In this document: positions 1 through 64,000 of the stretch, in pieces
Layout: each line of letters begins with the position of its first letter
Numbering within the stretch: the stretch's first letter is position 1
Assembly (NCBI GenBank): GCA_000002445.1
Contig: CP000071.1
Coordinates: 1,248,001 to 1,312,000 of the forward strand
From: Trypanosoma brucei
Lineage: Eukaryota
Direction: 5' to 3'
Length of the DNA: 64,000 nucleotides
Notes under the pieces: generated by a model
What the model was told of the DNA's origin: nothing
The model's input: the letters and a program-made list of their open reading frames with translations, nothing else
The model's database searches: none
Translations under genes and position numbers: made by a program

Positions 1-876
1 AGAAAACAAAACGAAACAAAAAAACACAAACAAACAAACAAACAAAAAAGAAAAATAAATGGATGGAGATGTTGTGTAGAGTGATGGAGAGCTAATCGGG
101 CCGTTATGCAATAACATTTTTTTTTTTTTAAAGCCGAGAAAAAAAACAAGAAAGAAAACAAAACTGTTTAGAGGAAGGAAGCGGAAGATGAGAAAAAAAA
201 ACAAAAAAAAGTGAGGGACTTTTAACGGACCAAATGACAAGAAGGAGCGCGTTCGTAACTGGGAGGACCCGCTTCTATTCTCTAACATGTGAACTCCTTA
301 CGGGGAGGAAAGAGAAGGTGATAATAATAATAATAATAATAAATCAAAGAGGGGGAAATCACAGAGAGAGGAGGAACAACAACAACAAAAAAAAAACAAC
401 AACACCGCACCGGAAGGGAGGAACTCAAAAAGTAAAAACAAAAAACAAAAAAGGCACCAGCGGCATCTCCACAGCACCAACAGGAGGCGAGCGCGCAACA
501 ACGAGGTGAAGAAAGGGTGGAACAGGATTTTTTTTTAAAAAAAGAAGGAAGTCAGGCCGTCAGAACAAGTCAGGGATGCGGCAGAGGTGTCATATATTAC
601 ACTGCTATGAGGTTCATTATTTAATTATAGTGTCTACTTCATTTCCCTGTACACACAAACCTAACCTCAACGTACCCAACTAACCAAACACCACTGGAGA
701 TCACCGTAAACAAAAAAAAAGGTACTGGAAAGCAACAGCGCCCCCTGCAAATTCGCCAGACGAAAAAAAAAAGAGAAGCACAGAACTTCAATGACATCAC
801 AATGAACATTTTCCCTCTAATCTATTTCCTTTTGCCCACTCGGACCCTTGCTTTTCCTTTTTCTCCTCTTTAATGC

Positions 877-2136
877 TCAACTTTTCCATATACCACACGT
901 ATTATCCTTCGATCCCGTTAATATTGTGTCTCCCTCATAGTTGAAAGCACACGAAAATATCTCATCATTATGCCCCGTAAGCGTTTGTAAATTCTGCCCC
1001 GTTTCCACGCTCCACACTCGACACGTCTTGTCATTTGCAGCCGAAATAATTTTTGTGCCTTGTGGGTTGAATTGAACCTTCGAAATCTCCCCTTCGTGCC
1101 CCACCAGACTTGCGACGCAGTTAAATGTCGCCGTGTCGTATACACGCGCCGTTGCATCTGCACTAGCCGTTACAATTTGGGATCCCGATGTGCTGAAAGC
1201 AACGTCAAGAATTTCATCCGTGTGCCCACGCAGCGTTGAAACACACTGTCCACTGCCTACATCCCACAACTTACTCGTGCGGTCAATGCATCCTGTGACG
1301 CAGAGGTTCCCAGCAAAGTTAAATTGCGTGGAGGAAATCTCCGCTCGATGGGAGCTCAATGTGTGTACGCATTTTCCCGTCCGCACATCCCACAACTTCG
1401 CAGTGGTGTCGAAACTACCAGTGAGAATGAGATCCCCATTCGTGTTAAAATTTAGTGAGACGATTTCTGCGGTGTGGCCGAGTAGTGTGTACAATTCTTG
1501 CCCTGTTTCAACATTCCACACCTTTGCCGTGTAATCCATTGAACCTGACGACAAGTGTGTGCTCTGGGGGTTGAAACTCATGCACACAATTTCCGCCATG
1601 TGTCCCGCCAGCGTGCAGTAGCACTGAGCTGTCCGTGCATCCCATATCTTACATGTTTTGTCGAAACTCCCTGTGGCTACTCGGTTGCCGTACGGGTTGT
1701 TGAACGAAACAGAGTAAACAACGTTTCGATGTCCCTCAAGAGAAACAATTTCATTGCCCGTGGCCGTGTCCCATACCTTACAGGTGCGGTCATAACTTCC
1801 TGTGATGAAAGAATCACCGCCTTTATTGAAGGCACAGTTGGTCAGTGGCAGCATGTGCGCTCGGAGAGTCTTGAAGAGGTAAAACGTTTGGTTGTTGTTG
1901 TAACCCGCACGAAGTTTGTCCACCAGGCGTTGCAGATACGTGACAATCTGCGGCAGAAGATTCATGGAGAGCAGGGGCTCCTCCTTGATTATTTCTGCGG
2001 CCAAGAGTTCTAGATTGGTGTTTGGCGTCAGCGTGAGTAAATCTATATGCTTCTCGCCCACCTCCCCAACGGAGGTCTCATATTCCAACGTTATTCCCGG
2101 AGGGTAGTATCGCAGCAAGAAGGAACGAAGCCGCAT
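877..2136 (-). CDS. ODA16: Outer-row dynein assembly factor ODA16 / DAW1 (WDR69) WD40-repeat protein
   Basis: The 419-aa ORF aligns near end-to-end by eye with human DAW1/WDR69: [15 protein letters not shown] vs [68 protein letters not shown] and the C-terminal [26 protein letters not shown]. It contains about 8 WD40 repeats. Confidence 0.9.
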
Positions 2137-2675
2137 GGGTTCAGTAAGTGGATGTGGGGGAAGAGTTAAACGAAGTCGGATATAAATATATATAAAGTAA
2201 ATGAGATTAAACCTTGAAGTAGCTAATCAACAACAAGTGACTGCTTTTTCTATACTTTAATATATGTACGTATATATGTTGCTCCTATAGAGTTAGAAAT
2301 AACACAAAACAAGAAAAAGGATGGTGCGAAAGTAACAGAAACCTTTCCATTTAAGTGTGAGCGAGAGATACAACATATGTCCATCCTCGTCGTAACGCGT
2401 AGTAACAGTGGAGGGAACCGTAAATAATCACAGAAGTAGCAGTAGGTGTTGTGGTGGGCAGTTTCTTTTTTTGCTGTTGCGTATTTGAAATATATGCTTT
2501 AAGACCCACTTGACATCCTTCCTTCACCAGCAGATCCCACAGGTGAAAAATGTGCTTCGACCTAAACACGTCGCGCGCTGCAGGTTCATCAGGGAGGTGC
2601 CAGGTGTCTGTGTATGCAGAAGAAACGAAAGAATGAAGACGGCAACGAAATAAAGATAGAGATGAGGAGCCGAAC

Positions 2676-2689
2676 AAAAAAAAAAAAAA
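2676..2689 (-). promoter_or_regulatory. Putative polypyrimidine tract in spacer upstream of ODA16
   Basis: A14 is embedded in a purine-rich plus-strand stretch (2640-2700), which is pyrimidine-rich on the coding strand, 5' of the ODA16 start at 2136. A second purine-rich stretch at about 2290-2345 is an alternative. Confidence 0.3.
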
Positions 2690-3194
2690 GCAGTCGATAC
2701 GACAAGAAAGAAAGGAGAGGCAATAGCCACAACCATCCTCGCTGAATATCTACCACTCCGCAACATATACAATCCTGAATCCTCACACACCGGCATGAAA
2801 TCAGCGCTTGTAAGAGTGCATCTCGGGTTGGAAGAGAACAGGTGACGTTGCCTGCCACGACGCAAATGGAAAAAAATGACACTAAACTGAGTGGGAGAGA
2901 CGGATACAAATACACTTCCACATCGCTGGCACTCGAAGCGTCATACTTGTCAAGAAAAACAAAGAAAGCCATCTACGAAATCAACGAAATAAAAATACTT
3001 CGTTTGGTTTCTCTTCCTCCCTCCTCTCTTTTTCTTTATTTCAGGGATCAAACACACATGGGCTGCGTCACTTGGTCTTTTTGCGGTTTAACATAATCAC
3101 AACTTCCGACCTCCCCTCCCCTTCCTTCAATGTCTCTTCCTGAAACAACAGCACACACTGCTTCTTCCCTACTATCGCAATAGGGCACTTCACA

Positions 3195-3872
3195 TCAAGA
3201 AAGATCATACGCGGCTTCGTCGGCGTCTTCGTCTGGAATGGATTCCCTCTCATACGCCTCATCGGCATCCTCGTCATCAACAAATAGTTCCTTATCCATT
3301 TGCCATAAGTCCCAACCACGAAGTTTGCCCTCGCCGGCTTTCGCCTTCCGCACACGAGCGGCATCCGCCTCGGCTGCCTCCTGTCGCTTGGCCGCTTTCC
3401 AGGCTTGAAAACTTTCCTCCGTAACGGGTGTGAGATCACTGCGCCCCTTCAATGCTTCACGTTCCGCCTCCAGCTGTTCCTCTAATCGGCGCTCATCGTA
3501 TTGCACCTCGTCAAAGTCCTCTGGTCTGAACAGGTATTCATCAGGGGCGCAACCGAGATTTTTGTCGACCTCTTCACCTTCTGCGTTGTTGGCACTTTCC
3601 TCTTGCTTCGATTTGTCCTGTTTATTGACGGTAGAAACGTCCTTGAAGAGGCGAGCCATCTCCATCTCGAAGGCCTTCTTCTCCTCACGGGCCTTTCGTT
3701 TTGCTTCAAGATCCTCATTACGCTTACGGTCATTGGGGTTTCCTTGATTGACACTTTTGGAAATGGATTGAATGTAGGACTGTACCTTCGAGCTTCTGTT
3801 CTTATTCTTCAACCCAAACGTTTTGTCTTCGACAATCTTTTCCCGCTTCTTCTGCTCAGCCTTCTTGCCCAT
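3195..3872 (-). CDS. DFRP1 / ZC3H15 / Tma46-like DRG-binding protein lacking the central CCCH zinc fingers
   Basis: The N-terminus KKAEQKKREKIVEDKTFGLKNKNRSSKVQSYIQS matches yeast Tma46 ([21 protein letters not shown]) and human ZC3H15. The C-terminal LTPVTEESFQAWKAAKRQE matches the DFRP domain (LTPITIANFAQWKK / ITLESFLAWKKRKRQE). The 225-aa ORF has no C-x8-C-x5-C-x3-H motif between these blocks. Confidence 0.75.
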   Translation of the reverse strand: MGKKAEQKKREKIVEDKTFGLKNKNRSSKVQSYIQSISKSVNQGNPNDRKRNEDLEAKRKAREEKKAFEMEMARLFKDVSTVNKQDKSKQEESANNAEGEEVDKNLGCAPDEYLFRPEDFDEVQYDERRLEEQLEAEREALKGRSDLTPVTEESFQAWKAAKRQEAAEADAARVRKAKAGEGKLRGWDLWQMDKELFVDDEDADEAYERESIPDEDADEAAYDLS

Positions 3873-4920
3873 GTTAACTTGCTCTTAATCGTTTTCTTTT
3901 TGTTGCTTTTGGCAGGTGCTCCGGTTGCTGAAGTTTGTAACAAATGTCTCCACGCCGCCCTACCAATTACTATGTTGCACCCTCTATTAACAACAACAAC
4001 GCAGATTCGCAAATCAAAAAGAACAAAAGGAGGAAGCGAATCGAATTAATTAATTCCGGAAGCACTGTGTAACCGCCTGTAGGCCGCCGCTGCGCCCACC
4101 AAACCTCCTGTGCATGTTTGCATTAGGGAGGGTAGAAAGGGACTGGAGAAGTGACGCTTACTTAAAAGAAGGGTAAACCACATTACTAGTCTCCTCTCAA
4201 AAAAGAAAAAGAAAAATTGTGTTTTTCGTTGTACCCCGTCTGCACATGACTAAACTAAGAAGCAGTTCGGAGCTTCACTCTCCTCTGGAAATTCCAATTG
4301 CATTTCCCCATGTGCTCGGGTACCTCCCACCAATCACTGATCTATGATAAATGTGTGAAGATATAGATGCAACCCGACAGACTAATTTCGTCTGCCTTGG
4401 CATGTACCTTCCCCTTTGCTTGGGGCTGCCACTGCTCCCATTGGTAGTTTCAAATCAATGAGCAAGTGGACAGCAAAAATAAACTTTCTCCCCTCCTCCA
4501 CATTCAAATATTTGTATAGGATGTGTAAGAGGAAACGACGGTGCGCAGAAGCGCACCCGCCCGCGGAATACACGGGGCGGGTGAGAATCCCACGACACTT
4601 GAGTGTGATGGTAAGTGCATGGCACTGCTAATAAGATAGAAAAGAGAAAAGTGGGCAAGAAAACCCAGCGAAGGAGGTGTGAATCATTTATTCACTCCTT
4701 TCTTCTTTTCCATTCCCCCTACACTCCTTCTCATATATCTTTTCACCCTTCTATACTGGCGCATATTCAGCATTTTCTATAGATCTGTTGGACCCACCCT
4801 CAGGTAGGGTCGCGAGAGAATGGAAAGGAAGCGTTGAAACAAACATCACTGACCAAAAATAAAAAAAAGAAGGGGAAACAAAACAATAACCACCCGAAAC
4901 AAGATACGATTACTCAACAC

Positions 4921-7900
4921 TTAACGCCGTACTCTCTCGAACCAGCGATCTTCATCTCCTATGATATCCGAACTGTTGGAAATTGCAACACGGCCTACAC
5001 GTCTTACCCCGGAAGTACTTCGGACTCTTGGACGAGTAGTCAATTCGGCCTCCGCCTCTTCATCGTCGTAGCTCACTTCCCTAACAGCCGCGTCTCCTTG
5101 TAGACGCGAGGGCGATGGTTGAGGTGACGATTGGAACGATGGTGATGGGGGGCGTCTAGTGGGTGGAGTCCTTCTTATCGGCCGCCTAACCGCTTCCTCT
5201 TCCTCTTCTTCTATTTCATCCACCTCATGATTCATGACGGGGGGCGCAGGTCTGCGGGTGATGTAACCCCTTCGTGGAACTGGGGCTGGTGGTATCTCAC
5301 TTGAAGGTACGCTCCGGAACGAGTCAGGTACAAACTTTCGATCGGGTTGAGATGAAGGGCGACGAGGAGCTCCTTCAACACCGTCACCACCCCTCTCCAT
5401 AGCTTGAAGTCGATCCCGTTGCTCCCGCCCACGCGTTGGTGGCGGGCCTCCTCTTTTTCCATTTGCACTCGCAAACAGAGGTTGTTGTGGCCTCTTTTTC
5501 GCTTCGTGGAACTCTGCTTGCTCGTTCACCTGCTCCTCCTCGACTTCTTCGTACTTTACCTCTTCCTCATCAACCGCTTCTCCATCCGCCATCTCGACCT
5601 CCTCCTCCTCCTCCTCCTCCTCCTCTTCCACTTCTTCCTCTTTCATGGCGGTACTCCTGGAGGGCGGTGACCTCGACTTTCCACCCCTTCCTGATTTAAC
5701 CACAACCTTTGTTTCTTCACCTTCCATTTCGGTTCCCTGAAGCGTATTGCCCACCGTCTGGGGAATTTGGGAACTACCATGTTTTGTTGACGAATCCCTT
5801 GAAGCAATACCCCGTCGTGCGGGTGCCGCTATCTCCTCCATTTCGTCAAAATCATCATCATCGTCAGCCTCTGGGAGTAACTGTACAAGCGTTGGCGTAA
5901 GCAGTGCCTCGAGGTCGTCACGGTTGGTCAGAATGTCGTGAACCACAGAAACATCAAACTCCTCTATGGCTTCCACAAGACTAGAGACACTCTCGCACTG
6001 AGCTATTGCATTCGCAAGTCCTAGCGGTTCAGCAAGCTGATAAAGACGCTTTTTCTCTGCCACTGAGAAAGGCCCTTCGGTGTCAATACTAACAATGGAT
6101 GTGTTTGCGTTACTCATGGCAGTTGCTCTGTTGGTTCCACTGCCGCCGCTAATGGAAGTGGCCAAAATGTGGTAATGCACGACGTTTACACGGGTTAGAA
6201 TCTGCTGATCAAGCACGTGAAGCACCCCAAGCATCGCCTCAGCAAAACGACAACGAATGTCTTCTTCACGAACAGAACTCTTGAGAGATGTTTCGTATAA
6301 GTGCAGCGTGGTTCCCATCAATGCGACGACACTACACCCCGAGTTGAAGTCAATTGCCGGCCGAATGGGCGTGAAACGACACTTTTTATTCGCGAAGAAT
6401 GCTGTAAACGCCTTAACGGCTTCATCAACCTTTTCCGCCGTCATGTCAGTTACGTTTTTACCACGCCGGGACCGGTACGGACGCCGATCAGATGAGAGAA
6501 GAGGAAAACCAAACGGAGGTACATCACGCACATCAACCGTAACGGGATGCCCACGCGAAATGGTACGCAACAAAACAGCAGCGTGTATTAGTGCCTCTAC
6601 ACCCTTTTCTTTGTAGAATCGGACGGACGCCACGTCGGCTGTGGAGGCCTCACGCGCTTCTGCGTAGCTGTTATACGCAGCCCACACCTGCTTCAATGCG
6701 GCAATCTCCGCCGTATCGTTACGCGATAAACTTGTCGAACTGAAGGCACTATAAAGGGCGAACGGATCCACCTGGGAAATCTCGTCGTCGATTGGTATGA
6801 CGAAGCCTCTCTTCTCGTCCTCCCTAACGTCCGGTAGATGCAGATAGCCATCTGCACTGCTAAACTGGTGAAGCATCAGGGCGGTAAGGCGCGCTAAAGA
6901 CTCTCTCTCTTTCTTGTTGGGCGGTGAAACAGTTGTTGCGGATGCGGTCGCAGCATTTTCGCCACGCTGCTCCTCCTCGACATCGGCATTGTGGTGTCTA
7001 CCTTTTTTCTGCGGACTGTCATCAGTGCCCCTCTTCTTATGTCGGACTCTCATCGCCTTCGGGTCGGAAGCTTCCGCTTTCACATTCTCCGGGGTCGCTA
7101 CCGGATTCAAGTTTCTATTGCCCCGCACGTATGGGGCGGGAGCAAACTCCTGCTCTGTCTCCTCCAAGAGGCGTGCGATCTCAGCATCCTCATCTGTATG
7201 TACAGTCTCAGCAGCCTTCTCATTTTTCTTGCTATTGCTTGCGGCCGCAGCCACTTTATCTTCCTCTCCCTCCCCGAAACCCTCCCCAGCAGCCAACTCT
7301 ACTTGTCTCGCATGCCTCTTTCCTCTGTTCTTCGGTGACTTGTTAAACTTGTTACCAGAGGCATCAGTTTTGTCTTCTCCCTCCTCGGTTGCTGACGCCG
7401 CACTCGCTTCTTGGCTTTTGTTCTCTCTCTTCTCTCCAGCAGCTTCACTAGCTGCAGCTGCCACAGCCCCTGGGAGTGCCGCCTGCATCCCCGTGATAAG
7501 TGGTGCGAGTATTTTCCTGTTGCCCTTATTCGCTACGAACTCTTCAATTACAGCAGCCTGTATTGTTTTTGTTAACCACATAATCACCTGGTCCTTCTGT
7601 GACTCAGCAGGTTGCCGTGCCATCGTGGCATACGCTTCTTCTAAAACGCCCCGGGTATACATCGACACAGGAACTCGCTCCCGGTTCTCATCCCAACGAC
7701 CCACCGTCGTTATACCCGCAAGACGGAGCGCTCGCGCGTCTTTGCACACCTGATAGCGTTCCGAGGCAAGAACGACATCCAACCATTCGCGGCGGCCGCG
7801 TAAGGCCGTAAGTTGTCGCCGTGGGACCATTGCGACAAAATCAAGCATGGACACGTCCTCAACATCAGAGGCGCCGGAATCAATCAACAGCTGTACGACA

Positions 7901-8271
7901 CCCCGCAACGTGTCAGTACGTATACCACTCCCACCGGGTTCTAGTTCAGGAATCAGTACCTGTTCGATTGAACACTGATGCGGCAATGTGTGCGGAATGT
8001 TACCGCCATTAGTTGGGGTCATATTTGAAGACGTGGAGTGGTAACGAAAGCTTCCACTTAGGCCCGTAGCACATAAGCTTCTGCGTCGTAATCCATTCGT
8101 CACAGTGGTGAGGAGTCCAACGCACGCCACATGTTTTGGGGCCAGAGAAACAAGATTACGGCGAAGCATGGCTTTTGTTCGTTCTACTCCCCTCACACTT
8201 TTAAAGGCTCCGGTTCGTTCCACTGTGTGTGATCCGGTTTGGTTTCCAGGACACGTGGAGTTGAAAACCAC
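4921..8271 (-). CDS. Large hypothetical protein (1116 aa), paralog of the adjacent 9778-14847 gene; poly-Glu and Pro-rich C-terminal tail
   Basis: A long uninterrupted ORF on the coding strand of the unit. Two blocks are shared with the neighbouring gene: LLIDSGASDVEDVSMLDFVAMVPRRQLTALRGRREWLDV...ALRLAGITT, and PPFGFPLLSS...FFANKKCRFTPIRPAIDFNSGCSVVALMGTTLHLYE...FAEAMLGVLHVLD. An in-frame (GAG)n run encodes E10. Confidence 0.7.
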   Translation of the reverse strand: MVFNSTCPGNQTGSHTVERTGAFKSVRGVERTKAMLRRNLVSLAPKHVACVGLLTTVTNGLRRRSLCATGLSGSFRYHSTSSNMTPTNGGNIPHTLPHQCSIEQVLIPELEPGGSGIRTDTLRGVVQLLIDSGASDVEDVSMLDFVAMVPRRQLTALRGRREWLDVVLASERYQVCKDARALRLAGITTVGRWDENRERVPVSMYTRGVLEEAYATMARQPAESQKDQVIMWLTKTIQAAVIEEFVANKGNRKILAPLITGMQAALPGAVAAAASEAAGEKRENKSQEASAASATEEGEDKTDASGNKFNKSPKNRGKRHARQVELAAGEGFGEGEEDKVAAAASNSKKNEKAAETVHTDEDAEIARLLEETEQEFAPAPYVRGNRNLNPVATPENVKAEASDPKAMRVRHKKRGTDDSPQKKGRHHNADVEEEQRGENAATASATTVSPPNKKERESLARLTALMLHQFSSADGYLHLPDVREDEKRGFVIPIDDEISQVDPFALYSAFSSTSLSRNDTAEIAALKQVWAAYNSYAEAREASTADVASVRFYKEKGVEALIHAAVLLRTISRGHPVTVDVRDVPPFGFPLLSSDRRPYRSRRGKNVTDMTAEKVDEAVKAFTAFFANKKCRFTPIRPAIDFNSGCSVVALMGTTLHLYETSLKSSVREEDIRCRFAEAMLGVLHVLDQQILTRVNVVHYHILATSISGGSGTNRATAMSNANTSIVSIDTEGPFSVAEKKRLYQLAEPLGLANAIAQCESVSSLVEAIEEFDVSVVHDILTNRDDLEALLTPTLVQLLPEADDDDDFDEMEEIAAPARRGIASRDSSTKHGSSQIPQTVGNTLQGTEMEGEETKVVVKSGRGGKSRSPPSRSTAMKEEEVEEEEEEEEEEVEMADGEAVDEEEVKYEEVEEEQVNEQAEFHEAKKRPQQPLFASANGKRGGPPPTRGREQRDRLQAMERGGDGVEGAPRRPSSQPDRKFVPDSFRSVPSSEIPPAPVPRRGYITRRPAPPVMNHEVDEIEEEEEEAVRRPIRRTPPTRRPPSPSFQSSPQPSPSRLQGDAAVREVSYDDEEAEAELTTRPRVRSTSGVRRVGRVAISNSSDIIGDEDRWFERVRR
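5598..5628 (-). repeat. In-frame (GAG)10 trinucleotide repeat encoding poly-Glu inside the 4921-8271 CDS
   Basis: The plus strand reads cctcctcctcctcctcctcctcctcctc. On the coding strand this is GAG x10, translated as EEEEEEEEEE within VEEEEEEEEEEEEVEMADGE. Confidence 0.9.
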
Positions 8272-9777
8272 ACCGGGCCTATCCGTCGCACCCTCGTTCC
8301 TCCCTTTTTTTTCTCTTTAAAAGGATGGAAGATGTATTGATAAGAAATGTTTGTCTACTGTATGCGCAAAAAAAAACACATATAGAAGGAGAAAAGCGGA
8401 GAAGGAGAACGATCGTAACGCGGCCCTCATAGTGGGTACAGTGACAATCACAAGAAAAAAGCGCGTGCTCCCAACAAGGTATATACTTTTGTACAAGTAG
8501 TGTATGACAAAAAGGGGGTGGGGATAAAACAGAATCACATATGGGAGTGGAATAGAAGAAAGGATGAATGACCCAAACATAAGACGGAGGAGAGGGGAAC
8601 ACCAAACAAAGAAACAAGCGAATGAGAAAAAAAATACAAAAAGTAAGGAAAGTGGTCGTATGCAACAGGACGGGCGGGCCCTCACCCCAGTCGCCGTTTT
8701 CTCTATCCTTCGCACCCTTTTCGCTTTCCCTCATTGGGTCAAACCATCGCCGTCATGCTTTTTCGTTGATTGAAAATCCATTTAGACACTTATGAACGTA
8801 AATAAATATATTTATATATATCACAACGTCGCGCACATACTTATAGAAGGGGCATGCGCCTTTAAGTGCGGTTACTGGCACCGCATGACCTGGCTTCCTC
8901 TCACTCAGTGGTCACTGCGGTAGCTCTGCAGTTGGATGACACACAGGGGGGGGGGGAAATAGGAGGGAGAACTCTGCGTAAAGATCCAGCACCACCTTGC
9001 GTAGGCCAAACGACACGACATCGGCCTTCCAGGCGTAAACGAACTCATAAAAAGAAAAGATTAATCCACGTTGCGAATATATAAAATGACATGAATACGG
9101 AAAGAGATCTAACAAAGGAAGCCACGTACCTTTCACTTCATTACTCACTTGTCTTTAATTTTAATGCATCTATGAAACTTGCGTGGCGGTTGCGCCGCAC
9201 GGCCACACACAGCAAACTGCCGTCTTGGTCACGAAGCGCACGCAAGCCAGGGGAACAACTGGTATCTGCTTCCAAAGGCAGAAACCGGCGAAGAATACCA
9301 AAGTAATACTTAAAGTAATAACAATAAGTGCATCAGTGATAGGTCCATCAAAAGAAAAACTAGGACGAAACACTGCTTAGACGTATCACCCTTCCTCTAT
9401 CGTTCTATTTACGTATGCGTTCATCATGTTGTAGGTTTGCGGGTCTGCACTTACATACTCCGTGCGTAAGTCTGCACACGACAATGTGAAGTAATGCAAC
9501 GAAGCTGGGCGACCATCAGGAAGTCACGGGATAAGGGAAAGATACAATTCAAGCAATCGGTCGAGAGCCGACACTACCAAATGAAGTAAAGTGAAACCAA
9601 AACTCTGAGCTCAGGTAAGTAAATGCAGCAAAGTATGCAAACATCATACGAGGTAAGGAAGAACACACTGCAGTTTTTACGGTGGTGCGATGCGAAGTCC
9701 AGCACTGTTTTCTTACCACCTTCTACTCTGTTCCACACTGCTATCAGTAAACGTTCCGTGGGAAAACGCCAAGAAGC

Positions 9778-12700
9778 CTAAACCATACGCAGCGCTGATT
9801 TCTTCTGCTTTTTCTTCGCATTCTTATCTGTCTTTGATGCAGCCGCCACGCTTGCACGTGATGTAGTGCGCTTGGCTGGTTTTGCCAATTCCCTTGATTT
9901 GTTCCTTCCACGCGATGAGGCCGCTGTGGTGGAGGATGAGGAAGAGGACCTTTTCGGTGTTACTGACTGTACAGTCCTCTTTAGATTTGCTTGCTGCTGC
10001 TTTGGCTTCTTTTCTGGCACATTTGAACGCTGGAGAGGCTTTCTGCCTCTTTTCCCGGTAACAGCCTTGGTGCTACTACCCTTCCCGTCAGTACCACTAC
10101 CGCTGCCGCTACCACTGACCCTGCCTCTACTTCTACCTCTACCTTTGTTATCCCTAGTTGCCTGTTCTACGTCGCTTTGTTCCTCCACCTCTACCTCTTC
10201 TACTTCCACCACCTCTATCTTTTGGCCACTAACTTTTCCGCGCTTCACCTCTTCCTGCACCTTCTTAAGTTCTGCAGCTGGCTCCCTTGCGGTACTAGTA
10301 GCCCTGTTCCCCATGGCACTATGCGTTACGCTGGAGTTACTTTTCCTATTGAATGGTAAAGGGGCTGTAATCACTGCAGGTCGGGAAGTCGAGGCGCTTG
10401 GGTACGCAGCAATGGGGGCTGTCGCGCTCGACCTATCACTCTCTTGACTGGAAGCCGCCGCCGGAGTAACGATATCATGCAGCCACGCCAGTGCATCTTC
10501 TTGAGAAGCCGTGGCCGCTGGATGCGGTGTATTCTCGACGGCAGGTATGCTGCTACTAATAGGATTTCCCACTGCTACACTTTCCATTGAGGCTGTTGTT
10601 GCTGATGGGTCCTGTGCAGGCGTTGCGGGATACTCCTGCGCACTACTGGAGAAGGCGTCATTCATCATAGCCTCCAACAACTCTGCTGAATCTTGTATAG
10701 GATCACCGCCAACAAAATCATCGCCGGTAGGGGCATCGTGAGGTACGGCAGCACCGCTTTCCACTCGTTCCATCTCTGGTCTCCGTGATCCCTCGTGCTC
10801 ATCATCAAGTATGTCCACCATCAGGGCATTTGGTGGGAGCACTTCCGCCCGGTATGGTGGCAGAACGGTGGCATCTGGAACCAGCTGCATAAGCGTCGAC
10901 GACAGCAACGACTCGAGTTCTGCCTGGGAGGCCACCACATCTTGATGGACATGGACGTGGTAAACGCTTTCTAACTCGTCCAGAATATCATTAAGGGTTC
11001 GGAACTCCTTGTCGATGCCAAGGATCTCCTGCAAAACGCGTAGCCGGTCAATGACACTATCTTCAAACACAGCACTCAAGTCTAAGAAGTAGGGAACAAT
11101 GGGGACAGGTGTCGCGGTGAACATCTCATCTGTTGTCAGCACCGACACCCGACTATTCGCCCCTTCACCACCGTTGCTGACGCCACCCATGCCGCTATTT
11201 GTAGATGATGCTTGATCCACGGAAACAACACTAACATAGTGGACTGTTTGTATCCGATGTTGTGGCAGAATATTCTTCTCAATGCAGTGCAGAACACCAA
11301 GCAGAGCTTCCGCAAACCGATAGCTGATATTGCGAAGCGCTTCCGTCGTGGTGACCAAGTCGTACAATGCCAACGTTGTGCCATCAACAAAAACAACATC
11401 ACACCCACCGTTCAACCCCACTGACGGTCGGAACGGGAAACGCTCTAGTAGTGTATTTGCAAAGAACGCCCTGTACGCCGATCCAGCTTTTCGGACAGTC
11501 TCTGGTGTCGCTTTCATAATGGTCGGTATTGCGCTTCCCCTTTGTTTGGATCTTGTTGGTGAGGCAAGTAACGGGAACCCATAAGGAGGAATCTTAAGGT
11601 TCAGGTCTATCTGCACCCCAGAAACTGCTACGGCGCGTAGAAGCAGCGCCCCATGCAGAAGCACACGCAATGCATCACGTTTGCGCACGCTTGTTGTACC
11701 CATCGGACTCACAACGGCACAGTACTCAGCCCACACTTCGCCCCAAGCCCTTACGATGGGTGTCTCCCGAGGGGATTCCAAGGGATCCTGATGAGAAAAT
11801 ATGGTAAAGAGCGCAAATGGATGGACTTGACAGGCTGTGTGGTTGTAGGGAACGATGAGCCCGTCCCGTTCATCCTGCAGCGTCGTATCGACGTCTCTGG
11901 TTAGGTACCCGGTAGGACTGCTTAACTGCCGCTGTAGAAGTTCTACAAGTCGCATCCGCGCTTCAGGCGGATTCCGCAGAAGGTAATTTCGCTGGGGCAG
12001 GTCCGCAAAAAGTTCGCTCGGGACATAGCTTCGAAGCAGGGGATGTGTGCCACTCCATTGCATCAGCCGTGGTGCACCACCTCGCAAGTCCATAAGCGCG
12101 GCACGCCCGGACCAGAAGACATCCAATGTGTAACCCAACAACCCCGGACAGTTCTTTAGCACCTCGTACATCAGACCAGAGAAACCAAGTCGGAAGCGCT
12201 GGTGGAGGGCGTGCAGCACGGAAACCAGTGGTAATACACGCAGTCGTTGCTGTAATCCGATGCCACTTGCTAAAGGGACAAAATAGCGCCGAACAGGGGC
12301 GTCAGCGTGAACGAGAAGGACCTTGCTCACATGATGTCCCGTAAAAACCATGTTCAGCTGCCCTAGCGCAACCGTCACCTTTGACAAAGCGGTCTCCACC
12401 ATATCTTGTGTAAACTGCTGTTCGTGTTGCGCGTGATGACCAACCCCGGAAGGCGCTGGGGATGGAATGCCTGCAGCCTTTATGTCACTGGCCGCACCCT
12501 TTTCGACGTTTTGAGGTGAATGGTATTGGGGATTCTGTGGCACTCCAACCCCCATCGTTGCTTCACCCGCTGACAATTGGAGTGTACTGTTTGTGTCCAT
12601 GCTATTCATTAGGCCACCAGGATACGTCAGCTGAGGGATGTGGTGCTCCATGCAGTCCAGTACTCGATCGATGTCATCCACAAGAATCGCGTGCAGCGGC

Positions 12701-14847
12701 GGTGGTGCACCTTCGCAGTGACCTCGGATGCGGATACGTTTCTGGTATAGTTCCCACGACCAATTGTTGCGGTTGGCCCACCACATGACGGACTGCGGAG
12801 CGCGGGTGAAAATTTCCTCTGTCCGAACAAGGTAAGGACAAGAGGCAAGAGCGACACGAAACCAGAAACGCGGGGCGAATGCCAGTGGGTGATCATCCAG
12901 TCCCGGTGCAAACGGTGTGGTGGACCCACTATAGCGTACAGTGATGGCGGTCCTACCGCTTTCTGCCATACGTTTCGAGAGGCGCTCAAGAACGGAAGTC
13001 TTGCCGCACGAGTGCCCCGCCTCAACGAAATGGAGCTGCTTCGACGCGGACGACGACATATAGTAGCCGCTCAACACGGAGAGTAGACGCTCCTCCACAA
13101 GCTTCCCCGCACCAAAAAGTTGCTGCAAACCCAGAGCCTCTGCTGCACTAAATCCTTTACCCAGTCGATCGGCACCCTTAATGGCGTCAAACAGTGTGGT
13201 ACGGGCTACACGTATGGTATGACGCTTCAGCCTGTGAAGGACGGAAAAATACTCATTCTGCACGGGGTTTCCCTGCCAGAGCTCGGGAGATGAGGACGGT
13301 TGCGGACTGCCACACCACTCACCGAGGGTCACGTTATAGTTTGTGCTACCTGTGAGGAAGACTCCACCTGCCAAAGTGGGAGCCGCCACATCCAATGCCG
13401 ATGGTGCGTTCCCGCTCACAATCATACTGTTACCACCGGGGTGCGCCCCTGAAAACCTCGTGCTATCCGAGTGTGTGAACATCTGGGTACTCATTGCAGT
13501 GCTAGGGCTAAACCCCCACTCGCCGGTGTTATGAAAAACAAAATAGCGTACGGGGATACTCTGCAACTGCAATGCCGATGCAGTCTGTCGCAGCAGGCCG
13601 GGAAGACGCTCCAGTGCGAGAAATCCGTAGTCCCGCAATGGGTGTAACTCCTTTGGCATATTGGGAGCTTGTGTCTCCAGCACCCTTAACATGGCATCAC
13701 TTAGAGTTGCATATGCTTTTTCGCGAATTTCTGCTTCAGCCTGCGGGTCGAGAGAAGCTTTCATCGCCTCATTGTCTTGTGCACCCATGTGCCGCTGCAT
13801 CATGTATTCCCTGCGCACACTTGCTATCACCTTCTTAACTAGACGGTGGTAGTGTTCTAATGTGCATATGTGCCCCGTTGAAGCGCCGTCAAATCCAATA
13901 CCGCCGCTCTGCAACATTGCATGGTTAGCTGGTATATTCAGTGAATCGAGGATAAATTTACCAATAATGTCAGCAGCCCACAATACCAGCGTATCCTCCA
14001 GCATGTTACTTGTATTTACAAGTTTAACCACCTCGTCTACGTACGTTTCGACGCTTTTATCCACGGCGGCATCCAGTAGACTGCGTGTACAGGAAGAAAC
14101 TTTTACCAGGTTGGGCTGCTCTGCCCACTGATAAAGTGTTGTGATGCCCGCCAGCCGCAGCGCCCTCAGATCATAATGTGGCGACTCCAATGAAAGACGG
14201 GAAACCTGTTTGTAGTGTGAGCTCTCCAGCAACCATTCGAGCCATGATCTCTTCCCATTGAGTGCCGCAAGCTGCCTTTTGGGCTGCATAGATGCAAAAT
14301 CCGTCAGGGAAACGTTTTCCACCCCCTCCGCGTTGGGGTCAATGAGAAGCCGCACAATATCGGGCAGCATCTCGGCTGCAAGGGATTCATCCGCTTTAAT
14401 GATATCTCCAATGCGTGTATCTAGTGTGGGGCCTGTAAGCACTGGCATTCGACGAGTGGCGGTGGCACGCATTGGCCCACATTGGGCCGCTGTGCTCTGC
14501 AGCACGCCAACGTTCTCCGGCATGATTCGTGCGCCCGCTCCCACTCTACTTGCCTCTTCCTCCATCATGGTAATGCTGAGGATGCCATCTAACTCTGTGG
14601 ATGAAGGCATACTCAACGGGGGTATGGAGGGTTTAACATTTAACATTGACGGCGGCACTGGGGTTGATGCTGCCGGTTTCGTTGTCTGTGCCCCACGGAA
14701 CCATGGTAAATGCGGAACACTATTTCCAGGAGGTGTGTAAGAAATCTTCCCCAAACTTCCAGTGTTATGCACCTGGTGTCTCATCAGTCCAGAAGTCCAT
14801 TGAACCGGCACCGCGATGACCGGCGAGATGACACGACGTCGCAGCAT
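9778..14847 (-). CDS. Large hypothetical protein (1689 aa) with P-loop NTPase motifs; paralog of the 4921-8271 gene
   Basis: It shares the N-terminal block (LLIDPNAEGVENVSLTDFASMQPKRQLAALNGKRSWLEW...ALRLAGITT) and the C-terminal block (PPYGFPLLAS...FFANTLLERFPFRPSVGLNGGCDVVFVDGTTLALYD...FAEALLGVLHCIE) with the upstream gene. A Walker A motif AGHSCGKTS lies at about nt 12994-13020 and a Walker B-like LHAILVDDID about 100 aa later. The C-terminal tail is basic, S/K-rich and low-complexity. Confidence 0.7.
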   Translation of the reverse strand: MLRRRVISPVIAVPVQWTSGLMRHQVHNTGSLGKISYTPPGNSVPHLPWFRGAQTTKPAASTPVPPSMLNVKPSIPPLSMPSSTELDGILSITMMEEEASRVGAGARIMPENVGVLQSTAAQCGPMRATATRRMPVLTGPTLDTRIGDIIKADESLAAEMLPDIVRLLIDPNAEGVENVSLTDFASMQPKRQLAALNGKRSWLEWLLESSHYKQVSRLSLESPHYDLRALRLAGITTLYQWAEQPNLVKVSSCTRSLLDAAVDKSVETYVDEVVKLVNTSNMLEDTLVLWAADIIGKFILDSLNIPANHAMLQSGGIGFDGASTGHICTLEHYHRLVKKVIASVRREYMMQRHMGAQDNEAMKASLDPQAEAEIREKAYATLSDAMLRVLETQAPNMPKELHPLRDYGFLALERLPGLLRQTASALQLQSIPVRYFVFHNTGEWGFSPSTAMSTQMFTHSDSTRFSGAHPGGNSMIVSGNAPSALDVAAPTLAGGVFLTGSTNYNVTLGEWCGSPQPSSSPELWQGNPVQNEYFSVLHRLKRHTIRVARTTLFDAIKGADRLGKGFSAAEALGLQQLFGAGKLVEERLLSVLSGYYMSSSASKQLHFVEAGHSCGKTSVLERLSKRMAESGRTAITVRYSGSTTPFAPGLDDHPLAFAPRFWFRVALASCPYLVRTEEIFTRAPQSVMWWANRNNWSWELYQKRIRIRGHCEGAPPPLHAILVDDIDRVLDCMEHHIPQLTYPGGLMNSMDTNSTLQLSAGEATMGVGVPQNPQYHSPQNVEKGAASDIKAAGIPSPAPSGVGHHAQHEQQFTQDMVETALSKVTVALGQLNMVFTGHHVSKVLLVHADAPVRRYFVPLASGIGLQQRLRVLPLVSVLHALHQRFRLGFSGLMYEVLKNCPGLLGYTLDVFWSGRAALMDLRGGAPRLMQWSGTHPLLRSYVPSELFADLPQRNYLLRNPPEARMRLVELLQRQLSSPTGYLTRDVDTTLQDERDGLIVPYNHTACQVHPFALFTIFSHQDPLESPRETPIVRAWGEVWAEYCAVVSPMGTTSVRKRDALRVLLHGALLLRAVAVSGVQIDLNLKIPPYGFPLLASPTRSKQRGSAIPTIMKATPETVRKAGSAYRAFFANTLLERFPFRPSVGLNGGCDVVFVDGTTLALYDLVTTTEALRNISYRFAEALLGVLHCIEKNILPQHRIQTVHYVSVVSVDQASSTNSGMGGVSNGGEGANSRVSVLTTDEMFTATPVPIVPYFLDLSAVFEDSVIDRLRVLQEILGIDKEFRTLNDILDELESVYHVHVHQDVVASQAELESLLSSTLMQLVPDATVLPPYRAEVLPPNALMVDILDDEHEGSRRPEMERVESGAAVPHDAPTGDDFVGGDPIQDSAELLEAMMNDAFSSSAQEYPATPAQDPSATTASMESVAVGNPISSSIPAVENTPHPAATASQEDALAWLHDIVTPAAASSQESDRSSATAPIAAYPSASTSRPAVITAPLPFNRKSNSSVTHSAMGNRATSTAREPAAELKKVQEEVKRGKVSGQKIEVVEVEEVEVEEQSDVEQATRDNKGRGRSRGRVSGSGSGSGTDGKGSSTKAVTGKRGRKPLQRSNVPEKKPKQQQANLKRTVQSVTPKRSSSSSSTTAASSRGRNKSRELAKPAKRTTSRASVAAASKTDKNAKKKQKKSALRMV

Positions 14848-15322
14848 CCGCAGGTGGGCGCTCTATGATTTGCGTACTTGCGAACCAAAATAGGTGCGGT
14901 CGTTTCAACTAATTAATGACGATCTTCACGATGGATATACACATATACCATTATCATTTTTTTTTGTAGCGTCGGTATAGGTCGACGCGGAAAGAGAGAA
15001 GGAGGTTGAGGTGAGGAACAAAGAAAAGGAAAGTGTTTGCGAATAAGAATCCAAGTATTTAGTGGTTCCGTGTACCAAAGATCTTAGAAAAGAAGGGATA
15101 CGCGACGGTACACCACAAGCGTACCCGGCTACGCGCACAAGGACACCCAGTTCAGTTATTCCCCTTTACTACCATCCTCACTGATGCACCAGTGTCACGA
15201 GCTTAGGGAATAAACAGAAAATCAAGTACGATATATGTAACAGAGGATGGAGGCGGTCACAACAACAACACCGGAAAACAAAAAAAAACAAGGACTGTTC
15301 ACCTCCAGTCCAGCAATGGTCA

Positions 15323-16753
15323 TTACAAAACGAACTTGTACGGCTTTCCGCTCATACCAGGAGCAATCACCTCAGCATTCTCCCAAATTTCCGCAGCCCT
15401 TTCTTCGTCCAGTCGAGCTTCTTCGATGCGACCCAACGCTTCGCGTGCCTCAGCACGGAGTTGAAACAACGTCGCACACCGCTTCTGATTAACAAATCGT
15501 AATGCCCTTGTTAAATCGTCTTCAGCACGGTCGTATGATTTGAGTTTGCAATACACCATACCGCGGGCAGCGAGGACGGCTCCAATCGCCTTGCGATGCC
15601 TTTCTTTCTTAAGATCCGCTCCTTCATTGATGAAACTCATGCACGCCGTTAGGGACTTCAGGGCTCCTGCTGGGTCATCTTCATACACTTGTATTTTAGA
15701 CCGGGCGTACATTGCCATAACAAGTGCCATAAGCTTGTCGAACTTCGCATGCATATCAACACCAAATTTTTTCTGAATGTGTGCCCGCACCTTTGGGTGC
15801 TCCAACCATTTTTGAAAGAGGTCGATGTCCCGCATGTAGCGATTCACAAATTCGTGCGCTTTCTTGTAGTCCTGATTTTCTTCAATGATCATATGCGCAC
15901 CGTGCAGCAGGCCCCAGTGCACGAAACCATTGAACTCCTGCCGCTGCTGGATGTTTTCCTGCCCCTCACGTTGCGGTTGAAGGAGGTAATCCACTTGGTC
16001 CTCAACAAGTAAAGGGTTACCAAATGCTTCTAACCGCCGTCTGTCCTCATCAACAGCCTTCTGGATGTCAAACATAACTTGTCCATCCACAAAACCCTCG
16101 TCATCAATCTCATCCACTGCGGGATCGAAGCTTGGTGGCGGAACAAACCGACGGGTTTCATCAAACACCTCATCAGCCATATGAAAATCCGGATTGAGGA
16201 AGAAGTTATCGCCAGCATAACTCAGCTCCAACGGCTTGTCAGGGCCGTGCACCTCTTTCATTTCCGGCACAAACATGCCATCAAACTTCTTCTTGTTTTT
16301 GTCTAGCGGAGAAGCAAACATTCTCCCCGACCAGTTTTGATTTTCCTCCGGCCACCAGCGCGCCATTTCAGACTCCGATTGCTCCGGCAATGGCTCTTCA
16401 CCACGCCGCTGGGCATCTGTTGCCCGTTGCTGCTGTTGACGCCGCTGCTCAATGGCAACTGCCTCGCTCTCCCTTCTGGTGTTGTACTGCACACCACCGG
16501 GAGTTGCTGCAGGGGTTGTTGGAGGTGGTCGGGGCGGTGGATTTTGGGACGTCATGCGGCTCGGGACGGAACCACTTGTACTACTGCTTACACCTTCACG
16601 GCCAGATGCATCTTTGCAATCACATAAACAAATACGTGTCAAACTGCAGGTTAAACGCTTCTGCAGAGTGTTGACTAGCACTGGTGTTAACCCCCTCTGT
16701 CTGATGCGGTGGTTGAACCACATAAACTTGTCGCGCCGTTTGTGCCAACGCAA
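15323..16753 (-). CDS. Hypothetical protein with C-terminal TPR-like helical repeats (start codon uncertain)
   Basis: The 476-aa ORF has a P/Q-rich N-terminus and an acidic middle. C-terminal TPR-like helices are AMYARSKIQVYEDDPAGALKSLTACMSF and AARGMVYCKLKSYDRAEDDLTRALRF. The first Met of the ORF may lie upstream of the true start (internal Mets such as MTSQNPPP and MARWWPEE exist). Confidence 0.5.
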   Translation of the reverse strand: MRWHKRRDKFMWFNHRIRQRGLTPVLVNTLQKRLTCSLTRICLCDCKDASGREGVSSSTSGSVPSRMTSQNPPPRPPPTTPAATPGGVQYNTRRESEAVAIEQRRQQQQRATDAQRRGEEPLPEQSESEMARWWPEENQNWSGRMFASPLDKNKKKFDGMFVPEMKEVHGPDKPLELSYAGDNFFLNPDFHMADEVFDETRRFVPPPSFDPAVDEIDDEGFVDGQVMFDIQKAVDEDRRRLEAFGNPLLVEDQVDYLLQPQREGQENIQQRQEFNGFVHWGLLHGAHMIIEENQDYKKAHEFVNRYMRDIDLFQKWLEHPKVRAHIQKKFGVDMHAKFDKLMALVMAMYARSKIQVYEDDPAGALKSLTACMSFINEGADLKKERHRKAIGAVLAARGMVYCKLKSYDRAEDDLTRALRFVNQKRCATLFQLRAEAREALGRIEEARLDEERAAEIWENAEVIAPGMSGKPYKFVL

Positions 16754-17640
16754 AAATATCCGTCAGTGGTCTAAGGTGGCAAAAACCGGGGAAGGCGCAA
16801 CAAATTCTGCCTCCGCCTTCGCAGTACCGAAATAAGTTCCTCCCCACCCCACGGATGATGCCCCCACAACTGAAAACTTGAGTTAAAAAGTGAGTGAAAA
16901 GAGAGAAAGGGATTAACAGATGTGGTATGATATGATGCGTAACATACGCAAAGGCTGATATAAAGCGTAGAAGGAAGCATCTGCGAAACGTGGCAGAGAC
17001 CAAGTAAACCAACATTATGTACTAGAGATAGCGATACTGAGGCTGCACAAGCGCATCGCTACGGATTCAAAAGTTTTTTTTTAAAAAAAGGAGAAAAAAG
17101 GGAGCGAGTTAACCCCCCCTTCCCCTCAAGAGGCACCTGGTCCCTGAAGACCAGTGAATGAGCAGAAAGAACTGAATGTTGCTCAGTTTCTCCTCCCCCT
17201 TTCATCCATCTCGATTATTTCGTGACCCCGATCCCGCTCACAAAACATTGTCGCTCACTAAGGAACGTCTCAAAATTTATGCGCCCTGAAACTTCATTTC
17301 TGCCCCCTTCCCTCACCTAGGGGAACAACAGCCCCGGGTGAATAACAGGAAGTGTTAAATTGTACGCCAGTTTGCAGCACAAACAATGCCAATGATTTTT
17401 TGAAGCGTCGCATAAAGTTAAAACGAAAAAAGAAAACATGACAAAATACAATTTTAGTAGGAATAACAACCCCACCTTATTTATTTTAAAAAATTATTAA
17501 GAGAAAAATCACCAGCAACAAAAGAAGCAAAACATATGAAAAGCAAGATACCACATCCCCATATACTGATGGCAAATGTGCAGACTTCGAATTACTCTAC
17601 AGATTTCATTTATGTTTTAACAGCACAGCCGGCTACTAAC

Positions 17641-17644
<4 letters not shown>

Positions 17645-17687
<43 letters not shown>
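17645..17687. repeat. (AT)21 microsatellite
   Basis: A perfect alternating AT run of about 43 bp in intergenic DNA. Confidence 0.95.
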
Positions 17688-17691
<4 letters not shown>

Positions 17692-17935
17692 TTGGAACTT
17701 CACGCACATATGAGGATGCTCACACACATTTGGCACCCACTGAGACCATCGCCTACCGAAAACCTGCACGCCTTCCTCCAAAAGTTCGCTTTGTTTTGCT
17801 TCCCCCTCAACAGACCCGTTCCCCTTTAGCACGGAAACGACCACTTCGTTTAAGTTAATTATGGTGAATGCACCGTGGAAACAATGAAGAAAAAAGAGCC
17901 ACGCCAAAACAATAAAAGAACCAACTAATCTGAAA

Positions 17936-17938
<3 letters not shown>

Positions 17939-17976
<38 letters not shown>
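17939..17976. repeat. (AT)19 microsatellite
   Basis: A perfect alternating AT run of about 38 bp, 251 bp downstream of the previous (AT)n. Confidence 0.95.
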
Positions 17977-17978
<2 letters not shown>

Positions 17979-18034
17979 TTTATATACGTATACTTATCGG
18001 AAATTCCAAGACCCTGCTTCGCTCGAAAAGTTCC

Positions 18035-20854
18035 CTAAGCGGTAAAGGAAGGAGTAACAGTTTGTGAAGGAGTCGACAGGGAAAGGACTGCAGCCTCATA
18101 AAGAGAGAGAAGCACCATAAACTGATCCACTCTCAAGCGCTTCGTAGGTTCTAGTTCTAGAAGACCAGCTATCAGTCTCTGCATATGCAGCAGTTCTTGT
18201 GAATGTCTCGGCAGCGTGGGCATTACAGCTGCCCGTTCAGCAGCCTTTACGTAACAGTTTTGTGTGTGGTCCACATCAGACCGGCACTTTGGGTTTTGGC
18301 ATGGAGGATACAACCGCCGAGAGTACATCAGTTCGTATAATGTCGCCCCAAGGCTGTAACAATCGGTGGCGCGGCTACACATTTTGTGTTTGAGCGCGCG
18401 AAGGTCCATATAATCGTAGGTGCCAATAGCCCCCTTTACTCTATCACTATTTTTTGGCCCCACTATGCGACAATTACCAAAGTCACTCAGATAAAAAATA
18501 TATGGGCCGGGAACTGAATCACTCTGTGACCATAGTGCTGCCGGCTCCGTGGCCGGTCGACCTGAGGAGCCCAGTTGCGTCCCCGTCCCTAATGTACATT
18601 GCGTTTGTTCATATTGCTGTTGGGAATACTCTTGGGAGCACATACTTTTGCGTCTGTAAAGGATATTACTTGGCTTAACATCAAGATGCAAGATCCCAAA
18701 TTCGTGCATTGCTTGCAGTACCGTACCAACGCAAAAGCCAACGTCCCTGACGGCATCTGTGTTATGAGGAAAGTTTTCCAGGTCCCCATCGCACAAATCT
18801 GTTACAAGAAATATGGTTGCATCACACCGCATCGTATCCTCCGTGGTTATGGTCAAAAACCGCGGTAATCTCACACTTTCACCTTGTTTACCCCCATCCA
18901 AACTCCCGTTCACGTCACTGTTTGACCATTTCTCTCCGTATTCATCTTCCCTTCCATCAGGTAGTATTCGTTGCGCCTGACACAACTGTTCCCCCTGTGG
19001 GACAAGTGATCCTTGCCATTTCACGGAGATTGCGACATCGGGAGGAAGACACTCTTGGCCCTGCACAAAGAAGGCACTATGGAGTGGAAGAACGTATGGG
19101 ACTCCGTGCTTTCCCAAAAAGCGCATGACGACGACTTCGCGCAAAGTAGAAAGTGCATCGCTAACGCTGCCTCGACTCTGCAAACTTAAAGGACACGACT
19201 TCACAGCGACAACATCTCCTCTCAACGTACGGCAACGCCATACGAACCCAAAACTACCCTCGCCAACATATTCAACATCCTTGAACGCACCCCAGAACAC
19301 TCCTTCTTCAAGACAGTATTTTTTTGAAATGACGTGTTCCACTGCCTCATAAAACGATTCACGAGTAAAGGTTGTGTGAAATAACGGACGCAACTCTTCT
19401 ACAAGACGAGTATCTCTCAAAGTGCTGAATTCGTGATCCACCGGCGTACTTTCACTCACTGCTTCCGCACTACTGACCTTCATTGTGCTCGACATAACGG
19501 AGAAGCTATTCAAATCAACGGGTTTACACCGTTCAGTAGGAAAAAGGAGATCCAATATACTACCCGTTGGTGAAAATGTTTCTTTCCATTGGGGACATGT
19601 TGATGGTTTTGGCTCCGGCGTGTGGTTTTCAGGGGAAGGCAAATCCTCGGCGAGGCAATCGCGCGGACCTCCTCCATTCGCCGTGGCGGTGACGAGTTGG
19701 GCTGCCCCTGTCGCTGGTGTCTCTGCTCTGCTGCTACTATCACTATCACTGTCATCAACAAGGATGTATTCTCTGCCACCACTACTGGCACATGAGCAAT
19801 AGCTTTGGCACGTCGCAAAAAGATGATCATCAGAAAATGCAATGGACGATTGTTGCGTGGAAGGTAGAGGCGGTAGTGGTGACGCCGTATTTGCTGCAGC
19901 TCCTCGAAGGGTGACTTTTGTGGTGTGGTCTTCATCAGACGATGCATAGCTATCATCACAAATAGTGTAGTTGCTTGTAGATGAACTTCCTCCGCGCGGA
20001 CCCGTTCCATGGGCACGTAGAGGTTCTTTGCGCTCGCGAGGCGTTTGGTCAAGCACCCCTGAAGCGGCATACCGACACTGGTTTTCTCGAAGCTGTTCAC
20101 CGCGGGTGAATGATGGTGCATTATGCTCTCCCCTGGCAGTAGACCAAGTGCCGTGCGATTCCTCTGACCTCCCCGGAAAATATGACGTCGTACATAGCGC
20201 ATCCTCAGCATCGTCGACGTCTTCGAAGGAAATACAATGCCCTTTCGAGGGCTTGGTGAGTCTTGTGGTTGTTATATGCCGGACAGGGGCAGCTAAATGG
20301 CGGTCGACTGTGGTGGAAGTGGCACTACCCACACCCTTCACCCAGCCCATTTTGCCATATGCAGGACTAATCCCAGTGTTGGCGACTAAAGCGTTACTGC
20401 AACCAAAACTACCGCTACTCCCCTCTTCCTCACGTGCTGAGAGGCGCTCTGCCACATACGCGATGGGGCGGGGTGAAGTATTAGAGTTTTGAGCGGTACC
20501 CCTGCAATCTCTGAACCGGTGATGTGAGGTCATCATAGCACCCCAGCCGTCCACACATGACCCCATGCGATGAGGCATGAACCTCGATACTGAAGGAGTT
20601 CCGGCCCCAATTACTGATGGTCGCACATTATGGGAGGATACAACACCGCTTCCACCTGCTGCAGCTCCTACTGATATTGCTATTTCTGGATTTGACAGAA
20701 GTGACTCCCTACCCGACACCTCATTCGGTACGGCTTCATTGTCGTCACTGCAACTGATACTCCAGCTGCGTTCACGATTCCGTTTGGTTTGACGTAATCC
20801 CATCGAGGAGTTCGCTGTTGAGGTACCCCCCTGTGGTCGTCTGATTTCACTCAT
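18035..20854 (-). CDS. Ser/Thr protein kinase (non-RD type) with long Ser-rich N-terminal region and large kinase-domain inserts
   Basis: The C-terminal half has a Gly loop GEGSFGFVWRC, VAVK, the catalytic loop HLDVKPSNILY (HLD rather than HRD), DFG in YLSDFGNCRIV and subdomain IX DCYSLGATLYELM. There are 60-70-aa insertions before the hinge and between the catalytic loop and DFG. The N-terminal roughly 500 aa are S/T/G-rich and disordered. Confidence 0.85.
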   Translation of the reverse strand: MSEIRRPQGGTSTANSSMGLRQTKRNRERSWSISCSDDNEAVPNEVSGRESLLSNPEIAISVGAAAGGSGVVSSHNVRPSVIGAGTPSVSRFMPHRMGSCVDGWGAMMTSHHRFRDCRGTAQNSNTSPRPIAYVAERLSAREEEGSSGSFGCSNALVANTGISPAYGKMGWVKGVGSATSTTVDRHLAAPVRHITTTRLTKPSKGHCISFEDVDDAEDALCTTSYFPGRSEESHGTWSTARGEHNAPSFTRGEQLRENQCRYAASGVLDQTPRERKEPLRAHGTGPRGGSSSTSNYTICDDSYASSDEDHTTKVTLRGAAANTASPLPPLPSTQQSSIAFSDDHLFATCQSYCSCASSGGREYILVDDSDSDSSSRAETPATGAAQLVTATANGGGPRDCLAEDLPSPENHTPEPKPSTCPQWKETFSPTGSILDLLFPTERCKPVDLNSFSVMSSTMKVSSAEAVSESTPVDHEFSTLRDTRLVEELRPLFHTTFTRESFYEAVEHVISKKYCLEEGVFWGAFKDVEYVGEGSFGFVWRCRTLRGDVVAVKSCPLSLQSRGSVSDALSTLREVVVMRFLGKHGVPYVLPLHSAFFVQGQECLPPDVAISVKWQGSLVPQGEQLCQAQRILPDGREDEYGEKWSNSDVNGSLDGGKQGESVRLPRFLTITTEDTMRCDATIFLVTDLCDGDLENFPHNTDAVRDVGFCVGTVLQAMHEFGILHLDVKPSNILYRRKSMCSQEYSQQQYEQTQCTLGTGTQLGSSGRPATEPAALWSQSDSVPGPYIFYLSDFGNCRIVGPKNSDRVKGAIGTYDYMDLRALKHKMCSRATDCYSLGATLYELMYSRRLYPPCQNPKCRSDVDHTQNCYVKAAERAAVMPTLPRHSQELLHMQRLIAGLLELEPTKRLRVDQFMVLLSLYEAAVLSLSTPSQTVTPSFTA

Positions 20855-21012
20855 TATCCTACAAATACCGCCCTTGACTTATTAATAGTTGGTCACCTCC
20901 TCCTTACTTTCACTTTTCCACTGAGGCTCCTTACCCACAGGTGATGAAACTTATAATAAGGGTAAGGAAGAACATGGGATAGCGGCAACAACATTAAAAA
21001 TGTTGCGAAAGT

Positions 21013-21024
21013 AAAAAAAAAAAA
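21013..21024 (-). promoter_or_regulatory. Putative polypyrimidine tract (U12) upstream of the protein kinase gene
   Basis: A12 on the plus strand is T12 on the coding strand, about 160 nt 5' of the kinase start at 20854. Confidence 0.3.
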
Positions 21025-21509
21025 GGACGGTGCGCAGTGGACGGCTCTCCGCTTACACGAGTTCGCCCACGGGCAACGGAACCAAGGAAAGAACTCTACT
21101 AAAAAAAAAAACAGCCTGTAAACAGGGCAGTGAAAGTCCTCATAACTCTACACACACCCACGCATGCACACACCCACAAACCAATAAACTCGAAGCACCG
21201 CAACTGCAATGGAACAATATGGAAAAAACAAACAAATATGGAAGGAGAATTCGAGTAGCAAGGGCAACAGCGAAGGCACCGCACAAGCGGGTATGTGGAT
21301 GTACGCACCTCTCTCTCCCTCTCTTTCTCTACCATGCAACAAAACAAAATGATTTAGATGAGAACGTGCCAGACATTGTGAAGTTATGGAAACAACAGCG
21401 GGAAGAAGCGTGGGGGCTCGCATGTATGGTTTAAAAAAAAAAAGCTCCTGGGAGAATACATATCCACATCTGTGGTTGCCTCCGTGTAAAACCCCAAATA
21501 GACCTTGGC

Positions 21510-23435
21510 TTACGTGGAGGATCCCCAAGCAGCATCATATGTCTCGAGTAGCCACTCCAGCTCCATGCAGCTCAAATCCGCACACACGGCACCACTAAGT
21601 TTCTGCAATTGACTTTCCACGTGTAATAAATGATGGCAGCCACCGCAGGAGCAGCAGCTACAAGCCTCAAGTTGGCGCTCAGTCTCGTCGTTCGGTGCGC
21701 CATGGCGTTGCTTTACGTAATACAACAATTCAAGAGGCAACGTAAAAGCATGGGGAACGGTGAGTCGTTGAAGAGCCCACAAGGCTCTAACTGAAAGTGC
21801 CGCATCATCACAATCTTCTCCCATAGTCGAGTGATGGAGAAGGAGTTGCAATTCCTCTGTTAGCGAAGTCTCAAATACCCCGCGGTCGTCGGTGTTAAAG
21901 GAGATATTAGCCATAGTCGTCTTATACCCTTCTTCATTGTCGGAGGTTTCCTTCCAGAATATCAAACGACGCTTCACCCGGCACCTCATGGCTTCAGCGA
22001 GCTGCACACTGTCCAATAAAATATCGATAAGTCGTGGCGTATTTTCCCTTACGTCCTCAACATTACGCCCCCACTCTTGTTGCTGGGCGGACATTATTTG
22101 TGTCAAATGATGTTTCTCCACGGAAGAATACCCACCAGTGAGAAGATTACTTGACAGGCACAATTCGATAGGATCATACCGCGCTGTTATAGTCTTGAGG
22201 TTCGCAGGATCTGTGAACACGAGGTGGCCCCAGCGATCGGGGGCAAACCCAACTATTTCGGTGAGTTCTGCCGTATCCGGCTTCTCACCGGCGTGAATCG
22301 TAATCCCAAGCGGCGAACGGTTGGTAACAACCCCGCCATTCCCGTCCCGACCCCGTCGAACTTCGCTCAGTGCGGGAACGAATTCAGTAAAAGAGTTTTT
22401 GCCGCAATAACCGGAGAAATCCATTCCAGTCACCCAACATGTTCGTCTAATCACATCCCACAACCGCGACTCCACGTCTGATATGGCTGAACCGTCCACT
22501 ACGCCGGAAGTGCGGCATTCCGCGCACATTTGCCGTTCGCTTTCGAAGAAGTTTTCCAGCTGCTCGTGTTGCAGTTTCTTGGCAAGAAGCGCTACCTCCA
22601 TCGCCACTTCACCACCATGGCTTCGGTTTAGAGACACGAGAAGTCGAACATGCATTCTGTGCTGGAGATGATAGCGGAGTTTGCCCCACCACTTCAATCC
22701 CATATCCTCACTGGAAGTGCCTCCATCAAAAAATGACGGGTATAACCGCTGGAACTCGGCCCACCACTCAGTGGTTGGTGATTCACTTATAGGAAGGAGG
22801 TTTCCAGTGTCAAATGCCACCAACCCGCCATTTAAAATGTGCTGAACGGTAGAAGTAACCGCCTCCAGATATGCTTCTTTACTGACGCACTCCGAGTTTA
22901 CGGAAGCCACTGAGGCGGCAGCAGTTTTATAAAGCTTCTCCCGCAGCGATGTCCGTATCTCAAGAAGAACAATATTTTCTGCTGCAGAGTGCAGAAGCAA
23001 ATCCTGCACAGCCATCCGCGTGAATGCGAGGTTGTTTACCACCTTATATATATTATCAAACACAGTAAAGCAGTACTTCATTCGTTCGCTCGGTGAATCC
23101 AGTTGTTTGAGTCCTCCTTCTCCGCTCTTAAAATTTCGCGGATGTAGCTCTGCATCAACATCCTCTGAAGAAGTTGCATCTTCCTCGCGTTTTCCCTGCG
23201 CCGCACGTTGTAATTCTTCCATGTGAGAAAGCAGTGGAGTGCTGATACTCCCGTTGAGGTGGCAATGCAAGTCAACTTTTGGAATGGCAGAAGCATCAAT
23301 TTCATCACAACTACCAACCCTCTGCGCCCAAGCACGTGCAAAGTCATATAACCGCCCCTCCATTCCGATTTCGGTGCGTCCCAAGAAATTGGCCTCTCTG
23401 TTGAGCCGTTTATTCCAAATGGTGTGAACTAACAC
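21510..23435 (-). CDS. Adenosine/AMP deaminase-family metallohydrolase (ADA-like) with C-terminal Cys/His-rich extension
   Basis: ADA signature motifs are present: KVDLHCHLNGSIS (the H-x-H metal ligands), ITIHAGE (the HAGE motif) and SFNTDDRGVF (compare SLNTDDP). At 641 aa it is much longer than canonical ADA (about 360 aa), with inserts and a C-terminal CSCCSCGGCHHLLH cluster. Confidence 0.8.
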   Translation of the reverse strand: MLVHTIWNKRLNREANFLGRTEIGMEGRLYDFARAWAQRVGSCDEIDASAIPKVDLHCHLNGSISTPLLSHMEELQRAAQGKREEDATSSEDVDAELHPRNFKSGEGGLKQLDSPSERMKYCFTVFDNIYKVVNNLAFTRMAVQDLLLHSAAENIVLLEIRTSLREKLYKTAAASVASVNSECVSKEAYLEAVTSTVQHILNGGLVAFDTGNLLPISESPTTEWWAEFQRLYPSFFDGGTSSEDMGLKWWGKLRYHLQHRMHVRLLVSLNRSHGGEVAMEVALLAKKLQHEQLENFFESERQMCAECRTSGVVDGSAISDVESRLWDVIRRTCWVTGMDFSGYCGKNSFTEFVPALSEVRRGRDGNGGVVTNRSPLGITIHAGEKPDTAELTEIVGFAPDRWGHLVFTDPANLKTITARYDPIELCLSSNLLTGGYSSVEKHHLTQIMSAQQQEWGRNVEDVRENTPRLIDILLDSVQLAEAMRCRVKRRLIFWKETSDNEEGYKTTMANISFNTDDRGVFETSLTEELQLLLHHSTMGEDCDDAALSVRALWALQRLTVPHAFTLPLELLYYVKQRHGAPNDETERQLEACSCCSCGGCHHLLHVESQLQKLSGAVCADLSCMELEWLLETYDAAWGSST

Positions 23436-23606
23436 GGTTGTATTTGGTCAAACAGTTTAATAATAAATGTTCCCTCCTTCGATCACCTTCACCTTCAATG
23501 CTCACTGGTTGTGCGATATCAAATGATCCACTTTTCGCCAATGTTTATGTGTAGGACCCCTCTGCGTACACCTGTTCCGCCACTGCAGGAAGAGGAACAA
23601 TGCTTT

Positions 23607-23618
23607 AAAAAAAAAAAA
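23607..23618 (-). promoter_or_regulatory. Putative polypyrimidine (U12) trans-splicing/polyadenylation signal upstream of the ADA-like gene
   Basis: A12 on the plus strand is T12 on the coding strand, about 175 nt 5' of the 23435 start codon. In kinetoplastids, poly(Y) tracts followed by AG direct splice-leader addition and upstream polyadenylation. This is inferred from position and composition only. Confidence 0.35.
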
Positions 23619-24379
23619 GCAACAAACCGCTCACGCGATACCACGCCTCAGTTTTTAAGAGATGTTGGAAGCGGGACAAAGACAAAACACGGGAAAGAAG
23701 GGCGGATGTTTGGGTAAGCACTAACGCGAGGTACGGCAGTGTACGGCCGGCAAATTCCGAAGGGAAGTGATCGCATATCAACTGTAACAAAACCTGGTGG
23801 TGGCACTTCTTTTAGAAATAGCACAGTCCACCACGAAGAATGTTAAGAAAGAAGTGTTAGTGATAAGCGATGGGCAGTCAGTCGAACCAAAGCTGAAGCA
23901 GAACCGATGGAAGGAGGACCTGAGGAGACAACATTAACAATACCACCGACTACCCCCATCCCCCCACAACATCGGGGTAACTTTTAATATGTGCACGACG
24001 GCAAAAAAAAAAAGGGGGGGGGAAATTGTGAACATTGAGACAAAACCTATGTGCCACCAACGCTTAAACCCCACTCTTTCCCTTCATTTCATTTCCGCTC
24101 CATCCACCTTCCACAGAAACCGCCTCGTTCAGTAATCTCAGACCCCCTCCTTCTTCTTCCTCTCCTCCCTCTCCATATTCTTTCTTACCCACCCTTCTTT
24201 CTCCCCATCCATGTTTCGTTGTATCACCTTCTTCTCTTTCACACGCATTCATATTTCAATACCATCGCTCCTTTTCCTCTCCATCCCCATCCCTCTCACC
24301 TCCAACCTCACGCCCTTTTCTCCTCTTTTTTCTTTTTATTCTTTGCTTGTTTTCCAACTCCCATCACATTCATCGTTGT

Positions 24380-24754
24380 TTAGTGGCCACCGCCGCCAAC
24401 TATACGAAAGATTTGGTTCGAGATGTACCACTGACTTCCTTCCTGGGCCAAATGAAAAACATCATTGAACTTCAGAGGATGGCTCTCACCCTTCAGCAGT
24501 ACTTCACCATTCACCACGACAAGGACACCACCGCTGAGTGATGGGTGACAATCGATATCTTCTGTCTTAAAAAGTGCTTCATCAAAGCTTAGGTTGGCGA
24601 AACGGGCCATAATATTCTCACCCCCTTGGATTTGCTCACCAACCCAAGTCATGAGGGAAGTTGGGCGATACACACCAGCAAGTTGCGTGCGGTTCTTTGA
24701 GAAGAACTCGTAGTACTGACGGATGAATCCCGTTCCAATCTCTTGAAAGGACAT
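24380..24754 (-). CDS. NTF2: Nuclear transport factor 2 (NTF2)
   Basis: The 124-aa ORF has the NTF2 fold hallmarks IGTGFIRQYYEFFSKNRTQLAGVYRPTSLMTWVGEQIQG...LSGGVLVVVNGEVLLKGESHPLKFNDVFHLAQEGSQWYISNQIFRI, and both its size and motif layout are typical of NTF2. Confidence 0.9.
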   Translation of the reverse strand: MSFQEIGTGFIRQYYEFFSKNRTQLAGVYRPTSLMTWVGEQIQGGENIMARFANLSFDEALFKTEDIDCHPSLSGGVLVVVNGEVLLKGESHPLKFNDVFHLAQEGSQWYISNQIFRIVGGGGH

Positions 24755-24829
24755 TGTTTGTTGTCTATTTCAGTCTGTGATTTACACCACTCTTAATGTT
24801 TGACTTCTTATTGGTCTTTTTTCCTTTTC

Positions 24830-24843
24830 AAAAAAAAAAAAAA
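24830..24843 (-). promoter_or_regulatory. Putative polypyrimidine tract (U14) upstream of NTF2
   Basis: A14 on the plus strand is T14 on the coding strand, about 75 nt 5' of the NTF2 start at 24754. Confidence 0.35.
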
Positions 24844-25503
24844 CAAACCTCGCTTCAATTAATTCTTCTTTTGTGTTGTTTTTAGCTTGCCTGGAGGTAA
24901 TAGCAACGGCAGCAAATGTTTAAAATTGGCGTGGGCAGAAGAAGGGAAAAGAAGCAACAACACTTACGCACTGTAGACTCACTAAAGATAACCATCACAA
25001 CAACAACTAAAATGACTCTCTCTCTCTTTCTCTTTATTTATTTATTTTTGCCTCCTTTTCCTTTAGCATATAGAACCCCCTCCCCTCACTATGCAGAGGT
25101 CATTACAGTTATCCCACCATACAAATTTAATCGAATAATAGACACACACAGTAATCATGTGCACAGCACCCACCTGCGGTACAACAACTCATTCCACCAA
25201 ATCGATCCTGCAACGTTTTCTCATCCTTCAATTCTCTCATTGCCTCTTTCTTTGATTTTACTGCTTGCTAGCGCTCACAACATAAGGACAAGAGCAGCGC
25301 TTTTGGATTAACCGTGCATCCCCACTCGTCACGGTTTGTTACCAACGAACATGGAACTATAAATAACCTCAACCACCGTCTCACAATGAAAAATAAAAAA
25401 CGGCAACGCGAGCACCTGAAGCTCTATCGGCCATTCTTACTTTTGTATTTGTGTGGGTTTATGTATGAAAAAGAGGAATGAAATAATGTCTGCTTGTCAC
25501 CAC

Positions 25504-26079
25504 TCATTCCTTTCTGTGCCGGTTCTTTGGGTTTGCGTACTCTTCTATTGATAACCAACCATTTGCTTCTGCTTCAGCAAATGCCTCCGGGAATGCAGCC
25601 TTTTCCCAACGGAGGTAATTCACTACTTGGCGTTGCAGTTGCCGTGGATTTAATTGATAGGGATTTAACTTTCTGTCCAATGACATGGCCTTGAAATCTG
25701 TTTGGTGCTTGCGTATGAGGTTTGCCATCGTGACGGCCTCTTCTTCGCTGATACGCCTGACCTGTAGTGTTCCTTTACGTTGCTGTCGCAGTTCCTCCAA
25801 TTCATTTTCCTCTTCGAGCCGCCGTGTGGGTTGCGACGGTTCATCCACTATTTTTTTTGGTGTAATGCTCGGATCTTTTGCGAGTCCGAGACTCTTAAAG
25901 TTGCTGGAGGCGGTACTGAAGCGCTTAAAATACTTTTTGGTGAAGTAATTGTTAGATCCGGCCTTATCAATTTGGTGAAGATGGGCGAAGCGGCGCTTGA
26001 GATATTTCTTTCGTCCACTGCGCGTGATCGGAATATTTTTCTTCGCCTTCCCCTTAGGTGTCACCCTAATTCGCCCCAT
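25504..26079 (-). CDS. NOP16: Nucleolar ribosome-biogenesis protein NOP16
   Basis: The 191-aa basic protein has the C-terminal HQTDFKAMSLDRKLNPYQLNPRQLQRQVVNYLRWEKAAFPEAF, which matches the NOP16 family (human EDYKAMARDEKNYYQDTPKQIRSKINVYKRFYPAEWQ). It has a Lys/Arg-rich N-terminus. Confidence 0.65.
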   Translation of the reverse strand: MGRIRVTPKGKAKKNIPITRSGRKKYLKRRFAHLHQIDKAGSNNYFTKKYFKRFSTASSNFKSLGLAKDPSITPKKIVDEPSQPTRRLEEENELEELRQQRKGTLQVRRISEEEAVTMANLIRKHQTDFKAMSLDRKLNPYQLNPRQLQRQVVNYLRWEKAAFPEAFAEAEANGWLSIEEYANPKNRHRKE

Positions 26080-26089
26080 GCTTCCTTCC

Positions 26090-26135
26090 TTCCCCGAATA
26101 ATAATAATAATTATTATTATAATTACTACAACAAC
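26090..26135. repeat. (AAT/ATT)n low-complexity tract, representative of the 2.4-kb AT- and trinucleotide-rich spacer 26080-28523
   Basis: taataataataattattattataattactacaacaacg. Similar (CAA)n, (ATA)n and (CAT)n runs occur at 26625-26652, 26856-26880, 28253-28275 and 28396-28430. Confidence 0.8.
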
Positions 26136-28523
26136 GATTGCTGATGTCTCTGCGTTTGTCACTTTTCTTTTTGTTTTGCCGTGTGAGTTTAACTCACTTG
26201 CACCCTTCTCCCGTGTAGCAGATTAGCCGCTATTCCTTTCCCCCTTTTAATTATGCACAATAGCACATGCATAATGGGGACGAAGTGAAGTAAAAGATTA
26301 AGAAAAGAAAAAAAATTTAAAGGGAGGAGTTAAAAAAAAAAGATGTGAAATAAATGCAATGTGTGTAGTTTGTTATACACCATAACTTATTCAAAGCTAC
26401 CGCCATGCGGTTTCCCGCCATCATTTGACGGGCTTTTTTTTTTTGAGCCGCCGATTATTCGATGTTAGTTAAACATTCTTTTTTTTAAAAAAAAATCTGT
26501 GTTCAAACGCACATTCAACATCCCTGCACTCTGTGTTTTCTCCCGCTTTCTCATAACAACCACTAGTGGACCCACTGAAGAAAAACAAAATAAAAATAAG
26601 AAAAAGGAAAAGGAAACGAACAACAACAACAATAATAATAATAATACATAATTTCCCCCCTTAAAAGTAGTGTGTCGCCAACACTAATAATTGAGGTAAC
26701 CGTATCTATCACATAGATAATGTTACTGCAATATGAGAAGGCGAAAAAAAGAAAAGAAAGAAAGAAAGAAAAAAGTGTCGAGAACAGCAATTCAATGCAA
26801 TGCAAAGTAGTCGATCGTGTAGCACGCGGCAGCTGAGTGACGAAAGACAAGGTGTAATAATAATAATAATAATAATAATGACAAATGAAATATTTCATAA
26901 AATGAAAAAGAAAAGAAAACAACAACAACAAAAACAAAAAGGATCACTGAAGAGACGAGCAGGCGCTTTCACATGCTTTCACAATTGCATGAAAATATTA
27001 ATACAAAAACAAAACAAACAAATAAATATATACTGAAGACTTCTTTCAGTATACGTGATCACATGACATAAACCAATTAACAACGAGTACCTCAAAACAA
27101 GAAAAAGAAAAAAAAAAGAAAAACGAAAGCTGTAAAAGTGTGCAGCCAAGTAAAGAATTTATTCTATACTTTTCTTCTCTTTTTGGAAAATGTATAAGAG
27201 GAAGGAAAAGGGAGTCGGGGAGAGGGGAAGTGAATTAAAAGAAGTGACAACGAAACAAACAAAAAAAAAACAGCAACACAGTATACCCACTGTGAAGGTG
27301 AAATATGTTACAAAACAATAATAATGACAACAACAGGCTGCGAGTGAGTTCCCCTCCATCATCCTTTAAAAAAAAATGAATAATTTCATGCAGCAGAATT
27401 CAACCCAAAAACATATTTGTTTTCTTTTTATTTTGGATTTCCCCCTCCAGTTTCTTTCATATTTCCATGTTCCCCTTGTTGGTAAAACTCTGCACATGTT
27501 CATTATTTTGTTTTGTGTCATTGGTCGGAAAAAAAAACGCAAATAAGTCAAATAATCCCCTATCTCCTGAAAAAAAAAAGAAAACAGAACTTCAAGATGA
27601 GAAATAAAAGAAACGGTGGGGTAAAACGGAATGGAAGCCACTAAAACCCTCCCCCCTTTTTTATCATCGCAGCCAATAGAGCAAACAGACAAAAGAAAAC
27701 ATGGAAGGAAACGAGACATAAAAAAAAAACAAAAAAAAAAAATAGCTTCAATATTCATTTGCGCATGCAAACAATACAGGCGCCGCAAGTCTTTCTTCAC
27801 GTGGTCTCTTCTTCCCTTCCTTTTTTTTTGCAATATAAATTCTCTTCCCCTCTTCCTCCTATCAATGTACCCAAAGCAAACAAACACACAAATAAACAAA
27901 CACGTATATGGCATCAATAATATATATATATATATATGTATATTCATTTACACTGACACATATTTATATATGTGGATACAGATATATGCATGTATATATA
28001 AATATGTATATGTATATTCATGTGCTTGCGTGTAGTTTTTTTTAAATAAAAAACATATTTATACCCCTTCATCTTTTAATATATATATATATATTTGATC
28101 TGACCCTTCAGTTCTTTCAGGTCATTTTACTCAGTTAAACAATGTAAAAGATGAGCATCTCAACACCTAATGCCTTCCCTTTACTTTTCCCCCTTCACTT
28201 TAACTTTTTGCGTCTCACAAAGAACATACATTAGCATTAGGGGACAGCGGTACAACAACAACAACAACAATAATTAAAAAAACCCGCTGCCAATATGGTC
28301 AACTAACTAACCAACTAACCTTAAGAAAAAAAAAGAGAGCAAGCGCATGCCGAGAAAAAGTAGAGTGAACGAAGAAGAGAAATCCCAACAAATAATAATA
28401 CATGTATAACAATCATCATCATCATCATCATCTCGCGCATGAAACTAAGAAGAAAGGAGAACTCGAAACCTGTGGTCGTTGGAGGTTGCAGTAGCCACTA
28501 ATGATCGCGCAAACACAAGAAAG

Positions 28524-30560
28524 TTAATTGCGATAGCAACCGCGCATGGTTCGTGCTGCCTCTGCCTCTGCGTACTGCGACTGTTTCAACTGCGCTTGAC
28601 GCCGCTTAACCGCTGGGAACAAGTCAGATATGGCAGCACCCACTAAGGAATCCGCAAAGTGTGGTAACACCGTGCTGTACCTATTATTTGACTCTACCGC
28701 CGCCATGTAACGCTCGACATTTTCATGGAAACGGTTAACGACGCCGCGGTCGGACTGAGAGCAACGACGGCGGCCGCTATGAAATAATGCTCGCTGCTGT
28801 TGATGCTGATGCTGATGCAACTGGAACTGCTGCTGCCTTTGTGAAATGTCACTGAACTTCCCTAAGGCTACTTCGCCACTAATTTTCGGTATCTTCTCCT
28901 CTACTCTGCCATCTACACCCACACCAACCTCCCATGTCCCCAACCTTGTGCAGCGCCGCCACTCTGCCGATGTGTCCAGTCCATCACATGCCCGTTCTGC
29001 ATCCATGGGCATGGCGCCACTTCGCATAGAGTGATTTTCCGTCCGTCTGGCGCTTGTAGCAATCTCCGGTGTTGTGCTATCACCGCCCCTTCGGTGTTCA
29101 CATGAACTGGGTTCATGCTTCACGTGCTGCCCACGTCTCTTCCTGAGAGGGTTGCGATCTCCTCCTTTTACACGTGTGGATGCATTATAATCTACATCTC
29201 CTTGTGATGGTCGGCCCTCTTCACTGTGAGTTACCTCGTGTCTTAAGAGAGACGAGCAACTGGGTTGCTGCGGTGACAACAATGGCACGTCACACCGGTT
29301 AACCACCATACCTCGACCAAAAAAGTTCTTACTCCCCTCTTGGCGTTGGGACGGAGGCAAAATGTGCACGCCATGTCCGCTGCGATTTGTTTTTACGTTG
29401 CAACTCGCGCTCCCACTGCTGTTGGCGATGGCAAACTCTCTTCGGGTTATGGGAGGTACGGGTGAATGAACTTCGTCCTTCCGTGGAGGATACCACACCG
29501 TGTCGAAACCCATACCGAAGCTGTTATCCGCCTCGTTACTGTTCTCGATTGCATCCACTAGCAAAGTGGAATTCCACGACAATTGGCGCGCTGGGCTCGT
29601 CGTCCTCACGTTTTGTGACGGAATTGTGGTACCTAACTGTTGCCTCAGGAATCCCATCGCTTGCTTCCGTTCTTGACTTTGCACATCAAAAGAACGACTG
29701 AGTTGGTCTTCCGTTAGTGCATTTGCAAATATGTCAACGTGACTGGACCCTTGTGCCACAGGAGTGGAGCTGTAAGCCTCTCTACTCAACTCGCACCCCC
29801 ACATACCGCCACCTGCAGCCGGGTTAGACGTCATCAAAATATCCGTTGACAGCTGAACTAGCGGTGTCGGTGTGTTGGCATCGGTAGAGTGATCCCCACG
29901 AACACTAGAAACGGGAAGTGAAGTGTCCTCGTCACGTGTCGCGTTCTTCTTACCGCCTCCAGTTTCACTTCCAGATGTGTTTTTGCTTTCATACTCGCCG
30001 CAAGCATTGGACAGCTCGCCACGACGCGTCAACACACGACCAGGGACACACGCTGGAGTCTCATGCGAGGAATTGCCACCTATCTTCCAGTCCTCACAAC
30101 CGTTGCCCACTATGTGACGGTATCCCTCGAGCAATTCCTTTAACTCCTGCTCGACAGAGAGCAAATCGTTGCTGGCGCACAACGAGCCAGATGAAGACAA
30201 TGCAGGGGAATCAACGTTACCACGGCTAGCGCGTGATACTACAATCGGTTTTGTGTCAAACCGTTCGGTGGTATGAGTTACACTGATCCCTTTTTTCATT
30301 CCTGGTCGCCTCCATTCACATTGCTCCTCACGGCCCAGCTGCTCAGTACCGTGACCTCTATTGCTTGATGAGTGAAGCCGCAACTCTGGTGACGGAATTT
30401 GACACCCGTACACGCCGTCGCGGCACCACCCTTGAAGATGCTTTTCATCCTCTTCAATACGCCTTTCCATGGCGCTTTTTCGCCCTCTTATGTAGTTCTT
30501 ATCAATACTTACCTCCACTTGCACGTACTCTCTCCTCCCCTCTCGCGCCCGTTCTACCAC
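28524..30560 (-). CDS. Hypothetical protein, largely disordered S/R/G-rich, with a Q/H-rich C-terminal stretch
   Basis: A 678-aa uninterrupted ORF on the coding strand of the unit, flanked by low-complexity intergenic DNA. I recognised no domain. It contains QQQFQLHQHQHQQQ. Confidence 0.5.
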   Translation of the reverse strand: MVERAREGRREYVQVEVSIDKNYIRGRKSAMERRIEEDEKHLQGWCRDGVYGCQIPSPELRLHSSSNRGHGTEQLGREEQCEWRRPGMKKGISVTHTTERFDTKPIVVSRASRGNVDSPALSSSGSLCASNDLLSVEQELKELLEGYRHIVGNGCEDWKIGGNSSHETPACVPGRVLTRRGELSNACGEYESKNTSGSETGGGKKNATRDEDTSLPVSSVRGDHSTDANTPTPLVQLSTDILMTSNPAAGGGMWGCELSREAYSSTPVAQGSSHVDIFANALTEDQLSRSFDVQSQERKQAMGFLRQQLGTTIPSQNVRTTSPARQLSWNSTLLVDAIENSNEADNSFGMGFDTVWYPPRKDEVHSPVPPITRREFAIANSSGSASCNVKTNRSGHGVHILPPSQRQEGSKNFFGRGMVVNRCDVPLLSPQQPSCSSLLRHEVTHSEEGRPSQGDVDYNASTRVKGGDRNPLRKRRGQHVKHEPSSCEHRRGGDSTTPEIATSARRTENHSMRSGAMPMDAERACDGLDTSAEWRRCTRLGTWEVGVGVDGRVEEKIPKISGEVALGKFSDISQRQQQFQLHQHQHQQQRALFHSGRRRCSQSDRGVVNRFHENVERYMAAVESNNRYSTVLPHFADSLVGAAISDLFPAVKRRQAQLKQSQYAEAEAARTMRGCYRN

Positions 30561-31759
30561 CCCTTACTTGTTTATTCCCTTCTGAAGAAAACAGTTTTTT
30601 TTCCCTCTTCCCCCCTTCGATTTGTTATGACGCCTATATGCTATTACTACTTCTTTCTCACAAATGATTTCTTTGATTGGTTCCGCTCACGCGTCGACGC
30701 CGAACTCCCGATGGATGTGAGCACACACACGCACACACACACAAGCGGGAGAAAACTGACGGGAAGGTCCCTTGTCTCCTCTTGATGCGGTTGCTGCCGG
30801 TTCGGACAGCTTTCGTCGGTGCACGTCGCAGCTGAAAAATTATAGGTTGGAACCGGAGGCAAATGCACCGTGAAAATGTCCTGCGAGTGAGCCAACCGAT
30901 GAGCTAAATGCAGCTACAGTCAAAAACGCTTGATGTGTCTAATATATATTATTGCTCTTTTCTAGTGGATATGACCACAGAGCTACCTATTTCCTTTTTA
31001 CCCTTTTACTGTTTCCCTCCAAAAGGCACTTTAATGAAGAGCAGTAAGTTCATTGGAGGGTAGGAAACAGGACGGAAACCCCCATAAATGTGGAACACTC
31101 AAAAAAGAAAAGTGCAAAGTAGAAGACTTATAGCCAGGTGAAGTCACACGCGTGGAAATTTGCCAAGGACGTTATGACAAGTGCCTCCTATCCATGAACT
31201 TAACTTTTCAAAAATGCTTCTCTTTTTGTTTCATCCCAAACAAATGCATAACGAGCAGACCCCTGGAGCAACAGTGTTCCAATTTGAATCTTTTATAGTA
31301 CACATGGAAACACACGAAAACGTCTCAGACGAGCTGCAGCTTGGTGGACAAAGAAGTGATATTTGGTCACCCTTCGAATACAAACCGTCTCCCAATCACA
31401 AGCACAAACACAAACACAAACACACACGTATGGGCCTCCCTGTTCACTCACCTGCATCTACATGAGAAACTCACCCACAAACCACTTGTGGACAACTCAC
31501 ACCGACAAATCGTGGTTTTATAAGTATGTTGGTGGGCGAAAACAAAACAAAATACATAATTGTACAAAGGTATGAGCCAACACCCAACCAATATAGTGGT
31601 CAGTAAGGTATCAGGAATCCACCTCTACAAACAGTGGTCAACGCATATCTCATTCCTTTCCCTCTCTAAGGGGGAACTGGAAGAGAAGTCGGGGGTGGGG
31701 TCAAGGGAAGAAAACAAAGTAAAAAGGAAACAAAAAGGAAAACACAACTTCTGAAGGTG

Positions 31760-34700
31760 TCACGAGTCTTCTCTGTACGTACAATATACGCTGTCTAACT
31801 CCTCATCACTATCATCAGTGTCCCTCATAATATTTTTGACTACCAACAACGCGGCGGCGCCAGGAAGCGATGTCCTGCTAAAGCACCAGCTAATAACATC
31901 GCGGGATTTTTCCTCTAGCACCTCAATTCGCCGCCGATCATGTTCACATTGCAACATCGTCGCCCGCCACTCATCGACCCATAGTTCCACGGCCACCTCT
32001 TCCATTTCCTCTCGTTTACGCGCCTCCCGTTGCACCAAATAGGAACGAAGTCGGTAATCACGTCGTGCAAGAAATCCGCGCATGACAGCCTGAATGCGCG
32101 TGACACACGAAAGAACTAAAGCACGAAGAGCACGCTCACGCTCTTCCGCCTCCTTCTTGCGGCGCCGTGCTATCCAGCGACGAACCCCACGCTGAATAAC
32201 GGTTGCGCATTTATCGAGGAATAACTGCCGCCGCACGACCCTGCGGACAATCAACTTATCCGTTAACCGACGGCAGCGTCGTTCCTCGGCTATTTGGCAG
32301 CTTCGTCGTGCACGGAGAAATGCGCCAATGTGGGCCACAATTTTCAATTTTTGTTCGTGACGAAGCCACTGGTACAACTCCATGGCTTGACGGCGGAGTC
32401 GCAGTGCATAACCCAGTTGCATGCGCACAGTCCCGGCGCGACTCGCACTTTGAATCCTCATCGCTGCATAGAAGAAACCACGACCGATAGCCGCACGGCG
32501 GTGCCGTGCGGTTCGTTTTGCTATTGCCATGCGAGCAAATGATTGAAGTTTTATGGTTGCTCGGTATATGCGGTATTCTTCGTCCAGGCGGTCCCTACTG
32601 GTAACTTGCTGCACCCTGCGGAGATACCGTACAGTTCCATCAGCAAGGAAGCGACGGACCACGCGCTGGATCAACAGCACTGCACGCACTGTTCGACGGC
32701 AGTGGTTGAGTGCATTGTGCACAACCTGCAGCCGTAAGGCATTCTTCCATCCTTGCTGTATGACTGCGGCAGCCTCTTCACGTTTGACCTCACGATGTGC
32801 AGCTTCCAGCGCAAGACGCTCACGGCGGCGTTTGTACTCCTGCAAGCACAACCGCACAAGATCGATACTTTCGTTAAGTTTTCGCTGCCGTTGCTCGTAC
32901 TCTTCTGCCAACCGCTCCCTAAGGAGACGCACTTTTCGTCGGTCCAGATGGCCTTTATAGTGTCGCTGAATGACAGTTGCCGCGCTGTTTTGTTTTCGAA
33001 GCAACTCCTCTTCTCTCTGCTCTTCCTTAATTTCACGCTCCCGCCGCCGCCAGTATTGCCTGCGTGGATAAACAAGTCGCCACCAACGCGCCACGATCGT
33101 CTGCGCCACAACGCGCAGCCGTAACTCTTCCATGTTGTTGAGTCTAAGCAGTTTACAAAGGTACCGCTGAACTCTTCGCCGAGCAACGTAATCCTTTCCA
33201 TAGCGCGCAATAACAAGTGCTGCCTTGATTTCACGATTTTCTCGTTCAATTCGCTCATCCATAGCCGTAGCGTACCTTTGCTGCGTCAAACGCAGATGTT
33301 TTTGCGCGACAACAGAGTGAATAAAGCCTTCAATACACATTGCTGCGGCCTTTTGCACCCGGTAAACACGCTTGTAGAGAATCTGCTGCCGTTCACGCAG
33401 TGCAACACGCGCCTGATAAACACGCCAGGCGCATTGTATTTTGATGGCTGAGAGCATACGCCACTGGAAAAGTTGCCGGAAGTAGTTAACGAGTTCGATC
33501 TCGCAGCGTTCTTTTTTCTCTTCTACTGTTTCCTCCTCACTTTCTTCACTCTCCTCAGTTTCCTCACTTTCTTCGGTTTCCTCCGTTTCTTCTTCATCCG
33601 ATTCATCTGATTCATCTTCCTCATCCGATTCCTCTTCCTCATCCGATTCCTCATCTTTTTTATCCTCACAAACTAACCCATGCGCCGACCCCTCACGTTC
33701 ACTAGCTGCTGCTTCACCTGAATTGGGCCTCTGAGTGCTATCAGAAGATTGGGCCTTGTCGATTCTGGGTCGGCGTTTGGGTTTCTTCGCAAGCGCACTT
33801 TTCAGGTTGAACGCTCCCGAACTTTCTTGCAGGTCAGCGTCAGAGTCTCCTTTGTCCATTCCCAGTGCGGAATCATGTAAGGGGGAACCGACTGATGAAC
33901 TTCCACCATCCGCTGCTCGCTTGTGGCTTCGTTTCTTCACTTTGCGCTTTAGTGCCTGGGAATCGCTCAGAGGGGCTTGGGAGGCGCGTAAAGATCCGCC
34001 CTCCTCGGAGGTGGTGGGTTCCTCCTTATCATGCCCCTTTGCTGATCGCTTCTTTTTCTTCTTTTTCTTCATGTCGTCACCAATAAGACCCAGTCGGGCA
34101 AGCAGCGCGTCACCGCTAGAGAAATCGTTGAAGAGACTCTTGGTAAGATCCTCACTCTCAACGCGCTTCCTGACTTTCTTCTTCTTCTCTGTTTTCCGTT
34201 TAGCTTTTTTCACTCGCGCCAGCAGTTGGTCCCCGGCACCAAGGTTGTCGGCGGCAGAATTTTCTGTAACTATGGCTATTTCCCCGGTACCACTCGACGT
34301 CTTTTTCCTTGCTCGGACACGGTTTAATAGGTTTGTTAAGGTTCCATCACCACTAAGCTCATCGGTAACAGTACCATCATCGTCATCATCATCGCCATCT
34401 GATTTTGTATCTTTATCATCGCCCTTCGCTTTCTTATGCTTTTTTTTGTCATCTTTCCTGCTTTTCATACGATCAATACAGGCTAATAGTGCTTCCCCAC
34501 CAACGAAACCATCGCCGTCCGCCTGCAACATGCCTTCATCGATCTCCAAGGTCGATTCATTTCTTTCCTCTTTTGATTTCCTTGACTTTTTCTTCGACTC
34601 GCTTCCACCTTGCGCTGCACCTGGTTTCCCTGGCCCGACAAATGCAGGCAGAAAACTTCGTTGGCGACGGAGCCTCCTTCTTCGCCGCTGTATTTCTAAC

Positions 34701-36160
34701 ATTTTTTCCCTCTCCCGCTCTTCCTCGCGCCTTTTCTCCGCAAAAAGCGTATCCTCCACACTCACACCGCCGAGCCGCAGCGCATCACTCGGCCGTCGTA
34801 ACCTGTGACAGGTGAAGAGGTGTTTTGTATTTACATGTTCCCCACTTACCACAACCTCAACGGTCCGTTTTCGCGTTCCACCAAGAGGCATAGAAGGGTC
34901 CCACTTTATGGCAGCCTGGTACCAATTATCGTTTAGTTGAGAATCCGAATCACCTACAACTACTGGGAAACTCGGAAGGCGGTCTTGCAGCGAGGGAAGT
35001 GCAATTTTCGTGCTGACAGTTGCGAACGAGCTCATCCCTGCGGTCGTTACTGTGCGTGGGGTAGAGGCGTTGCGCGATGGTGCAGTGACCCTACCTTGGC
35101 TAATCTGTGGCAGACTCAATATGCTTTGATTCGATCCAACTGTTTCGCCAAGGATGTTAGCCTCAAGTCGTGACGGTCGGTTCGATCTTCTTCCATCCTC
35201 ATGCGGCTCTACCATGGGTTCCGCCTGATTTGGGGCATCTTGGATGCCCTCAAGTTTCAAACGAAGCGGATGGTTGGGTTCCAAGTACTGCTTACCAAGT
35301 TCTAAGGCCCTCGAAAAGCTGGTTTGCATTTCTCGTTCTATAGCCAACTGTTTATTACTATCAACTTCCAATGAAGAAATATGCTCAAGTTCACAGCCAA
35401 CATTGTACAGCGCGACCGGAAGGAGCTCACAAGCCTCCTTCATACAATTGACACCGAATCCCCCTGCCGATGGGTTGCTTACCGCAGTTTCCAACATCCG
35501 AACAGCGGCGCGGTGACGCCTGATCGCTCGGTCACACTGACCCGCGTTATGTAAGAGGACGGCAATCTGTATGGAACTCATCGCCTGTCGAAGAAGGTTC
35601 ACCTTCTCCTCAACGGCGACCAACTGCTGCACCGTCTTCGGGTCAGCGGCATCTCCTTGACTTGTCACCACGGCCCGCTGCTTCCTCACAACGGCGGCTA
35701 CATGTTGTTCTAGTTTGCATGCCTCTTTGGCCTGCTTCACAGCCTCCAGCATATCCCCTTGCGACGCATGACCTTGGTTGTTATGGGCAAACAATTCCCG
35801 CAACATAACATGCGTATCGCGAACAACTAACAAAATTTGCGCCGCTATAAGGGGAGGAATGTGCTCCTGTATGCTGATACTGGGTATGGAGGCGTCGCTT
35901 CCGTGATCATCCCTGTTACTAAGAGGAGCACCTTCCCGCTGCAGCCATATGCCGTCTGGAATACAGGCACGACGAACCTCATGCCCGATCTCAGCAGCTT
36001 TATCTAATGCCTGTATGGCTTTGGTCCGCACACCCATGGCGGCCTTCCAGTCAGGTCCGTCAACTACGCCGGGTGGAATATTACTGGAAGCGAGGAGGAA
36101 CTCCTCAATATTTTGTTTTGCCTCAATTTGCAACCGCTGGAGTTCATCAAGTCGTTCCAT
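31760..36160 (-). CDS. Large IQ-motif (calmodulin-binding) protein with TPR-like N-terminus, Lys-rich repeat region and acidic tract
   Basis: The 1466-aa ORF has at least 9 IQ-like motifs in its C-terminal third: IQCAWRVYQAR, VIQRHYKGHLDRRK, VIQQGWKNALR, LIQRVVRRFLA, IKLQSFARMAIAKR, RIQSASRAG, VIQRGVRRWIARRR and RIQAVMRGFLARR. Upstream lies an acidic TEETEESEETEESEESEEE tract. Four degenerate repeats G[DE]xLLAR...K-rich occupy aa 550-706. N-terminal helical repeats are TPR-like. Confidence 0.7.
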   Translation of the reverse strand: MERLDELQRLQIEAKQNIEEFLLASSNIPPGVVDGPDWKAAMGVRTKAIQALDKAAEIGHEVRRACIPDGIWLQREGAPLSNRDDHGSDASIPSISIQEHIPPLIAAQILLVVRDTHVMLRELFAHNNQGHASQGDMLEAVKQAKEACKLEQHVAAVVRKQRAVVTSQGDAADPKTVQQLVAVEEKVNLLRQAMSSIQIAVLLHNAGQCDRAIRRHRAAVRMLETAVSNPSAGGFGVNCMKEACELLPVALYNVGCELEHISSLEVDSNKQLAIEREMQTSFSRALELGKQYLEPNHPLRLKLEGIQDAPNQAEPMVEPHEDGRRSNRPSRLEANILGETVGSNQSILSLPQISQGRVTAPSRNASTPRTVTTAGMSSFATVSTKIALPSLQDRLPSFPVVVGDSDSQLNDNWYQAAIKWDPSMPLGGTRKRTVEVVVSGEHVNTKHLFTCHRLRRPSDALRLGGVSVEDTLFAEKRREEEREREKMLEIQRRRRRLRRQRSFLPAFVGPGKPGAAQGGSESKKKSRKSKEERNESTLEIDEGMLQADGDGFVGGEALLACIDRMKSRKDDKKKHKKAKGDDKDTKSDGDDDDDDGTVTDELSGDGTLTNLLNRVRARKKTSSGTGEIAIVTENSAADNLGAGDQLLARVKKAKRKTEKKKKVRKRVESEDLTKSLFNDFSSGDALLARLGLIGDDMKKKKKKKRSAKGHDKEEPTTSEEGGSLRASQAPLSDSQALKRKVKKRSHKRAADGGSSSVGSPLHDSALGMDKGDSDADLQESSGAFNLKSALAKKPKRRPRIDKAQSSDSTQRPNSGEAAASEREGSAHGLVCEDKKDEESDEEEESDEEDESDESDEEETEETEESEETEESEESEEETVEEKKERCEIELVNYFRQLFQWRMLSAIKIQCAWRVYQARVALRERQQILYKRVYRVQKAAAMCIEGFIHSVVAQKHLRLTQQRYATAMDERIERENREIKAALVIARYGKDYVARRRVQRYLCKLLRLNNMEELRLRVVAQTIVARWWRLVYPRRQYWRRREREIKEEQREEELLRKQNSAATVIQRHYKGHLDRRKVRLLRERLAEEYEQRQRKLNESIDLVRLCLQEYKRRRERLALEAAHREVKREEAAAVIQQGWKNALRLQVVHNALNHCRRTVRAVLLIQRVVRRFLADGTVRYLRRVQQVTSRDRLDEEYRIYRATIKLQSFARMAIAKRTARHRRAAIGRGFFYAAMRIQSASRAGTVRMQLGYALRLRRQAMELYQWLRHEQKLKIVAHIGAFLRARRSCQIAEERRCRRLTDKLIVRRVVRRQLFLDKCATVIQRGVRRWIARRRKKEAEERERALRALVLSCVTRIQAVMRGFLARRDYRLRSYLVQREARKREEMEEVAVELWVDEWRATMLQCEHDRRRIEVLEEKSRDVISWCFSRTSLPGAAALLVVKNIMRDTDDSDEELDSVYCTYREDS

Positions 36161-36725
36161 TGTGCAGCTCGGAAGTTAGAAGTGGGGATGTAAAGCAGAT
36201 CGAGTCAGTAGCAACCGGCAGAGAAAGAAGAAAGTAAAACAAACCCACACAGTCTGTCACAGTAACCGCGTAAAAATTGTGGGACTAGCCGTGCAGTTCC
36301 TCTATTCCTCTGGTCACGCGGCACCGGTGCAGAACTGGGCACCACCTCTATCTGCTGCTTGTTTTCTTGTCCCTTCGCTGGTCAACCAACCGAGTTTAAG
36401 AAAATAAGGGAAGTTAAAAGAATGGCCAAATTTGCATAATATAAACATGTGCGCAAAACAGTGAAGTTGAAAAAACTGGTCTCGCATATGTGCGTGGAGA
36501 TGAGACTAAGTACGTGGGTGTGGATGTGCACGCGCTACACGGCACAACGAGAGATGAAGAAGTTGACAACAGCGACATTTTCACACGGAAGAGTTATACA
36601 AACACGTCAACACAAAAATAACCAGGGACTAAGGGAGAAAGGAATATGCATAAATGTTGCCTCCAGCACCCGTGGACCGTGTTGTTAAAAGTGTATTACC
36701 TGCCCATCTTAACAACCGCCCACGG

Positions 36726-36777
<52 letters not shown>
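36726..36777. repeat. Compound (AC)9(AT)16 microsatellite
   Basis: The sequence acacacacacacacacac is followed directly by a long atat... run in the spacer between the IQ-motif gene and Rab11. Confidence 0.9.
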
Positions 36778-36780
<3 letters not shown>

Positions 36781-38609
36781 GTTATCAGCAAGGGAGAGGG
36801 AAAAGAAGGGTTGCAATTCACACTAAAAATAGTAATATATATTAGTGTGTATGTTTGCTTGCACGCATAAGTTTAACAAGGCAAAGAAAAAACAGGTACA
36901 GTAGACGGTCGTACTCAGTTTCTGCATCTGAGACTTCCTGATCTGGCCTGACCTCACCTCATCTCCCCCTTCTCAACCCTTTGAGCTGCCAAATCCTCAG
37001 GTAAAATGGAGCGCCGCAATACGCCTCAGGCGGAAAAGTAACGAAAAAAAAAACGGCACACTAGTGACACTTTCATCCCCTTATTCCTTTTCTTCACCCT
37101 TCCTTTCAACAGCTCAATAACCATTTCATCTATTTCCTCGTCCACTTCATGTCAAGTGATGTCACAAAAATCAGTCCCATTCCCCCCCGTACTCTCTTTT
37201 TCTGATGCGCTTCCTCTTTCAATCCGTCCTTCCCCAGCTCCCTTCAAAGACCACCACATCCCCTCCATAATGCAACACACAACAAAAAGGAAAGAGAGGA
37301 ATGGAAAAAGAAATGAAGAAGAGAAAAGAGGTTGAAGGAAAAGAAAGGAAAGGAAAGTGAGACCCTACTCAGAGAATGCATTGACAGCAACAGTTGTGCC
37401 ATTACGTGACATGGCACCCATTTCCGTTTCTTCATAGGAATACCATGGTTTTCTTTTTTTTTTTTGTCCGGGGGGAGGGGGTTGCCTTGTCGGTCATATA
37501 TTTCTTTGCGGTTTCACTCCACTGCATCACCGCTGCTCCCTCCCCCGATAAAATTTTCCGCAAGTTCAGCAAATCGATTCCGTGAGTTGTTTTTTCTTTT
37601 TCTTTTTTTTTCTTCGTTCCCTCCTTCTTTCCTTCCTTCTAAATGTACGTATGTTTGTGCCTCACTGGAATTCTTCATTTTATTCATTTCCCTCCATCTT
37701 TTCATTCTTCTTTTCCCTCTTTTTTTTTTCATCTTCCATTTGCTCAAACAACTCCCACCCCCCAATCCCAAGCCTTTATGACCACAACGACTACACCAAA
37801 CCCACAAAAGGCTGACCTACCTATTTCAAAACATTCAGCCATACCAAACCCGAATATGAAGGGAACAAACAAACAAACAAACAACAAAAAATGGAAACAC
37901 AAAGACAGAACAGTGGAGAAACTAAAGGGATGGAATCGAAATAACGAGTGAGCATTGTTTTACTTATATTATTTATGTGCGCAATTATCCACTTGTTTGA
38001 AGGGTTGTTGTTAACCAGCAAAGCACAGAAACCTGAGACTGTTTTTTTTCCCCTCCCTTTTAAATAGAAAAGAGAGATGCGGCGCTCGCAGTAATAACAT
38101 ATACGCAACATAACGCACGCAGTCTCAGAGGTGTAACCGTGAGCGCAGCAAACGGACACACACGATTGAAATTTAATAACAGCAAGATTTGTCAGAGTAG
38201 CTTTGTATAAAAGAGGGCCTGGCAAACCAAAGAGGCACACAGAAAGGTGTAGGGGCAAAAGGTTCGTAAAGGAAGAGAGAAAGGGAAAAGGAAGGGAGGG
38301 AGGGCATGGAAGGGAACAACAACAAAAAAAAAGCGGTAAGCTGCGCCCAAGTATTTGATACTCCCCACACATCCCACTCCATCGGGCATTTGTTACTTGA
38401 GCAAATGTCACATGTTAGATACAACAAATGTCTTTACACCATAGTGTATGTATGCATAATTCCCGTCCACTCCTTATTTCGTTTCCCTACTCAACCACTC
38501 ACAACCACACGAACACGAACATACACATATACGTGTGCACTCCTTTTTCTCTTTTTTACCAAAGTTACCTTTTTTTTTTCTATCCAGGCCTTAATCGCTT
38601 TCTGAAGTC

Positions 38610-39260
38610 TTAACAGCACCCGCCACTCGCCTTACCAGCCGGCTGGTTGGAATTGGAAGGCGAAAGGTTCACTGGCTTTTTGGCTGCCGCGCCTGCATTA
38701 AGAGGCGGCCGCTTGCCCGTTGCAGCGGAATCGACCGGCGCCACAACATGGTCATACACCGATTTCGCAAGCCACTCAAAAGCCTTGTCTACGTTTGTTT
38801 TCTCCAACGCGGAGGTTTCGAGGAAAGACAAACCGTTTTCACGGGCAAAGCGGTCAGCCACTTCCTTTTTGATCACACGCAGGTGCTCAAGATCGCATTT
38901 GTTGCCAATGAGAAAGATAGAGCACGTGGCGGGTACGAAGGCGCGGAGCTCCTGAAGCCACGTGGAAATGGAATCAAATGATGTTTGGTTGGTGATGTCA
39001 TAGACGAGCATCGCCCCCTTCGCTCCGTGGTAAATCGAACGGGAGATGGCGCGGAAACGTTCCTGCCCAGCGGTATCCCAAATCTGCACTTTGGCGTCCC
39101 GCCCTTCAATTTTGATGCTTTTTGTCATAAACTCCACGCCGATAGTCGCCGGCGTGTCTTGACTGAACTCATCGGCTGTGTAGCGAGTCATGAGGTTGGA
39201 CTTCCCAACACCGCTGTCACCCACGATAACAACTTTGAACGTAAGGTTCATGTCTTCCAT
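38610..39260 (-). CDS. RAB11: Rab11-family small GTPase
   Basis: G1 GDSGVGKSNLMTRYTADEF (Rab11: GDSGVGKSNLLSRFTRNEF), the switch I/effector TIGVEF, WDTAGQERFRAI, GNKCDL, NGLSFLETSAL (Rab11: NGLSFIETSAL), ETSALE and a C-terminal GGCC prenylation motif. At 216 aa it has the Rab11-like N-terminal extension before the P-loop. Confidence 0.85.
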   Translation of the reverse strand: MEDMNLTFKVVIVGDSGVGKSNLMTRYTADEFSQDTPATIGVEFMTKSIKIEGRDAKVQIWDTAGQERFRAISRSIYHGAKGAMLVYDITNQTSFDSISTWLQELRAFVPATCSIFLIGNKCDLEHLRVIKKEVADRFARENGLSFLETSALEKTNVDKAFEWLAKSVYDHVVAPVDSAATGKRPPLNAGAAAKKPVNLSPSNSNQPAGKASGGCC

Positions 39261-41217
39261 TGTTTCTGGTTTTACTGAGTATGAAAGATATTAAAACCGT
39301 GATATGGGTTCTGCGAGAACTCTCCTCTTCCTTCCCTTCAAATACGTCACTTTTCTTCGTTTCTTCTCCTTCGTTCAGCTACTTCGTTGTAAACCTTCTT
39401 CGTGATGTCCTTTGTTTGCGTACGATTATTACTTGCTATTTTTATTCTATTATATACTTTTTTTTTTTTGCTTCTCTTGGCGGATTTCTCTTCTTCGTCT
39501 TCCTCCCCTTGATTGCTTCAATTATCCTATCACGGCGACTAGTTGTTTCTATCTTCCCTCAGTTGTCAGTGTTTGGCCTACGTGACAAAACCGAAGAGGT
39601 CAACGTACAAATTAAAATTAAAAATAATAACGATGACAATGACAATCATTATTTTTATATGAAAGGTGCGAGATAAAGGGAAAGGGAAAACAGGAGGAAG
39701 TTGAAAAAAAGGGGGGATGATGTTTGGGATACAGTTGGAAAGTTTTTCAAAGGCTCACTTCCAGGCTTTTGCATCAATTACACTAAAACAGAAGCAGTGG
39801 TGGCATCCCGTAACGAAACAGCACGCAGTCGCACTGCGAAACTCAATTAATATGCTGTAACAGTAATGCCATCTCGCAAGTCACAGTAGCAACAGCAAAC
39901 ATCACTTCCAAAATGATATATCAATAATGGAAGAATCGGAAACGAAAAAGAAAAGAATGCGTACGGTATCAGGCAGGCTTCCGGTACCAAATGGTTTCAA
40001 CAACATCACTCAAAAAAGACAACAGTATGTTTTTTTTGTGTGTGTGGAGGGAGGAGGAGGAGGTGATCGTGTTGGTAAGTGAAAAGATAAAAGTAGCCCT
40101 CCTCTCTCTCCTCCTCCTCTATTTGTATCCTTCGGGGACCTAAACGCGTCGGCGAATAAAGGGGAAGGAGGAAAGAGAAGACAAAAAGAAAACAAAAAAA
40201 ACTTATCAGAAGTAATCCCGGGCTATCGCCCCCCCCCCTCTCTCTTGTCTATTCATTTCTTTTTCTTTTTCCTTTTCCTTTTTCTTTCATGTTCATAGGC
40301 GCTCGTATAATTGGTTAACTGATGAAATTTAGCGTCGTTTCGATATTCTCCACTTTTTTGTTGGTGCTGTTTTTGTTTTCATCTCCCAACACACTTGTCA
40401 GATGAGGCCCATCGCCTCATCCCCTCCGTATTCCCTCATATAATAATGTTACGATGACGAACTTTCGGAATATATTCACCTCCTCGATTTTTTTTCTCTT
40501 AAAAAAAGGATATAAAGCAAATGGAAAAGAAAATCAAAAACAAGAACGAAGACGTAAATGGAAAATATCCACACGAGTGTCATGAACCGGCTATGCATCC
40601 CCCTTTTCCTACTTCCTTTTATATTTTAGTGTTACTTTAAACACCAAATTACTGCAGTGACAGCCAATCACAGAGACTCATTTCGAAACAGCACGGGGGG
40701 GGGGTACACCAAAAGAATGGATAAAAAAGTAATATATAAAGAAAAAAGACAGTGATTTCTTAAAGAAGTTTAACTTTTAAAAAATGTACGGAAAAGAAGA
40801 GCAAGAAACGGTCCCACTACCAGCAACACAAACAAATCAACGAAACAAACAAACAAACAGCGCTGTGCGGTAAATTTTAGTAAAATATAAAAGACCATCC
40901 ACATTCTCTTCCATACACATGAATAGGGGACTAACAATTACGGGAAAATACAGAAGAAAATGAGTAGAACCCTTCCAGCGGGAAACCGACCACAACCGAT
41001 GTGCCTCCGTATAGAAATACCTACGTATATTCATACTCGGTGGGAATACAGAACAAGAAAAAGAAAAAAAAGCACCATCGCGGTCCACGACACCGCCATA
41101 TTACCCACCTAGCAACAAAAGACAAACACAAAAAAGAAAAACAAAAGAAAAGAGAAAAATATGGTAAAAGTGGGTGTAAATTTTTTTTAAAAATGAGTAA
41201 AAACAGGTGGGATTCGC

Positions 41218-41820
41218 TCATTTAACGCAAGGCACTCCACAAACATCAACATTATACATTTTCTTCTTAGTTTTTTCCACCAGAACCTTCTGCACATCAA
41301 ACAATGCGAGCATTTGAAACAATGCCGTAACACAGGCAGCAAATACCACCATGGAATGCAACGAACAGCTATGCACGGCTCTTCCCGACTTTCCAATCAC
41401 TGCTGTTTCATTATCAATAGTCCCCGATTCATTCAGCATGGAGGTTAGCTCCGCTGGGTTATTCAACGCATCAAAAAACTCCGAGTGGTTGAGAATTCCC
41501 AAGTCGCGGCAGTCCAAAACGACAAGTAACGTCAGACCGGTGGAATGAGTGAGGAAGCCAAATGTTATTAACAACACGAAGGTAATGATGTACAGCAAAT
41601 ACCGCTGCTTCAGGCTAATGCAATGCAGCGCGGCGTAGCAAAAGAGAGAAAGACTACAGAAAGCAACGCTGAGCATATGAAATACGGTGAAACGGTCCCG
41701 CTTCACTTCACGAAACACAACCACTGAAAGGCACACGGCGTAAATGGTTGTACTCAAAGCCAATAAAACGGCAGTGATCACGCTCATGAACCTACGGAAG
41801 CAATTACCGACGGAAGCCAT
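41218..41820 (-). CDS. Small 4-TM membrane protein (tetraspanin-like topology), hypothetical
   Basis: The 200-aa ORF has four hydrophobic helices: VITAVLLALSTTIYAVCLSVVVF, MLSVAFCSLSLFCYAALHCI, LLYIITFVLLITFGFLTHSTGLTLLVVL and MVVFAACVTALFQMLALF. A Cys-containing loop lies between TM3 and TM4. Confidence 0.5.
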   Translation of the reverse strand: MASVGNCFRRFMSVITAVLLALSTTIYAVCLSVVVFREVKRDRFTVFHMLSVAFCSLSLFCYAALHCISLKQRYLLYIITFVLLITFGFLTHSTGLTLLVVLDCRDLGILNHSEFFDALNNPAELTSMLNESGTIDNETAVIGKSGRAVHSCSLHSMVVFAACVTALFQMLALFDVQKVLVEKTKKKMYNVDVCGVPCVK

Positions 41821-43049
41821 GATGCTAAATTACTATAGAAACAGATATATGTATATTATAAATACTTGTGTATTTGCCTGGGATACCTCCTTTTTTAAAA
41901 GAGGGGCCTTCTTTTTTGCACTCACGCCTTTTTTTGCCCTCTAAATATTCGTATTTCTCGTTATTGATTTTTTTCTCTAACTCCTTTGAAAAAAAAAAGA
42001 TGATTGCTGGGCCTCTTTACTTTATTAGTGTTGTTACAAATGTAAACACTGTCGAAGGTGCCGCCGTCACGACGAAGTGCGAAGGAGGTCAAAAAAGCAA
42101 GTCGAATATATGGAAAGGAAGCAAGCACAAGAAGAAGGGGAAAGAGATGACAAAAGTCGGAATAGCATTAGCTTCTCTGTCATTTTTTTTTTGTTGCACC
42201 TATCAGACACACATGAATGCATGCACAGAATTCGCACAAACATATAATTAGTCGCAACAAGCCAAGTGAAACTGTAAAAGGTGAGATTTTTTTTTCTGCG
42301 ATGATTCATCGGCAGTTTCTTCAACAAAATAAGGAAGTGAAAGTTCCACAGTAAAGGCATTTATTCCTCCTACCGTTAAAATACAGTGGTTGCAAGAACG
42401 AACAGTTCCCAGTGCCGTTTTCCCGTAGGCAACAATGCATAAAAATACAAAGGAAATGACAAGCAACAAACCTTGAAGGCAAAAATTTCTGGAACAATGC
42501 CTTTAACCAACAAAAATAAGGCGGTAACACCAATGAAAATAATAACAATAACATTCTCGTAGAAGCAGGCTAGAATAATACTGCTAATAACCGTAATAGC
42601 GATATTAATTTATTGAAAAATGCAAATAAGGCAATGGATACAATACAATTGTCATTCGGTTGTGTCCTGGTCAAACGTTTGGGTATCCTCTGGGTATCTG
42701 AGAACACCATTAGCCAAATAAACAATAACAAACAAAAAAGCAGATGCTCGTGGCTGTGCACATATACATGTATGGGTGTCCTCGCCTCTTCTTTTCCCCA
42801 ATAACTAAAAGAGAGGTCATGCGGAGCCCAATCAAAATAACTGTATTCCCACAGACGAAACCCATTTGATGTAAACAAAATACTGTCGATCATTACCCTC
42901 TAAGCAGTATAAAATTGCAACGTGCAGATGCGGACCATCATCGATGAATTGCTTTCCCGTGTACGCATACACAGTATGTACCATCGAGTTTACCTGCTCG
43001 GGGACATACTGGCGCAACGAACAGAAAATGTAACTTATCAAAATAGCTC

Positions 43050-46000
43050 TCATGCACTGCAATTGGGTAACACACCTACCACCACATGTCTCTCCCCAAC
43101 TTGAAGTACACCTCGTAAAAACAGTGCGGCAGCAGCAGCAGCGCTAATACCGAGAAAAATGAGGAGCCACCGCACCATCTGAGCAGCTTGCGCATTTATG
43201 TAGCAATCGACCGCACGCTGTTTCCGAAGCATGTGAACTCTCTGGTTCTGATAAAAGTCAATCAACCGCTGGCGGGCGGCAACCGCCTGTGCGCGCTCCA
43301 AGAATGCTTCGCAATGCCGCCCTTCCAGAGAAGCCCACGGGTTGCGTCGCGAAATTAGTTGATAGGGACAACTTCCTCTTTCGTAGACCGCCACTGAACT
43401 TAGGCGGCGGCGCGTGTTGCTTTTTTGAACATCTACACATGGTGACGCCCCCCAACGACATGCGCCACCTACTGTAGAAAACAGAACAGTCATGGCACGC
43501 TGACATAACTGGTGCTCTTCTGCCAACGGCGAGCTGGAGGCCGAAATAGACAATGTAGGCTCCAGCGTTTGCGGAGTTGTTACTCCGCCGTGCTCAGAGG
43601 TTTCCTCACGCCACGTAGAAGAGGTTACTGGCGTTTGTCGGATGCTAAACAAGGTCTTGGCTGGTGAACAACTTCTCAACCTTCCAGAGAACAATGCCGA
43701 CCGTACATGAGCCCAACGTTCCCTGCTCCGGCTTGTGGAAGTCACTACCGGCCTTGCCGATGGGGCAGAAGGAGACGGACTCCCGCATGTAGAGTACGAA
43801 TTCGCAGGCGGTACTGAGTGGTCAACTGCCGGCGGTGACGGTGATGCCGCCCGTGAGTTGAACCCATCTCCTACTCTGTTGTGCCGTAAATGGAGATGGT
43901 TGGAGCCTACCCGCCGCAGCCTATCTGATGTTGCCGCCCCTAGCGGTCCCGCATTTGCAGAGAGTTCAGTCTTAAGGAGTGAAAAGTACAACGCTGGTAC
44001 AAAGATTTGATAGCTACGTGGCTCCTGGTTGTGATGCAAGAACCAGTGCGAACCGGAGTGCTTTGGTTTGGGTCGTAGACCACACGTTAAAAAATCCCAA
44101 AGGAAGCCACAAACTTGGTTTCCCCGCTGCCGCCTTTTCGTCCGCTTTCTGTGCTTTAAACGACACTGGCGTCGGCTAGCCAATAAGCCACCAACGAGAA
44201 TGGCACCGCACGGCACAAGGAGGAAACAGGACGCGACAAACGACCATAAAGATCTCGAAACGACTGCCGGTTTGAACGAGGACACCAAACCCATAGCTGC
44301 CAGTACAACTAGCATGAGCTGCAACGCCAGGCTCAACGCGAATTCTACGGGTCCGGAGTACGGCCTACATACAACCAGGATAACAAGCATCCCGAGGTGA
44401 AGGATAACGGAGGCAATGAAGCCGGTCCAAGGACTCGCCAAACCGTCATCTTCCTGCATAACAGCAGAAAATATAACCACAGCAGTTTTTTGGGCCAGCA
44501 CAACAAGCTTGAAGTAACGCCAGGAGAAGGTGTACGGCGCATACAAAAAGTGCACCTCATTCTGTGAACTGTGAACTCTTCCATAATAATTTTTATGTCT
44601 CATGCGCTCACGACCACTTTGACTTACTCCTTCACGCGGCACTGTTCCCCGCGCTGGTTCCCACTTTCTGCCAAAGAAATTTCCTGAATGGTGAAATGCC
44701 TCTGCTGTATTTCCACCAATTGCAGGCACCACTTCCGCTGACCGCGCAGAACAGCTCCCTGAATCCTCAAGTGGATAGTGCTCCAAGGCCAGCAGCGCCT
44801 GTCGTGTGACGAGCCCGTAGAGTAAAATAAAGAATGTGGCATACGTAGTTGACGTGAGTAAGGCAGACGCGTAGAGAAAGAAGTTTACGCTGTCACAAGA
44901 GACATTCGATCCGACCATCAGCTTTCGTGCCTCGGTAGTGCTCCACTTTGAGGTATCAACCTCCAAAACGGAAGTAGACTTATTATCTGCTCCACAGGCG
45001 ACAGGAGCATTGTTGTCAACCACATCACGACAGGGGATGAGACCGATGGCACTCCGAATGAGCGGGGCGTACAGGAAGGAAACGAGAAGTAGCAAAGTAT
45101 AAAGAAACAAATGCCGAAACCACAGCTTTGCATCAAATAGCCACCGGCGACCGCCCTCTGAGAGACCAACTGAGAGCGACAACGCGAGAAAGAACGTCGT
45201 CAGAAGGAGCATGCTAACTGGGAAGTATATTAGCGGGCTGCAAAAAAGCGACTCAGTCGATTCCCACAGGCTCTTCCTTAGGAGAAAAGCAGCGGCAGTT
45301 CCACTTCCCAACAGTACCAGCAACTTCAACAGTGCCCACCATAATGAAAAGGCATGCGTTTCTCCATGCCGCCGCTGCATCATTTCCTGGTACGCCAATT
45401 CTGCTTTCGCACAACGCAGACGGGTCTCTTCCCTCTCTCGCTCTTCAACCGGTCTTTCCATGCCGCCTTCGCCATCCCTCCACACACACCCGTTGTGACT
45501 CGCAGCAATGTTCATCAGCGACTCAGCTACACGCTCCTCCACGGAATGTGGAGCCTGTTCCAAATGCCGGAGCTGCTCCAATAGTTGTGCCTGCCTTCGC
45601 TTCCCCCAGATGAGACGCAGTGTGAGACCAACAGCAGCTAACAAGCCCACAGAAACGGCACTGGCTGCAGCTATTGCCACCTTTGTGTCCGAGGGGATAG
45701 CACGCACCAGTTTCAACAGTGCGCTCCCGCTCTCGAGCACTTCCAATGAATGTTGTGCGTGAAGAAGCAACGTACATCCGGCCAAGAAAAAAACCGCGGT
45801 ACAGAGCGCATACGCAAACGCAATGAATTGGGGTGGACCTAGCACCGGCGCAAAAAGCACGACGAGGGAAAGCGGTGCCACAATGTTTGTGAGGGCAAAA
45901 ACCCTACGCAAATCTGGGGGCATCCACTTGGGCAAGTTCAGAGTGGAACCTTCAAACATGCGAGTCGTGTTATTATGTTTTGAAGTGCCATTGACTGTCA

Positions 46001-46181
46001 CGGCTACACCGCCACCATGGGAAATGGCATTCATCGCCCTGCCCACAAATCGAAGAAAGGAACTGTACGCTGGCGGAAAGACACTTGGAGCTATCAACAC
46101 TGTGAGATTGATGTATTGAACGTAGTTTGCCAACAACTCCACAACATCATATAGCATCGTGTCGAGACCTCCACCAATCAA
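43050..46181 (-). CDS. Polytopic membrane protein (1043 aa), paralog of the 48185-52291 gene
   Basis: At least 10 predicted TM helices. The N-terminus MIGGGLDTMLYDVVELLANYVQYINLTV...TLNLPKWMPPDLR parallels MTFVDLFDMTVAYVQYLYIMV...FTLPNWIPHDSRL in the neighbouring gene. The shared core includes VVCRPYSGPVEFALSLALQLMLVVLAAMGLVSS (vs MMVRPYARPVENWYSISHQLVLTFIGSLGVVGS) and EHYPLEDSG (vs DEYPLEKRI). The long cytosolic S/P-rich region ends in a terminal TM helix VRWLLIFLGISAAAAAALFL. Confidence 0.7.
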   Translation of the reverse strand: MIGGGLDTMLYDVVELLANYVQYINLTVLIAPSVFPPAYSSFLRFVGRAMNAISHGGGVAVTVNGTSKHNNTTRMFEGSTLNLPKWMPPDLRRVFALTNIVAPLSLVVLFAPVLGPPQFIAFAYALCTAVFFLAGCTLLLHAQHSLEVLESGSALLKLVRAIPSDTKVAIAAASAVSVGLLAAVGLTLRLIWGKRRQAQLLEQLRHLEQAPHSVEERVAESLMNIAASHNGCVWRDGEGGMERPVEEREREETRLRCAKAELAYQEMMQRRHGETHAFSLWWALLKLLVLLGSGTAAAFLLRKSLWESTESLFCSPLIYFPVSMLLLTTFFLALSLSVGLSEGGRRWLFDAKLWFRHLFLYTLLLLVSFLYAPLIRSAIGLIPCRDVVDNNAPVACGADNKSTSVLEVDTSKWSTTEARKLMVGSNVSCDSVNFFLYASALLTSTTYATFFILLYGLVTRQALLALEHYPLEDSGSCSARSAEVVPAIGGNTAEAFHHSGNFFGRKWEPARGTVPREGVSQSGRERMRHKNYYGRVHSSQNEVHFLYAPYTFSWRYFKLVVLAQKTAVVIFSAVMQEDDGLASPWTGFIASVILHLGMLVILVVCRPYSGPVEFALSLALQLMLVVLAAMGLVSSFKPAVVSRSLWSFVASCFLLVPCGAILVGGLLASRRQCRLKHRKRTKRRQRGNQVCGFLWDFLTCGLRPKPKHSGSHWFLHHNQEPRSYQIFVPALYFSLLKTELSANAGPLGAATSDRLRRVGSNHLHLRHNRVGDGFNSRAASPSPPAVDHSVPPANSYSTCGSPSPSAPSARPVVTSTSRSRERWAHVRSALFSGRLRSCSPAKTLFSIRQTPVTSSTWREETSEHGGVTTPQTLEPTLSISASSSPLAEEHQLCQRAMTVLFSTVGGACRWGASPCVDVQKSNTRRRLSSVAVYERGSCPYQLISRRNPWASLEGRHCEAFLERAQAVAARQRLIDFYQNQRVHMLRKQRAVDCYINAQAAQMVRWLLIFLGISAAAAAALFLRGVLQVGERHVVVGVLPNCSA

Positions 46182-47874
46182 AACATACAGATGGGAGGAG
46201 CTTTTCCCCTCCCTTTGTTCTTTCGGTTGTCTTTAAAAAAAAAAATAGTGAAACACAGTATTATGTAAAACAAAAGGGATGAGACAAAAGGGACGGTATG
46301 GCGGAAATAAAATACAAGTGTACAGCCTCACACATCTTCTCCGCAATCGATGTGAAGTGGAAAAGGTAAGACAGCAAACACACACAATAGGGGAAACATT
46401 CTTCACGGTACACGTAATCATATGTTCACGGATGGAGAGGAGACAGAGTTGCAATAATTTAATATAAGTTGTTAATTATGTATAATTGTATGTCTATGTG
46501 TGCTTATTTAAGAGTTTTACTACCATAATTTTGGCCCTCATCTCCATATAAATCTTGTGGTACATTTGCAAGCACCAGTACCTATTTCCTTTCTCATTTT
46601 TATTCCTTTCGCTTTAGCATTAGTTAGGTTACGATTATTATTATTATTACACTTTTTTTTTCGCACACTTCCCCGTTTTTCTTCGTCTATCCATCCCCGA
46701 GTTGCACAAGCAGCACGAGTAACATGAGCACCGGTATTGTTAGAAGCGGCAAACAAAAAAAAAGGAATTTGAAAAAAAAAATCAAAAACAAACACACAAA
46801 GTCATACAAGTCAAAGAAAAAAAACATTTACATACTGGCAGCGGGGCTAGTAGCGAGTATGGTTTAGCTATTTTCTTTCAACATTTGTTTTGCAGCTTTA
46901 CATAACCCCGTAGCATTTCGAGCGCCGTGTTGTGGGAGAAAATAAATCCAGGGGAGGAAGTCAACCACGTCTGAAAAAAAGGCGTGTGTGAAACCTCACG
47001 AGGCGACTCCACCAATTCCAAATATAAACACAAACACAAATACAGACACGGATACCACCAGTAACAAACAATGTTTCCCCCCCCTTTCTCCTCCAAAATA
47101 AAGACATATATTAAACCTCTCGCATTTTCGCATTTCAGGGCGCGCTCCCCTTTCCACTACAAGAGCATGCAATAGTAGGTGAAAAAGAAAAAAAAAAGAA
47201 AAAGTGGAAACCAAAAGACAAAACCTTTTCCGCACGCACACTCATGCGCGCTCACGTTCACATTCATACCAAATATTGTATACGAGTGACTTCGAAGGAG
47301 AGGTGCCCAGAGAGGGAGAAAGATGCACACAACCATCAGCATCACGCCTCACACTGGTGTGGAAACAATATTGATATCAGTAATGCTAGGGGAAAAAAAA
47401 AACACAAGTAATATTTTAAAAGGCCAAACCAAAAAATGTTTGATTCTCCCCTCCTCGATCCACCGAAAAGCAAGAATACATTTTCAGCCTCACTACGAAG
47501 ATATATACAATCATATATGCACTACAACGCGAGTGGTTGTACAATGAAAAGGACAAAGGCAAGAGATGGGGGGCAATGCAAAAAAAAAAAAAGGGGGCGT
47601 GTATGTTTATGAATATAGTTGGAAGAGCGAGATGTTATTCATATTGGAGTTGAGACTCCGGAAGAAGGTGAATACACATCAAGAGGCACTTGCAGGCAAA
47701 AATCGTGCACAGGCCCTTCCAGATGTAATTTCCCCCTTTCTCTGCTCCACATTCACTCAAAAATACAAACGCACAGGCAGAGCATCAGAAAGGAATAGTG
47801 CAACACATAAAAACTCGTAAGGACTTCATCACAAAAGGGGGAAAGTGAAGAAAAGATAGCAAATGCAACAAAAA

Positions 47875-47895
47875 ATATATATATATATATATATA
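47875..47895. repeat. (AT)10 microsatellite
   Basis: An alternating AT run in the intergenic spacer between the two membrane-protein paralogs. Confidence 0.85.
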
Positions 47896-48184
47896 CATTG
47901 CTCCTTAACTTCCTGCTTGCAGTTTACACAGCAACGCAAACAACCGACCCCCTTCGCTCTGTCCCGCAGACAGAAAATTTCATTATTTATCTGTTGCAGC
48001 TTTAAATGTATTACCAATAAATATTAACATGCACATATACGCAGTCACATACGATTATTTCTGTCCTTCAAATTGTTGGTTATTGTTCATGGGCATTCTT
48101 TTCTCTTCCCTTATTTCATTTTCTACGCACCCGTTAAAATGGCACTCAAACCGAAATGAAGTTGCTTGCATGCGCTTTCTGTTA

Positions 48185-51100
48185 CTACCACCGCAAGATT
48201 TCTTGTTCCGTAACTGGCGTAGTACAGTTCTCAATTTCAACTCTTCCCTTTGGATGCAACTTCAATTTGCATCCGTTTTTGAAATCCATGCCACATAACT
48301 CACGTATTTTGAAACCATCGACAGCTTCGCCTTTAAGGACATCACGCCGCACTCGCTCCTTCACTAGTCTGTTTCTACACACCCACCGCTCTAAAGCCAT
48401 CACGTTGTTTGGCGGTAAGGCAGCGGGTGATGACAAACTGCTGCAGCAACAATTACGAGTGAACTCCTCCCATGATTTGTAACCAAATAGTTGATTGTGC
48501 ACACTGTAAGCACTCTGGGCGTTTGTTAAACTAATATTGTCTCCCTTGTACATCATTCCTCCAATGCACATGGCTAGGGACAGCGTTGAAAAGAGGCAAA
48601 GCGCCACAAAGAAAATTTGCATGTAGCGTCTGATACTCATAGCGATGCGGTGGTCCACAGCCATCTGGAGAGATTCCAACTTCCCTGCCTCAGAATTATA
48701 TTCGTCAACCAACTGTTGTCGAAGCAGGTAATGTCGTCGCAATTTCGGCATATTTTCTGCATTCATATTAGCCGCTCCCCTCACCAGCGCGCGGGCAGAC
48801 GAGACATCCATCCACGATTTTCTTTTCGCAGATGGAGAACCTGCCATTTTCAAGGCAGCGTCCAACGTTACCGATTGTCGTCTCCCTGTTGTTGTGTCCT
48901 TGGGCGACCCCTCAGCTTCGGCTGACTCGCGAGATCCGGTTTCCCTATACTTCTCCAGCGGGTCGGGTATGTCTTCCAGTAGCCTTTGAACAAAAGCCTC
49001 CCAGTTCCCTTCACTTTCTCCCTCAAGGGCGACATGAGGTGCGAACTCGGGGCAGATTGACGGGCGCCGCTCGGTGACAGTAGTGTCTTTAAGATCACGA
49101 GGCAGAAGACGATCTAAATCGGCAGCCTTCAGTTCAGCGAGTGCTGCGCATAGCTGTTCCTTCGAGAGCATGGCGGATATGCGGTCTGAGACATCACTGG
49201 TTATTGTCTGACCGTATGGGTTAACGTTACCTTCCTTAGCGACTGGTAAGTTGCTTGCCACGACAGCCAGTGCGCTGCTCGGGCTATTTGACCCCTTTGT
49301 CTTACCACTACCTTCCTTTGCTGTTTTTGCGGCGGTTACCGCTCTGCTCGATGGGCCAACAAGGGGATTCCAACATTTCTTCTTGTGTTCCACGAGTTTA
49401 GCGAAAAATTGACTTGGTTCATATGGGCTCGACGGACCCTCATCACCTCCAGCGCTTTGGCGTATCGCCGGTACATCACACCCCTCGGCCTTAGCCGCCA
49501 AGAACTGAGACTCGGAAGGAGTGATCCAAAATGGCCTCTCCGCGATGCCAGCCGTCATTTTGAGGGTTCTTCGACTTTGCAGCACCTCCCCATAACGTAG
49601 AGTGTTGCTGTGTACATGAAACGCCTTTCCACACTGCCGCATCCAACGAAGCATTACAGAGAAACAAGAGGGCTTTCCTTTTGTGGCGTCATCTTCCTTC
49701 TTAGCAGAATCGTACTCTTCGCCATGCTGCGTTTCATGGCGCCAACCATCCAACGCGTTAGAGGGAACTGCCACCCCTGGTGGATAGCCGTCGTCAGGCA
49801 AGTAGTCGTCCCCTTCCCTTATTAACGATGACAGTACCGCCTTCAGTTCACCCCTTTTAACTGCTGTCTGTTCGTAGAGCTCATCATCCATCCCACCCCC
49901 CTCACCTTCACCTTCACCTTCGCCACAATCATGGGACAGTGGAACTTCTTTGTATCCACGGAAGTATTCCTGGGGTTCGAAGGATCGTTTGTCACCAAAA
50001 TAATCGTCTTTCATGACCTTTTCCTTCTTGTCAGTCTCTTCGGGTGCATTATGTTCATCCGCAAATACTACAGCTGTTCCTATATCGGCACCATCCGAAG
50101 GCCCTGAAGCCGGTGCCCCCTCTCGATCCGCACGATTCCCACTTCTTTGTCTCGTGTTATCCCCTTTCACCCCACCTCCTGCCGCGGGCAAACTTGCTAA
50201 AACTTGAGGATTCTGTGCAGGTAGACCCGTCTCCCTTCCGTTCGAAGAATCGTTCACTTCGGCGCCTGGTTGCGGGTTATTGGCCATATCCCCCGGTGAT
50301 TGCGCAGAACCAACTGTAGTACCATCTCCACGTGGGGGTAAATCAGGGTCAGTACACGCAGTTGCTTGCCCCTTGCAGTTAGGGTTGTCAAGGCTTTCAC
50401 CCACCACCACGTTATCAGGCGATTGGTTTTCAGCAGTGTCTGCCACAGTTTCGAAATCGCGCTTAAGACGACTCTGTAGTCGCTCCACGCGTTGACGGTC
50501 GTTACGAAAGGTAAGTACAGACCCCACGATAAGGGCAAACATGGGAGCAACAATCATGAGGGCAACCGCAGTTATGGTGACGGCATTTGGAACAAGCTCT
50601 CTGGTCGACATACTCCCCACAACACCGAGAGATCCAATAAACGTAAGAACCAATTGATGCGAAATACTGTACCAGTTTTCCACAGGACGTGCATAAGGCC
50701 TGACCATCATGAGGTACGTCAGGTACACCAAGCAGATGCATGTGATGAGACTAATACCCAACCATGCAACCACTGACCCTGGACCCCGTCGCATCAGTAC
50801 ACCAATAAGGACCAGCAAGATCCTTTGCAAAAGAAACAAAATACGTGACCGACGAAACTGATACTTAAACGCCACGTACAGCGAAGACGAGACGTTTCTG
50901 GACATCAAAGTTTTTTCATAATAAAGCTCCTTTTTATTGAACTCATCACAGATACGCTTTTCAAGTGGGTACTCGTCCACCAGGATGCTCGTAGCTCGAT
51001 CGATTGATAGTATGAGGAAAGCAGGATATGCGACAAAGTAAGCAATGAATACCAACGACATGGACATCTTGTAGAAGTTGTCTATCTCACGGCAGGATAC

Positions 51101-52291
51101 TCGAGGATCGTATGCCAGACGTTTTTCACGAATATTACCACCACATAGCTTAATTTGCAGCGATTTAGAACATTTCTGCGTGTGCTCCGTGAAGTTGCAA
51201 GCAAGACAAGGTTTTTCAGTTGTATCCCAGGAGTTTGAAAAGTTTCTCGACCCCCCTACAGCGGATTTCATTCTGATCATCATCTCTCCTTCATTACAAG
51301 ACACCTCAGTGCACACTAACAACCTCATCATATTCAGTGTCACCGGAGTAAAGGCAATGGAGAGGGCAATCAGCGCAGTACTGGTGAGTGCTTTGGACAA
51401 TTTGTCCGTCAGTTTAACCTGTATCTGTCTCCCCTTTTGAGAAATACTGAGTAAAGCCCATATGACAATTACGCTACTGGCAACAAAAAATGTAATAGCC
51501 ACTGCTTTATCATAACGGCCTATTTTCAAGGCTTCAGCTGAATCTTCTGTTGGCAATGTAACGTATATGAAGTATCCCGCTGCAATAGCAATGCCGCAAA
51601 CGAGCAGTTGGATTAAAATGCTGCGCCACCTACGAGCCTGGACATACACCTCTTTTTTTGCTTCGTAAGCGAGCAAGGCAGACGTTGCCCTCTTGTTTTG
51701 CGTCACACGTCTCACAGCTTTTTGTATTGCGGATACCTCTTCCCGATGCTCGGCCCCCCGATCGGCGGCCATTTCCAATCGTCTCTTTTTTTTCTGACTC
51801 CGACGTAACATGAATAGATAGATGATGCCTGCAACAAAGAGAACAATGAGACCCACTCCACCAGCGAGAACAAGAATCCTTTGTGTTTCGCGGGTCATTA
51901 TTTCCATTTTTTCTGCGCGAGGCGTGGAGACAAGCACTGCGCCAAGTACTGTAAAGAAAACGGCCACCACTTGCGCGAAAAGACAGAGGGACGCGCCCGT
52001 CGAAGACACAATCAAGAACCCTCCAAGAGAGATGACCATGGGAATAATGACAACAATAAATGTGTAGTTTAGGCGACTGTCGTGGGGAATCCAGTTGGGA
52101 AGTGTGAACATTTGTTCCCTTTTTTGTGAATCCCCCGTTAGATAATCATACGATATATGTAATAATGCCAACTGGCCTTTCGAAAGCGGCTGCAGAATTA
52201 TTTCTGGGAAGCTGTTTGGTGAGAGAGAGACCATGATGTACAAGTATTGCACGTATGCCACCGTCATGTCAAATAGGTCAACGAAAGTCAT
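48185..52291 (-). CDS. Polytopic membrane protein (1368 aa), paralog of the 43050-46181 gene, with longer cytosolic region and Cys-rich C-terminal tail
   Basis: It has the same N-terminal TM core as the upstream paralog, a roughly 600-aa hydrophilic region (GEGEGEGEGGG, acidic and basic stretches), a late TM helix MQIFFVALCLFSTLSLAMCIGGMMY, and a roughly 120-aa C-terminal segment with CCC, CRNR, CGMDFKNGC and C in ENCTTP. Confidence 0.7.
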   Translation of the reverse strand: MTFVDLFDMTVAYVQYLYIMVSLSPNSFPEIILQPLSKGQLALLHISYDYLTGDSQKREQMFTLPNWIPHDSRLNYTFIVVIIPMVISLGGFLIVSSTGASLCLFAQVVAVFFTVLGAVLVSTPRAEKMEIMTRETQRILVLAGGVGLIVLFVAGIIYLFMLRRSQKKKRRLEMAADRGAEHREEVSAIQKAVRRVTQNKRATSALLAYEAKKEVYVQARRWRSILIQLLVCGIAIAAGYFIYVTLPTEDSAEALKIGRYDKAVAITFFVASSVIVIWALLSISQKGRQIQVKLTDKLSKALTSTALIALSIAFTPVTLNMMRLLVCTEVSCNEGEMMIRMKSAVGGSRNFSNSWDTTEKPCLACNFTEHTQKCSKSLQIKLCGGNIREKRLAYDPRVSCREIDNFYKMSMSLVFIAYFVAYPAFLILSIDRATSILVDEYPLEKRICDEFNKKELYYEKTLMSRNVSSSLYVAFKYQFRRSRILFLLQRILLVLIGVLMRRGPGSVVAWLGISLITCICLVYLTYLMMVRPYARPVENWYSISHQLVLTFIGSLGVVGSMSTRELVPNAVTITAVALMIVAPMFALIVGSVLTFRNDRQRVERLQSRLKRDFETVADTAENQSPDNVVVGESLDNPNCKGQATACTDPDLPPRGDGTTVGSAQSPGDMANNPQPGAEVNDSSNGRETGLPAQNPQVLASLPAAGGGVKGDNTRQRSGNRADREGAPASGPSDGADIGTAVVFADEHNAPEETDKKEKVMKDDYFGDKRSFEPQEYFRGYKEVPLSHDCGEGEGEGEGGGMDDELYEQTAVKRGELKAVLSSLIREGDDYLPDDGYPPGVAVPSNALDGWRHETQHGEEYDSAKKEDDATKGKPSCFSVMLRWMRQCGKAFHVHSNTLRYGEVLQSRRTLKMTAGIAERPFWITPSESQFLAAKAEGCDVPAIRQSAGGDEGPSSPYEPSQFFAKLVEHKKKCWNPLVGPSSRAVTAAKTAKEGSGKTKGSNSPSSALAVVASNLPVAKEGNVNPYGQTITSDVSDRISAMLSKEQLCAALAELKAADLDRLLPRDLKDTTVTERRPSICPEFAPHVALEGESEGNWEAFVQRLLEDIPDPLEKYRETGSRESAEAEGSPKDTTTGRRQSVTLDAALKMAGSPSAKRKSWMDVSSARALVRGAANMNAENMPKLRRHYLLRQQLVDEYNSEAGKLESLQMAVDHRIAMSIRRYMQIFFVALCLFSTLSLAMCIGGMMYKGDNISLTNAQSAYSVHNQLFGYKSWEEFTRNCCCSSLSSPAALPPNNVMALERWVCRNRLVKERVRRDVLKGEAVDGFKIRELCGMDFKNGCKLKLHPKGRVEIENCTTPVTEQEILRW

Positions 52292-52975
52292 TGTTACTGT
52301 CGCCTAATTACTGGTTCTTTGCTTAGTTGTTTGCCTCCTTATTCTCTACCTCGCCTTGCTCAGAGGCGATATATTTCCTACCCCACCACTCTCCCTGCCT
52401 CCTACTTCGTATACTCTTCTTCACTTATATCTACCTTTTATACCACTTGAAGATTGTTTTGTCCACTTCCTTGACCCTTAGCCCCTCCGTATCGATGTGA
52501 CGGTCGGCGGAGACGTATCTTTGAAACCTTAAATATTCACTTTTTTTTTGTCCTTCCGTGGACTTACCGCCTTTTGACAGCCGGCGACTCTCAAACCCTT
52601 TCACCAACAAAAAACACGGCCGATGTACTGCCAAGCAAAATTGTGTGTGGTCGTTCGACAACTATTAGTTCTATAAGAAGGGAGATACAGTAAAATTTTG
52701 GGAAGAACGGAAACCATTATTTTTTTTCTTGATGAGCAGGCGGACGGTCATCCCGCGTAAGTAGAACATCATTTCTGGCCCCCCTTCACCTCCTTTGGCA
52801 GGTAGAAACAAAAGAGGCACACGAGCGTTGGAGGAAGAATAAAAGGGAATAAATAGCAATAGGGGGAGTAGAAACACAAATATATGAAGTATTCCTCAAC
52901 CCCCCCTAAACTTTTATGAGACCCATAACGGAAGATAAGAGGAGGAACAAACGGCGGTTGATATGCGGGAATGGC

Positions 52976-52997
52976 GAGGAGGAGGAGGAGGAGGAGG
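52976..52997. repeat. (GGA)7 trinucleotide repeat
   Basis: gaggaggaggaggaggaggagg in intergenic DNA upstream of the 48185-52291 gene. Confidence 0.85.
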
Positions 52998-53347
52998 CAA
53001 AGAGCAAGGGGCGATTCACTCATGTACATTAAGCATATGCACATATGCACACGAATGGGCATTTTCCCACCCTCTCACCATTTGTGTTTCCCAAGGCCCA
53101 ACATTACCAGAATTGCATATAAATGTAAGAATGTATATATGCACACAACACATCATACAATCAGTGTTGTCATAACCACACAATGTACTTTACTCCCATC
53201 CGTTACCGAATCAATCTTCATTTCGTTGCCCCCTCCTCCCCACCTCTCCGCCCACCCTAAAGTTCAATCGCCTTCTCCCATCCTCCCCATTCCCAGTCTT
53301 CACACCATTTTGTTTCATTAATTAAGTTTACCACAACAACTCATCCC

Positions 53348-53371
53348 TCTCCTCCTCCTCCTCCTCCTCCT
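53348..53371. repeat. (CCT)8 trinucleotide repeat (reverse complement of the 52976 repeat)
   Basis: ctcctcctcctcctcctcctcctc lies about 350 bp from the (GGA)n run in inverted orientation relative to it. Confidence 0.85.
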
Positions 53372-54404
53372 GCCTCATACACCTACTCTTCTTCTTTTTT
53401 TTCTTTTGTTCCCCTTCCACTCTATCAAGTTCTTAGTGCTCTTCTCAACAACGTTTTTCCATATTTCCTCGCCCCCGAGTAACAAAATGTCCGCCACAAA
53501 TATTTCTCTCTTGTCAAACTTGTCCCTCTCCCGACTTTCTTTCCCTGTGATACAGGTGTGGAAATAAGAAGGGAGTGTACAGGAAATAAAGATGAAACCC
53601 AAAACAAATAAAACCGACAGGATGGAAAAAAAAAACAAAAGGAAAGGAAAGTATATATAGTGCGACAAGCACCTTTACAGCAAGATGAAACTAATAATAA
53701 TAATAATAACAATAGAAACATAGCACTGGAAGACATATATTTTTTTTACGCATATACATGCACGTATATATACATATATATGCACAAAAAGTGTCGACAC
53801 GCAGGAGAACGGAAGAGGAGTCGCAACCAAAGATAATCAAAAAGACAAATAAAGCACGTTCGTGCACAACAATTTAATGAAAAGTTACTGCATAGGTACT
53901 CAAATCCACACTAGAGAGAGTGTGCCGACTAGAGGCGACCAACAACCACGGCGAACGGAGCTGAATGTCCACTAACGGATAAAGTTGCATAGTAACAAAA
54001 AAAAAACAGCTGACCAAACTATATTGTTATTGTGGAGAGAAAGGTTACATATGGTCACCGTACATTCCTTTACTTTATTTGGATGCCCTAACCCTATTTT
54101 ATGAAGCCGAATGCTGGCCGTTTATATTTTCTATTGGCTTCCATATCCCGTTGTCCACGAGGCTCTAACATACAGAAGCCACGTGTAATGCCACATATAT
54201 AAACAGATGTATATTCACCTTTGGCATGGATTACTCGCAGCACATGGGAGATGGTCAAGAGGGGCACGCACACATATAATTAACACCTCTCAAAGTATAG
54301 TTCTCCTGTTTCAAATTTCTGCGCACGATGACGCAGTCCGTGCCTATCGCTGGGATACTGGCACCAATTCGTACCATAATTAACGCTAAACGCACGGGTT
54401 CGGC

Positions 54405-57179
54405 TCACTTTGGTGCACTCTGGATCACTCGGTAAACCCCAATAATTGCCCCAACAAAACCAACAATGGCACCCGTTGGATGGATCATCGCTTTTAGAGG
54501 AGCATCCCGCTTCCCTGTGTCGTACCCCCCAAAGCAGTACATCACAGCAAGGTAAAACTCCGCTAAGTAACTCACCTGAAGCCAAATGGTAGCACTCCAG
54601 TTAGAATGAGATCGCACCAACCATATGTAGTTGAAAAGCCTTCGCATCAGCCACGGAATAAACAGAAAGACAACCTCAGCGCGTCCTGTTATCGACTTAG
54701 ACGCTTTTTGCCGTACAGCGGCATTCCCATTGGTCTCAACTTCCTCCGTGTCAGTGACGCCTTTTTCCTCCGCTGTTGTGTCATCACCACCCTCCTCGAG
54801 CTTTTCACCCTGTTCGTCGGGTGATGTCATCTCAACAAAGAGCTTGCCGCATACACGACAGGCGGGGGCGATGTTCTCCGGATCAGCAGCCTCAAAGTAA
54901 CCCGGGGAGGAGCAAATGGGCACGCCGAAATCGAGATCCACATCTGGGAAGTACAAATTTGCCTGCCGCCGGATAACGAGCTCACGGAAAAGCATTACGG
55001 AGCCCCTTGTGTCGGGGTCCTTACAACCACAGCGAAACCTGGGATTGTCTCTGACATTTGTATACTTGTACCAACCGGGGTTCAACAGACGAATTGTGTT
55101 CAGGAGGACGTCAATGCTGGCAACTATCAACCATAGCCAGTGGCAGTGCCGTTGAAGAAGCGCACGGTTTTTCTCAACCGGTGACAGGTTTAAAAAGTGC
55201 TCAGATGAAAGCAGGAGGAGGTCGCGGAGCAGACGGCGGGCAATAGTCGCGATACTGCGCACGGCCTGAAGTAGTATGAGAGGTGTGCTGAACTGGAGAA
55301 TACCCTTGCGTCGACTCGCAGGTTTCCCCATCTCTGCTGCAAGACCTCTCTCCCTCTCTTCTTCCCTGTCGTCAGAGGGAGAGACAGTACCATTAGACTC
55401 TAAGTGGTTATCACCTTCATCAAAGGCTGCACCGAGTGAGAACATGTTCTCTTCTGCACCTATATCATCACCGTTATCAACAGCACTCCCACAACGTGCA
55501 AACTTGGCTCTAGAGGGTTGGTTCTTTGACATTTTGTTCATACTGTCACCTTCACCTTGGTGAGGCAACCGCAGAGCATCACCAAGCTTCGGTTCGTACG
55601 GCACAGTTTGGTACATTTTAAAATAACTCTGATGAGAGTCATCAGGATTTCTGCTCGTTGAGAAACCCTCGTTGTATGTGTCGCCTTTGGGTTTCCCTTC
55701 TTGCATCAAACTATAATTAAGCGAACCACCGCAAATGCTGCTGGGTGCCGTATTGTTGTTGTGAGCGATTGATGTGTTGTTGCTGTTGCTTGACTCATCA
55801 TCGGCTCCAGTGCATCGGAGTGGCCGCAGTAACGTGGCAGGTTTTGATAGTGACGCCCTTGTGGTGTTACCAATACCAACTGCATACATCTCAGTGGCGG
55901 CAGGGTATAATGACGGAGGGGTCGCGGAAGGGGCGAGAGAACCCGAAGTGAGCGCCTCAGTTCGCAGCGGATCACGAACCATGAGACCTTTACCTTCTGA
56001 TAGTGTTGAGAAACCCGCCACCTTGCGGTCTCCATCTTCTTTAGCCTCCTCGCTTTGCAACGCCATATCAGACGCTTTAATGGCACCAGAAACTCCCACC
56101 TCCTTCTGTTGTATCCCGGTCAGACTCGGACCAGTAGTAACTAATTTCGCATCGATAGAATGCAACTCTGAGACGAACTGACGAGGAAACTCCACACGAG
56201 CGACGTGCTCATATGTGTCACCAGGAACCAAAACTTCCCTATTCACAAACTGACCGGCGCTTCCTCCCCCAACACCATTGTTGTCCCACCCGATAAGTCG
56301 TCGCATCACGGACCCCGGTGGAAGGGATAAGTATCGGCATAAGAACGCCTTAAATTCACCCTTCACCTCCCTCATAGTCCTTCCATATTTCAAGGCAAGT
56401 CTTTCGTAAACCTCCTGCAGGTAAAAAGCATTCACTATCCAACGCCCCAACTTGAACAAGCTGCGTCCGTGGCGAATGGTGTTAATATTTTTTCGAAAAC
56501 GTTCTGCCCAGTAATCTGCAGTCTCCTCCGAACCCTGTGGGAGGATTGACGGCCGCATCAAAAGACAAATTAAAAGATGCAAACTACACTGCATACACTT
56601 AAATAATCTGTCCCGACCGTCTGAAGCTGTCAACAAATAAAGAAATGTGCTTCGTGGAAGGTCATTAGGAATCAAGAACGCCATGTTGTCATCAGCACCC
56701 TGCAAGAAACCACCTACTCGCACCTGCGTGCGGTCAAAGTTGTCACCATCTCTACGTGAAACAACCCTGTTAGCAATATCTGCCTCCTCATCGTCGTCCA
56801 GACCATCTTCATCTTTTTCTGTGCCAGTGTTTGGATAAATAACTGTCATGAATGGGTCAACGGTGCCTGAATCTAAAAAACCTTCTGGAGAGCCATCGCC
56901 GGCCGGATCGGCTGCGTCGTCTTTACGCTTTGAACTCTCTTTGGGGAAGCCAAGTTCCTCCTGCAGAAGCTGTGAAGAAGTTCCTATTTTCACCACTCTC
57001 TTACGCGGTACTGGTGCTTTAATCGCAGATGATCCAGCGACCGCGTCAGGCAAAAACTCCTCCTCATTATTATTATTATTGTTATTATGTGCCCCAGCAA
57101 CAGCAGCGTCGCATCCGCTGTTGTTACTGTCAGCCATTAATCCGCAGCTACTGCACGGTAGTTCGTGGCTGATAACCAA
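54405..57179 (-). CDS. Giant PEX11-family protein (glycosome/peroxisome membrane-remodelling family) with about 550-aa insertion and Cys cluster
   Basis: aa 188-246 DGRDRLFKCMQCSLHLLICLL...HGRSLFKLGRWIVNAFYLQE matches the PEX11 N-terminal signature (human PEX11A QGRDRLFRATQYTCMLLRYLL...TGRKWFRLGNVVHAIQA; yeast GREKVLRLLQY). The C-terminus KAMIHPTGAIVGFVGAIIGVYRVIQS matches the PEX11 C-terminal helix NPGIIGLGGLVSSIAGMITVAYPQ. Between them lie a long disordered insert and RCGCKDP...CSSPGYF...CRVCGKLF. An alternative start at Met166 (MAFLIPNDL..., about nt 56684) would put GRDRLF at the canonical position. Confidence 0.6.
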   Translation of the reverse strand: MVISHELPCSSCGLMADSNNSGCDAAVAGAHNNNNNNNEEEFLPDAVAGSSAIKAPVPRKRVVKIGTSSQLLQEELGFPKESSKRKDDAADPAGDGSPEGFLDSGTVDPFMTVIYPNTGTEKDEDGLDDDEEADIANRVVSRRDGDNFDRTQVRVGGFLQGADDNMAFLIPNDLPRSTFLYLLTASDGRDRLFKCMQCSLHLLICLLMRPSILPQGSEETADYWAERFRKNINTIRHGRSLFKLGRWIVNAFYLQEVYERLALKYGRTMREVKGEFKAFLCRYLSLPPGSVMRRLIGWDNNGVGGGSAGQFVNREVLVPGDTYEHVARVEFPRQFVSELHSIDAKLVTTGPSLTGIQQKEVGVSGAIKASDMALQSEEAKEDGDRKVAGFSTLSEGKGLMVRDPLRTEALTSGSLAPSATPPSLYPAATEMYAVGIGNTTRASLSKPATLLRPLRCTGADDESSNSNNTSIAHNNNTAPSSICGGSLNYSLMQEGKPKGDTYNEGFSTSRNPDDSHQSYFKMYQTVPYEPKLGDALRLPHQGEGDSMNKMSKNQPSRAKFARCGSAVDNGDDIGAEENMFSLGAAFDEGDNHLESNGTVSPSDDREEERERGLAAEMGKPASRRKGILQFSTPLILLQAVRSIATIARRLLRDLLLLSSEHFLNLSPVEKNRALLQRHCHWLWLIVASIDVLLNTIRLLNPGWYKYTNVRDNPRFRCGCKDPDTRGSVMLFRELVIRRQANLYFPDVDLDFGVPICSSPGYFEAADPENIAPACRVCGKLFVEMTSPDEQGEKLEEGGDDTTAEEKGVTDTEEVETNGNAAVRQKASKSITGRAEVVFLFIPWLMRRLFNYIWLVRSHSNWSATIWLQVSYLAEFYLAVMYCFGGYDTGKRDAPLKAMIHPTGAIVGFVGAIIGVYRVIQSAPK

Positions 57180-58376
57180 TTCTGTTCCCTACAGGAGAAC
57201 CAAAGTAAAAGAGGGTAAATGAAAAAAAAAAAGGGAGGCGGGAGAAATAGGGCAGTAGTACGGGGCAAAAATACACGGATCGACGCCCGTCACACTTTCT
57301 CCTTCCCGCTATAAACCGAAAAAATAAAACGAAAACACATACACACACACACAAAAAAAAAAAAAGAGCGACGTTCCACAGTTCCATTTTTTTTGTACGT
57401 ATACCACCACGCGAAGCACACAAACCGGATGGAAATATCACATCACAAACCTCACATTCATGTGTTTAAAGGTGCCTAATACAACAAGCCCAATAATGTA
57501 GAAACATGTACACCGCCTCTAGCGAAAAAAAAAAAATGGCTCAGGCACCTCATGAATAATGTGCCCTCAACTATACAAGGAGAATCCCAGTGGTTGTCTA
57601 ATTGAAAAGACACACAAACTCGGAAATTATGAAAATTCACACCGCTACCTTAATAGTTTGAAACACTTCCTCCCTAAGTCACAGTTCTTCATCTTAGTTT
57701 CCCTAGCTTGGCTACAGCAAGGGATGGTTGCGGGTTAAACAAGCGTGCACCACACACGTATCTATTTATATATGCATAGTTAAGTCATACACTAATAACC
57801 CCCTGTTTAAAAAAAAAAGACAAAAAACAAAAAGCTAATAAAGAGAGGTTTGCAAAAGCTGAAGTGAAGTATTACACCACACATTTTCACCCTGAGGTGG
57901 ACAAGAGTTATCCAAGTAAACGGAAGACAGGTCAGACGATGCGGACCGACAACTTAGTGATAATAACAACAACTTGTTCGCTGGAAGTTTAGCATTTTAG
58001 CGGAGGAAACGAAAACAAGCTGTTTTTTTTTAAAAATCGATGGCTCGCGACAAAGAAAGTGCCCAACAAAAAAAAGTTGTACTGAAGAAGATTTAAAGCA
58101 CAACACCCCGTTACACGTCCAGTTGGTGCCTGAGAAAATTAGTTTCCTCCACCATTTGAATTTTTCGCCCACAACTCTCACCACTCACATCCAATACTCA
58201 CGATATCGACGCCTGCTGCTTCACCCTCCCCGCAAAACTATTCCTCGTTACTTTCCCGCAGGGCCTTTGATTCTCATTTACCCTTTCCCTCTTCCTTCTT
58301 TTGGTGCTCATCGGCCTCAACATACTCTTCTCCTATATTTTTTTCCCCCTTCCTCTGGCTCCCTTAATCAATAAAT

Positions 58377-58718
58377 TCAAGCAGTGGAGGAAACATACTC
58401 CCTAGTTCCTGCTGCGGCGAGGCGCTTACGCTGCGGCGCGCTGCCGGGTTCATAAGCGGGGAACTTTTGCTCCCGCTCCTCCTCATCCTGCACTCCTGCG
58501 TAGTGCATCCACGCGAGGCCGAATCGCTCCGTGTCTTGCGTGACCATGGCAGCATTGTAAGCGATAACAAGCGCGGCAGGGGTTAAGAAGGAAAGGTAAA
58601 CACTTCCAACATGCCTCGCATACGTCTTTGTGAACTGCCACACTTTGTTCCACCTACTCTCACCGTCAGCGGTACCGTTGAGCATCATAAACATATATAT
58701 TTGCTTACGTGGCCGCAA
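58377..58718 (-). CDS. Small hypothetical single-pass membrane protein (113 aa)
   Basis: This ORF on the coding strand of the unit lies in a 2-kb gap between two genes. It has one clear hydrophobic helix VYLSFLTPAALVIAYNAAMV, a basic N-terminus and an acidic C-terminus with non-repetitive composition. I recognise no family. Confidence 0.35.
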   Translation of the reverse strand: MRPRKQIYMFMMLNGTADGESRWNKVWQFTKTYARHVGSVYLSFLTPAALVIAYNAAMVTQDTERFGLAWMHYAGVQDEEEREQKFPAYEPGSAPQRKRLAAAGTREYVSSTA

Positions 58719-59266
58719 CTACTTTTGTTTTGATTATCGCTTGCGCTGCTACTGTTTCTACCGGATATTCGTCTGCGTCCCTTCCTTTCCGCACGAGAGG
58801 ATGAGAGTGTGAATATGGAATAATTATTTTGCAGTGTAAAAACAAGCAGCCTGTGAAAGGTACACGGAACACGCTGTCAAGCAAAGCGATGAAAGAAAGA
58901 AGGCATGGAAAGTGCAGGAAGTCACGAAACAAGAAACAGTAACCTCAATAATGAGTGCAGCCTGCTAACACCGCATACTTGAGAAATGTGTTACACTCAT
59001 CACCCTTTCTCCCGCATACTCGCAATAGGAGAGGAAAAATAATGGAGCGAAAACTGGAAAAAAACGAGGGGAACCCCCAGTATGGTCTCGCTACTGCATC
59101 CGACTATCAACACCCCGGCCCCCTTTCAAGTCAACAGTCACACGGTTCGTTCATTACCATCTTCTCTCTGTGTATATTCCAAAATCATCACTCTTCCCCC
59201 CCCCCCTCCCCCAAGTTGCCTCCGCTACCGCAAAGCAACAGCATTAAGCAAACGCAAGCATCACGA

Positions 59267-60715
59267 TCAGTCCTCAGGACTGTAGTTTTCCCGAACGATG
59301 CGGTGAATCTGCGACGGCGTGTACTCCGACTCGTTAGTTGCGTAGAGCGTAATCAACTCTGGAGGCACATACTCCGTCACTGGTGAGTGCACCACAAAAG
59401 AGCCAAACGTGTCAACATCAGCTCCGTACGGAGCTGGCAGTACATCACCTGGAGACCCGTATGTGTTCCACGGTATTTCTTGTGCTGAAGAACGAGAAAT
59501 TTTCACCAGGCTTGTGCAGTACGCATCACTGGGGTAAAATGGAGTCATTTTTATGGTTGCGGTTACTACGAGCACGGGAACGGCAAAATGCTTGGCTGCG
59601 ATACAAAGTGGATGGGTTCCAATAGGCGCAAGAATCCCGCCATTTGCGAGGACGTTTTCAGCACCGATCAGCACTTTTGTGCAGGTACCCATAACCGCAA
59701 ATGCAGAGCTGTCGGGTAACACTTGCACTTCTGCGTGCTTGGAGCGTAGCTCCGCTGCTAATTTATGGGACGCCTCGCACAGAAGAGGTGCACCCTCCAA
59801 AATAATAACTTTAAACGAAGTTCCCGCTGACAGAGCATGTAAGAGGTACCGACGGGTTGTATGGCTGCTACCTGTTGTTATTACCGTGTCTGTTGGGTGC
59901 AGTTGCTTTACCGCACGCTCGCATAGGGCGTCGCACATCCCCTCTATTTCAGCACGGAGTTCTACAATATGTTGCAAGACACAGTTGAAAAAATCGTGGG
60001 CGTGTACGAGCACGGCCGCTTCCTCACGCACCACGCTGTCCACCTCACGCCGACTCGGCGCCCTGCGGAGTGTTTGCCTGCCAGGGATGCCAACGGTTGA
60101 TATTTCCTGCTCCTCTTCCTCATAACTCTCATTGGAATCATTTGTAGTGCCCGTCCCCCGTCCTGTACCGCCTGCAACTGAGCACACGCCACTCGACTGC
60201 CGATTAGTGGTCGCCAGCCGCTGCATATCCAACGAAGCACTTTTCTCATTGTCTGACCCACCCGCATCCCCCTTCTCAAAGCTATCAACCTCATTACTGC
60301 TCACTTTACATTCAACGGCAGCCGTACGAATAAAAGAGAGCACGCGACGCGTGACATTTGTGAGCAGAAGCGTACCAAATTGGGCGCGCAACATTGCGTC
60401 ACCAGTGAATGAGATGAGCCATATCAGTCGATGCACGTCCCTAGAGGTTATAATCTCACAGGAGTGGGAGTGAGTCCCTGTAGTGCCTTTCTTTTCCAGA
60501 TGGTTTTTAAATTCTGTAATAATTTCGTGCATAAGCTGCACCGAGCCGCTGGCTGCCGTCATCGAAAAGCTTTTACCATCACGCGGCCCCAACTTGCCGC
60601 GGCGAACGTTTCCCACAAACTTCTCAATAAGATCCCCGATAATCTCCATTAAAGGTGAGGCCTCCTCTTGTATCCGAATCGATCGTTTCCCCATCGCAAC
60701 TATGACTGCTACCAC
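59267..60715 (-). CDS. Translation initiation factor eIF2B regulatory subunit (IF-2B family, delta-like)
   Basis: The C-terminal 300 aa carry the IF-2B fold motifs VITTGSSHTTRRYLLHA, KVIILEGAPLLCE, VLIGAENVLANGGILAPIGTHPLCIAAKHFAVPVLVV and the family-terminal EYVPPELITLYATNESEYTPSQIHRIVRENYSPED (compare human eIF2B-delta ...PPELITLFISN...IYRLMSELYHPDD). A roughly 200-aa N-terminal extension is consistent with the delta (or beta) subunit. Confidence 0.8.
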   Translation of the reverse strand: MVAVIVAMGKRSIRIQEEASPLMEIIGDLIEKFVGNVRRGKLGPRDGKSFSMTAASGSVQLMHEIITEFKNHLEKKGTTGTHSHSCEIITSRDVHRLIWLISFTGDAMLRAQFGTLLLTNVTRRVLSFIRTAAVECKVSSNEVDSFEKGDAGGSDNEKSASLDMQRLATTNRQSSGVCSVAGGTGRGTGTTNDSNESYEEEEQEISTVGIPGRQTLRRAPSRREVDSVVREEAAVLVHAHDFFNCVLQHIVELRAEIEGMCDALCERAVKQLHPTDTVITTGSSHTTRRYLLHALSAGTSFKVIILEGAPLLCEASHKLAAELRSKHAEVQVLPDSSAFAVMGTCTKVLIGAENVLANGGILAPIGTHPLCIAAKHFAVPVLVVTATIKMTPFYPSDAYCTSLVKISRSSAQEIPWNTYGSPGDVLPAPYGADVDTFGSFVVHSPVTEYVPPELITLYATNESEYTPSQIHRIVRENYSPED

Positions 60716-61519
60716 CGCCGATGTTTGTGACGGCCGTGCACACTGAGCTGCGGATTAAAAACGCTTGCGTCGGATACCGTAGAGGAAGAATCCTGAATCA
60801 CACAAATTCACTACCTTGTATGACATACATGTACGAAAACACACATATGGATATGGGAACGAACATTTGTTAACCAAGAAAAGAACACAAACAACAACGG
60901 TTAAAAGCGGTGAGAAATCGTGGGTATCAGGGAGTGTGGAAAAGAAAGCTATTGAATGAACAACAGAACGAGCGCAAAGAGACAAAGTCTCAGATGCCCC
61001 TACATTCACGTGATATTCTACCACAATGAATAACGTCCCGATAGGAAGCTACACATGGTAATTTTTACGTGTATATACAGTCAAAATAAAAAAGGAAGAA
61101 AGGCGCAAAAGAGTGAGCTCTCAATATAAATTAGGGGAGGGAAAGAGCGAGCCATCCACGAGCTGGATTAATGGAAAGTCAGAAAAGAAACGCGAAGAAA
61201 GTAAAACCAAGAACAAACGCCTTTCCTCTAGCTGCTTGACACAAGAAAACTTCCCTTTCTACGCAAATCTAATACCTCCCGCATGACCCATTTCCAGATC
61301 CTCCGGAAAGCGTGGGCGTCAGGAGCCACTCCACAAAATACCTCTAACGTTGTGTTTGTCTACATGCATGCACATCAATGCATATGTGGGAAACAAATAC
61401 TACTGCGTTTACTTTTCTCGCCGTCCGCCTATTTTTTCTTCTTGCTTCTCCTGCTAAAGTAAGGAAGAATACATAATCACAGTAATCGAAGCAAACAACC
61501 ACATACCATCCTATTACTA

Positions 61520-63526
61520 TCACCGCTGGCGTTCCTCCCGCAGCCGGCGCCTCTCTTCACGGCGCAGCACTACCGCAGCCAAGCGTTTAATCTGCTCACG
61601 GCCCAACGGCTCATCATTGTCCAATAGAGCCATAGAGCGCCTGCCTTCCTCAGTGTCATCCTCGTGTTCACCAGAGTCGCTTGATACTGTAGAAATGCCA
61701 AGCTTTCCCCCACCAATGGGTACGATGCCATTTGTAACGCTATCTGTGAAGCAGCTCCCCTTGTCAAAGAAGCAGCTTCCATCCGTTTCCGGTGACGGCG
61801 GATTGTTTGTAACGGGGGTTGACGTTGTTGGAGTTGCCGTTTTGGCCTGTTCCTTTATAGAACACAGCTTCACACGCGTGTTGGACGATGGAAGGTTCAC
61901 GTGAATAGATGCCACACATGGCGCTGTTGAAGTGCGGTCCACCGTTTCGTCGGCAAGGGATAGTATTTTTGCCCCCAAGAGTTGCAAATTTGTAACAACA
62001 TTTTCAATCTTTGTCCGCGGAACCACAACCTCAGGCTTATACAATGAAACTTGCTCTGCGAGTACATCTGTGTGCTGCACCACCTCCGCCAGAATGCGTT
62101 CCAGTGTTGTCAGCTCCCCCAGAGCTGAGTCACGTTTACACGACGCATCGGTAACGTAGCTATCCAACTCGCTCTTCATGCAGAACGTTACAGGTGCGGG
62201 GTGTACGTAGGTAACTTCGTGATCCTTTACTTTTTTCTTCAGTCTCGCAACCTCATTCTGAAGGTCTTCAAGTCTTTTTTGCTCGTCGCGGTACTGTTTT
62301 TGAAGCTGTTCACGCAGCGCCTGCTCTTGGGAAAACTTATTCACAAGGTCGTCAAGTGACTCTGCTTCTGTCACACGCATCATTTTTACAAAACTTTTTT
62401 CGAACGCTCTCATGCGCTCCTCATCCTTCGCCGATCCACTTGCAAGAAGGGCATTAGCGATCCTGTCAGATAATTCAGCCCGTTGATTGTAGTCAGACGT
62501 ACCAGCAACCACAGAATTTCGATCAGGGGGTAATATAGTTCGTCGTCGCCTCTGCAGGACAAGTTGCTTCTCTATTTCAGCTTCTTCGATGCGCTGTAAT
62601 TCCTCATCAATTTCCTGCTGCAACTCCACTTGCCGCTGCTCAAGACCTTGTGTTTGACGTAGTGCAGTTTCCACACGAAGTCTTCTGTCAGCAAGGGCTT
62701 TGTCTTTCAAATGCCGTGCCTGCTGAAAAGAGGAATCAAAGCTCTTTAAATCCCTTTGCACGTTTTCATATTGCGATGTAGCGTTGTGATAGAGTGTTAC
62801 AAGGCGCGCATATTCCTGGTGGCGAATATCAAGGTGCTGCTCCAGAGCACGCGTGCGGGCATCACGACCAATAGAATCTTCCACAAGCTCCTTCAACAGC
62901 TCACGGTACCCATCATTAATCCTCGCAACAAACCGCTGGTGCCCCAGTGTCTGATCAAGAAATTTTTCGAGACGATGAATCCGCAATGCTACACTTTTGC
63001 TTCCTGACACGGCGCCATCTTTGGCTGCCTCAGAAAGCTCCCTTTCGTTGGTTACACGCTCCTCCTCATTTCTGCGAATTCCTTCCTCGATCTTTCTCAC
63101 TTGGTGTGTCAGGCGGTTCAGCCGTCTTATTGTTGCATATTTGCGACGGTCCAAAAGTTCCAACTCCCGGTCCGTTACGTTCTTGCCACAGGCACGAATG
63201 GAGCGGAGGTGCGTATTTTCATCGTGCATCATACGCACTTGCGCGCGATTGGAGGCAATTTTCTGTTGATACTCCCGTACCACCTTGGTCCGCTGAGCAC
63301 TGATCTCATTAATCCGCTGCATGTAAAGTTCCACTTCATTTTTTGGTGCCTCAGCCACAGTAGCGTGGCGCGACCCCGCATTGGTTCGCTGTTTCGAGGG
63401 TTGCTTTGGACTCAACTTCCGTTGATCATTCCCGGCAGCATCCCCGCGGGCACTTCGACTTTGAACGGAGGATCCCTGTGCTGGCGGAGACGAGCGCCCC
63501 GCTGCCGCTGAAGGCAACCTAGTCAT
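61520..63526 (-). CDS. Coiled-coil protein (668 aa), possibly of the CCDC63/CCDC114/CCDC151 outer-dynein-arm docking-complex family
   Basis: The central roughly 450 aa are heptad-rich and alpha-helical: ...RLNRLTHQVRKIEEGIRRNEEERVTNERELSE..., RIHRLEKFLDQTLGHQRFVARINDGYRELLKELVED, LQQEIDEELQRIEEAEIEKQ. The pattern R-I-x-x-LE-x-x-LD-x-x-L...N..YRELLKEL resembles the docking-complex family RVLENRLDKAL...NKELREEIDHLRRE. The termini are non-coil and S/T-rich. Confidence 0.55.
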   Translation of the reverse strand: MTRLPSAAAGRSSPPAQGSSVQSRSARGDAAGNDQRKLSPKQPSKQRTNAGSRHATVAEAPKNEVELYMQRINEISAQRTKVVREYQQKIASNRAQVRMMHDENTHLRSIRACGKNVTDRELELLDRRKYATIRRLNRLTHQVRKIEEGIRRNEEERVTNERELSEAAKDGAVSGSKSVALRIHRLEKFLDQTLGHQRFVARINDGYRELLKELVEDSIGRDARTRALEQHLDIRHQEYARLVTLYHNATSQYENVQRDLKSFDSSFQQARHLKDKALADRRLRVETALRQTQGLEQRQVELQQEIDEELQRIEEAEIEKQLVLQRRRRTILPPDRNSVVAGTSDYNQRAELSDRIANALLASGSAKDEERMRAFEKSFVKMMRVTEAESLDDLVNKFSQEQALREQLQKQYRDEQKRLEDLQNEVARLKKKVKDHEVTYVHPAPVTFCMKSELDSYVTDASCKRDSALGELTTLERILAEVVQHTDVLAEQVSLYKPEVVVPRTKIENVVTNLQLLGAKILSLADETVDRTSTAPCVASIHVNLPSSNTRVKLCSIKEQAKTATPTTSTPVTNNPPSPETDGSCFFDKGSCFTDSVTNGIVPIGGGKLGISTVSSDSGEHEDDTEEGRRSMALLDNDEPLGREQIKRLAAVVLRREERRRLREERQR

Positions 63527-64000
63527 GCGAGCAGTATTTGCGGGCTATTTACCGAGGTAAGGAAAGGAAAGTCACAGACAAAAAATAATTTATACATATA
63601 TATATATATATAAAGGAAACGAAGGCGAAACACGGCGGGTAATGCAAATGAACAATCCGAGAAGGGGGATATCCCCCTTGTTTTCTACTCTACAACTCAT
63701 ACTCAACACTCACGCGTGCACAGACTAAACTGTGTTTCCAGGTTTAGCGGTGAACACTCCACCTCCCCCTCGCCTTCCACTCAAGAAGAGTGAGGCCCAG
63801 AACACACACAAGGGGAAACAAACAAACTTTAGTGTGCAAACCAAGAAGTCTCCACGTAAGTGTAAAGGGGGGGAAATAGCGCGCAACAGCAAGGACGTGT
63901 AAAGCCTCATGCGAATTATTTTAAAAGTTCCGGCTCAACCGACTACTTGGGAAAGATGACTTCAAACATCTCAACCGGCGAGACTGCGCGCGGGGTGCTC

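What the first reader, a model, noticed from the sequence alone, without database searches (positions are those of the whole stretch)
3195..3872. DFRP1/Tma46 (ZC3H15) homolog that has lost its CCCH zinc fingers
The ORF keeps the conserved N-terminal KKxEKxxEDKTFGLKNKNRSxKVQxYIQ segment and the C-terminal DRG-binding DFRP region (LTPVTEESFQAWK...) found in yeast Tma46 and human ZC3H15. The roughly 100 aa that carry two CCCH zinc fingers in those proteins are absent in one continuous frame, so the loss is not a frameshift artefact within this window. This would be a fingerless DFRP: a DRG GTPase partner that has lost its RNA-binding fingers. That is unusual for the DFRP1 branch and looks more like DFRP2.
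Basis: partly seen in the sequence, partly recalled or inferred. Interest (0 to 1): 0.5.

Follow-up and report, generated by a model that had tools for sequence, protein, structure and literature searches.

The report
Trypanosome DFRP1 without zinc fingers
This Trypanosoma brucei gene encodes the partner protein of the translation GTPase DRG1, but it naturally lacks the two zinc fingers that tether the yeast version to the ribosome, and the same fingerless form occurs throughout the trypanosome phylum and in some other eukaryotes.

Summary
Window 3195-3872 on the minus strand is one 225-aa ORF of Trypanosoma brucei. It has the invariant DFRP1 N-terminal motif, a significant DFRP_C domain (PF16543, E 9.6e-14), one Cys and no His. 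About 85-100 aa that carry both CCCH fingers in canonical DFRP1 are missing in frame. This is not an artefact. There is no CCCH pattern in any frame nearby. The gene is syntenic in Leishmania. More than 100 homologs of about 220 aa across kinetoplastids, diplonemids and euglenids have the same architecture, and in Diplonema one exon spans the junction. It is DFRP1-type, not DFRP2-like: it has no RWD domain, the family profile hits only Tma46 in the PDB, and 4 of 5 Rbg1-contact residues are kept. Finger loss is not unique to Euglenozoa. Red algae and some stramenopiles are also fingerless, Gregarina keeps only finger 2, and other lineages carry a different insert or an added dsRBD. Most likely it wraps and stabilises DRG1 and reaches the ribosome without fingers, through DRG1 itself plus the retained basic N-terminal motif. 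That step is inferred. I found no paper that describes this. It is a new variant of a known kind, of moderate interest.

The parts
3195..3872 (-). Complete CDS of the fingerless DFRP1 homolog (225 aa; stop codon at 3195-3197)
   Evidence: ORF list; 100% identical to the T. b. gambiense protein P0001, found on record FN554971.1.
3768..3839 (-). aa 12-35, DFRP1-specific N-terminal basic motif KIVEDKTFGLKNKNRSSKVQSYIQ. It is the most conserved block of the protein
   Evidence: Mean column identity is 0.95 for aa 16-30 across 56 euglenozoan homologs. E15 D16 K17 T18 F19 G20 K22 N23 K24 Q31 are invariant across fingered and fingerless proteins in A1. The block aligns to Tma46 residues 6-40.
3600..3737 (-). 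aa 46-91, long K/R/E-rich predicted helix
   Evidence: AlphaFold2 predicts helix H46-91 with block pLDDT 70-89; charge count.
3546..3599 (-). aa 92-109, variable acidic linker at the position where canonical DFRP1 carries CCCH finger 1, a linker and CCCH finger 2
   Evidence: A1 columns ~122-232 are absent. Conservation is lowest here (0.26 for aa 91-105). pLDDT is below 50 for aa 94-103.
3501..3545 (-). aa 110-124, Euglenozoa-specific aromatic/acidic motif PDEYLFRPEDFDEVQ (Y113, D119, F120 invariant)
   Evidence: Invariant columns in A2. The pattern [ED]xY[LIM][WFY]xx[ED]DF[DE] is present in 42 of 56 A2 members. Among the other 325 proteins it occurs in 63, all of them fingerless hits to the T. 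brucei query; none came from the fingered-query search.
3240..3485 (-). aa 130-211, DFRP_C domain, the predicted DRG1-wrapping helices (H130-142, H152-178, H186-192)
   Evidence: PF16543 E 9.6e-14. The A2 profile hits 4a9a_C (Tma46 205-345 in complex with Rbg1) at E 3.2e-4. Model pLDDT is 84-92 for aa 131-180, apart from 70 for aa 141-150. Tma46 contact residues I241/F246/W249/K250/H253 correspond to V150/F155/W158/K159/K162.
3198..3257 (-). aa 206-225, acidic C-terminal tail
   Evidence: Net charge -7; low conservation and low pLDDT.
3984..4216 (-). Upstream region with two polypyrimidine tracts (4199-4216 and 4011-4040 on the coding strand), each followed by AG. These are candidate trans-splice acceptor signals (inference only)
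   Evidence: Read directly from the sequence. There is no experimental mapping.

Best explanation
This is the Trypanosoma brucei ortholog, by descent, of DFRP1 (yeast Tma46, human ZC3H15), in a form with no zinc fingers that is shared by all sampled Euglenozoa. SHOWN: the protein keeps the DFRP1-specific N-terminal motif and the C-terminal DFRP helices. The aromatic and basic residues that contact the GTPase in the yeast Rbg1-Tma46 crystal structure are conserved. The whole two-finger module is absent in frame. The protein is strongly conserved and syntenic. INFERRED: like Tma46, it is an intrinsically extended adaptor whose helices at aa ~128-205 wrap the G and TGS domains of the trypanosome DRG1 GTPase, stabilising it and raising its GTPase activity on paused ribosomes. 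In yeast, finger 2 inserts between 18S rRNA h16 and h33 to anchor the complex on the 40S subunit. That anchor does not exist here. [quoted passage not shown] It probably also uses the basic N-terminal KTFGLKNKNRS motif, which is invariant in every fingerless lineage, and possibly the Euglenozoa-specific EYL[FW]xxEDFD motif that sits where the fingers used to be.
For: Identity: DFRP_C E 9.6e-14. Tma46 is the only PDB relative. F155, W158 and K159 are identical to Tma46 F246, W249 and K250, and V150 corresponds to I241; these are the residues whose mutation lowers Rbg1 GTPase activity (PMC3510508; alignment). W158, T148, L134 and E131 are invariant in 56 homologs.

Real and functional: identity is 78% to T. 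cruzi and 67% to Leishmania, with full coverage. The gene order ~1080-aa protein, DFRP, 419-aa WD40 protein is the same in L. mexicana. In Diplonema one exon encodes aa 23-194 without interruption.

No cryptic fold: the AlphaFold2 model is all helix with nothing compact at aa 92-129.

No second, fingered copy is reported: PMC2873481.

A DRG1 partner exists in the group: DRG1 was detected in Leishmania proteomics (PMC5000668).

The N-motif is the element never lost: it is invariant in A1 across fingered, finger-2-only and fingerless proteins.
Against: In yeast, finger 2 is essential for Tma46 function, and deleting the N-terminal finger domain abolishes ribosome binding in vitro. A fingerless DFRP1 would therefore be predicted to be non-functional on yeast rules. 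No trypanosome binding, localisation or ribosome data were found. I could not retrieve the T. brucei DRG1, DRG2 or DFRP2 sequences with these tools, so partner choice is untested. The role proposed for the N-terminal motif is inference. It does not appear among the Tma46 parts the preprint says were built into the ribosome structure.
Confidence: 0.7

Rival explanations
1. Fingers supplied in trans. The RNA-binding and 40S-anchoring function was not lost but moved to a separate protein, for example one of the many kinetoplastid-specific CCCH proteins. That protein would dock on the Euglenozoa-specific EYL[FW]xxEDFD motif, making a three-part DRG1 complex.
For: A new, strongly conserved aromatic/acidic motif (Y113, D119, F120 invariant) sits exactly at the former finger position and is found only among the fingerless hits to the T. 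brucei query. Kinetoplastids have many lineage-specific CCCH proteins. Other lineages have swapped or added RNA-binding modules: a dsRBD in P0172, and a different insert in the Thraustochytrium protein.
Against: There is no direct evidence. No T. brucei CCCH protein with similarity to the DFRP1 finger module has been reported. The motif could equally be an extra DRG1 or ribosome contact.
Confidence: 0.1
2. Changed or widened partner. Without fingers the protein acts like DFRP2, or as a general DFRP. It would bind DRG2, or both DRGs, mainly as a stabilising chaperone rather than a ribosome-recruitment factor.
For: The architecture is superficially like DFRP2 in having no fingers. The role of DFRPs in protecting DRGs from degradation is established (PMC8629797). 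H253 of Tma46 is replaced by K162.
Against: There is no RWD domain. The profile matches Tma46 but not Gir2 or RWDD1 at E<=10. The DFRP1-specific N-motif is retained and invariant. Four of five DRG1-contact residues are kept.
Confidence: 0.12
3. Extra paralog. The fingerless gene is an ancient duplicate that coexists with a canonical fingered DFRP1 elsewhere in the T. brucei genome.
For: The euglenid Ploeotia vitrea transcriptome holds both a fingerless (P0121) and a fingered (P0128) sequence.
Against: P0128 has no named euglenozoan among its 120 best hits. Its nearest named relatives are Paulinella, amoebozoans, fungi and oomycetes at about 50% identity or less. It groups with Paulinella in the N+C-region tree, so prey or contaminant origin is likely. 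Contamination of this kind is demonstrably present: a kinetoplastid-like sequence is filed under Colponema. The TriTryp CCCH census found no such orthologue.
Confidence: 0.05
4. Decaying remnant. This is a truncated, functionless relic of DFRP1.
For: A module that is essential in yeast has been lost.
Against: The ORF is intact. Identity is 78% and 67% across trypanosomatids. Twenty columns are invariant across 56 sequences spanning kinetoplastids, diplonemids and euglenids. Synteny is conserved.
Confidence: 0.02

Closest known systems
DFRP1 = yeast Tma46 / human ZC3H15 (Lerepo4), partner of DRG1/Rbg1 (PDB 4A9A, 7RR5)
   Same: It shares the invariant N-terminal EDKTFGLKNKN motif, the C-terminal DFRP_C domain with the TPxT..F..WK helix that stacks on Rbg1 alpha8/alpha9, the extended all-helical non-globular character, and the acidic tail.
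   Different: Both CCCH fingers and the linker between them (about 85-100 aa) are absent. In yeast, finger 2 is required for function, and the N-terminal finger domain for ribosome binding. A Euglenozoa-specific aromatic/acidic motif occupies the junction. Trypanosomatids have also replaced the usual MPPK N-terminus with MGK(K/A).
DFRP2 = yeast Gir2 / human RWDD1, partner of DRG2/Rbg2
   Same: It is a small protein without zinc fingers that carries a DFRP region.
   Different: It has no RWD domain, no detectable sequence match to Gir2 or RWDD1 in the PDB at E<=10, and it carries the DFRP1-only N-terminal motif. The resemblance is only the absence of fingers.
Fingerless or finger-reduced DFRP1 variants in other eukaryotes (undescribed in the papers searched)
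   Same: Galdieria and Bangiopsis (red algae) and Chattonella (a raphidophyte) have N-motif + DFRP_C with no Cys-rich module. Gregarina keeps only finger 2.
   Different: Their junction sequences differ from the euglenozoan motif, and they fall in separate clusters in a crude NJ tree, which suggests independent losses. Some carry replacements: P0172 has a C-terminal dsRBD (PF00035, E 1.2e-6), and Thraustochytrium P0125 has a ~110-aa non-CCCH insert.

Membership tests
DFRP1 (Tma46/ZC3H15) | C-terminal DFRP domain (Pfam PF16543) | tested here: met
   E 9.6e-14, 52.1 bits against a cut-off of 27.5, aa 130-211. The A2 profile hits 4a9a_C at E 3.2e-4.
DFRP1 (Tma46/ZC3H15) | DFRP1-specific N-terminal motif (EDKTFGLKNKxxS.KVQ) | tested here: met
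   aa 15-31 are present. The motif is invariant across fingered and fingerless sequences in A1. The first A2-profile stretch, aligned to Tma46 residues 1-72, scores 52 bits (E 7.3e-13).
DFRP1 (Tma46/ZC3H15) | Tandem CCCH zinc fingers between the N-motif and the DFRP region | tested here: not met
   No zf-CCCH Pfam hit at E<=1. The protein has 1 Cys and 0 His. No CCCH pattern occurs in six frames of 2500-4600. The gap is clean in A1.
DFRP1 (Tma46/ZC3H15) | Conservation of the Rbg1/DRG1-contact residues of helix alpha2 (Tma46 I241, F246, W249, K250, H253) | tested here: met
   The T. brucei equivalents are V150, F155, W158, K159 and K162: three identical, one conservative, one changed. W158 is invariant and F155 nearly invariant in A2.
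DFRP1 (Tma46/ZC3H15) | Physical and specific binding to DRG1, and stabilisation of it | not testable with these tools
The only support is a literature mention of DRG1 in Leishmania proteomics.
DFRP1 (Tma46/ZC3H15) | Association with translating ribosomes | not testable with these tools
   No trypanosome data were found.
DFRP2 (Gir2/RWDD1) | N-terminal RWD domain | tested here: not met
   No RWD family appears in the Pfam scan at E<=1. The AF2 model shows only helices, with no alpha+beta RWD fold.
DFRP2 (Gir2/RWDD1) | Sequence similarity of the DFRP region to Gir2/RWDD1 rather than to Tma46 | tested here: not met
   The single sequence at E<=1 and the 56-sequence profile at E<=10 hit Tma46 chains but no Gir2 or RWDD1 chain.

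The most novel reading that the evidence does not exclude
The CCCH module, regarded as a conserved and functionally required part of DFRP1, is evolutionarily dispensable. It appears to have been lost independently at least three times (Euglenozoa, red algae, some stramenopiles), reduced to finger 2 in a gregarine, and replaced or supplemented elsewhere. The short N-terminal KTFGLKNK motif is never lost. If so, that uncharacterised motif, not the fingers, is the universal second functional element of DFRP1 (a ribosome or DRG1 anchor). Trypanosome DRG1-DFRP1 would then engage the ribosome in a finger-independent way, possibly helped by a lineage-specific motif or a trans-acting partner.
Probability: 0.35. 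Interest if true: 0.55.

Novelty: new variant of a known kind. Interest (0 to 1): 0.4.

Why it matters
In yeast, the CCCH finger 2 of Tma46 is the 40S anchor that brings the DRG1 GTPase to paused ribosomes, and reviews describe both fingers as highly conserved. A whole phylum, including the human pathogens Trypanosoma and Leishmania, keeps a well-conserved DFRP1 without any finger. This is a natural deletion experiment. Either DRG1 recruitment does not need the fingers, or another element has taken over. It points to the invariant but unstudied N-terminal motif as the thing to test. It also makes the trypanosome complex a simple system for asking what DFRP1 does beyond RNA binding. Practically, automatic names such as 'CCCH-type Zn-finger protein' (Strigomonas) or 'Zinc finger CCCH domain-containing protein 11' (Diplonema) on these orthologs are misleading.

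Tried and rejected
(1) Frameshift or sequencing artefact: rejected. There is no CCCH pattern in any frame of 2500-4600, and both homology blocks lie in one frame. The sequence is identical in two T. brucei assemblies and two read-assembled contigs.

(2) Missed exon: rejected. The T. brucei ORF is continuous, and in intron-bearing Diplonema one exon spans aa 23-194.

(3) Hidden compact domain replacing the fingers: rejected. The AF2 model has no fold at aa 92-129. The Foldseek search against the PDB gave nothing below E 2.8, as expected for an extended model with pTM 0.29.

(4) DFRP2-like identity: rejected.

(5) Fingered paralog in Euglenozoa: the only candidate, 'Ploeotia' P0128, behaves like a contaminant. 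This is not formally excluded.

(6) Literature on trypanosome DFRP or DRG: five searches found nothing specific.

(7) I considered whether the tyrosine said to stack on 18S A506 could be the Y of the PPGY-like position retained in Euglenozoa. This is unlikely, because the paper places it in finger 2 and yeast has F at that post-finger position.

(8) I did not use the third large homolog search. No available query would have put T. brucei DRG1 or DFRP2 into a top-120 list.

Full report
WHAT IS THERE

Window 3195..3872 holds a single 225-aa ORF on the minus strand, starting with ATG. The protein is 100% identical to a 'hypothetical protein, conserved' of Trypanosoma brucei gambiense DAL972, on record FN554971.1. 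The window is therefore T. brucei nuclear DNA. All large ORFs in the window lie on the minus strand, as expected for one polycistronic unit.

Pfam finds DFRP_C (PF16543) at aa 130-211 with E 9.6e-14 and 52.1 bits against a gathering cut-off of 27.5. No CCCH or RWD family appears at E<=1. Against PDB sequences the only relative is yeast Tma46. Its residues 6-76 align to aa 2-78, which includes the motif DKTFG(L/M)KNKNRS.KVQ.YI. Its residues 220-252 align to aa 128-161. The protein has one Cys and no His, so it cannot form a CCCH site.

IS THE ABSENCE OF FINGERS REAL?

Yes. Several independent checks agree:
- In an alignment with fingered homologs, the N-terminal ~95 aa and the C-terminal ~100 aa align well. 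The segment carrying finger 1 (C-x8-C-x5-C-x3-H), the linker and finger 2 (long C-C spacing) is simply missing (A1).
- Across 194 homologs that have both the N-motif and the DFRP core, the spacing between them has a median of 127 aa in the 142 fingerless proteins and 212 aa in the 52 fingered ones.
- A six-frame scan of 2500-4600 finds no CCCH pattern. tblastn with two fingered homologs hits only 3863-3630 and 3485-3243, both in the ORF's frame, and finds no finger-like segment anywhere in the 64-kb window.
- In Leishmania mexicana the ortholog (221 aa) has the same neighbours: a ~1080-aa protein upstream and a 419-aa WD40 protein downstream.
- In Diplonema papillatum, whose gene has two introns of roughly 4-5 kb, one exon encodes aa 23-194 continuously across the junction. 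A skipped finger exon is therefore excluded.

HOW FAR DOES IT GO?

The 120 best hits to the T. brucei protein are all ~210-300 aa, apart from a few fragments, and have PF16543 as their only precomputed domain. They include:
- Trypanosoma species (identity 70-83%)
- Leishmania, Leptomonas, Phytomonas, Angomonas and Strigomonas (59-67%)
- Trypanoplasma borreli
- the diplonemids Rhynchopus and Diplonema

The euglenids Ploeotia vitrea and Entosiphon sulcatum also have fingerless versions. Twenty columns are invariant across 56 of these sequences. The fingerless state is therefore old and under purifying selection, not a T. brucei oddity.

The Ploeotia data set also holds a fingered sequence, P0128. 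Three results argue that it is a prey or contaminant sequence rather than a euglenid gene:
- Its 120 best hits include no named euglenozoan.
- Its closest named relatives are Paulinella, amoebozoans, fungi and oomycetes, at about 50% identity or less.
- In a neighbour-joining tree of the N- and C-terminal regions it sits with Paulinella.

Contamination of this kind is clearly present in these resources. A sequence 61% identical to the T. brucei protein is filed under the alveolate predator Colponema vietnamica. A fingered paralog in some euglenid is not formally excluded.

For T. brucei itself I could not scan the genome. [quoted passage not shown]

NOT ONLY EUGLENOZOA

The exhaustive representative search found 617 hits at E<=1e-3. 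It revealed several DFRP1 architectures:
- Two fingers: the canonical form.
- Finger 2 only: for example Gregarina niphandrodes P0151.
- No fingers: Galdieria phlegrea, Bangiopsis, Chattonella subsalsa and many unnamed metagenomic sequences.
- No fingers plus a C-terminal dsRBD: P0172 (PF00035, E 1.2e-6); P0144 is similar.
- A ~110-aa Cys-containing non-CCCH insert in place of the fingers: Thraustochytrium sp. LLF1b P0125.

In the crude NJ tree, which has no support values and long branches, the fingerless proteins fall into at least three separate clusters: Euglenozoa, red algae, and a stramenopile-like group next to the Thraustochytrium variant. Their junction sequences also differ. The euglenozoan motif [ED]xY[LIM][WFY]xx[ED]DF[DE] is found only among the fingerless hits to the T. 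brucei query, and in none of the sequences from the fingered-query search. This pattern fits repeated independent loss. Whether those other organisms also keep a fingered copy was not tested.

WHICH FAMILY?

The protein is DFRP1-type by descent. The evidence is:
- The N-terminal motif is DFRP1-specific and invariant in A1.
- A 56-sequence profile hits Tma46 (7rr5_T at E 1.2e-15, 4a9a_C at E 3.2e-4) and no Gir2 or RWDD1 chain at E<=10.
- There is no RWD domain.

Because the tandem CCCH module is treated in the literature as a characteristic part of DFRP1 (PMC3064805, PMC8629797), I file this as a fingerless variant, not as a standard member.

HOW IT PROBABLY WORKS

Shown:
- The residues of Tma46 helix alpha2 that stack on Rbg1 alpha8/alpha9, and whose mutation lowers GTPase activity, are I241, F246, W249 and K250, with H253 also in the stack (PMC3510508). 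They correspond to V150, F155, W158, K159 and K162 (alignment).
- W158 is invariant and F155 nearly invariant among 56 homologs.
- AlphaFold2 with this alignment gives an extended all-helical model (mean pLDDT 72, pTM 0.29). Helices 130-142, 152-178 and 186-192 lie in the DFRP region, where pLDDT reaches 84-92. Nothing is folded at aa 92-129.

Inferred: the protein wraps the trypanosome DRG1, as Tma46 wraps Rbg1, stabilising and activating it. Literature evidence that trypanosomatids express a DRG1 is limited to a proteomics mention for Leishmania (PMC5000668).

The problem is ribosome recruitment. In yeast, finger 2 binds between 18S h16 and h33. Deleting the N-terminal finger domain abolishes ribosome binding in vitro (bioRxiv 10.1101/2020.07.06.190082). 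Cys-to-Ala changes in finger 2 abolish complementation and reduce polysome association, whereas finger 1 mutants are functional (PMC3064805).

In Euglenozoa that anchor is gone. What remains, and is the best-conserved block of the protein (0.95 mean identity at aa 16-30), is the basic N-terminal motif. It is followed by a long K/R/E-rich helix and a lineage-specific aromatic/acidic motif at the former finger site.

My best guess is finger-independent recruitment through DRG1's own ribosome contacts plus the N-terminal motif. The N-motif does not appear among the Tma46 parts the preprint says were built into the ribosome structure, and I found no functional study of it, so this step is inference.

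Rivals are listed in full in the rival-explanations section:
- fingers supplied in trans by another protein that docks on the new motif
- a switch or broadening of partner towards DRG2
- a hidden fingered paralog
- a decaying relic, which conservation effectively excludes

KNOWN OR NEW?

Databases already label these proteins 'ZC3H15/TMA46 family C-terminal domain-containing protein', so the gene and its family assignment are not new. Full-text searches found no paper that mentions a trypanosome DFRP or a naturally fingerless DFRP1. The reviews read here describe both fingers as highly conserved.

I rate this a new variant of a known kind, of moderate interest. It would mildly surprise a DRG/DFRP specialist, and it offers a clean natural test of what the fingers and the N-terminal motif are for.

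LIMITS

- Taxon names are known for only a minority of the sequences.
- The tree is crude.
- The absence of a fingered copy in T. brucei rests on a 2010 census.
- Partner binding and ribosome association are untested.

Noticed in passing
window 3861-3872 (aa 1-4); proteins P0001-P0123: Trypanosomatid orthologs start MGKK or MGKA, whereas bodonid, diplonemid and euglenid orthologs and most fingered DFRP1s start MPPK or MPAK. In A2 the counts are 26 MPPK, 3 MPAK, 9 MGKA and 8 MGKK. I recall X-P-K as the consensus for N-terminal methylation by NRMT1. A 2026 preprint lists DFRP1/ZC3H15 as an NRMT1 target. Trypanosomatids may therefore have lost this modification site as well.
   Followed up: partly
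P0172 (339 aa) and P0144 (402 aa), unnamed Logan assemblies: These are fingerless DFRP1 homologs with a C-terminal double-stranded-RNA-binding domain (PF00035, E 1.2e-6 in P0172; a Dicer_dimer/dsRBD-like hit in P0144). This looks like a swap of RNA-binding module.
   Followed up: partly
P0125, Thraustochytrium sp. LLF1b (MMETSP0198), aa ~125-250: This DFRP1 homolog has a ~110-aa Cys-containing segment with no CCCH pattern and no Pfam hit in place of the two fingers. Related unnamed sequences are P0163 and P0197.
   Followed up: no
P0151, Gregarina niphandrodes, and about a dozen unnamed proteins (P0136, P0143, P0156, P0160...): These DFRP1 homologs keep only the second, long-spaced CCCH finger and have lost finger 1. 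That fits the yeast result that finger 1 is dispensable.
   Followed up: partly
P0057 (EukProt EP00744 Colponema vietnamica) and P0128 (EukProt EP01006 Ploeotia vitrea): These look like cross-species contamination in protist transcriptomes. The 'Colponema' protein is a kinetoplastid-type fingerless DFRP1, 61% identical to the T. brucei protein. The fingered 'Ploeotia' protein groups with Paulinella.
   Followed up: partly
L007 4001-14285 (Diplonema papillatum JAPJBO010000071.1): The 247-aa Diplonema ortholog is spread over about 10.3 kb in three exons, with introns of roughly 5.4 kb and 4.1 kb. NCBI names it 'Zinc finger CCCH domain-containing protein 11' although it has no finger.
   Followed up: partly
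window 4921-8271 (-): A 1116-aa ORF immediately upstream of the DFRP gene has long Glu-rich, Pro-rich and Ala-rich low-complexity stretches and no Pfam hit. A protein of similar size (1079 aa) occupies the same position in L. mexicana.
   Followed up: no
window 877-2136 (-): A 419-aa WD40 beta-propeller protein lies downstream (eight WD40 repeats, PF00400 E 6.5e-78). A 419-aa gene occupies the same position in L. mexicana. Its specific identity was not determined.
   Followed up: no
window 26001-28000: GC content drops to 0.34 here, against 0.40-0.54 in the other 2-kb blocks. The dip lies between a Nop16-like gene (25504-26079) and an ORF without Pfam hits (27366-27947).
   Followed up: no
window 18035-20854, 21510-23435, 25504-26079 (all -): Other recognisable genes in the same minus-strand array are a protein kinase (Pkinase, E 3.4e-24, C-terminal half only), an adenosine-deaminase-domain protein (E 6e-10) and a Nop16 ribosome-biogenesis homolog (E 3.3e-13).
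   Followed up: no

What the first reader, a model, noticed from the sequence alone, without database searches (positions are those of the whole stretch)
4921..14847. Tandem paralog pair of large proteins; only one copy carries a P-loop NTPase module (Walker A AGHSCGKTS and Walker B ILVDDID)
The adjacent genes 4921-8271 and 9778-14847 share two conserved blocks. One is an N-terminal block of about 120 aa ending in ALRLAGITT. The other is a C-terminal block of about 300 aa (PP[FY]GFPLL[AS]S...FFAN...NGGC[SD]VV...GTTL.LY...FAEA[ML]LGVLH). Their linkers and tails have diverged completely: poly-E and P-rich in one, basic S/K-rich in the other. The longer copy additionally contains Walker A and Walker B motifs spaced about 100 aa apart, at about nt 12630-13230, which is a hallmark of an AAA+/STAND-like or other P-loop NTPase. 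The module is absent from the shorter copy. I cannot place the shared blocks in any named family from memory, so this looks like a lineage-specific protein family in which one paralog has gained or retained an NTPase engine.
Basis: seen in the sequence. Interest (0 to 1): 0.6.

Follow-up and report, generated by a model that had tools for sequence, protein, structure and literature searches.

The report
kDNA replication paralogs; one hidden ATPase
These two neighbouring Trypanosoma brucei genes are a published pair of mitochondrial-DNA (kinetoplast) proteins, and the longer one, recently shown to be needed for kinetoplast DNA replication but described as having no recognisable domains, contains a real though very divergent ATP-driven motor domain that the shorter copy has lost.

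Summary
The window is T. brucei chromosome 8. The genes are Tb927.8.4240 (1689 aa, 9778-14847, minus strand) and Tb927.8.4230 (1082 aa, 4921-8169, minus strand).

They share an N-terminal block (E 5e-21) and a C-terminal block (E 4e-44). The paralogy, the kinetoplast location and the need for 4240 in kDNA replication are already published. Those papers found no domains in 4240.

Three results here go beyond them:
2. **Shared C block.** Its core has the strand and helix order of a PD-(D/E)xK nuclease. Environmental relatives keep D...ExK, the long copy keeps D...DxV, and the short copy has S...ExS.
3. **Direction of change.** A compact environmental homolog joins the ATPase and this domain in one gene, so the short copy most likely lost the motor.

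Most likely mechanism, inferred rather than shown: an ATP-gated factor that binds DNA and assembles partner enzymes at the kDNA antipodal sites. No ATPase, DNA-binding or nuclease activity has been tested.

The parts
9778..14847 (-). Long paralog, Tb927.8.4240 (UniProt Q57W11), 1689 aa plus stop codon. It begins with MLRR, which looks like a mitochondrial presequence.
   Evidence: ORF. Its 90%-identity cluster holds the T. b. brucei TREU927 entry (Q57W11) together with the T. b. gambiense and T. equiperdum entries. Named Tb927.8.4240 in the 2026 preprint.
4921..8169 (-). Short paralog, Tb927.8.4230 (UniProt Q57W12), 1082 aa plus stop codon. It starts at an ATG and begins MLRRNL.
   Evidence: This exact sequence is in the collection as XP_847254 / Q57W12. 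The GTG-extended ORF 4921-8271 comes from using the bacterial code.
13903..14445 (-). Shared N block in the long copy (aa 135-315). Family unknown.
   Evidence: BLASTP E 5e-21. Alignment of 16 orthologs of both paralogs. No Pfam or PDB sequence match. Not modelled.
7531..7959 (-). Shared N block in the short copy (aa 71-213 of the 1082-aa protein).
13141..13902 (-). Region found only in the long copy (aa 316-569). It is conserved among orthologs of the long copy and absent from the short copy. No counterpart was recognised in the compact environmental homolog. Function unknown. Only its last 40 residues (aa 530-569) were in the model, and they were low confidence.
   Evidence: Ortholog alignment. 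Short-copy orthologs match only profile positions 426-807 of the profile built on long-copy aa 530-1330. Low pLDDT over model residues 1-50.
12268..13140 (-). AAA+/STAND-class P-loop ATPase domain (aa 570-860). Order of elements: the conserved LFGxxKLVEDRL helix, strand beta1, the P-loop, helix alpha1, strand beta2, a helical insert, strand beta3 carrying Walker B, then strands beta4 (VFTG) and beta5 (RRYFVPL).
12994..13020 (-). Walker A / P-loop, AGHSCGKTS (aa 610-618).
   Evidence: Translation. [AG]xxxxGK[ST] is present in all 12 long-copy orthologs examined; the environmental homolog has STPRAGKS. It lies between beta1 and alpha1 in the model.
12667..12687 (-). Walker B, ILVDDID (aa 721-727).
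   Evidence: Translation. L722 and D724 are invariant. D725 is conserved in trypanosomatids and is Glu (ILIDEF) in the environmental homolog. It sits at the end of strand 189-195 of the model.
12445..12618 (-). Low-complexity, poorly conserved insert inside the ATPase domain (aa 744-801), between the helix after Walker B and the helix before beta4.
   Evidence: pLDDT below 50 at model residues 215-272. Variable in length and sequence among orthologs and absent from P0041.
11971..12267 (-). Conserved helical region after the ATPase core (aa 861-959). It may be a lid or helical domain, but it is not confidently modelled.
   Evidence: Highly conserved sequence (QQRLRVLPL, YEVLKNCPGL). pLDDT below 50 at model residues 331-420.
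10870..11970 (-). Shared C block in the long copy (aa 960-1326).
   Evidence: BLASTP E 4e-44. pLDDT mostly above 80 at model residues 421-680 and 731-790.
11224..11505 (-). Core of the C block in the long copy (aa 1115-1208), with the alpha-beta-beta-beta-alpha-beta order of a PD-(D/E)xK (restriction-endonuclease-like) fold. The motif positions read D1150 ... D1163-L-V1165, so the lysine is missing.
   Evidence: Order of helices and strands at model residues 586-679. Motif alignment. Weak Foldseek matches to the nickase Nt.BspD6I at ranks 33 and 48, E 0.13-0.22. No sequence-level support.
5866..6903 (-). Shared C block in the short copy (aa 423-768).
6154..6441 (-). Same core in the short copy (aa 577-672). 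The first motif acid is replaced (GCSVV) and the lysine position is Ser (LYETS); only the second acid remains in T. brucei.
   Evidence: In a second group of short-copy orthologs, tentatively Leishmania-like, the second acid is Tyr (LYYTS).
6895..7494 (-). Hydrophilic, disorder-like linker of the short copy (aa 226-425). It occupies the place of about 650 aa in the long copy, including the ATPase.
   Evidence: Hydrophobic-residue fraction 0.06-0.22 and mean hydropathy down to -1.9. No match to the ATPase profile.
9781..10857 (-). Tail of the long copy (aa 1331-1689), predicted disordered and ending in a basic S/K-rich stretch.
   Evidence: Composition. InterPro disorder prediction for residues 1464-1689, quoted in the preprint.
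4924..5844 (-). Tail of the short copy (aa 776-1082), with poly-E and P-rich stretches. It ends in the conserved motif DEDRWFERVRR.
   Evidence: Composition. Ortholog sequences.

Best explanation
The two genes are Tb927.8.4240 and Tb927.8.4230 of Trypanosoma brucei. They are a tandem pair of mitochondrial proteins, conserved across trypanosomatids, that sit at or near the antipodal sites of the kinetoplast DNA disk.

The ancestral unit was a compact protein with an AAA+/STAND-class P-loop ATPase followed directly by a PD-(D/E)xK-type (restriction-endonuclease-like) domain. The long copy keeps a Walker A/B ATPase that looks competent for nucleotide binding, of the 'hhhhDD' type typical of slowly hydrolysing switch ATPases. 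In its nuclease-like domain the motif lysine is gone. After the duplication, the short copy lost the whole ATPase region, now replaced by a disordered linker, and also lost the first acidic residue of the nuclease-like motif.

Most likely mechanism (inferred): 4240 is an ATP-gated DNA-binding and assembly factor, working like the initiator/loader AAA+ proteins it most resembles in structure (TnsC, MuB, ORC/Cdc6, DnaA/Hda, IstB). In the ATP state it binds or oligomerises on replicating minicircle DNA. Through the shared N and C blocks it positions processing enzymes such as the kinetoplast ligases. 4230 is a motor-less adaptor built from the same blocks and dedicated to ligase k-beta.

**Shown here:** the paralogy, the ATPase fold and the conservation of its motifs, the state of the motif positions in the C block, and the conserved gene order.

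**Shown by others:** localisation of both proteins, kDNA loss on 4240 RNAi, and proximity of 4230 to LigK-beta.

**Inferred:** the nuclease-fold assignment (moderate support), the direction of the loss, ATP-dependent DNA binding, and ligase recruitment.
For: **Identity and published function.**. RNAi of 4240 causes kDNA shrinkage and loss, rescued in a kDNA-independent background. The protein localises to the antipodal sites and the disk periphery. 4230 is at the antipodal sites and was more than 100-fold enriched in LigK-beta BioID. 4240 was also enriched on an 8-oxoG DNA bait in a pull-down screen.

**Paralogy.**

**ATPase domain.**
- Walker A [AG]xxxxGK[ST] is present in all 12 long-copy orthologs examined, down to sequences 32-38% identical over the ATPase core.
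- Walker B hhhhDD is conserved and is the canonical ILIDEF in the environmental homolog.
- The motif pair is expected by chance in 0.11% of shuffles.
- The AlphaFold model from a 24-sequence alignment has mean pLDDT 70, with ATPase-core blocks at 63-95. Walker A lies between beta1 and alpha1 and Walker B at the end of beta3.
- Foldseek against PDB and BFVD lists ORC4, NLRP7, RFC, Cdc6 and an origin-binding protein at the top.
- The only weak sequence hits are P-loop families, aligned in register: YqeC, nSTAND_NTPase5, AAA_16 and AAA_26, and thymidine kinase and NSF-D2.

**C block.** High-confidence alpha-beta-beta-beta-alpha-beta core. The motif positions read D...ExK in environmental relatives, D/E...Dx[V/A/L] in long-copy orthologs, and S/G...[E/Y]xS in short-copy orthologs.

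**Loss rather than gain.** Contig L002 carries the ATPase ORF followed 26 nt later by the C-block core ORF. Contig L003 shows the junction as one continuous ORF. The short copy's linker is disorder-like. Paratrypanosoma has only the long ortholog (literature).

**Gene order.** In Leptomonas seymouri the order is long copy, short copy, DFRP_C protein, then a 419-aa gene matching the size and position of the window's WD40 gene.
Against: - No biochemical evidence exists for ATP binding or hydrolysis, DNA binding, or oligomerisation.
- The ATPase is not recognised by any profile library at significance. The assignment therefore rests on a predicted structure plus motif conservation.
- A first model built from 9 sequences was useless, with pLDDT 35.
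- Classical AAA+ accessory features are unclear. The sensor-1 position is Thr in most orthologs but Ala in several. No invariant arginine finger was identified. The putative lid is modelled with pLDDT below 50.
- The PD-(D/E)xK assignment has only weak direct fold-search support (Foldseek E 0.13-0.22, probability 0.21-0.25) and no sequence support.
- The taxonomic origin of the compact homolog is unknown, so treating it as an outgroup is an assumption.
- The link to ligase k-alpha is speculation from the preprint, not data.
Confidence: 0.6

Rival explanations
1. Pseudo-ATPase scaffold. The P-loop fold is real, but the domain no longer turns over ATP. It is a structural remnant, possibly still binding nucleotide as a cofactor, and 4240 acts purely as a scaffold through its shared blocks and disordered tail.
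For: Walker B is DD rather than DE in all trypanosomatids, while the environmental relative has DE. The sensor-1 Thr is replaced by Ala in several orthologs and no invariant arginine finger was found. A 58-aa low-complexity insert sits inside the domain. The adjoining nuclease-like domain is visibly degenerate.
Against: K616, the following Ser/Thr, D724 and D725 are conserved across long-copy orthologs that are only 32-38% identical over the ATPase core. Such conservation is hard to explain without selection on nucleotide binding. hhhhDD is the normal Walker B of functional STAND switch ATPases (established knowledge, not tested here).
Confidence: 0.2
2. ATP-dependent nuclease. The long copy is an active ATPase-nuclease that cuts or processes kDNA, for example in primer or flap removal, or in release or linearisation of minicircles.
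For: The long copy keeps both acidic motif residues, D1150 and D1163 (D/E and D in all long-copy orthologs aligned). Environmental relatives have the full D...ExK motif. The protein was enriched on damaged-DNA bait. RNAi causes kDNA loss.
Against: The motif lysine is replaced by V, A or L in every long-copy ortholog aligned. The fold assignment is itself only moderately supported. No nuclease family matches at sequence level.
Confidence: 0.12
3. The ATPase was gained. The ancestor was a short-type protein (N block plus C block), and the long copy acquired the ATPase region by insertion after the duplication.
For: Nothing direct. It remains possible only because the origin of the environmental homolog is unknown.
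Against: The compact homolog has the ATPase directly upstream of the C block, with homology running through the junction. The GFPxL motif, the nuclease core and the C-terminal LxPTxxxLLPD motif are all present. Paratrypanosoma reportedly has only the long form. The short copy's linker looks like the disordered remnant of a deletion.
Confidence: 0.06
4. Chance motifs. The Walker-like strings are coincidental and lie in a non-NTPase or non-globular region.
For: A single strict Walker A occurs in 10% of shuffled sequences of this composition. No profile library recognises the region.
Confidence: 0.02

Closest known systems
Initiator/loader-type AAA+ ATPases (TnsC, MuB, IstB, ORC/Cdc6, DnaA/Hda)
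   Different: Sequence identity is only 8-13%, and no profile match reaches significance. Walker B is DD rather than DE. Sensor 1, the arginine finger and the lid with sensor 2 are not confirmed. There is a large helical insert between beta2 and beta3 and a low-complexity insert after Walker B. The C-terminal partner domain is nuclease-like rather than a winged helix. The flanking N block and aa 316-569 have no counterpart.
STAND NTPases (NLR/NACHT, NB-ARC such as CED-4 and Apaf-1; Pfam AAA_16 and nSTAND families)
   Different: There is no C-terminal repeat sensor (LRR, WD40 or TPR). The helical and winged-helix modules that follow the NTPase domain in STAND proteins are not resolved. The Pfam scores are far below the curated cut-offs.
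Prokaryotic ATPase plus PD-(D/E)xK-fold fusion families (Pfam AAA-ATPase_like PF09820 with PDDEXK_9 PF08011; AAA_14 with DUF4143). Recalled from memory.
   Same: The domain order is the same: an N-terminal P-loop ATPase followed by a C-terminal restriction-endonuclease-like domain in one polypeptide. The compact environmental homolog is about 770 aa. Its motif flavour (PRxGKS, LIDE[FY], a TG strand, GxxDhh...hhE[hx]K) resembles what I recall of PF09820/PF08011.
   Different: hmmscan against Pfam returned none of these families for any member, even at E up to 10. The resemblance is therefore an untested lead. The trypanosomatid proteins add a mitochondrial presequence, the N block, aa 316-569 and long disordered tails, and their nuclease motif is degenerate.
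The published description of Tb927.8.4230 and Tb927.8.4240 (Pyrih et al. 2020, PMC7314023; Miskinyte et al. 2026, bioRxiv 10.64898/2026.01.05.697628)
   Same: Same genes. Published points: the paralogy (BLAST E 3e-40 and 9e-41), the tandem and syntenic arrangement, pI 5.2 against 8.2, kinetoplast and antipodal-site localisation, the need for 4240 in kDNA replication, and the proximity of 4230 to LigK-beta.
   Different: Both papers treat the proteins as domain-less. [quoted passage not shown] It contains no mention of Walker motifs, a P-loop or a nuclease. The ATPase and nuclease-like assignments are not in that literature.

Membership tests
P-loop NTPase fold (ASCE division) | Walker A GxxxxGK[ST] in the loop between strand beta1 and helix alpha1 | tested here: met
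   AGHSCGKT at aa 610-617 corresponds to model residues 81-88, between strand 76-80 and helix 87-100. Conserved in all orthologs examined.
P-loop NTPase fold (ASCE division) | Walker B hhhhD[DE] at the C-terminal end of a core strand | tested here: met
   AILVDD at aa 720-725 corresponds to the end of strand 189-195. D724 is invariant. D725 is Asp in trypanosomatids and Glu in the environmental homolog.
P-loop NTPase fold (ASCE division) | Overall three-dimensional similarity to solved P-loop NTPases | tested here: met
P-loop NTPase fold (ASCE division) | Strand order 5-1-4-3-2, with an extra strand between the P-loop strand and the Walker B strand | not testable with these tools
Classical AAA+ ATPases | Polar sensor-1 residue at the tip of beta4 | tested here: inconclusive
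   The candidate is T836 in VFTG. It is Thr in most orthologs but Ala in P0020, P0022, P0023 and P0024 (VFAG, ALAG, VLAG).
Classical AAA+ ATPases | Arginine finger (box VII) and sensor 2 in a C-terminal helical lid | tested here: inconclusive
   Conserved arginines exist (R853, and R868/R870 in QQRLRVLPL). The lid region, model residues 331-420, has pLDDT below 50, so their positions cannot be judged.
STAND NTPases | Significant match to a STAND or AAA_16-type profile | tested here: not met
   Best values are E 0.044 (nSTAND_NTPase5) and 0.11 (AAA_16), each in one or two of nine orthologs. There is no hit for the T. brucei sequence.
STAND NTPases | C-terminal repeat sensor domain (LRR, WD40, TPR) | tested here: not met
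   No repeat families in Pfam. The C-terminal region is the shared C block followed by a disordered tail.
PD-(D/E)xK nuclease superfamily (shared C block) | Core alpha-beta-beta-beta-alpha-beta topology | tested here: met
   Model elements H586-602, E607-610, E622-626, E629-636, H645-661 and E672-679, in blocks with mean pLDDT mostly above 80. This is the linear order only; the three-dimensional arrangement was not inspected.
PD-(D/E)xK nuclease superfamily (shared C block) | Catalytic D ... (D/E)xK at the start of beta2 and within beta3 | tested here: not met
   The long copy reads D1150 ... D1163-L-V. The short copy reads S ... E-T-S. Only the environmental relatives have D ... E-[VA]-K.
PD-(D/E)xK nuclease superfamily (shared C block) | Fold-level or profile-level match to known members | tested here: inconclusive
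Pfam AAA-ATPase_like (PF09820) plus PDDEXK_9 (PF08011) | Match to the family profiles | tested here: not met
   These families are absent from every hmmscan output at E up to 10, including for the compact environmental homolog.

The most novel reading that the evidence does not exclude
The pair descends from an ATPase-nuclease module of the kind found in mobile elements and defence systems, structurally nearest to TnsC, MuB, IstB and ORC. Trypanosomatids domesticated it into an ATP-driven handling machine for kinetoplast minicircles. The long copy would be the missing ATP-dependent loader or sorter that marks newly replicated gapped minicircles at the antipodal sites and hands them to the ligase and topoisomerase machinery for reattachment to the network. 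The short copy would be its motor-less partner, possibly pairing with it through the shared nuclease-fold domain, so that the two paralogs are matched to the two paralogous ligases k-alpha and k-beta.
Probability: 0.2. Interest if true: 0.75.

Novelty: new member of a known kind. Interest (0 to 1): 0.5.

Why it matters
Tb927.8.4240 was validated in 2026 as a specific, essential kDNA replication factor. It was published as a 184-kDa protein with no recognisable domain, which leaves no handle on its mechanism.

A conserved AAA+/STAND-class ATPase of the initiator/loader type, followed by a degenerate nuclease-fold domain, makes it directly testable. Walker A and Walker B point mutants, ATPase and DNA-binding assays, and tests of oligomerisation on DNA can all be designed from the coordinates given here.

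The result also explains how the paralogs differ: one with a motor, one without. It suggests where the family came from, namely a compact ATPase-nuclease protein. None of the kDNA replication factors listed in the preprint's introduction is an AAA+/STAND-type ATPase of this class. An ATP-driven loader or switch at the antipodal sites would therefore bear on two open questions: how replicated minicircles are sorted, and how they are reattached to the network.

The family is confined to kinetoplastid parasites and absent from hosts, so an enzymatic pocket in an essential protein also has some relevance as a drug target.

Tried and rejected
- **Pfam on both full proteins, on ortholog sets of each block, and on the environmental homologs.** Nothing significant.
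- **NCBIfam and PADLOC.** Nothing, apart from one chance-level hit.
- **Profile searches against PDB sequences** for aa 530-1330, the ATPase core, the nuclease-like core and the N block. Nothing significant. The only suggestive sub-threshold hits were P-loop proteins aligned in register at the Walker motifs.
- **First AlphaFold run** (aa 530-962, 9 sequences). pLDDT was 35, so it was discarded and not used for fold search.
- **Word-indexed homolog search.** It recovered few sequences: 8, 2 and 1. The exhaustive HMMER search was what supplied diversity.
- **AFDB fold search.** The library was not available, so the nearest predicted-structure families could not be named.
- **Two metagenome scans for more compact relatives.** Both found nothing, so the organism behind contigs L002 and L003 is unknown.
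- **Membership in Pfam PF09820/PF08011.** I recalled a resemblance, but no search supports it, so I do not claim it.
- **A helix-hairpin-helix reading of the N-block motif LRLAGITT.** No search supports it, so it was dropped.
- **Antisense ORFs at 6914-7753, 9866-10447 and 14258-14740.** I regard them as artefacts of composition.
Full report
**What is there**

The window is Trypanosoma brucei chromosome 8. The 1689-aa ORF at 9778-14847 (minus strand) falls in the 90%-identity cluster that holds the T. b. brucei TREU927 entry Q57W11 together with the T. b. gambiense and T. equiperdum entries. The ORF downstream of it, read from its first ATG (4921-8169, 1082 aa), is identical to XP_847254 / Q57W12.

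All ORFs of 200 aa or more, apart from two antisense artefacts, lie on the minus strand. That fits a trypanosomatid polycistronic unit. A 2026 preprint names the genes Tb927.8.4240 (long) and Tb927.8.4230 (short).

**Check of the observation**

BLASTP of the two products gives two independent significant blocks:
- a C block, 32% identical over 379 columns, E 4e-44
- an N block, 46% identical over 106 aa, E 5e-21

An alignment of 16 orthologs shows that the N block continues about 70 aa beyond ALRLAGITT.

The strings AGHSCGKTS and ILVDDID translate from 12994-13020 and 12667-12687. The short copy has neither motif.

A lone Walker A is weak evidence, since it occurs in 10% of shuffles of this protein. 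A Walker A followed 40-200 aa later by hhhhD[DE] occurs in only 0.11%.

The tails are acidic and P-rich in the short copy and basic and S/K-rich in the long copy. The short copy carries a 200-aa hydrophilic linker where the long copy has about 650 aa of mostly globular-looking sequence.

**What was already known**

Pyrih et al. 2020 found Tb927.8.4230 as the only specific BioID partner of the kinetoplast ligase LigK-beta. [quoted passage not shown]

Miskinyte et al. 2026 recovered Tb927.8.4240 in a genome-wide RNAi screen for kDNA loss. They showed:
- progressive kDNA shrinkage and loss on knock-down
- full rescue of growth in a kDNA-independent background
- a dynamic location at the antipodal sites, at the disk periphery and on the nabelschnur

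They report that both genes are syntenic across trypanosomatids, that Bodo lacks both, and that Paratrypanosoma has only the long one. They state that no domain or motif could be identified and that the AlphaFold model was not informative. The words Walker, P-loop and nuclease do not occur in the paper.

A DNA-lesion pull-down survey lists Tb927.8.4240 among T. brucei proteins enriched on an 8-oxoG bait.

The pair and its paralogy are therefore not new. The NTPase claim is.

**Is the NTPase module real?**

Sequence libraries do not see it. Pfam, NCBIfam, PADLOC and PDB sequence profiles give nothing significant. The only sub-threshold hits are P-loop families aligned in register at the Walker motifs:
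- YqeC, nSTAND_NTPase5, AAA_16 and AAA_26
- thymidine kinase, and NSF-D2 with both motifs aligned in order

An exhaustive HMMER search of 1.84 billion representative proteins, using a profile of aa 530-1330, found only 27 proteins. These are orthologs of the long copy, orthologs of the short copy (which match the C block only), and two fragments from one environmental sample.

Across the long-copy orthologs, some only 32-38% identical over the ATPase core, several elements are conserved:
- Walker A [AG]xxxxGK[ST]
- Walker B hhhhDD
- an upstream helix, LFGxxKLVEDRL
- a VF[TA]G strand
- an RRYFxPL strand

The environmental homolog P0041 has STPRAGKS and the canonical ILIDEF, and it lacks the low-complexity insert.

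A first AlphaFold run with 9 sequences failed, with pLDDT 35. A second run on aa 530-1330 with a 24-sequence alignment gave mean pLDDT 70. That alignment included the divergent orthologs, the short paralogs and the environmental fragments. Block-mean pLDDT over the ATPase core (model residues 51-210 and 281-330) is 63-95, mostly above 80.

The order of elements is beta1, P-loop, alpha1, beta2, a helical insert, beta3 with Walker B, a helix, a disordered insert, a helix, beta4 and beta5. Both motifs sit at their canonical positions.

- BrxC and the archaeal ATPase Sso1545 also appear

I conclude, with about 0.9 confidence, that aa 570-860 form a genuine AAA+/STAND-class P-loop domain. I cannot decide between the classical AAA+ class and the STAND class, for three reasons:
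- the sensor-1 position varies between Thr and Ala
- no arginine finger is certain
- the presumed lid is poorly modelled

**What is the shared C block?**

It is modelled with high confidence, with block-mean pLDDT mostly above 80. Its centre (long-copy aa 1115-1208) runs helix, three strands, helix, strand. That is the signature order of the PD-(D/E)xK restriction-endonuclease-like fold.

Two conserved positions fall exactly where the catalytic residues of that fold sit, at the start of the second strand and within the third. At these positions:
- the environmental relatives read GCDVV ... LYE[VA]K, a canonical D...ExK
- long-copy orthologs read GC[DE]V ... LYDx[V/A/L], with both acids kept and the lysine lost
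- short-copy orthologs read GC[SG]V ... LY[EY]TS, with the first acid lost, the second lost in one subgroup, and no lysine

Direct fold-search support is weak. A nicking endonuclease appears at Foldseek ranks 33 and 48, with E 0.13-0.22. The ATPase dominates whole-model searches, and I could not submit the domain alone. Sequence searches are silent. I rate the fold assignment at about 0.6, and an active nuclease in the window's proteins as unlikely.

The N block and long-copy aa 316-569 remain unassigned.

**Direction of evolution**

On environmental contig L002, the ATPase ORF (P0041) stops just after the GFPxL motif of the C block. A second ORF, 26 nt downstream and in another frame, continues with the nuclease-like core. 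On contig L003 from the same sample, a 62%-identical relative shows this junction as one uninterrupted ORF. That ORF ends shortly after the C-terminal LxPTxxxLLPD motif.

A compact protein of about 770 aa, with the ATPase and the nuclease-like domain and all motifs canonical, therefore exists outside the two trypanosomatid ortholog groups. Together with the published absence of a short ortholog in Paratrypanosoma, this favours retention of the motor in the long copy and its deletion from the short copy after duplication.

The caveat is that the organism behind L002 and L003 is unknown, and two metagenome scans found no further relatives.

Gene order is conserved. In Leptomonas seymouri the order is long copy, short copy, a DFRP_C protein, then a 419-aa gene. 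In the window, a DFRP_C protein and a 419-aa WD40 protein likewise follow the short copy.

**How it most likely works**

The shown facts are these:
- a conserved ATPase of the structural class whose members bind DNA in the ATP state and recruit partners
- a neighbouring nuclease-fold domain with a degenerate motif
- residence at the kDNA antipodal sites
- a requirement for kDNA replication
- a motor-less paralog next to LigK-beta

From these I infer that 4240 is an ATP-gated DNA-binding and assembly factor. It would act on replicating or newly replicated minicircles and position processing enzymes. 4230 would be a specialised adaptor built from the same interaction blocks.

The hhhhDD Walker B suggests slow, switch-like hydrolysis rather than a processive motor. 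That reading rests on established knowledge of STAND proteins and was not tested here. I put about 0.4 on this specific mechanism and 0.6 on the whole best explanation.

The rivals are:
- a catalytically dead scaffold (0.2)
- an active ATP-dependent nuclease (0.12)
- gain rather than loss of the ATPase (0.06)
- chance motifs (0.02)

**Verdict**

The gene pair is already known, so the finding is not a discovery of the paralogs. The ATPase domain, the probable nuclease-fold origin of the shared block and the loss scenario are absent from the accessible literature. They give an experimentally validated but mechanistically blank kDNA replication factor its first testable mechanism.

It is a new, highly divergent member of a known kind of protein rather than a new kind of system. 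Interest is moderate (0.5).

Noticed in passing
L002:88-2359 and L003:2-778 (JGI sample 3300046002): Two short environmental contigs encode compact relatives of the long copy, 62% identical to each other over the shared part. All motifs are canonical: GKS, ILIDEF and D...ExK. On L002 the gene is split by a frame change in a loop. On L003 the same junction is one continuous ORF. The source organism is unknown, and the GC content is 56-60%.
   Followed up: partly
window 4924-4956 (minus strand; C-terminus of the short copy): The short copy ends in DEDRWFERVRR. Orthologs with otherwise unalignable tails end in the same kind of motif (DQWFRKRPKRRYF, ERWFDRR, TDQWFRRPA). This suggests a conserved short linear motif at the extreme C-terminus.
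   Followed up: no
window about 10450-10700 (minus strand; long-copy aa about 1387-1462): Two short islands inside the otherwise variable long tail are nearly invariant across long-copy orthologs: SAELLEAMMND and EDALAWLHDIVTP. They may be interaction motifs. The short copy's linker has a similar-looking conserved DAEIARLLEETEQEF.
   Followed up: no
window 23436-28523: A stretch of about 5 kb has no ORF of 200 aa or more and low GC (0.34 at 26-28 kb). Only two trivial tandem repeats and no tRNA were found. It may be a long UTR or intergenic region, or may hold small genes.
   Followed up: partly
window 6914-7753, 9866-10447 and 14258-14740 (plus strand): Long antisense ORFs overlap both paralogs. 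Their translations are low-complexity (L/S/F/A-rich). I take them as compositional artefacts, not genes.
   Followed up: no
window 877-3872 and 15323-46181 (minus strand): Neighbouring genes are a 419-aa WD40 protein, a 225-aa DFRP_C (DRG-regulatory) protein, a TPR-containing protein, a protein kinase, an adenosine-deaminase-like protein, an IQ-motif protein of 1466 aa, a Ras/Rab-like GTPase, and several ORFs with no Pfam match (28524-30560, 41218-41820, 43050-46181). In Leptomonas a DFRP_C gene and a 419-aa gene also follow the pair.
   Followed up: partly
literature (PMC10220248): Tb927.8.4240 is listed among T. brucei proteins enriched on an 8-oxoguanine DNA bait in a cross-species lesion pull-down. 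This is independent, if indirect, evidence that it associates with DNA.
   Followed up: partly
P0023 and P0036 (Logan assemblies): A very divergent long-copy ortholog (2006 aa) and a short-copy ortholog (1389 aa) both report a longest contig of 44,678 bp. They probably lie on the same contig, so the tandem arrangement would hold in that unnamed organism too. Some short-copy orthologs (P0037, P0038) have grown to more than 2000 aa through low-complexity expansion.
   Followed up: no

What the first reader, a model, noticed from the sequence alone, without database searches (positions are those of the whole stretch)
34043..34504. Four lysine-rich G[DE]xLLAR... repeats (WH2-like?) upstream of an acidic tract and an array of at least 9 IQ motifs in a 1466-aa protein
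Within the 31760-36160 gene, aa 553-706 contain four degenerate repeats: GEALLACIDRMKSRKDDKKKHKK, GTLTNLLNRVRARKK, GDQLLARVKKAKRKTEKKKK and GDALLARLGLIGDDMKKKKKKK. The layout LLxx[IVL]....[LM]KKK loosely resembles WH2 actin-monomer-binding motifs (consensus LLxxIxxGxxLKK[VT]). These are followed by a TEE/SEE acidic tract and then a long array of IQ motifs, which bind calmodulin or myosin light chains, at about nt 31960-33520. A TPR-like N-terminus combined with WH2-like repeats and IQ repeats would be a novel cytoskeletal or flagellar scaffold architecture. The alternative is that the K-rich repeats are simply nuclear localisation signals.
Basis: inference. Interest (0 to 1): 0.5.

Follow-up and report, generated by a model that had tools for sequence, protein, structure and literature searches.

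The report
Basic LL motifs, trypanosome IQ scaffold
Four short leucine-plus-lysine motifs sit in the disordered middle of an uncharacterised Trypanosoma brucei-group protein (very probably Tb927.8.4320) that joins a TPR domain to a long calmodulin-binding IQ helix; the motifs are real and partly conserved, but nothing supports reading them as actin-binding WH2 domains.

Summary
The 1466-aa ORF (31760-36160, minus strand) is real, and the four G[DE]xLL...K-rich motifs are exactly where stated. They are far commoner than the linker's composition predicts.

The window is Trypanosoma brucei-group chromosome 8, and by gene order the gene is Tb927.8.4320.

The architecture has four parts:
- a disordered linker that is basic and then strongly acidic;
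- a roughly 545-aa, almost continuous helix carrying eight conserved [IL]Q cores;
- an acidic tail.

Pfam detects six of the eight IQ cores, and four pass the cut-off on their own.

The WH2 reading fails. There is no Pfam WH2 hit, a home-made WH2 profile scores 2.5 bits or less, no copy has an LKK[TV] box, and the T. cruzi copy of the ancestral motif has no lysine run.

Each LL motif starts a low-confidence predicted helix. Motif 4 is 20/21 identical to T. congolense within a poorly conserved linker.

Tb927.8.4320 appears in a flagellar-skeleton APEX2 proximity proteome.

Best reading: lineage-amplified short helical docking motifs with polybasic tails, which tether a calmodulin-loaded rod to acidic cytoskeletal surfaces. 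Nuclear-localisation signals are not excluded. Interest is modest.

The parts
31760..36160 (-). Whole ORF of 1466 aa. By gene order it is Tb927.8.4320 ('hypothetical protein, conserved').
   Evidence: ORF listed. Identical protein on a Trypanozoon contig. Orthologues in T. congolense, T. vivax, T. cruzi, T. melophagium, T. conorhini and T. grayi, plus two distant kinetoplastid assemblies. Gene order: Tb927.8.4300 primers at 27331-27406, then two ORFs, then Rab11 = Tb927.8.4330.
35228..36160 (-). aa 1-311: all-alpha TPR-fold domain.
34646..34810 (-). aa 451-505: invariant motif CHRLRRPSDALRLGG, then a charged helix ending in RRQRSFLP.
   Evidence: Invariant columns H452 R453 L454 P457 D459 A460 L461 L463 G465 R495 R499 R501 F503 P505. 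Helix 469-501 has pLDDT up to 90.
34430..34498 (-). Repeat 1, aa 555-577: GEALLACIDRMKSRKDDKKKHKK.
   Evidence: Predicted helix 556-578 with pLDDT about 50-60. Possible T. vivax counterpart EEVDILLGNPLLKKKKD.
34301..34345 (-). Repeat 2, aa 606-620: GTLTNLLNRVRARKK.
   Evidence: Predicted helix 607-618 with pLDDT 41-49. Aligned to T. congolense DALSSLLSRAKARTKK and T. vivax DGVLSRLLRKSRN.
34175..34234 (-). Repeat 3, aa 643-662: GDQLLARVKKAKRKTEKKKK. It includes a bipartite-NLS-like pattern, KKAKRKTEKKKKVRKR.
   Evidence: Predicted helix 644-665 with pLDDT about 42. The LL is lost in T. congolense (SGDALTSQSDRRKSGRR).
34046..34135 (-). Repeat 4 (extended), aa 676-705: LFNDFSSGDALLARLGLIGDDMKKKKKKKR. 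This is the best-conserved copy and probably the ancestral one.
   Evidence: The block is 20/21 identical in T. congolense. T. cruzi has FSGDPLLQSVL with no K-run. Weaker matches in T. melophagium (DGGALTASV) and a distant kinetoplastid (SGALAERL). Short predicted helices 669-680 and 684-689.
33761..33964 (-). aa 733-800: further polybasic clusters without LL (ALKRKVKKRSHKR and AKKPKRRPRI).
33515..33655 (-). aa 836-882: acidic S/T-D/E tract with net charge -33.
   Evidence: Encoded by 9/18/27-nt tandem repeats at 33534-33652. An acidic tract is present at the same place in all orthologues.
31880..33514 (-). aa 883-1427: near-continuous basic alpha-helical rod (net charge +72 over aa 883-1400). 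It carries eight conserved [IL]Q cores at aa 908, 1064, 1134, 1164, 1205, 1236, 1322 and 1356.
   Evidence: AF2 helices 879-1004, 1010-1027, 1035-1172, 1175-1224 and 1227-1427, with pTM 0.21. Pfam IQ results. Invariant Q/R columns. 58-68% identity to T. vivax and T. congolense.
31763..31879 (-). aa 1428-1466: disordered acidic C-terminal tail ending ...YCTYREDS.
   Evidence: pLDDT below 50. The ending Y.DD is conserved in orthologues.

Best explanation
The four motifs are short linear motifs inside an intrinsically disordered, charge-blocked linker of a kinetoplastid-specific TPR-linker-IQ-rod protein. Each has a Gly-Asp/Glu helix cap, a short weakly amphipathic helix that forms on binding (LLxR[VL]), and a polybasic tail.

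Most likely they act as multivalent docking and electrostatic tethers. The hydrophobic LL face would give specificity for a protein partner. The lysine runs would bind an acidic surface, most plausibly glutamate-rich tubulin tails or other flagellar-skeleton components. Together they would position a long helix loaded with calmodulin or calmodulin-like light chains. The adjacent acidic tract is placed to compete with, and so regulate, those basic elements.

What is shown: the motifs exist and are non-random, they are partly conserved, the region is disordered with local helix propensity, the IQ rod and the TPR fold are predicted, and the gene product appears in a flagellar-skeleton proximity proteome.

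What is inferred: the binding targets, the tethering role and the regulatory role of the acidic tract.

The motifs are not WH2 domains.
For: - Non-random recurrence of the motif.
- No DNA repeat, so the similarity is kept at peptide level.
- The linker is disordered (pLDDT 25-45), with a low-confidence helix starting at each LL motif (556-578, 607-618, 644-665, 684-689).
- Repeat 4 is 20/21 identical between the window and T. congolense, although the linker did not align at all in BLASTP against T. vivax. Repeat 2 is conserved in T. congolense and T. vivax. An R4-like FSGDPLLQSVL is present in T. cruzi.
- Polybasic clusters followed by an acidic tract are a constant feature of the linker in all orthologues.
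- Charge blocks: +11 over aa 553-706, -33 over 836-882, +72 over 883-1400.
- IQ motifs pass Pfam and have invariant Q/R positions, and they sit on a predicted extended helix.
- Tb927.8.4320 is in the DRC1-APEX2 pellet proximity proteome. Of such newly found proteins with TrypTag data, 72% localise to flagellar structures.
Against: - No direct localisation or binding data for this protein were retrievable; the stored TrypTag tables are truncated.
- The APEX2 list also contains nucleoporins and an RNA polymerase subunit, so membership is only suggestive.
- The gene-ID assignment rests on gene order, not on a sequence match to Tb927.8.4320 itself.
- Helix predictions have low confidence, and hydrophobic moments are modest (0.22-0.46 over the first 11 residues).
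- Copy number and sequence vary between species, and repeat 3 lost its LL in T. congolense. Some copies may therefore be dispensable.
- The K-runs match classical NLS patterns equally well.
Confidence: 0.45

Rival explanations
1. The lysine-rich runs are classical importin-alpha nuclear or nucleolar localisation signals. The LL residues are incidental or only help present the signal.
For: There are twelve K[KR]x[KR] matches, one bipartite pattern (KKAKRKTEKKKKVRKR), and runs such as KKKKKKKR, LKRKVKKRSHKR and KKPKRRPR in the linker. Comparable basic clusters occur in every orthologue. A 160-kDa protein would need active import to enter the nucleus.
Against: The gene was not found in the stored nuclear-proteome supplements, although those files may be truncated. 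It is present in a detergent-insoluble flagellar proximity proteome. An NLS does not explain why the non-basic part of repeat 4 (LFNDFSSGDALLARLGLIGDD) is the most conserved piece, nor why T. cruzi keeps that part without a K-run.
Confidence: 0.25
2. The LL helices are ligands for a TPR groove. The groove could be the protein's own N-terminal domain, giving autoinhibition as in LGN TPR-GoLoco or the KLC LFP-acidic motif. It could instead belong to a partner. The K-runs would provide electrostatic steering.
Against: No PAE or contact information was available, and the repeats have pLDDT of only 40-60, so there is no confident docking. Pfam GoLoco gives no hit. The parallel is architectural only.
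Confidence: 0.12
3. The motifs are additional, non-IQ calmodulin or centrin-binding basic amphipathic helices (Ca2+-dependent sites) that complement the apo-calmodulin IQ sites.
For: They have net positive charge, helical propensity and hydrophobic anchors at 1-5-8-like spacing in R1 and R2. The protein is otherwise built to bind calmodulin.
Against: There are no bulky aromatic anchors. No complete 1-10, 1-14 or 1-5-8-14 pattern is present by inspection of the sequences. Hydrophobic moment is low over the full predicted helices (0.07-0.39).
Confidence: 0.08
4. The motifs are WH2-like G-actin-binding motifs.
For: There is a superficial match of G-[DE]-A-L-L-x-x-[ILV] to the GRxALLxxI start of WASP-type WH2 domains, and R4 has M-KKK 11 residues after LL.
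Against: - Pfam WH2 gives no hit at E<=10 for the protein, the region or any single repeat.
- A home-made WH2 HMM scores 2.5, 1.2, -1.3 and -7.1 bits and aligns only the G.ALL piece. Divergent true WH2s score 7.5-9.4, and 9-13% of shuffled linkers score as well.
- No PDB WH2 chain matches.
- No L-K-K-[TV] box is present. The lysine runs are generic, and the K-run is absent from the T. cruzi copy.
- In the review read here, trypanosomatids have only about ten core actin-binding proteins, thymosin-beta4 is absent, and no multi-WH2 nucleator is listed among those core proteins (PMC7581878).
Confidence: 0.03
5. The motifs are neutral low-complexity by-products of a fast-evolving charged linker and have no specific function.
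For: The linker is the least conserved part of the protein. Copy number differs between species, and one copy decayed in T. congolense.
Against: Repeat 4 is near-identical across the T. brucei / T. congolense split within a divergent linker. Motif recurrence is strongly non-random.
Confidence: 0.07

Closest known systems
Tb927.10.970 (T. brucei; Marques et al. 2022, PMC9464253)
   Same: [quoted passage not shown] It is in the same DRC1-APEX2 proximity list.
   Different: It is a different gene, on chromosome 10. None of its four published primers occurs in the window. An exhaustive search with aa 1-720 found only one orthologue per species and no paralogue family. Its paraflagellar-rod localisation and endoreduplication phenotype cannot be transferred to this gene.
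Plant IQD (IQ67-domain) proteins (from general knowledge, not tested here)
   Same: They are basic, largely disordered scaffolds that carry IQ motifs. They recruit calmodulin to microtubules, and often also to the nucleus, and they work with TPR proteins (KLCR).
   Different: There is no sequence relationship. In IQDs the TPR is in a separate partner protein and the IQ67 domain is compact. Here the TPR is in cis and the IQ motifs are spread over about 545 aa of helix.
LGN/GPSM2-Pins
   Different: The LGN motifs are GoLoco motifs that bind G-alpha-i. Pfam GoLoco gives no hit here. From general knowledge, trypanosomatids lack heterotrimeric G proteins. LGN has no IQ rod.
WH2 domain (WASP, N-WASP, WAVE, WIP, thymosin-beta4)
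   Same: Both have a short N-terminal helix beginning G-x-x-A-L-L, followed by basic residues.
   Different: There is no profile similarity and no LKK[TV] box. The spacing is wrong, and conservation does not preserve the link between the helix and the K-run.
ASPM and myosin-neck IQ arrays
   Same: They carry multiple IQ motifs on a long helix that binds calmodulin or light chains.
   Different: By my recollection, their spacing is a regular 23-27 aa. Here it is irregular, 26-70 aa, with Arg/Glu-rich spacers. There is no motor or calponin-homology domain and no PDB sequence match.

Membership tests
WH2 domain (Pfam PF02205) | Significant match to the WH2 profile | tested here: not met
   No PF02205 hit at E<=10 for the whole protein, for aa 541-720 or for each repeat alone. 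The home-made profile scores 2.5 bits or less, no better than shuffles.
WH2 domain (Pfam PF02205) | LKK[TV]-type box about 6-8 residues after the amphipathic helix | tested here: not met
   No L-[KR]-[KR]-[TV] occurs in register. Only generic K-runs are present (M-KKKKKKK in R4). The T. cruzi copy of R4 lacks any K-run.
WH2 domain (Pfam PF02205) | N-terminal amphipathic helix (LLxxI) | tested here: inconclusive
   LL..[ILV] is present in all four copies. Helices are predicted but with pLDDT of 40-60. Hydrophobic moment is 0.22-0.46.
WH2 domain (Pfam PF02205) | Binding to G-actin | not testable with these tools
IQ calmodulin-binding motif (Pfam PF00612) | Score above the gathering threshold (20.3 bits) | tested here: met
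   Whole protein 53 bits and C-terminal part 66.4 bits with 6 stretches. Single motifs: 908 = 23.3, 1064 = 28.1, 1322 = 20.7 and 1356 = 30.5 bits; 1164 = 16.4 and 1205 = 14.7 are below the threshold.
IQ calmodulin-binding motif (Pfam PF00612) | Conserved [IL]Q...R core on an exposed alpha-helix | tested here: met
   Q and downstream R are invariant or nearly invariant at eight cores across 10 kinetoplastid sequences. The region is predicted as near-continuous helix without a compact fold (pTM 0.21).
IQ calmodulin-binding motif (Pfam PF00612) | Actual binding of calmodulin or a light chain | not testable with these tools
   No binding data were found.
Tetratricopeptide repeat (TPR) domain | Pfam TPR profile above threshold | tested here: not met
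   TPR_12 scores 22.4 bits (E 1.4e-4) for aa 1-311 against a cut-off of 30.1. On the whole protein the E-value is 3.2.
Tetratricopeptide repeat (TPR) domain | Helix-turn-helix solenoid fold superposable on solved TPR domains | tested here: met
Classical (importin-alpha) NLS | K-K/R-x-K/R or bipartite basic pattern | tested here: met
   There are twelve monopartite and one bipartite pattern matches in aa 500-880. A pattern match alone has low specificity.
Classical (importin-alpha) NLS | Nuclear localisation that depends on the motif | not testable with these tools
   The stored TrypTag data are truncated. The gene is not in the stored nuclear-proteome files but is in a flagellar proximity proteome.
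GoLoco motif (Pfam PF02188) | Profile match | tested here: not met
   No hit at E<=10.

The most novel reading that the evidence does not exclude
The G[DE]xLLxR[LV] helices, with LFNDFSSGDALLARLGLIGDD as the prototype, may be a previously undescribed kinetoplastid short linear motif. On this reading it docks into a TPR groove, either the protein's own LGN/KLC-like domain or a partner's. That would make Tb927.8.4320 an autoinhibited, Ca2+/calmodulin- and phosphorylation-switched tether of the flagellar skeleton. The lysine runs would engage tubulin tails once the acidic tract releases them.
Probability: 0.1. Interest if true: 0.55.

Novelty: new member of a known kind. Interest (0 to 1): 0.3.

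Why it matters
If the motifs were WH2 domains, this would be the first multi-WH2 protein in a lineage with a minimal actin toolkit, but the evidence is against that.

What remains is an uncharacterised, kinetoplastid-restricted protein that could hold six to eight calmodulin-type light chains on an approximately 80-nm helix. It is linked through a regulated, charge-patterned linker to a TPR domain, and it was detected near the axoneme.

Calcium and calmodulin control of trypanosome flagellar function is poorly understood. The only described protein with the same layout, Tb927.10.970, is essential for normal cell division. The gene is therefore a reasonable candidate for follow-up, but it does not break any paradigm.

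Tried and rejected
1. Identity with Tb927.10.970. This was rejected because all four published primers are absent from the window even with 5 mismatches allowed.

2. WH2. Rejected on Pfam, a custom HMM and PDB sequence searches.

3. GoLoco or another Pfam domain in the repeat region. Only noise hits appeared: TOBE, FAM32A and RPN7_C at E>0.1.

4. Recent tandem duplication of the repeats. No DNA repeat was found.

5. The 357-aa plus-strand ORF at 33735-34808, antisense to the repeats. Its product is an F/S/L-rich mirror image of the K/E/D-rich sense strand, and every other large ORF in the window is on the minus strand. I treat it as an artefact.

6. A repeat HMM built from R1-R4, used to look for more copies or to tie in the invariant SDALRLGG motif. 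It found only T. congolense R4, so the resemblance of aa 457-465 to the repeats stays anecdotal.

7. The third homologue search, using an N-terminal alignment, returned nothing. I suspect the candidate cap was saturated by low-complexity words.

8. The afdb50 fold library was unavailable.

9. Literature and supplement look-ups:
- No main text mentions Tb927.8.4310 or Tb927.8.4320.
- TrypTag, RIT-seq, hyperLOPIT and nuclear-proteome supplements gave nothing, probably because the stored files are truncated.

10. A PDB sequence search with the full protein gave no hit, so the protein is not a modelled chain in solved trypanosomatid axoneme structures.
Full report
**Observation**

The minus-strand ORF 31760-36160 encodes 1466 aa. 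The finding's coordinates (34043-34504) map to aa 553-706, and the four quoted peptides are there verbatim at aa 555-577, 606-620, 643-662 and 683-704.

The four LL dipeptides of the 371-aa central linker all lie in the same context: G, then D/E or a small residue, then LL, then two residues, then I/V/L, then a basic run.
- In 20,000 composition-preserving shuffles of the linker, G[DE].LL was expected 0.04 times and observed 3 times.
- LL..[ILV] was expected 0.19 times and observed 4 times.
- LL followed by three basic residues was expected 0.13 times and observed 4 times.
- G[DE].LL does not occur in 11,084 aa of the other large ORFs of the window.

The patterns were chosen after seeing the data, but the excess is large. 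The copies share no nucleotide repeat, so they are not a recent duplication. The acidic tract (aa 836-882, net charge -33) is encoded by 9/18/27-nt tandem repeats.

**Where the window comes from and which gene this is**

All 15 or so large ORFs are on one strand, as in a kinetoplastid polycistronic unit.

The closest database proteins are from T. congolense (68% identity in the C-terminal part) and T. vivax (58% and 37%). The identical protein is on a contig of assembly GCA_001457755.2, and the neighbouring Rab is identical in GCA_003543875.1. I recall both as T. equiperdum assemblies; that is from memory.

The TrypTag tagging primers for Tb927.8.4300 match the window perfectly at 27331-27406. 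That is the stop codon of a 193-aa ORF at 27366-27947.

The Rab at 38610-39260 is a Rab11/Ypt31 orthologue, and the single T. brucei Rab11 is Tb927.8.4330. Exactly two large ORFs lie between them. The 678-aa ORF should therefore be Tb927.8.4310 and the IQ protein Tb927.8.4320. This is an inference from gene order, and I put it at about 85-90%.

The gene is not Tb927.10.970, the published TPR + IQ protein, because none of that gene's four primers is in the window.

**Anatomy**

AlphaFold2 on aa 1-720 with a 10-sequence alignment gives:
- a confident all-alpha domain at aa 1-311 (pLDDT mostly 80-95);
- disorder at aa 312-454;
- a confident helix at aa 469-501;
- a low-confidence linker in which helices are predicted only at 556-578, 607-618, 644-665, 669-680 and 684-689. 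Each LL motif therefore starts a predicted helix, at pLDDT 40-60.

AlphaFold2 on aa 877-1466 gives almost continuous helices from 879 to 1427 with pTM 0.21, which indicates an extended rod rather than a globule.

Pfam IQ passes for the protein, at 53-66 bits with 5-6 stretches. Taken one by one:
- the motifs at 908, 1064, 1322 and 1356 pass;
- 1164 and 1205 are sub-threshold;
- 1134, 1236 and four Q-less IQ-like sites give nothing.

Eight [IL]Q cores have invariant or nearly invariant Q and R in the 10-sequence alignment. Their spacing is irregular, 26-70 aa, with Arg/Glu-rich spacers.

Charge is arranged in blocks: +11 over aa 553-706, -33 over aa 836-882 and +72 over aa 883-1400.

**Conservation**

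An exhaustive HMMER scan with aa 1-720 found seven proteins. There is one orthologue per lineage and no paralogue family.

Against T. vivax, BLASTP aligns aa 1-505 (37%) and aa 883-1465 (58%) but not the linker. Within the linker:
- Repeat 4 with its upstream flank (LFNDFSSGD[A/G]LLARLGLIGDD) is 20/21 identical in T. congolense.
- Repeat 2 is recognisable in T. congolense (DALSSLLSRAKARTKK) and T. vivax (DGVLSRLLRKSRN).
- Repeat 3 has lost its LL in T. congolense.
- T. cruzi has a single FSGDPLLQSVL with no lysine run.
- T. melophagium and a distant kinetoplastid have only weak matches.

Polybasic clusters followed by an acidic tract are present in every orthologue. The LL helix and the lysine runs are therefore separable features. 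Repeat 4 looks ancestral. The four-copy K-rich arrangement is specific to salivarian (African) trypanosomes.

**WH2 test**

Pfam WH2 gives nothing at E<=10 for the protein, for the region or for each repeat.

HMMER's filters could hide weak matches, so I built a profile from eight WH2 cores recalled from memory and ran it unfiltered. This is a lead-quality control, not a curated model.
- The repeats scored 2.5, 1.2, -1.3 and -7.1 bits and aligned only over G.ALL.
- Divergent true WH2s, thymosin-beta4 and leiomodin (also recalled from memory), scored 7.5 and 9.4 bits.
- Between 9% and 13% of shuffled linkers scored as well as the real one.

No PDB chain, including the many actin-WH2 complexes, matches the region. 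No copy has an LKK[TV] box.

Trypanosomatids are described as having only about ten core actin-binding proteins and no thymosin family (PMC7581878). That would make a WH2 array remarkable, but nothing here supports one.

**Function**

No paper text mentions Tb927.8.4320. It is listed as 'hypothetical protein, conserved' in Table S1A of Velez-Ramirez et al. 2021 (PMC8141408). That table covers proteins of the DRC1-APEX2 detergent-insoluble proximity proteome that earlier flagellar proteomes did not find.
- Inclusion required detection in all four replicates and enrichment over the control.
- Of such proteins with TrypTag data, 72% localise to flagellar structures.
- The list also holds nucleoporins and polymerase subunits.

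This favours a flagellar-skeleton or cytoskeletal association but does not prove it.

My best reading is that the motifs are binding-induced helices with polybasic tails, acting as multivalent tethers. The LL face would give specific docking and the lysines would engage acidic surfaces such as tubulin tails. Together they would position a calmodulin or light-chain-loaded rod. The acidic tract and the many Ser/Thr residues are well placed to regulate this.

The main rival is that the lysine runs are classical nuclear localisation signals. A more novel possibility is that the LL helices dock into the LGN/KLC-like TPR groove, in cis or in trans. This could not be tested because no contact or PAE output was available.

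**Verdict**

The WH2 interpretation is not supported. The IQ, TPR and cytoskeletal-scaffold parts are largely supported. The layout is not unprecedented in T. brucei (Tb927.10.970; PMC9464253). The protein is an uncharacterised member of the broad class of IQ-motif calmodulin scaffolds, with a lineage-specific linker motif of unknown partner. Interest is modest (0.3).

Noticed in passing
window 34766-34810 (-), aa 451-465, plus 34646-34756 (aa 469-505): CHRLRRPSDALRLGG is the most conserved element outside the IQ rod. H452, R453, L454, P457, D459, A460, L461, L463 and G465 are invariant from T. brucei to distant kinetoplastids. It contains an RRPS basophilic-kinase (PKA/CaMK-type) consensus. 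A confident helix and an invariant R..R.F.P follow it. Its SDALRLGG core loosely resembles the repeats, but a repeat HMM does not pick it up.
   Followed up: partly
orthologues P0003, P0001, P0007 and P0002, just after the RRQRSFLP motif (equivalent to window aa 503-515): T. cruzi, T. vivax, T. melophagium and T. conorhini continue with FLPEDW, FVPENW, FLPESW or FLPEHW plus acidic residues. This resembles the W-acidic and LFP-acidic motifs bound by kinesin-light-chain TPRs. The T. brucei-group protein has FLPAFVGPG instead.
   Followed up: no
window 27366-27947 (-) and 26001-28000: A 193-aa ORF whose stop codon matches the TrypTag primers of Tb927.8.4300 lies in a markedly AT-rich stretch (GC 0.34, against about 0.48 elsewhere).
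   Followed up: partly
window 38610-39260 (-): A 216-aa Rab GTPase ending in GGCC has Ypt31 and Rab11A as its best PDB matches (E about 1e-57 to 1e-59), so it is T. brucei Rab11 (Tb927.8.4330). It lies immediately upstream of the IQ gene in the same transcription unit.
   Followed up: yes
window 33534-33652: Overlapping 9-, 18- and 27-nt tandem repeats encode the S/T-D/E acidic tract. Such a stretch could plausibly vary in length between strains (my inference, not tested).
   Followed up: no
window 33735-34808 (+): A 357-aa antisense ORF (F/S/L-rich) mirrors the K/E/D-rich sense strand. I judge it an artefact of low-complexity coding sequence, not a gene.
   Followed up: partly
P0002 + P0008 (T. 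conorhini Tco025E_07033 and 07034); P0005 (T. congolense, 907 aa); P0009 (T. grayi, 520 aa): Public gene models of the orthologue are split or truncated within or near the low-complexity linker. The family therefore looks smaller and less conserved in databases than it is.
   Followed up: no
whole window, 1-64000: All ORFs of at least 200 aa that look like genes are on the minus strand, forming one polycistronic unit. They include a 939-aa protein kinase (18035-20854) and a 641-aa protein with a partial adenosine-deaminase domain (21510-23435). Several large ORFs have no Pfam domain: 1689, 1368, 1043 and 678 aa.
   Followed up: partly
literature (PMC8141408 Table S2; PMC9464253): Tb927.10.970 has the same TPR + IQ layout. 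Its reciprocal-best human hit is ASPM, it localises to the paraflagellar rod, and its knockdown causes endoreduplication. Whether it is a distant paralogue of the window gene could not be tested, because its sequence was not retrievable here.
   Followed up: partly

What the first reader, a model, noticed from the sequence alone, without database searches (positions are those of the whole stretch)
43050..52291. Tandem duplicated polytopic membrane proteins (1043 and 1368 aa) with conserved TM core and terminal TM anchor but divergent cytosolic domains
Both genes start with the same motif (M..[GV]DL.DM..[YA]V.[YE]L..YVQY) followed by a [FT]LN?LP[KN]W[MI]P.D.R loop. They share core helices, including [VM]V[CR]RPY[SA].PVE, and both end with a single C-terminal TM helix preceded by L[RL][KR]QQ?.VD.Y. 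The roughly 500-600-aa hydrophilic regions between the core and the last helix are unrelated, and the downstream copy has an extra Cys-rich C-terminal segment of about 120 aa (CCC...C.N.C...CGMDFKNGC). I recognise no transporter or channel family. Tandem paralogs with divergent cytosolic modules may mean subfunctionalised surface or organellar membrane proteins.
Basis: seen in the sequence. Interest (0 to 1): 0.6.

Follow-up and report, generated by a model that had tools for sequence, protein, structure and literature searches.

The report
Ancient tandem TRP-like (Flc-type) membrane paralogs
Two neighbouring Trypanosoma brucei genes labelled "hypothetical" are very old duplicates of a large multi-pass membrane protein, distantly related to the fungal Flc/Pkd2 "TRP-like" proteins implicated in calcium flux, and one copy has lost the family's cysteine-rich outer domain.

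Summary
Windows 43050-46157(-) (A, really 1035 aa; the 1043-aa TTG start is a bacterial-code artefact) and 48185-52291(-) (B, 1368 aa) are true paralogs on Trypanosoma brucei chromosome 8. A B-ortholog-only profile scores A's core at 123 bits; hydropathy-preserving shuffles reach at most 13.6.

The duplication is ancient. There is no nucleotide similarity, both copies have orthologs across Trypanosoma, and T. cruzi keeps the same B-then-A tandem.

The family is recognisable. An exhaustive profile search found 277 relatives in kinetoplastids, a haptophyte and Rozella. Many hit Pfam PF06011 (TRP; fungal Flc/Pkd2 type) co-linearly, some above threshold.

The ancestral architecture is about 11-12 TM helices with a 7-Cys outer loop, a cytosolic linker, a helix plus TM, and a 7-Cys C-terminal ectodomain. 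B keeps all of it. A lost the inner loop and the tail together. So the Cys-rich tail is ancestral, not an addition, and the long linkers are trypanosomatid expansions.

No solved structure shares the fold.

The best functional guess, by analogy only, is a cation/Ca2+-conducting or membrane-stress-related protein. I rate it a new variant of a known kind, of moderate interest.

The parts
48185..52291 (-). Gene B, 1368 aa plus stop. It keeps the full ancestral architecture. 99% identical to T. b. equiperdum DPX39_080045400; cluster member UniProt Q57VZ9 (TREU927).
50495..52291 (-). B polytopic core, aa 1-599. It has an N-terminal helix, the LPNWIPHDSR motif, and about 11 TM helices. The core is alignable with A and with 277 relatives.
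51092..51313 (-). B Cys-rich beta-containing loop between TM6 and TM7, aa 327-400. It holds 7 family-conserved Cys (327, 332, 362, 365, 374, 383, 400) and sequons N350 and N366. Inferred to be extracytosolic.
50675..50701 (-). B motif RPYARPVEN, aa 531-539, between TM9 and TM10. P532 and E538 are invariant. It lies inside the region that aligns to PF06011 positions of about 280-400.
48731..50494 (-). B hydrophilic linker, aa 600-1187. It is acidic (net -19) and poorly conserved apart from the DDYFGDKRSFEPQEYF island at 49961-50008. Inferred to be cytosolic and largely disordered.
48551..48730 (-). B conserved helix with QxAVD, continuing into the terminal TM (aa 1188-1247).
48185..48550 (-). 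B C-terminal Cys-rich domain, aa 1248-1368. It holds 7 conserved Cys (1281-1283, 1305, 1333, 1341, 1356) and sequons N1252 and N1355. The domain is ancestral and found in more than 100 relatives. Inferred to be extracytosolic.
43050..46157 (-). Gene A, 1035 aa plus stop (UniProt Q57W00). This is the derived paralog, lacking the Cys-rich tail. The true start is ATG at 46157, not TTG at 46181.
44178..46157 (-). A polytopic core, aa 1-660. It contains LPKWMPPDLR and RPYSGPVEF (nt 44340-44366). Residues 544-633 in the 1043-aa numbering give a direct sub-threshold PF06011 hit.
44895..45032 (-). A residual TM6-TM7 loop, aa 376-421. Only the flanking Cys (C376, C421) align with conserved family cysteines. 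The inner 4-5 Cys segment is deleted.
43275..44177 (-). A hydrophilic linker, aa 661-961. It is basic (net +29) and rich in Ser and Arg.
43095..43274 (-). A conserved helix (QRAVD) plus terminal TM, aa 962-1021. Only 14 residues follow it (43050-43094).
46182..48184 (-). B-A intergenic spacer, 2.0 kb, GC 0.39. Polypyrimidine tracts (minus strand) lie at 47181-47597 and a (TA)n run at 47867-47906. These are probably RNA-processing signals, which is inference.

Best explanation
A and B are ancient tandem paralogs in a Trypanosoma brucei polycistronic unit. They belong to a eukaryote-wide family of large polytopic membrane proteins that is a divergent branch of the Pfam PF06011 superfamily ("TRP", the fungal Flc1-3 / S. 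pombe Pkd2 type).

The ancestral protein, best seen in compact members of about 800 aa such as the Neobodo one, has these parts in order:
- a short N-terminal helical segment;
- about 11 TM helices, with a 7-Cys beta-containing loop between TM6 and TM7;
- a cytosolic linker;
- a long helix that runs into a final TM;
- a 7-Cys C-terminal domain.

Helix parity puts the loop and the C-terminal domain on the same, extracytosolic side. There they probably form one disulfide-bonded ectodomain.

B retains everything and has expanded the cytosolic linker to about 590 aa. A retains the core and the last TM, but lost the inner loop and the C-terminal domain together.

By analogy with PF06011 proteins, the core most likely forms, or controls, a cation/Ca2+-permeable, membrane-stress-responsive conduit in the plasma membrane or secretory pathway. 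On that view the ectodomain is a sensing or assembly module that only B still has, and the divergent linkers are regulatory or interaction platforms.

Shown here: paralogy, age, synteny, family membership of relatives, domain loss, and the absence of any solved structural relative.

Inferred: topology, ectodomain pairing, disorder of the linkers, and all of the function.
For: - Organism and layout. The best hit is 99% identical to a T. b. equiperdum protein, and all large ORFs are on one strand.
- Paralogy. BLASTP gives E=1e-17. A B-only profile scores A at 123 bits, against at most 13.6 bits for hydropathy-preserving shuffles.
- Age. There is no nucleotide similarity. A and B have separate ortholog sets in T. 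congolense, T. cruzi and other species. In an NJ tree the A clade is sister to Trypanosoma B plus Leishmaniinae/Phytomonas B-type proteins. T. cruzi has the same order eIF2B - B - A - ~200 aa - Rab, and its A ortholog matches at E=4e-154.
- Family size. There are 277 representatives at E<=1e-3 and 72 at E<=1e-30. They include Porcisia, Phytomonas, Neobodo, Papus, Apiculatamorpha, Prymnesium and Rozella.
- PF06011 link. P0127 scores 34.4 bits against a gathering score of 28.5. 13 of 44 compact members hit it, best E=6.3e-9, and no other family recurs. Precomputed PF06011 is recorded for P0104, P0134 and P0160. A itself scores 18.2 bits. All hits are co-linear: profile 280-282 maps to the same column in a kinetoplastid-like sequence, a haptophyte and T. 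brucei A.
- Ancestral tail. The Cys-tail HMM, built from B orthologs only, matches the extreme C-terminus of more than 100 relatives.
- Co-loss. The 7+7 Cys are conserved at 0.75-0.96 family-wide. B has all of them. A keeps only the two flanking loop Cys.
- Fold. The Neobodo model has pLDDT 85 and pTM 0.83, with loop and tail confidently beta-containing and the linker below pLDDT 50.
- Function by analogy. Reconstituted S. pombe Pkd2 passes Ca2+ on membrane stretch. Flc proteins are linked to Ca2+ release, FAD import and cell-wall or membrane integrity. One relative has an N-terminal EF-hand fusion.
Against: - Neither window protein reaches the PF06011 gathering score: A has 18.2 bits and B has no hit. 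The link is transitive through relatives.
- The architecture departs from described PF06011 proteins. There is no signal peptide plus ML-like lipid-binding domain, there are more TM helices, and there is an extra terminal TM plus ectodomain.
- The molecular activity of PF06011 proteins is itself unsettled. FAD carrier, Ca2+ channel and lipid flippase have all been proposed.
- I found no family-wide conserved acidic residue inside a TM helix that would mark a selectivity filter.
- I obtained no localisation or phenotype data for these genes.
- The NJ position of the fast-evolving A clade could be a long-branch effect.
Confidence: 0.55

Rival explanations
1. The proteins are receptors or sensors rather than conduits. 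The Cys-rich ectodomain binds an external or lumenal ligand, and the polytopic core relays this to the cytosolic linker, which recruits signalling partners.
For: - A conserved disulfide-rich ectodomain sits on a multi-pass core.
- The Rozella member is fused to an RGS domain at 27.8 bits against a cutoff of 23.9, as in 7TM-RGS receptors.
- The long linkers carry short conserved islands that look like docking motifs.
Against: - The RGS fusion is seen in one lineage only.
- From my own knowledge, trypanosomatids are generally held to lack heterotrimeric G proteins.
- Paralog A keeps a well-conserved core without the ectodomain, which argues that the core has an activity of its own.
Confidence: 0.17
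2. The proteins are transporters or flippases of the ER/Golgi, as proposed for yeast Flc proteins (FAD import, or lipid or acyl-CoA flipping), rather than ion channels.
For: - The PF06011 relationship holds.
- Yeast Flc proteins localise to ER/Golgi. They are linked to FAD import, sphingolipid synthesis and membrane detergent sensitivity.
- A Cys-rich lumenal domain would suit an oxidising ER lumen.
Against: - The flippase and FAD roles in yeast are indirect and unproven.
- The only reconstitution data for a PF06011 protein show Ca2+ permeation.
Confidence: 0.2
3. The two genes are a recent tandem duplication whose cytosolic parts diverged fast, with B gaining a new Cys-rich module.
For: The genes are adjacent, in the same orientation, and share a core.
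Against: - No nucleotide similarity remains.
- Protein identity is 20%.
- Each copy has its own orthologs, and the tandem is syntenic in T. cruzi.
- The Cys tail is present in bodonids, prokinetoplastids and non-kinetoplastid relatives.
Confidence: 0.02
4. The similarity is an artefact of hydrophobic composition, and the two ORFs are unrelated membrane proteins.
For: Identity is low (20%), and Pfam on the two proteins alone gives only scattered sub-threshold hits.
Against: - The real sequence scores 123 bits. Window-shuffled controls score at most 13.6 bits and the reversed sequence -7.4 bits.
- 35 columns are invariant across 11 sequences, including polar motifs.
- Hundreds of relatives match at E<=1e-10.
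Confidence: 0.01

Closest known systems
Pfam PF06011 "TRP" family: S. cerevisiae Flc1/Flc2/Flc3/YOR365C, S. pombe Pkd2/Trp663/Trp1322, C. neoformans Flc1, A. nidulans TrpR
   Same: - Both are large polytopic cores followed by a poorly conserved, largely disordered cytosolic region.
- The sequence-profile relationship is co-linear over roughly TM5-TM11, corresponding to PF06011 positions of about 150-405. It exceeds the gathering score in some relatives and is sub-threshold in A.
- Both carry a disulfide-stabilised extracytosolic module attached to the core.
   Different: - There is no N-terminal signal peptide plus Ig-like/ML-like lipid-binding domain (PF14558). Here the ecto-module is instead a Cys-rich TM6-TM7 loop plus a C-terminal domain brought out by an extra terminal TM.
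- The core has about 11-12 TM helices rather than 9.
- The window proteins do not reach the Pfam threshold.
- The FLC family is described in the literature as fungal-specific, whereas this branch is in kinetoplastids, a haptophyte and Rozella.
Canonical TRP / polycystin channels (TRPP2/PKD2, TRPML; 6-TM tetrameric, Pfam PF08016/PF00520), including the T. brucei homologs XP_845719 and XP_846922 listed by Prole and Taylor 2011
   Same: The link is by name only, through Pfam's label for PF06011 and a claimed distant relation. Both are discussed as Ca2+-permeable channels.
   Different: - There are no Pfam hits to PKD_channel or Ion_trans.
- The helix number and topology differ.
- These two genes are absent from published parasite TRP catalogues.
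Compact Cys-tail relatives of about 800 aa, such as Neobodo designis P0159 and the environmental P0104/P0134/P0160 (an unnamed subfamily)
   Same: The core, 7-Cys loop, QxAVD helix plus terminal TM and 7-Cys C-terminal domain are the same as in B.
   Different: - Their linker is about 70-100 aa, against about 590 aa in B and about 1200 aa in Leishmaniinae homologs.
- A lacks the ectodomain parts altogether.

Membership tests
Pfam PF06011 (TRP; Flc/Pkd2-like) | The protein itself scores at or above the Pfam gathering score (28.5 bits). | tested here: not met
   A scores 18.2 bits (E=0.0012) and B has no hit. Only 1 of 11 Trypanosoma family members hits at all.
Pfam PF06011 (TRP; Flc/Pkd2-like) | Transitive homology: clear relatives of the protein are PF06011 members, and the matches fall in the same register. 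| tested here: met
   The relatives were found at E down to 1e-50 and beyond. P0127 scores 34.4 bits, above the gathering score. 13 of 44 hit with best E=6.3e-9. Precomputed PF06011 is recorded on P0104, P0134 and P0160. Co-linear mapping includes A.
Pfam PF06011 (TRP; Flc/Pkd2-like) | N-terminal signal peptide plus an ML-like / Ig-like lipid-binding domain (TRP_N, PF14558). This is typical of the family but not universal. | tested here: not met
   No PF14558 or PF02221 hit occurs in A, B or 44 relatives. The N-terminus is a short helical segment of about 70 aa.
Pfam PF06011 (TRP; Flc/Pkd2-like) | A TM domain of about 9 helices followed by a non-conserved cytosolic C-terminal tail. | tested here: inconclusive
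   The core has about 11 helices and is followed by a non-conserved hydrophilic region, but the chain then re-enters the membrane and ends outside. No structural superposition on a Pkd2 or Flc model was possible, because the AFDB library was unavailable.
Pfam PF06011 (TRP; Flc/Pkd2-like) | Ca2+ permeation or a role in Ca2+ homeostasis, osmotic response and cell-surface integrity. | not testable with these tools
   Only literature on the fungal proteins is available.
Canonical TRP / polycystin channels (6-TM, pore loop, tetramer) | Sequence match to PKD_channel or Ion_trans, and the S1-S6 fold. | tested here: not met
Cys-tail subfamily (unnamed; defined here) | A 7-Cys TM6-TM7 loop, a QxAVD helix plus terminal TM, and a 7-Cys C-terminal domain. 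| tested here: met
   B has all 14 Cys and all three modules. A meets only the QxAVD helix plus TM criterion, so it is a derived member.

The most novel reading that the evidence does not exclude
These genes represent a previously undescribed, eukaryote-wide class of roughly 12-TM membrane proteins. The class is defined by a bipartite disulfide-rich ectodomain (TM6-TM7 loop plus a post-TM C-terminal domain) and a fold with no solved relative. It would be only nominally related to fungal Flc/Pkd2.

In trypanosomes the B/A pair would form a new kind of mechanically or ligand-gated Ca2+ entry pathway. B would be the ectodomain-bearing sensor subunit, and A a tail-less partner or modulator.
Probability: 0.2. 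Interest if true: 0.7.

Novelty: new variant of a known kind. Interest (0 to 1): 0.45.

Why it matters
- It gives two "hypothetical conserved" T. brucei genes a family context and a testable hypothesis: a role in Ca2+ or membrane-stress handling. Published surveys of parasite Ca2+/TRP channels do not list these two proteins.
- It extends a family described as fungal-specific to kinetoplastids and other protists, in a distinct architecture.
- The B/A pair is a natural experiment, with the same core present with and without the ectodomain. That could help show what the extracytosolic module does in the whole PF06011 superfamily, whose molecular activity is still disputed.
- The family has no solved structure. 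The compact Neobodo-type members model confidently and would be good targets for one.

Tried and rejected
- Direct Pfam scans of A and B gave only scattered sub-threshold hits. The Ctr, SHR3, 8xMP, DUF6249 and V_ATPase_I hits were seen in only one or two of 11 members, so I dismissed them.
- The word-indexed homolog searches saw only Trypanosoma orthologs. Even with a 44-sequence profile they added only three compact relatives. The exhaustive profile search was what opened up the family.
- PDB sequence searches with both profiles found nothing significant. The Shaker and NavAe1p pore matches at E 0.06-0.2 are noise level.
- The AFDB Foldseek library was not available. I therefore could not make the key structural comparison with Pkd2/Flc AlphaFold models.
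- The nucleotide dot-plot equivalents gave no signal.
- Literature searches by UniProt and RefSeq accession found nothing, as did searches by inferred gene ID and the held TrypTag supplements.
- The IDs Tb927.8.4350 and Tb927.8.4360 are my inference from the position of TbRab11 (Tb927.8.4330) and are not verified.
- Rfam found nothing in the window.
- Model coordinates were not exposed to scripts, so loop-tail contacts and pore geometry were not examined.

Full report
**Context**

The window is Trypanosoma brucei chromosome 8. The B protein is 99% identical to T. b. equiperdum DPX39_080045400. The exact A sequence is deposited for TREU927, T. equiperdum and T. b. gambiense. All 20-odd large ORFs lie on the minus strand, as expected for a kinetoplastid polycistronic unit. 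Neighbours include a Rab11-like GTPase ending in GGCC, an IQ-motif protein and an eIF2B-like subunit. TbRab11 is Tb927.8.4330. By gene order A and B would then be about Tb927.8.4350 and 4360. This is my inference and is not verified.

**Checking the observation**

ORF B (48185-52291, 1368 aa) and ORF A (43050-46181) exist as described. A's 1043-aa length comes from a TTG start that only the bacterial code allows. The deposited protein is 1035 aa and starts at ATG 46157.

BLASTP with compositional adjustment aligns the two over about 720 residues at 20% identity, E=1e-17. It finds the terminal helix/TM separately at E=0.065.

As a control for hydrophobic composition, I built a profile from the eight B-type orthologs only. 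It scores A's real core at 123.3 bits (E about 6e-40). Reversed A scores -7.4 bits. Across 300 shuffles done within 20-residue windows, which keep the hydropathy profile, the best score is 13.6 bits.

An 11-sequence alignment has 35 invariant core columns. Hydropathy gives matching helix patterns in both proteins.

The conserved element is QxAVD, about 12 residues before the last TM. A's linker is about 300 aa, not 500-600.

**Age of the duplication**

No nucleotide similarity remains between the genes. A and B each have their own orthologs in T. congolense and T. cruzi. B also has orthologs in T. vivax, T. grayi, T. rangeli and T. melophagium.

In T. cruzi the gene order is eIF2B-like, a gene of about 900 aa, B (1464 aa), A (1004 aa), a gene of about 200 aa, then the Rab. 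This is the same order as in the window. The T. cruzi A gene matches the window's A at E=4e-154.

In an NJ tree of full-length cores, the A clade contains only Trypanosoma sequences. It is sister to a clade holding Trypanosoma B together with the Leishmaniinae and Phytomonas B-type proteins. The duplication is therefore at least as old as the genus and possibly older. The caveat is that the fast-evolving A branch may be misplaced.

**The family**

The word-indexed database search saw only Trypanosoma. The exhaustive profile search with the core alignment found 277 cluster representatives at E<=1e-3, 168 at E<=1e-10 and 72 at E<=1e-30.

Named members come from these organisms:
- Porcisia (2025 aa) and Phytomonas (1676 aa);
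- the free-living bodonid Neobodo designis (815 aa);
- the prokinetoplastids Papus and Apiculatamorpha;
- the haptophyte Prymnesium parvum;
- the early-diverging fungus Rozella allomycis.

One environmental relative lies on a 15-kb contig with 11 tightly packed same-strand genes, which looks kinetoplastid-like.

**Link to a known family**

Pfam on A alone gives PF06011 (TRP) at 18.2 bits, below the 28.5-bit cutoff. B gives nothing.

The relatives do hit PF06011:
- P0127 scores 34.4 bits, above the cutoff. P0077 scores 27.3 and P0104 scores 25.7.
- 13 of 44 compact members hit it (best E=6.3e-9), and no other family recurs.
- The database's precomputed Pfam column assigns PF06011 to P0104, P0134 and P0160.

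The hits are co-linear. PF06011 positions 150-152 map to Neobodo residues 210-212 in three proteins. Positions 280-282 map to residues 418-420 in P0077, in the Prymnesium protein and in T. brucei A. Random hydrophobic matches would not keep register across such distant sequences.

I therefore regard the family as a divergent branch of the PF06011 superfamily, while noting that the window proteins themselves fail Pfam's own threshold.

**Architecture and what differs between the paralogs**

I built sub-profiles from the Trypanosoma alignment and searched them against the distant hits. The helix-plus-terminal-TM module appears near the C-terminus of about 75 relatives. The Cys-rich tail profile, built from B orthologs only, matches the extreme C-terminus of more than 100. 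These include compact proteins of about 800 aa whose linker is only about 70-100 aa.

Family-wide, seven cysteines in the TM6-TM7 loop and seven in the tail are conserved at 0.75-0.96. B has all 14. The A lineage keeps only the two flanking loop cysteines and has deleted the inner loop segment and the whole tail. So the tail is ancestral and A is the derived copy. The joint loss suggests the loop and the tail work as one unit.

**Structure models**

An AlphaFold2 model of B's core from 11 sequences was mediocre (pLDDT 66, pTM 0.56). The Neobodo protein, modelled with 44 sequences, gave pLDDT 85 and pTM 0.83. That model shows:
- N-terminal helices;
- about 11 TM helices;
- a beta-containing loop at residues 279-341;
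- a low-confidence linker at 572-631;
- a 60-residue helix (635-694) that runs into the last TM;
- a confidently modelled, beta-containing C-terminal domain at 701-813.

Counting helices, the loop and the tail fall on the same side of the membrane, and the linker on the other. Four of B's eight N-glycosylation sequons lie in the loop or tail. Together with the cysteines, this fits an extracytosolic position. This topology is inferred and was not measured.

The linkers differ sharply. A's is basic (net +29, rich in Ser and Arg) and B's is acidic (net -19). Both are poorly conserved, apart from an island (DDYFGDKRSFEPQEYF in B, FVPALYF in A).

**Comparison with solved structures**

Canonical TRP channels do not match. 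The AlphaFold-database library was unavailable, so the obvious comparison with Pkd2/Flc models could not be run.

**Function**

Nothing was found in the literature about these two genes. Published parasite channel catalogues list other T. brucei TRP homologs.

For PF06011 proteins:
- By AlphaFold, S. pombe Pkd2 has a signal peptide, an Ig-like lipid-binding domain, a nine-helix TM domain and a disordered tail.
- Reconstituted Pkd2 lets Ca2+ through when the membrane is stretched.
- Yeast Flc proteins are ER/Golgi proteins tied to FAD import, hypotonic Ca2+ release, cell-wall integrity and possibly lipid flipping.
- The FLC family is called fungal-specific.

Two fusions in relatives point to signalling. 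One environmental member has an N-terminal EF-hand, and the Rozella member has an N-terminal RGS domain.

My best explanation is a cation/Ca2+-conducting or membrane-stress-responsive polytopic protein. In it, a Cys-rich ectodomain takes the place of the fungal lipid-binding domain. B would be the complete form and A an ectodomain-less derivative. A receptor role and a transporter or flippase role remain live alternatives.

**Verdict**

The family is identifiable, the Cys tail is ancestral, and the duplication is ancient.

I rate it a new variant of a known kind. It is of moderate interest to trypanosome cell biology and to anyone working on what PF06011 proteins do.

Noticed in passing
window 41218-41820 (-): A 200-aa multi-TM ORF with no Pfam match lies between A and the Rab gene. 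T. cruzi has a ~202-aa gene at the same syntenic position (L003 19152-19760), so it is probably a real conserved small membrane protein.
   Followed up: partly
window 38610-39260 (-): A Rab GTPase of 216 aa (Ras family, 203 bits) with a Rab11-like switch II region and a C-terminal GGCC prenylation motif. It is probably TbRab11 (Tb927.8.4330), which anchors the inferred gene numbering.
   Followed up: partly
window 46158-46181 (-): The TTG start that the ORF listing assigned to paralog A comes from using the bacterial code on a eukaryotic genome. The deposited protein starts 8 codons downstream, at ATG 46157.
   Followed up: yes
window 46182-48184: The B-A intergenic spacer is 2 kb with GC 0.39. 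It has several polypyrimidine tracts on the coding strand (47181-47597) and a (TA)n run (47867-47906). These probably act as trans-splicing and polyadenylation signals.
   Followed up: no
window 26001-28000: This stretch has the lowest GC in the window (0.34, against about 0.45-0.53 elsewhere). It lies around two short ORFs (25504-26079 and 27366-27947).
   Followed up: no
window 31760-36160 (-): A 1466-aa protein whose only Pfam signal is IQ calmodulin-binding motifs near its C-terminus (E=1.3e-14).
   Followed up: no
P0096 (Rozella allomycis) residues 370-437; P0098 residues 59-112: Two distant family members carry N-terminal fusions: an RGS domain in Rozella and an EF-hand in an environmental sequence. 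These hint at links to G-protein or Ca2+ signalling.
   Followed up: partly
window 52976-52997 and B aa ~790-800 (about nt 49892-49924): Simple repeats occur here: a (CCT)n tract on the coding strand upstream of B, and a GEGEGEGEGGG run inside B's linker.
   Followed up: no
window 54405-57179 (-): A 924-aa ORF with no Pfam match lies immediately upstream of B. T. cruzi has a 901-aa gene at the same position (L002 6495-9200).
   Followed up: no
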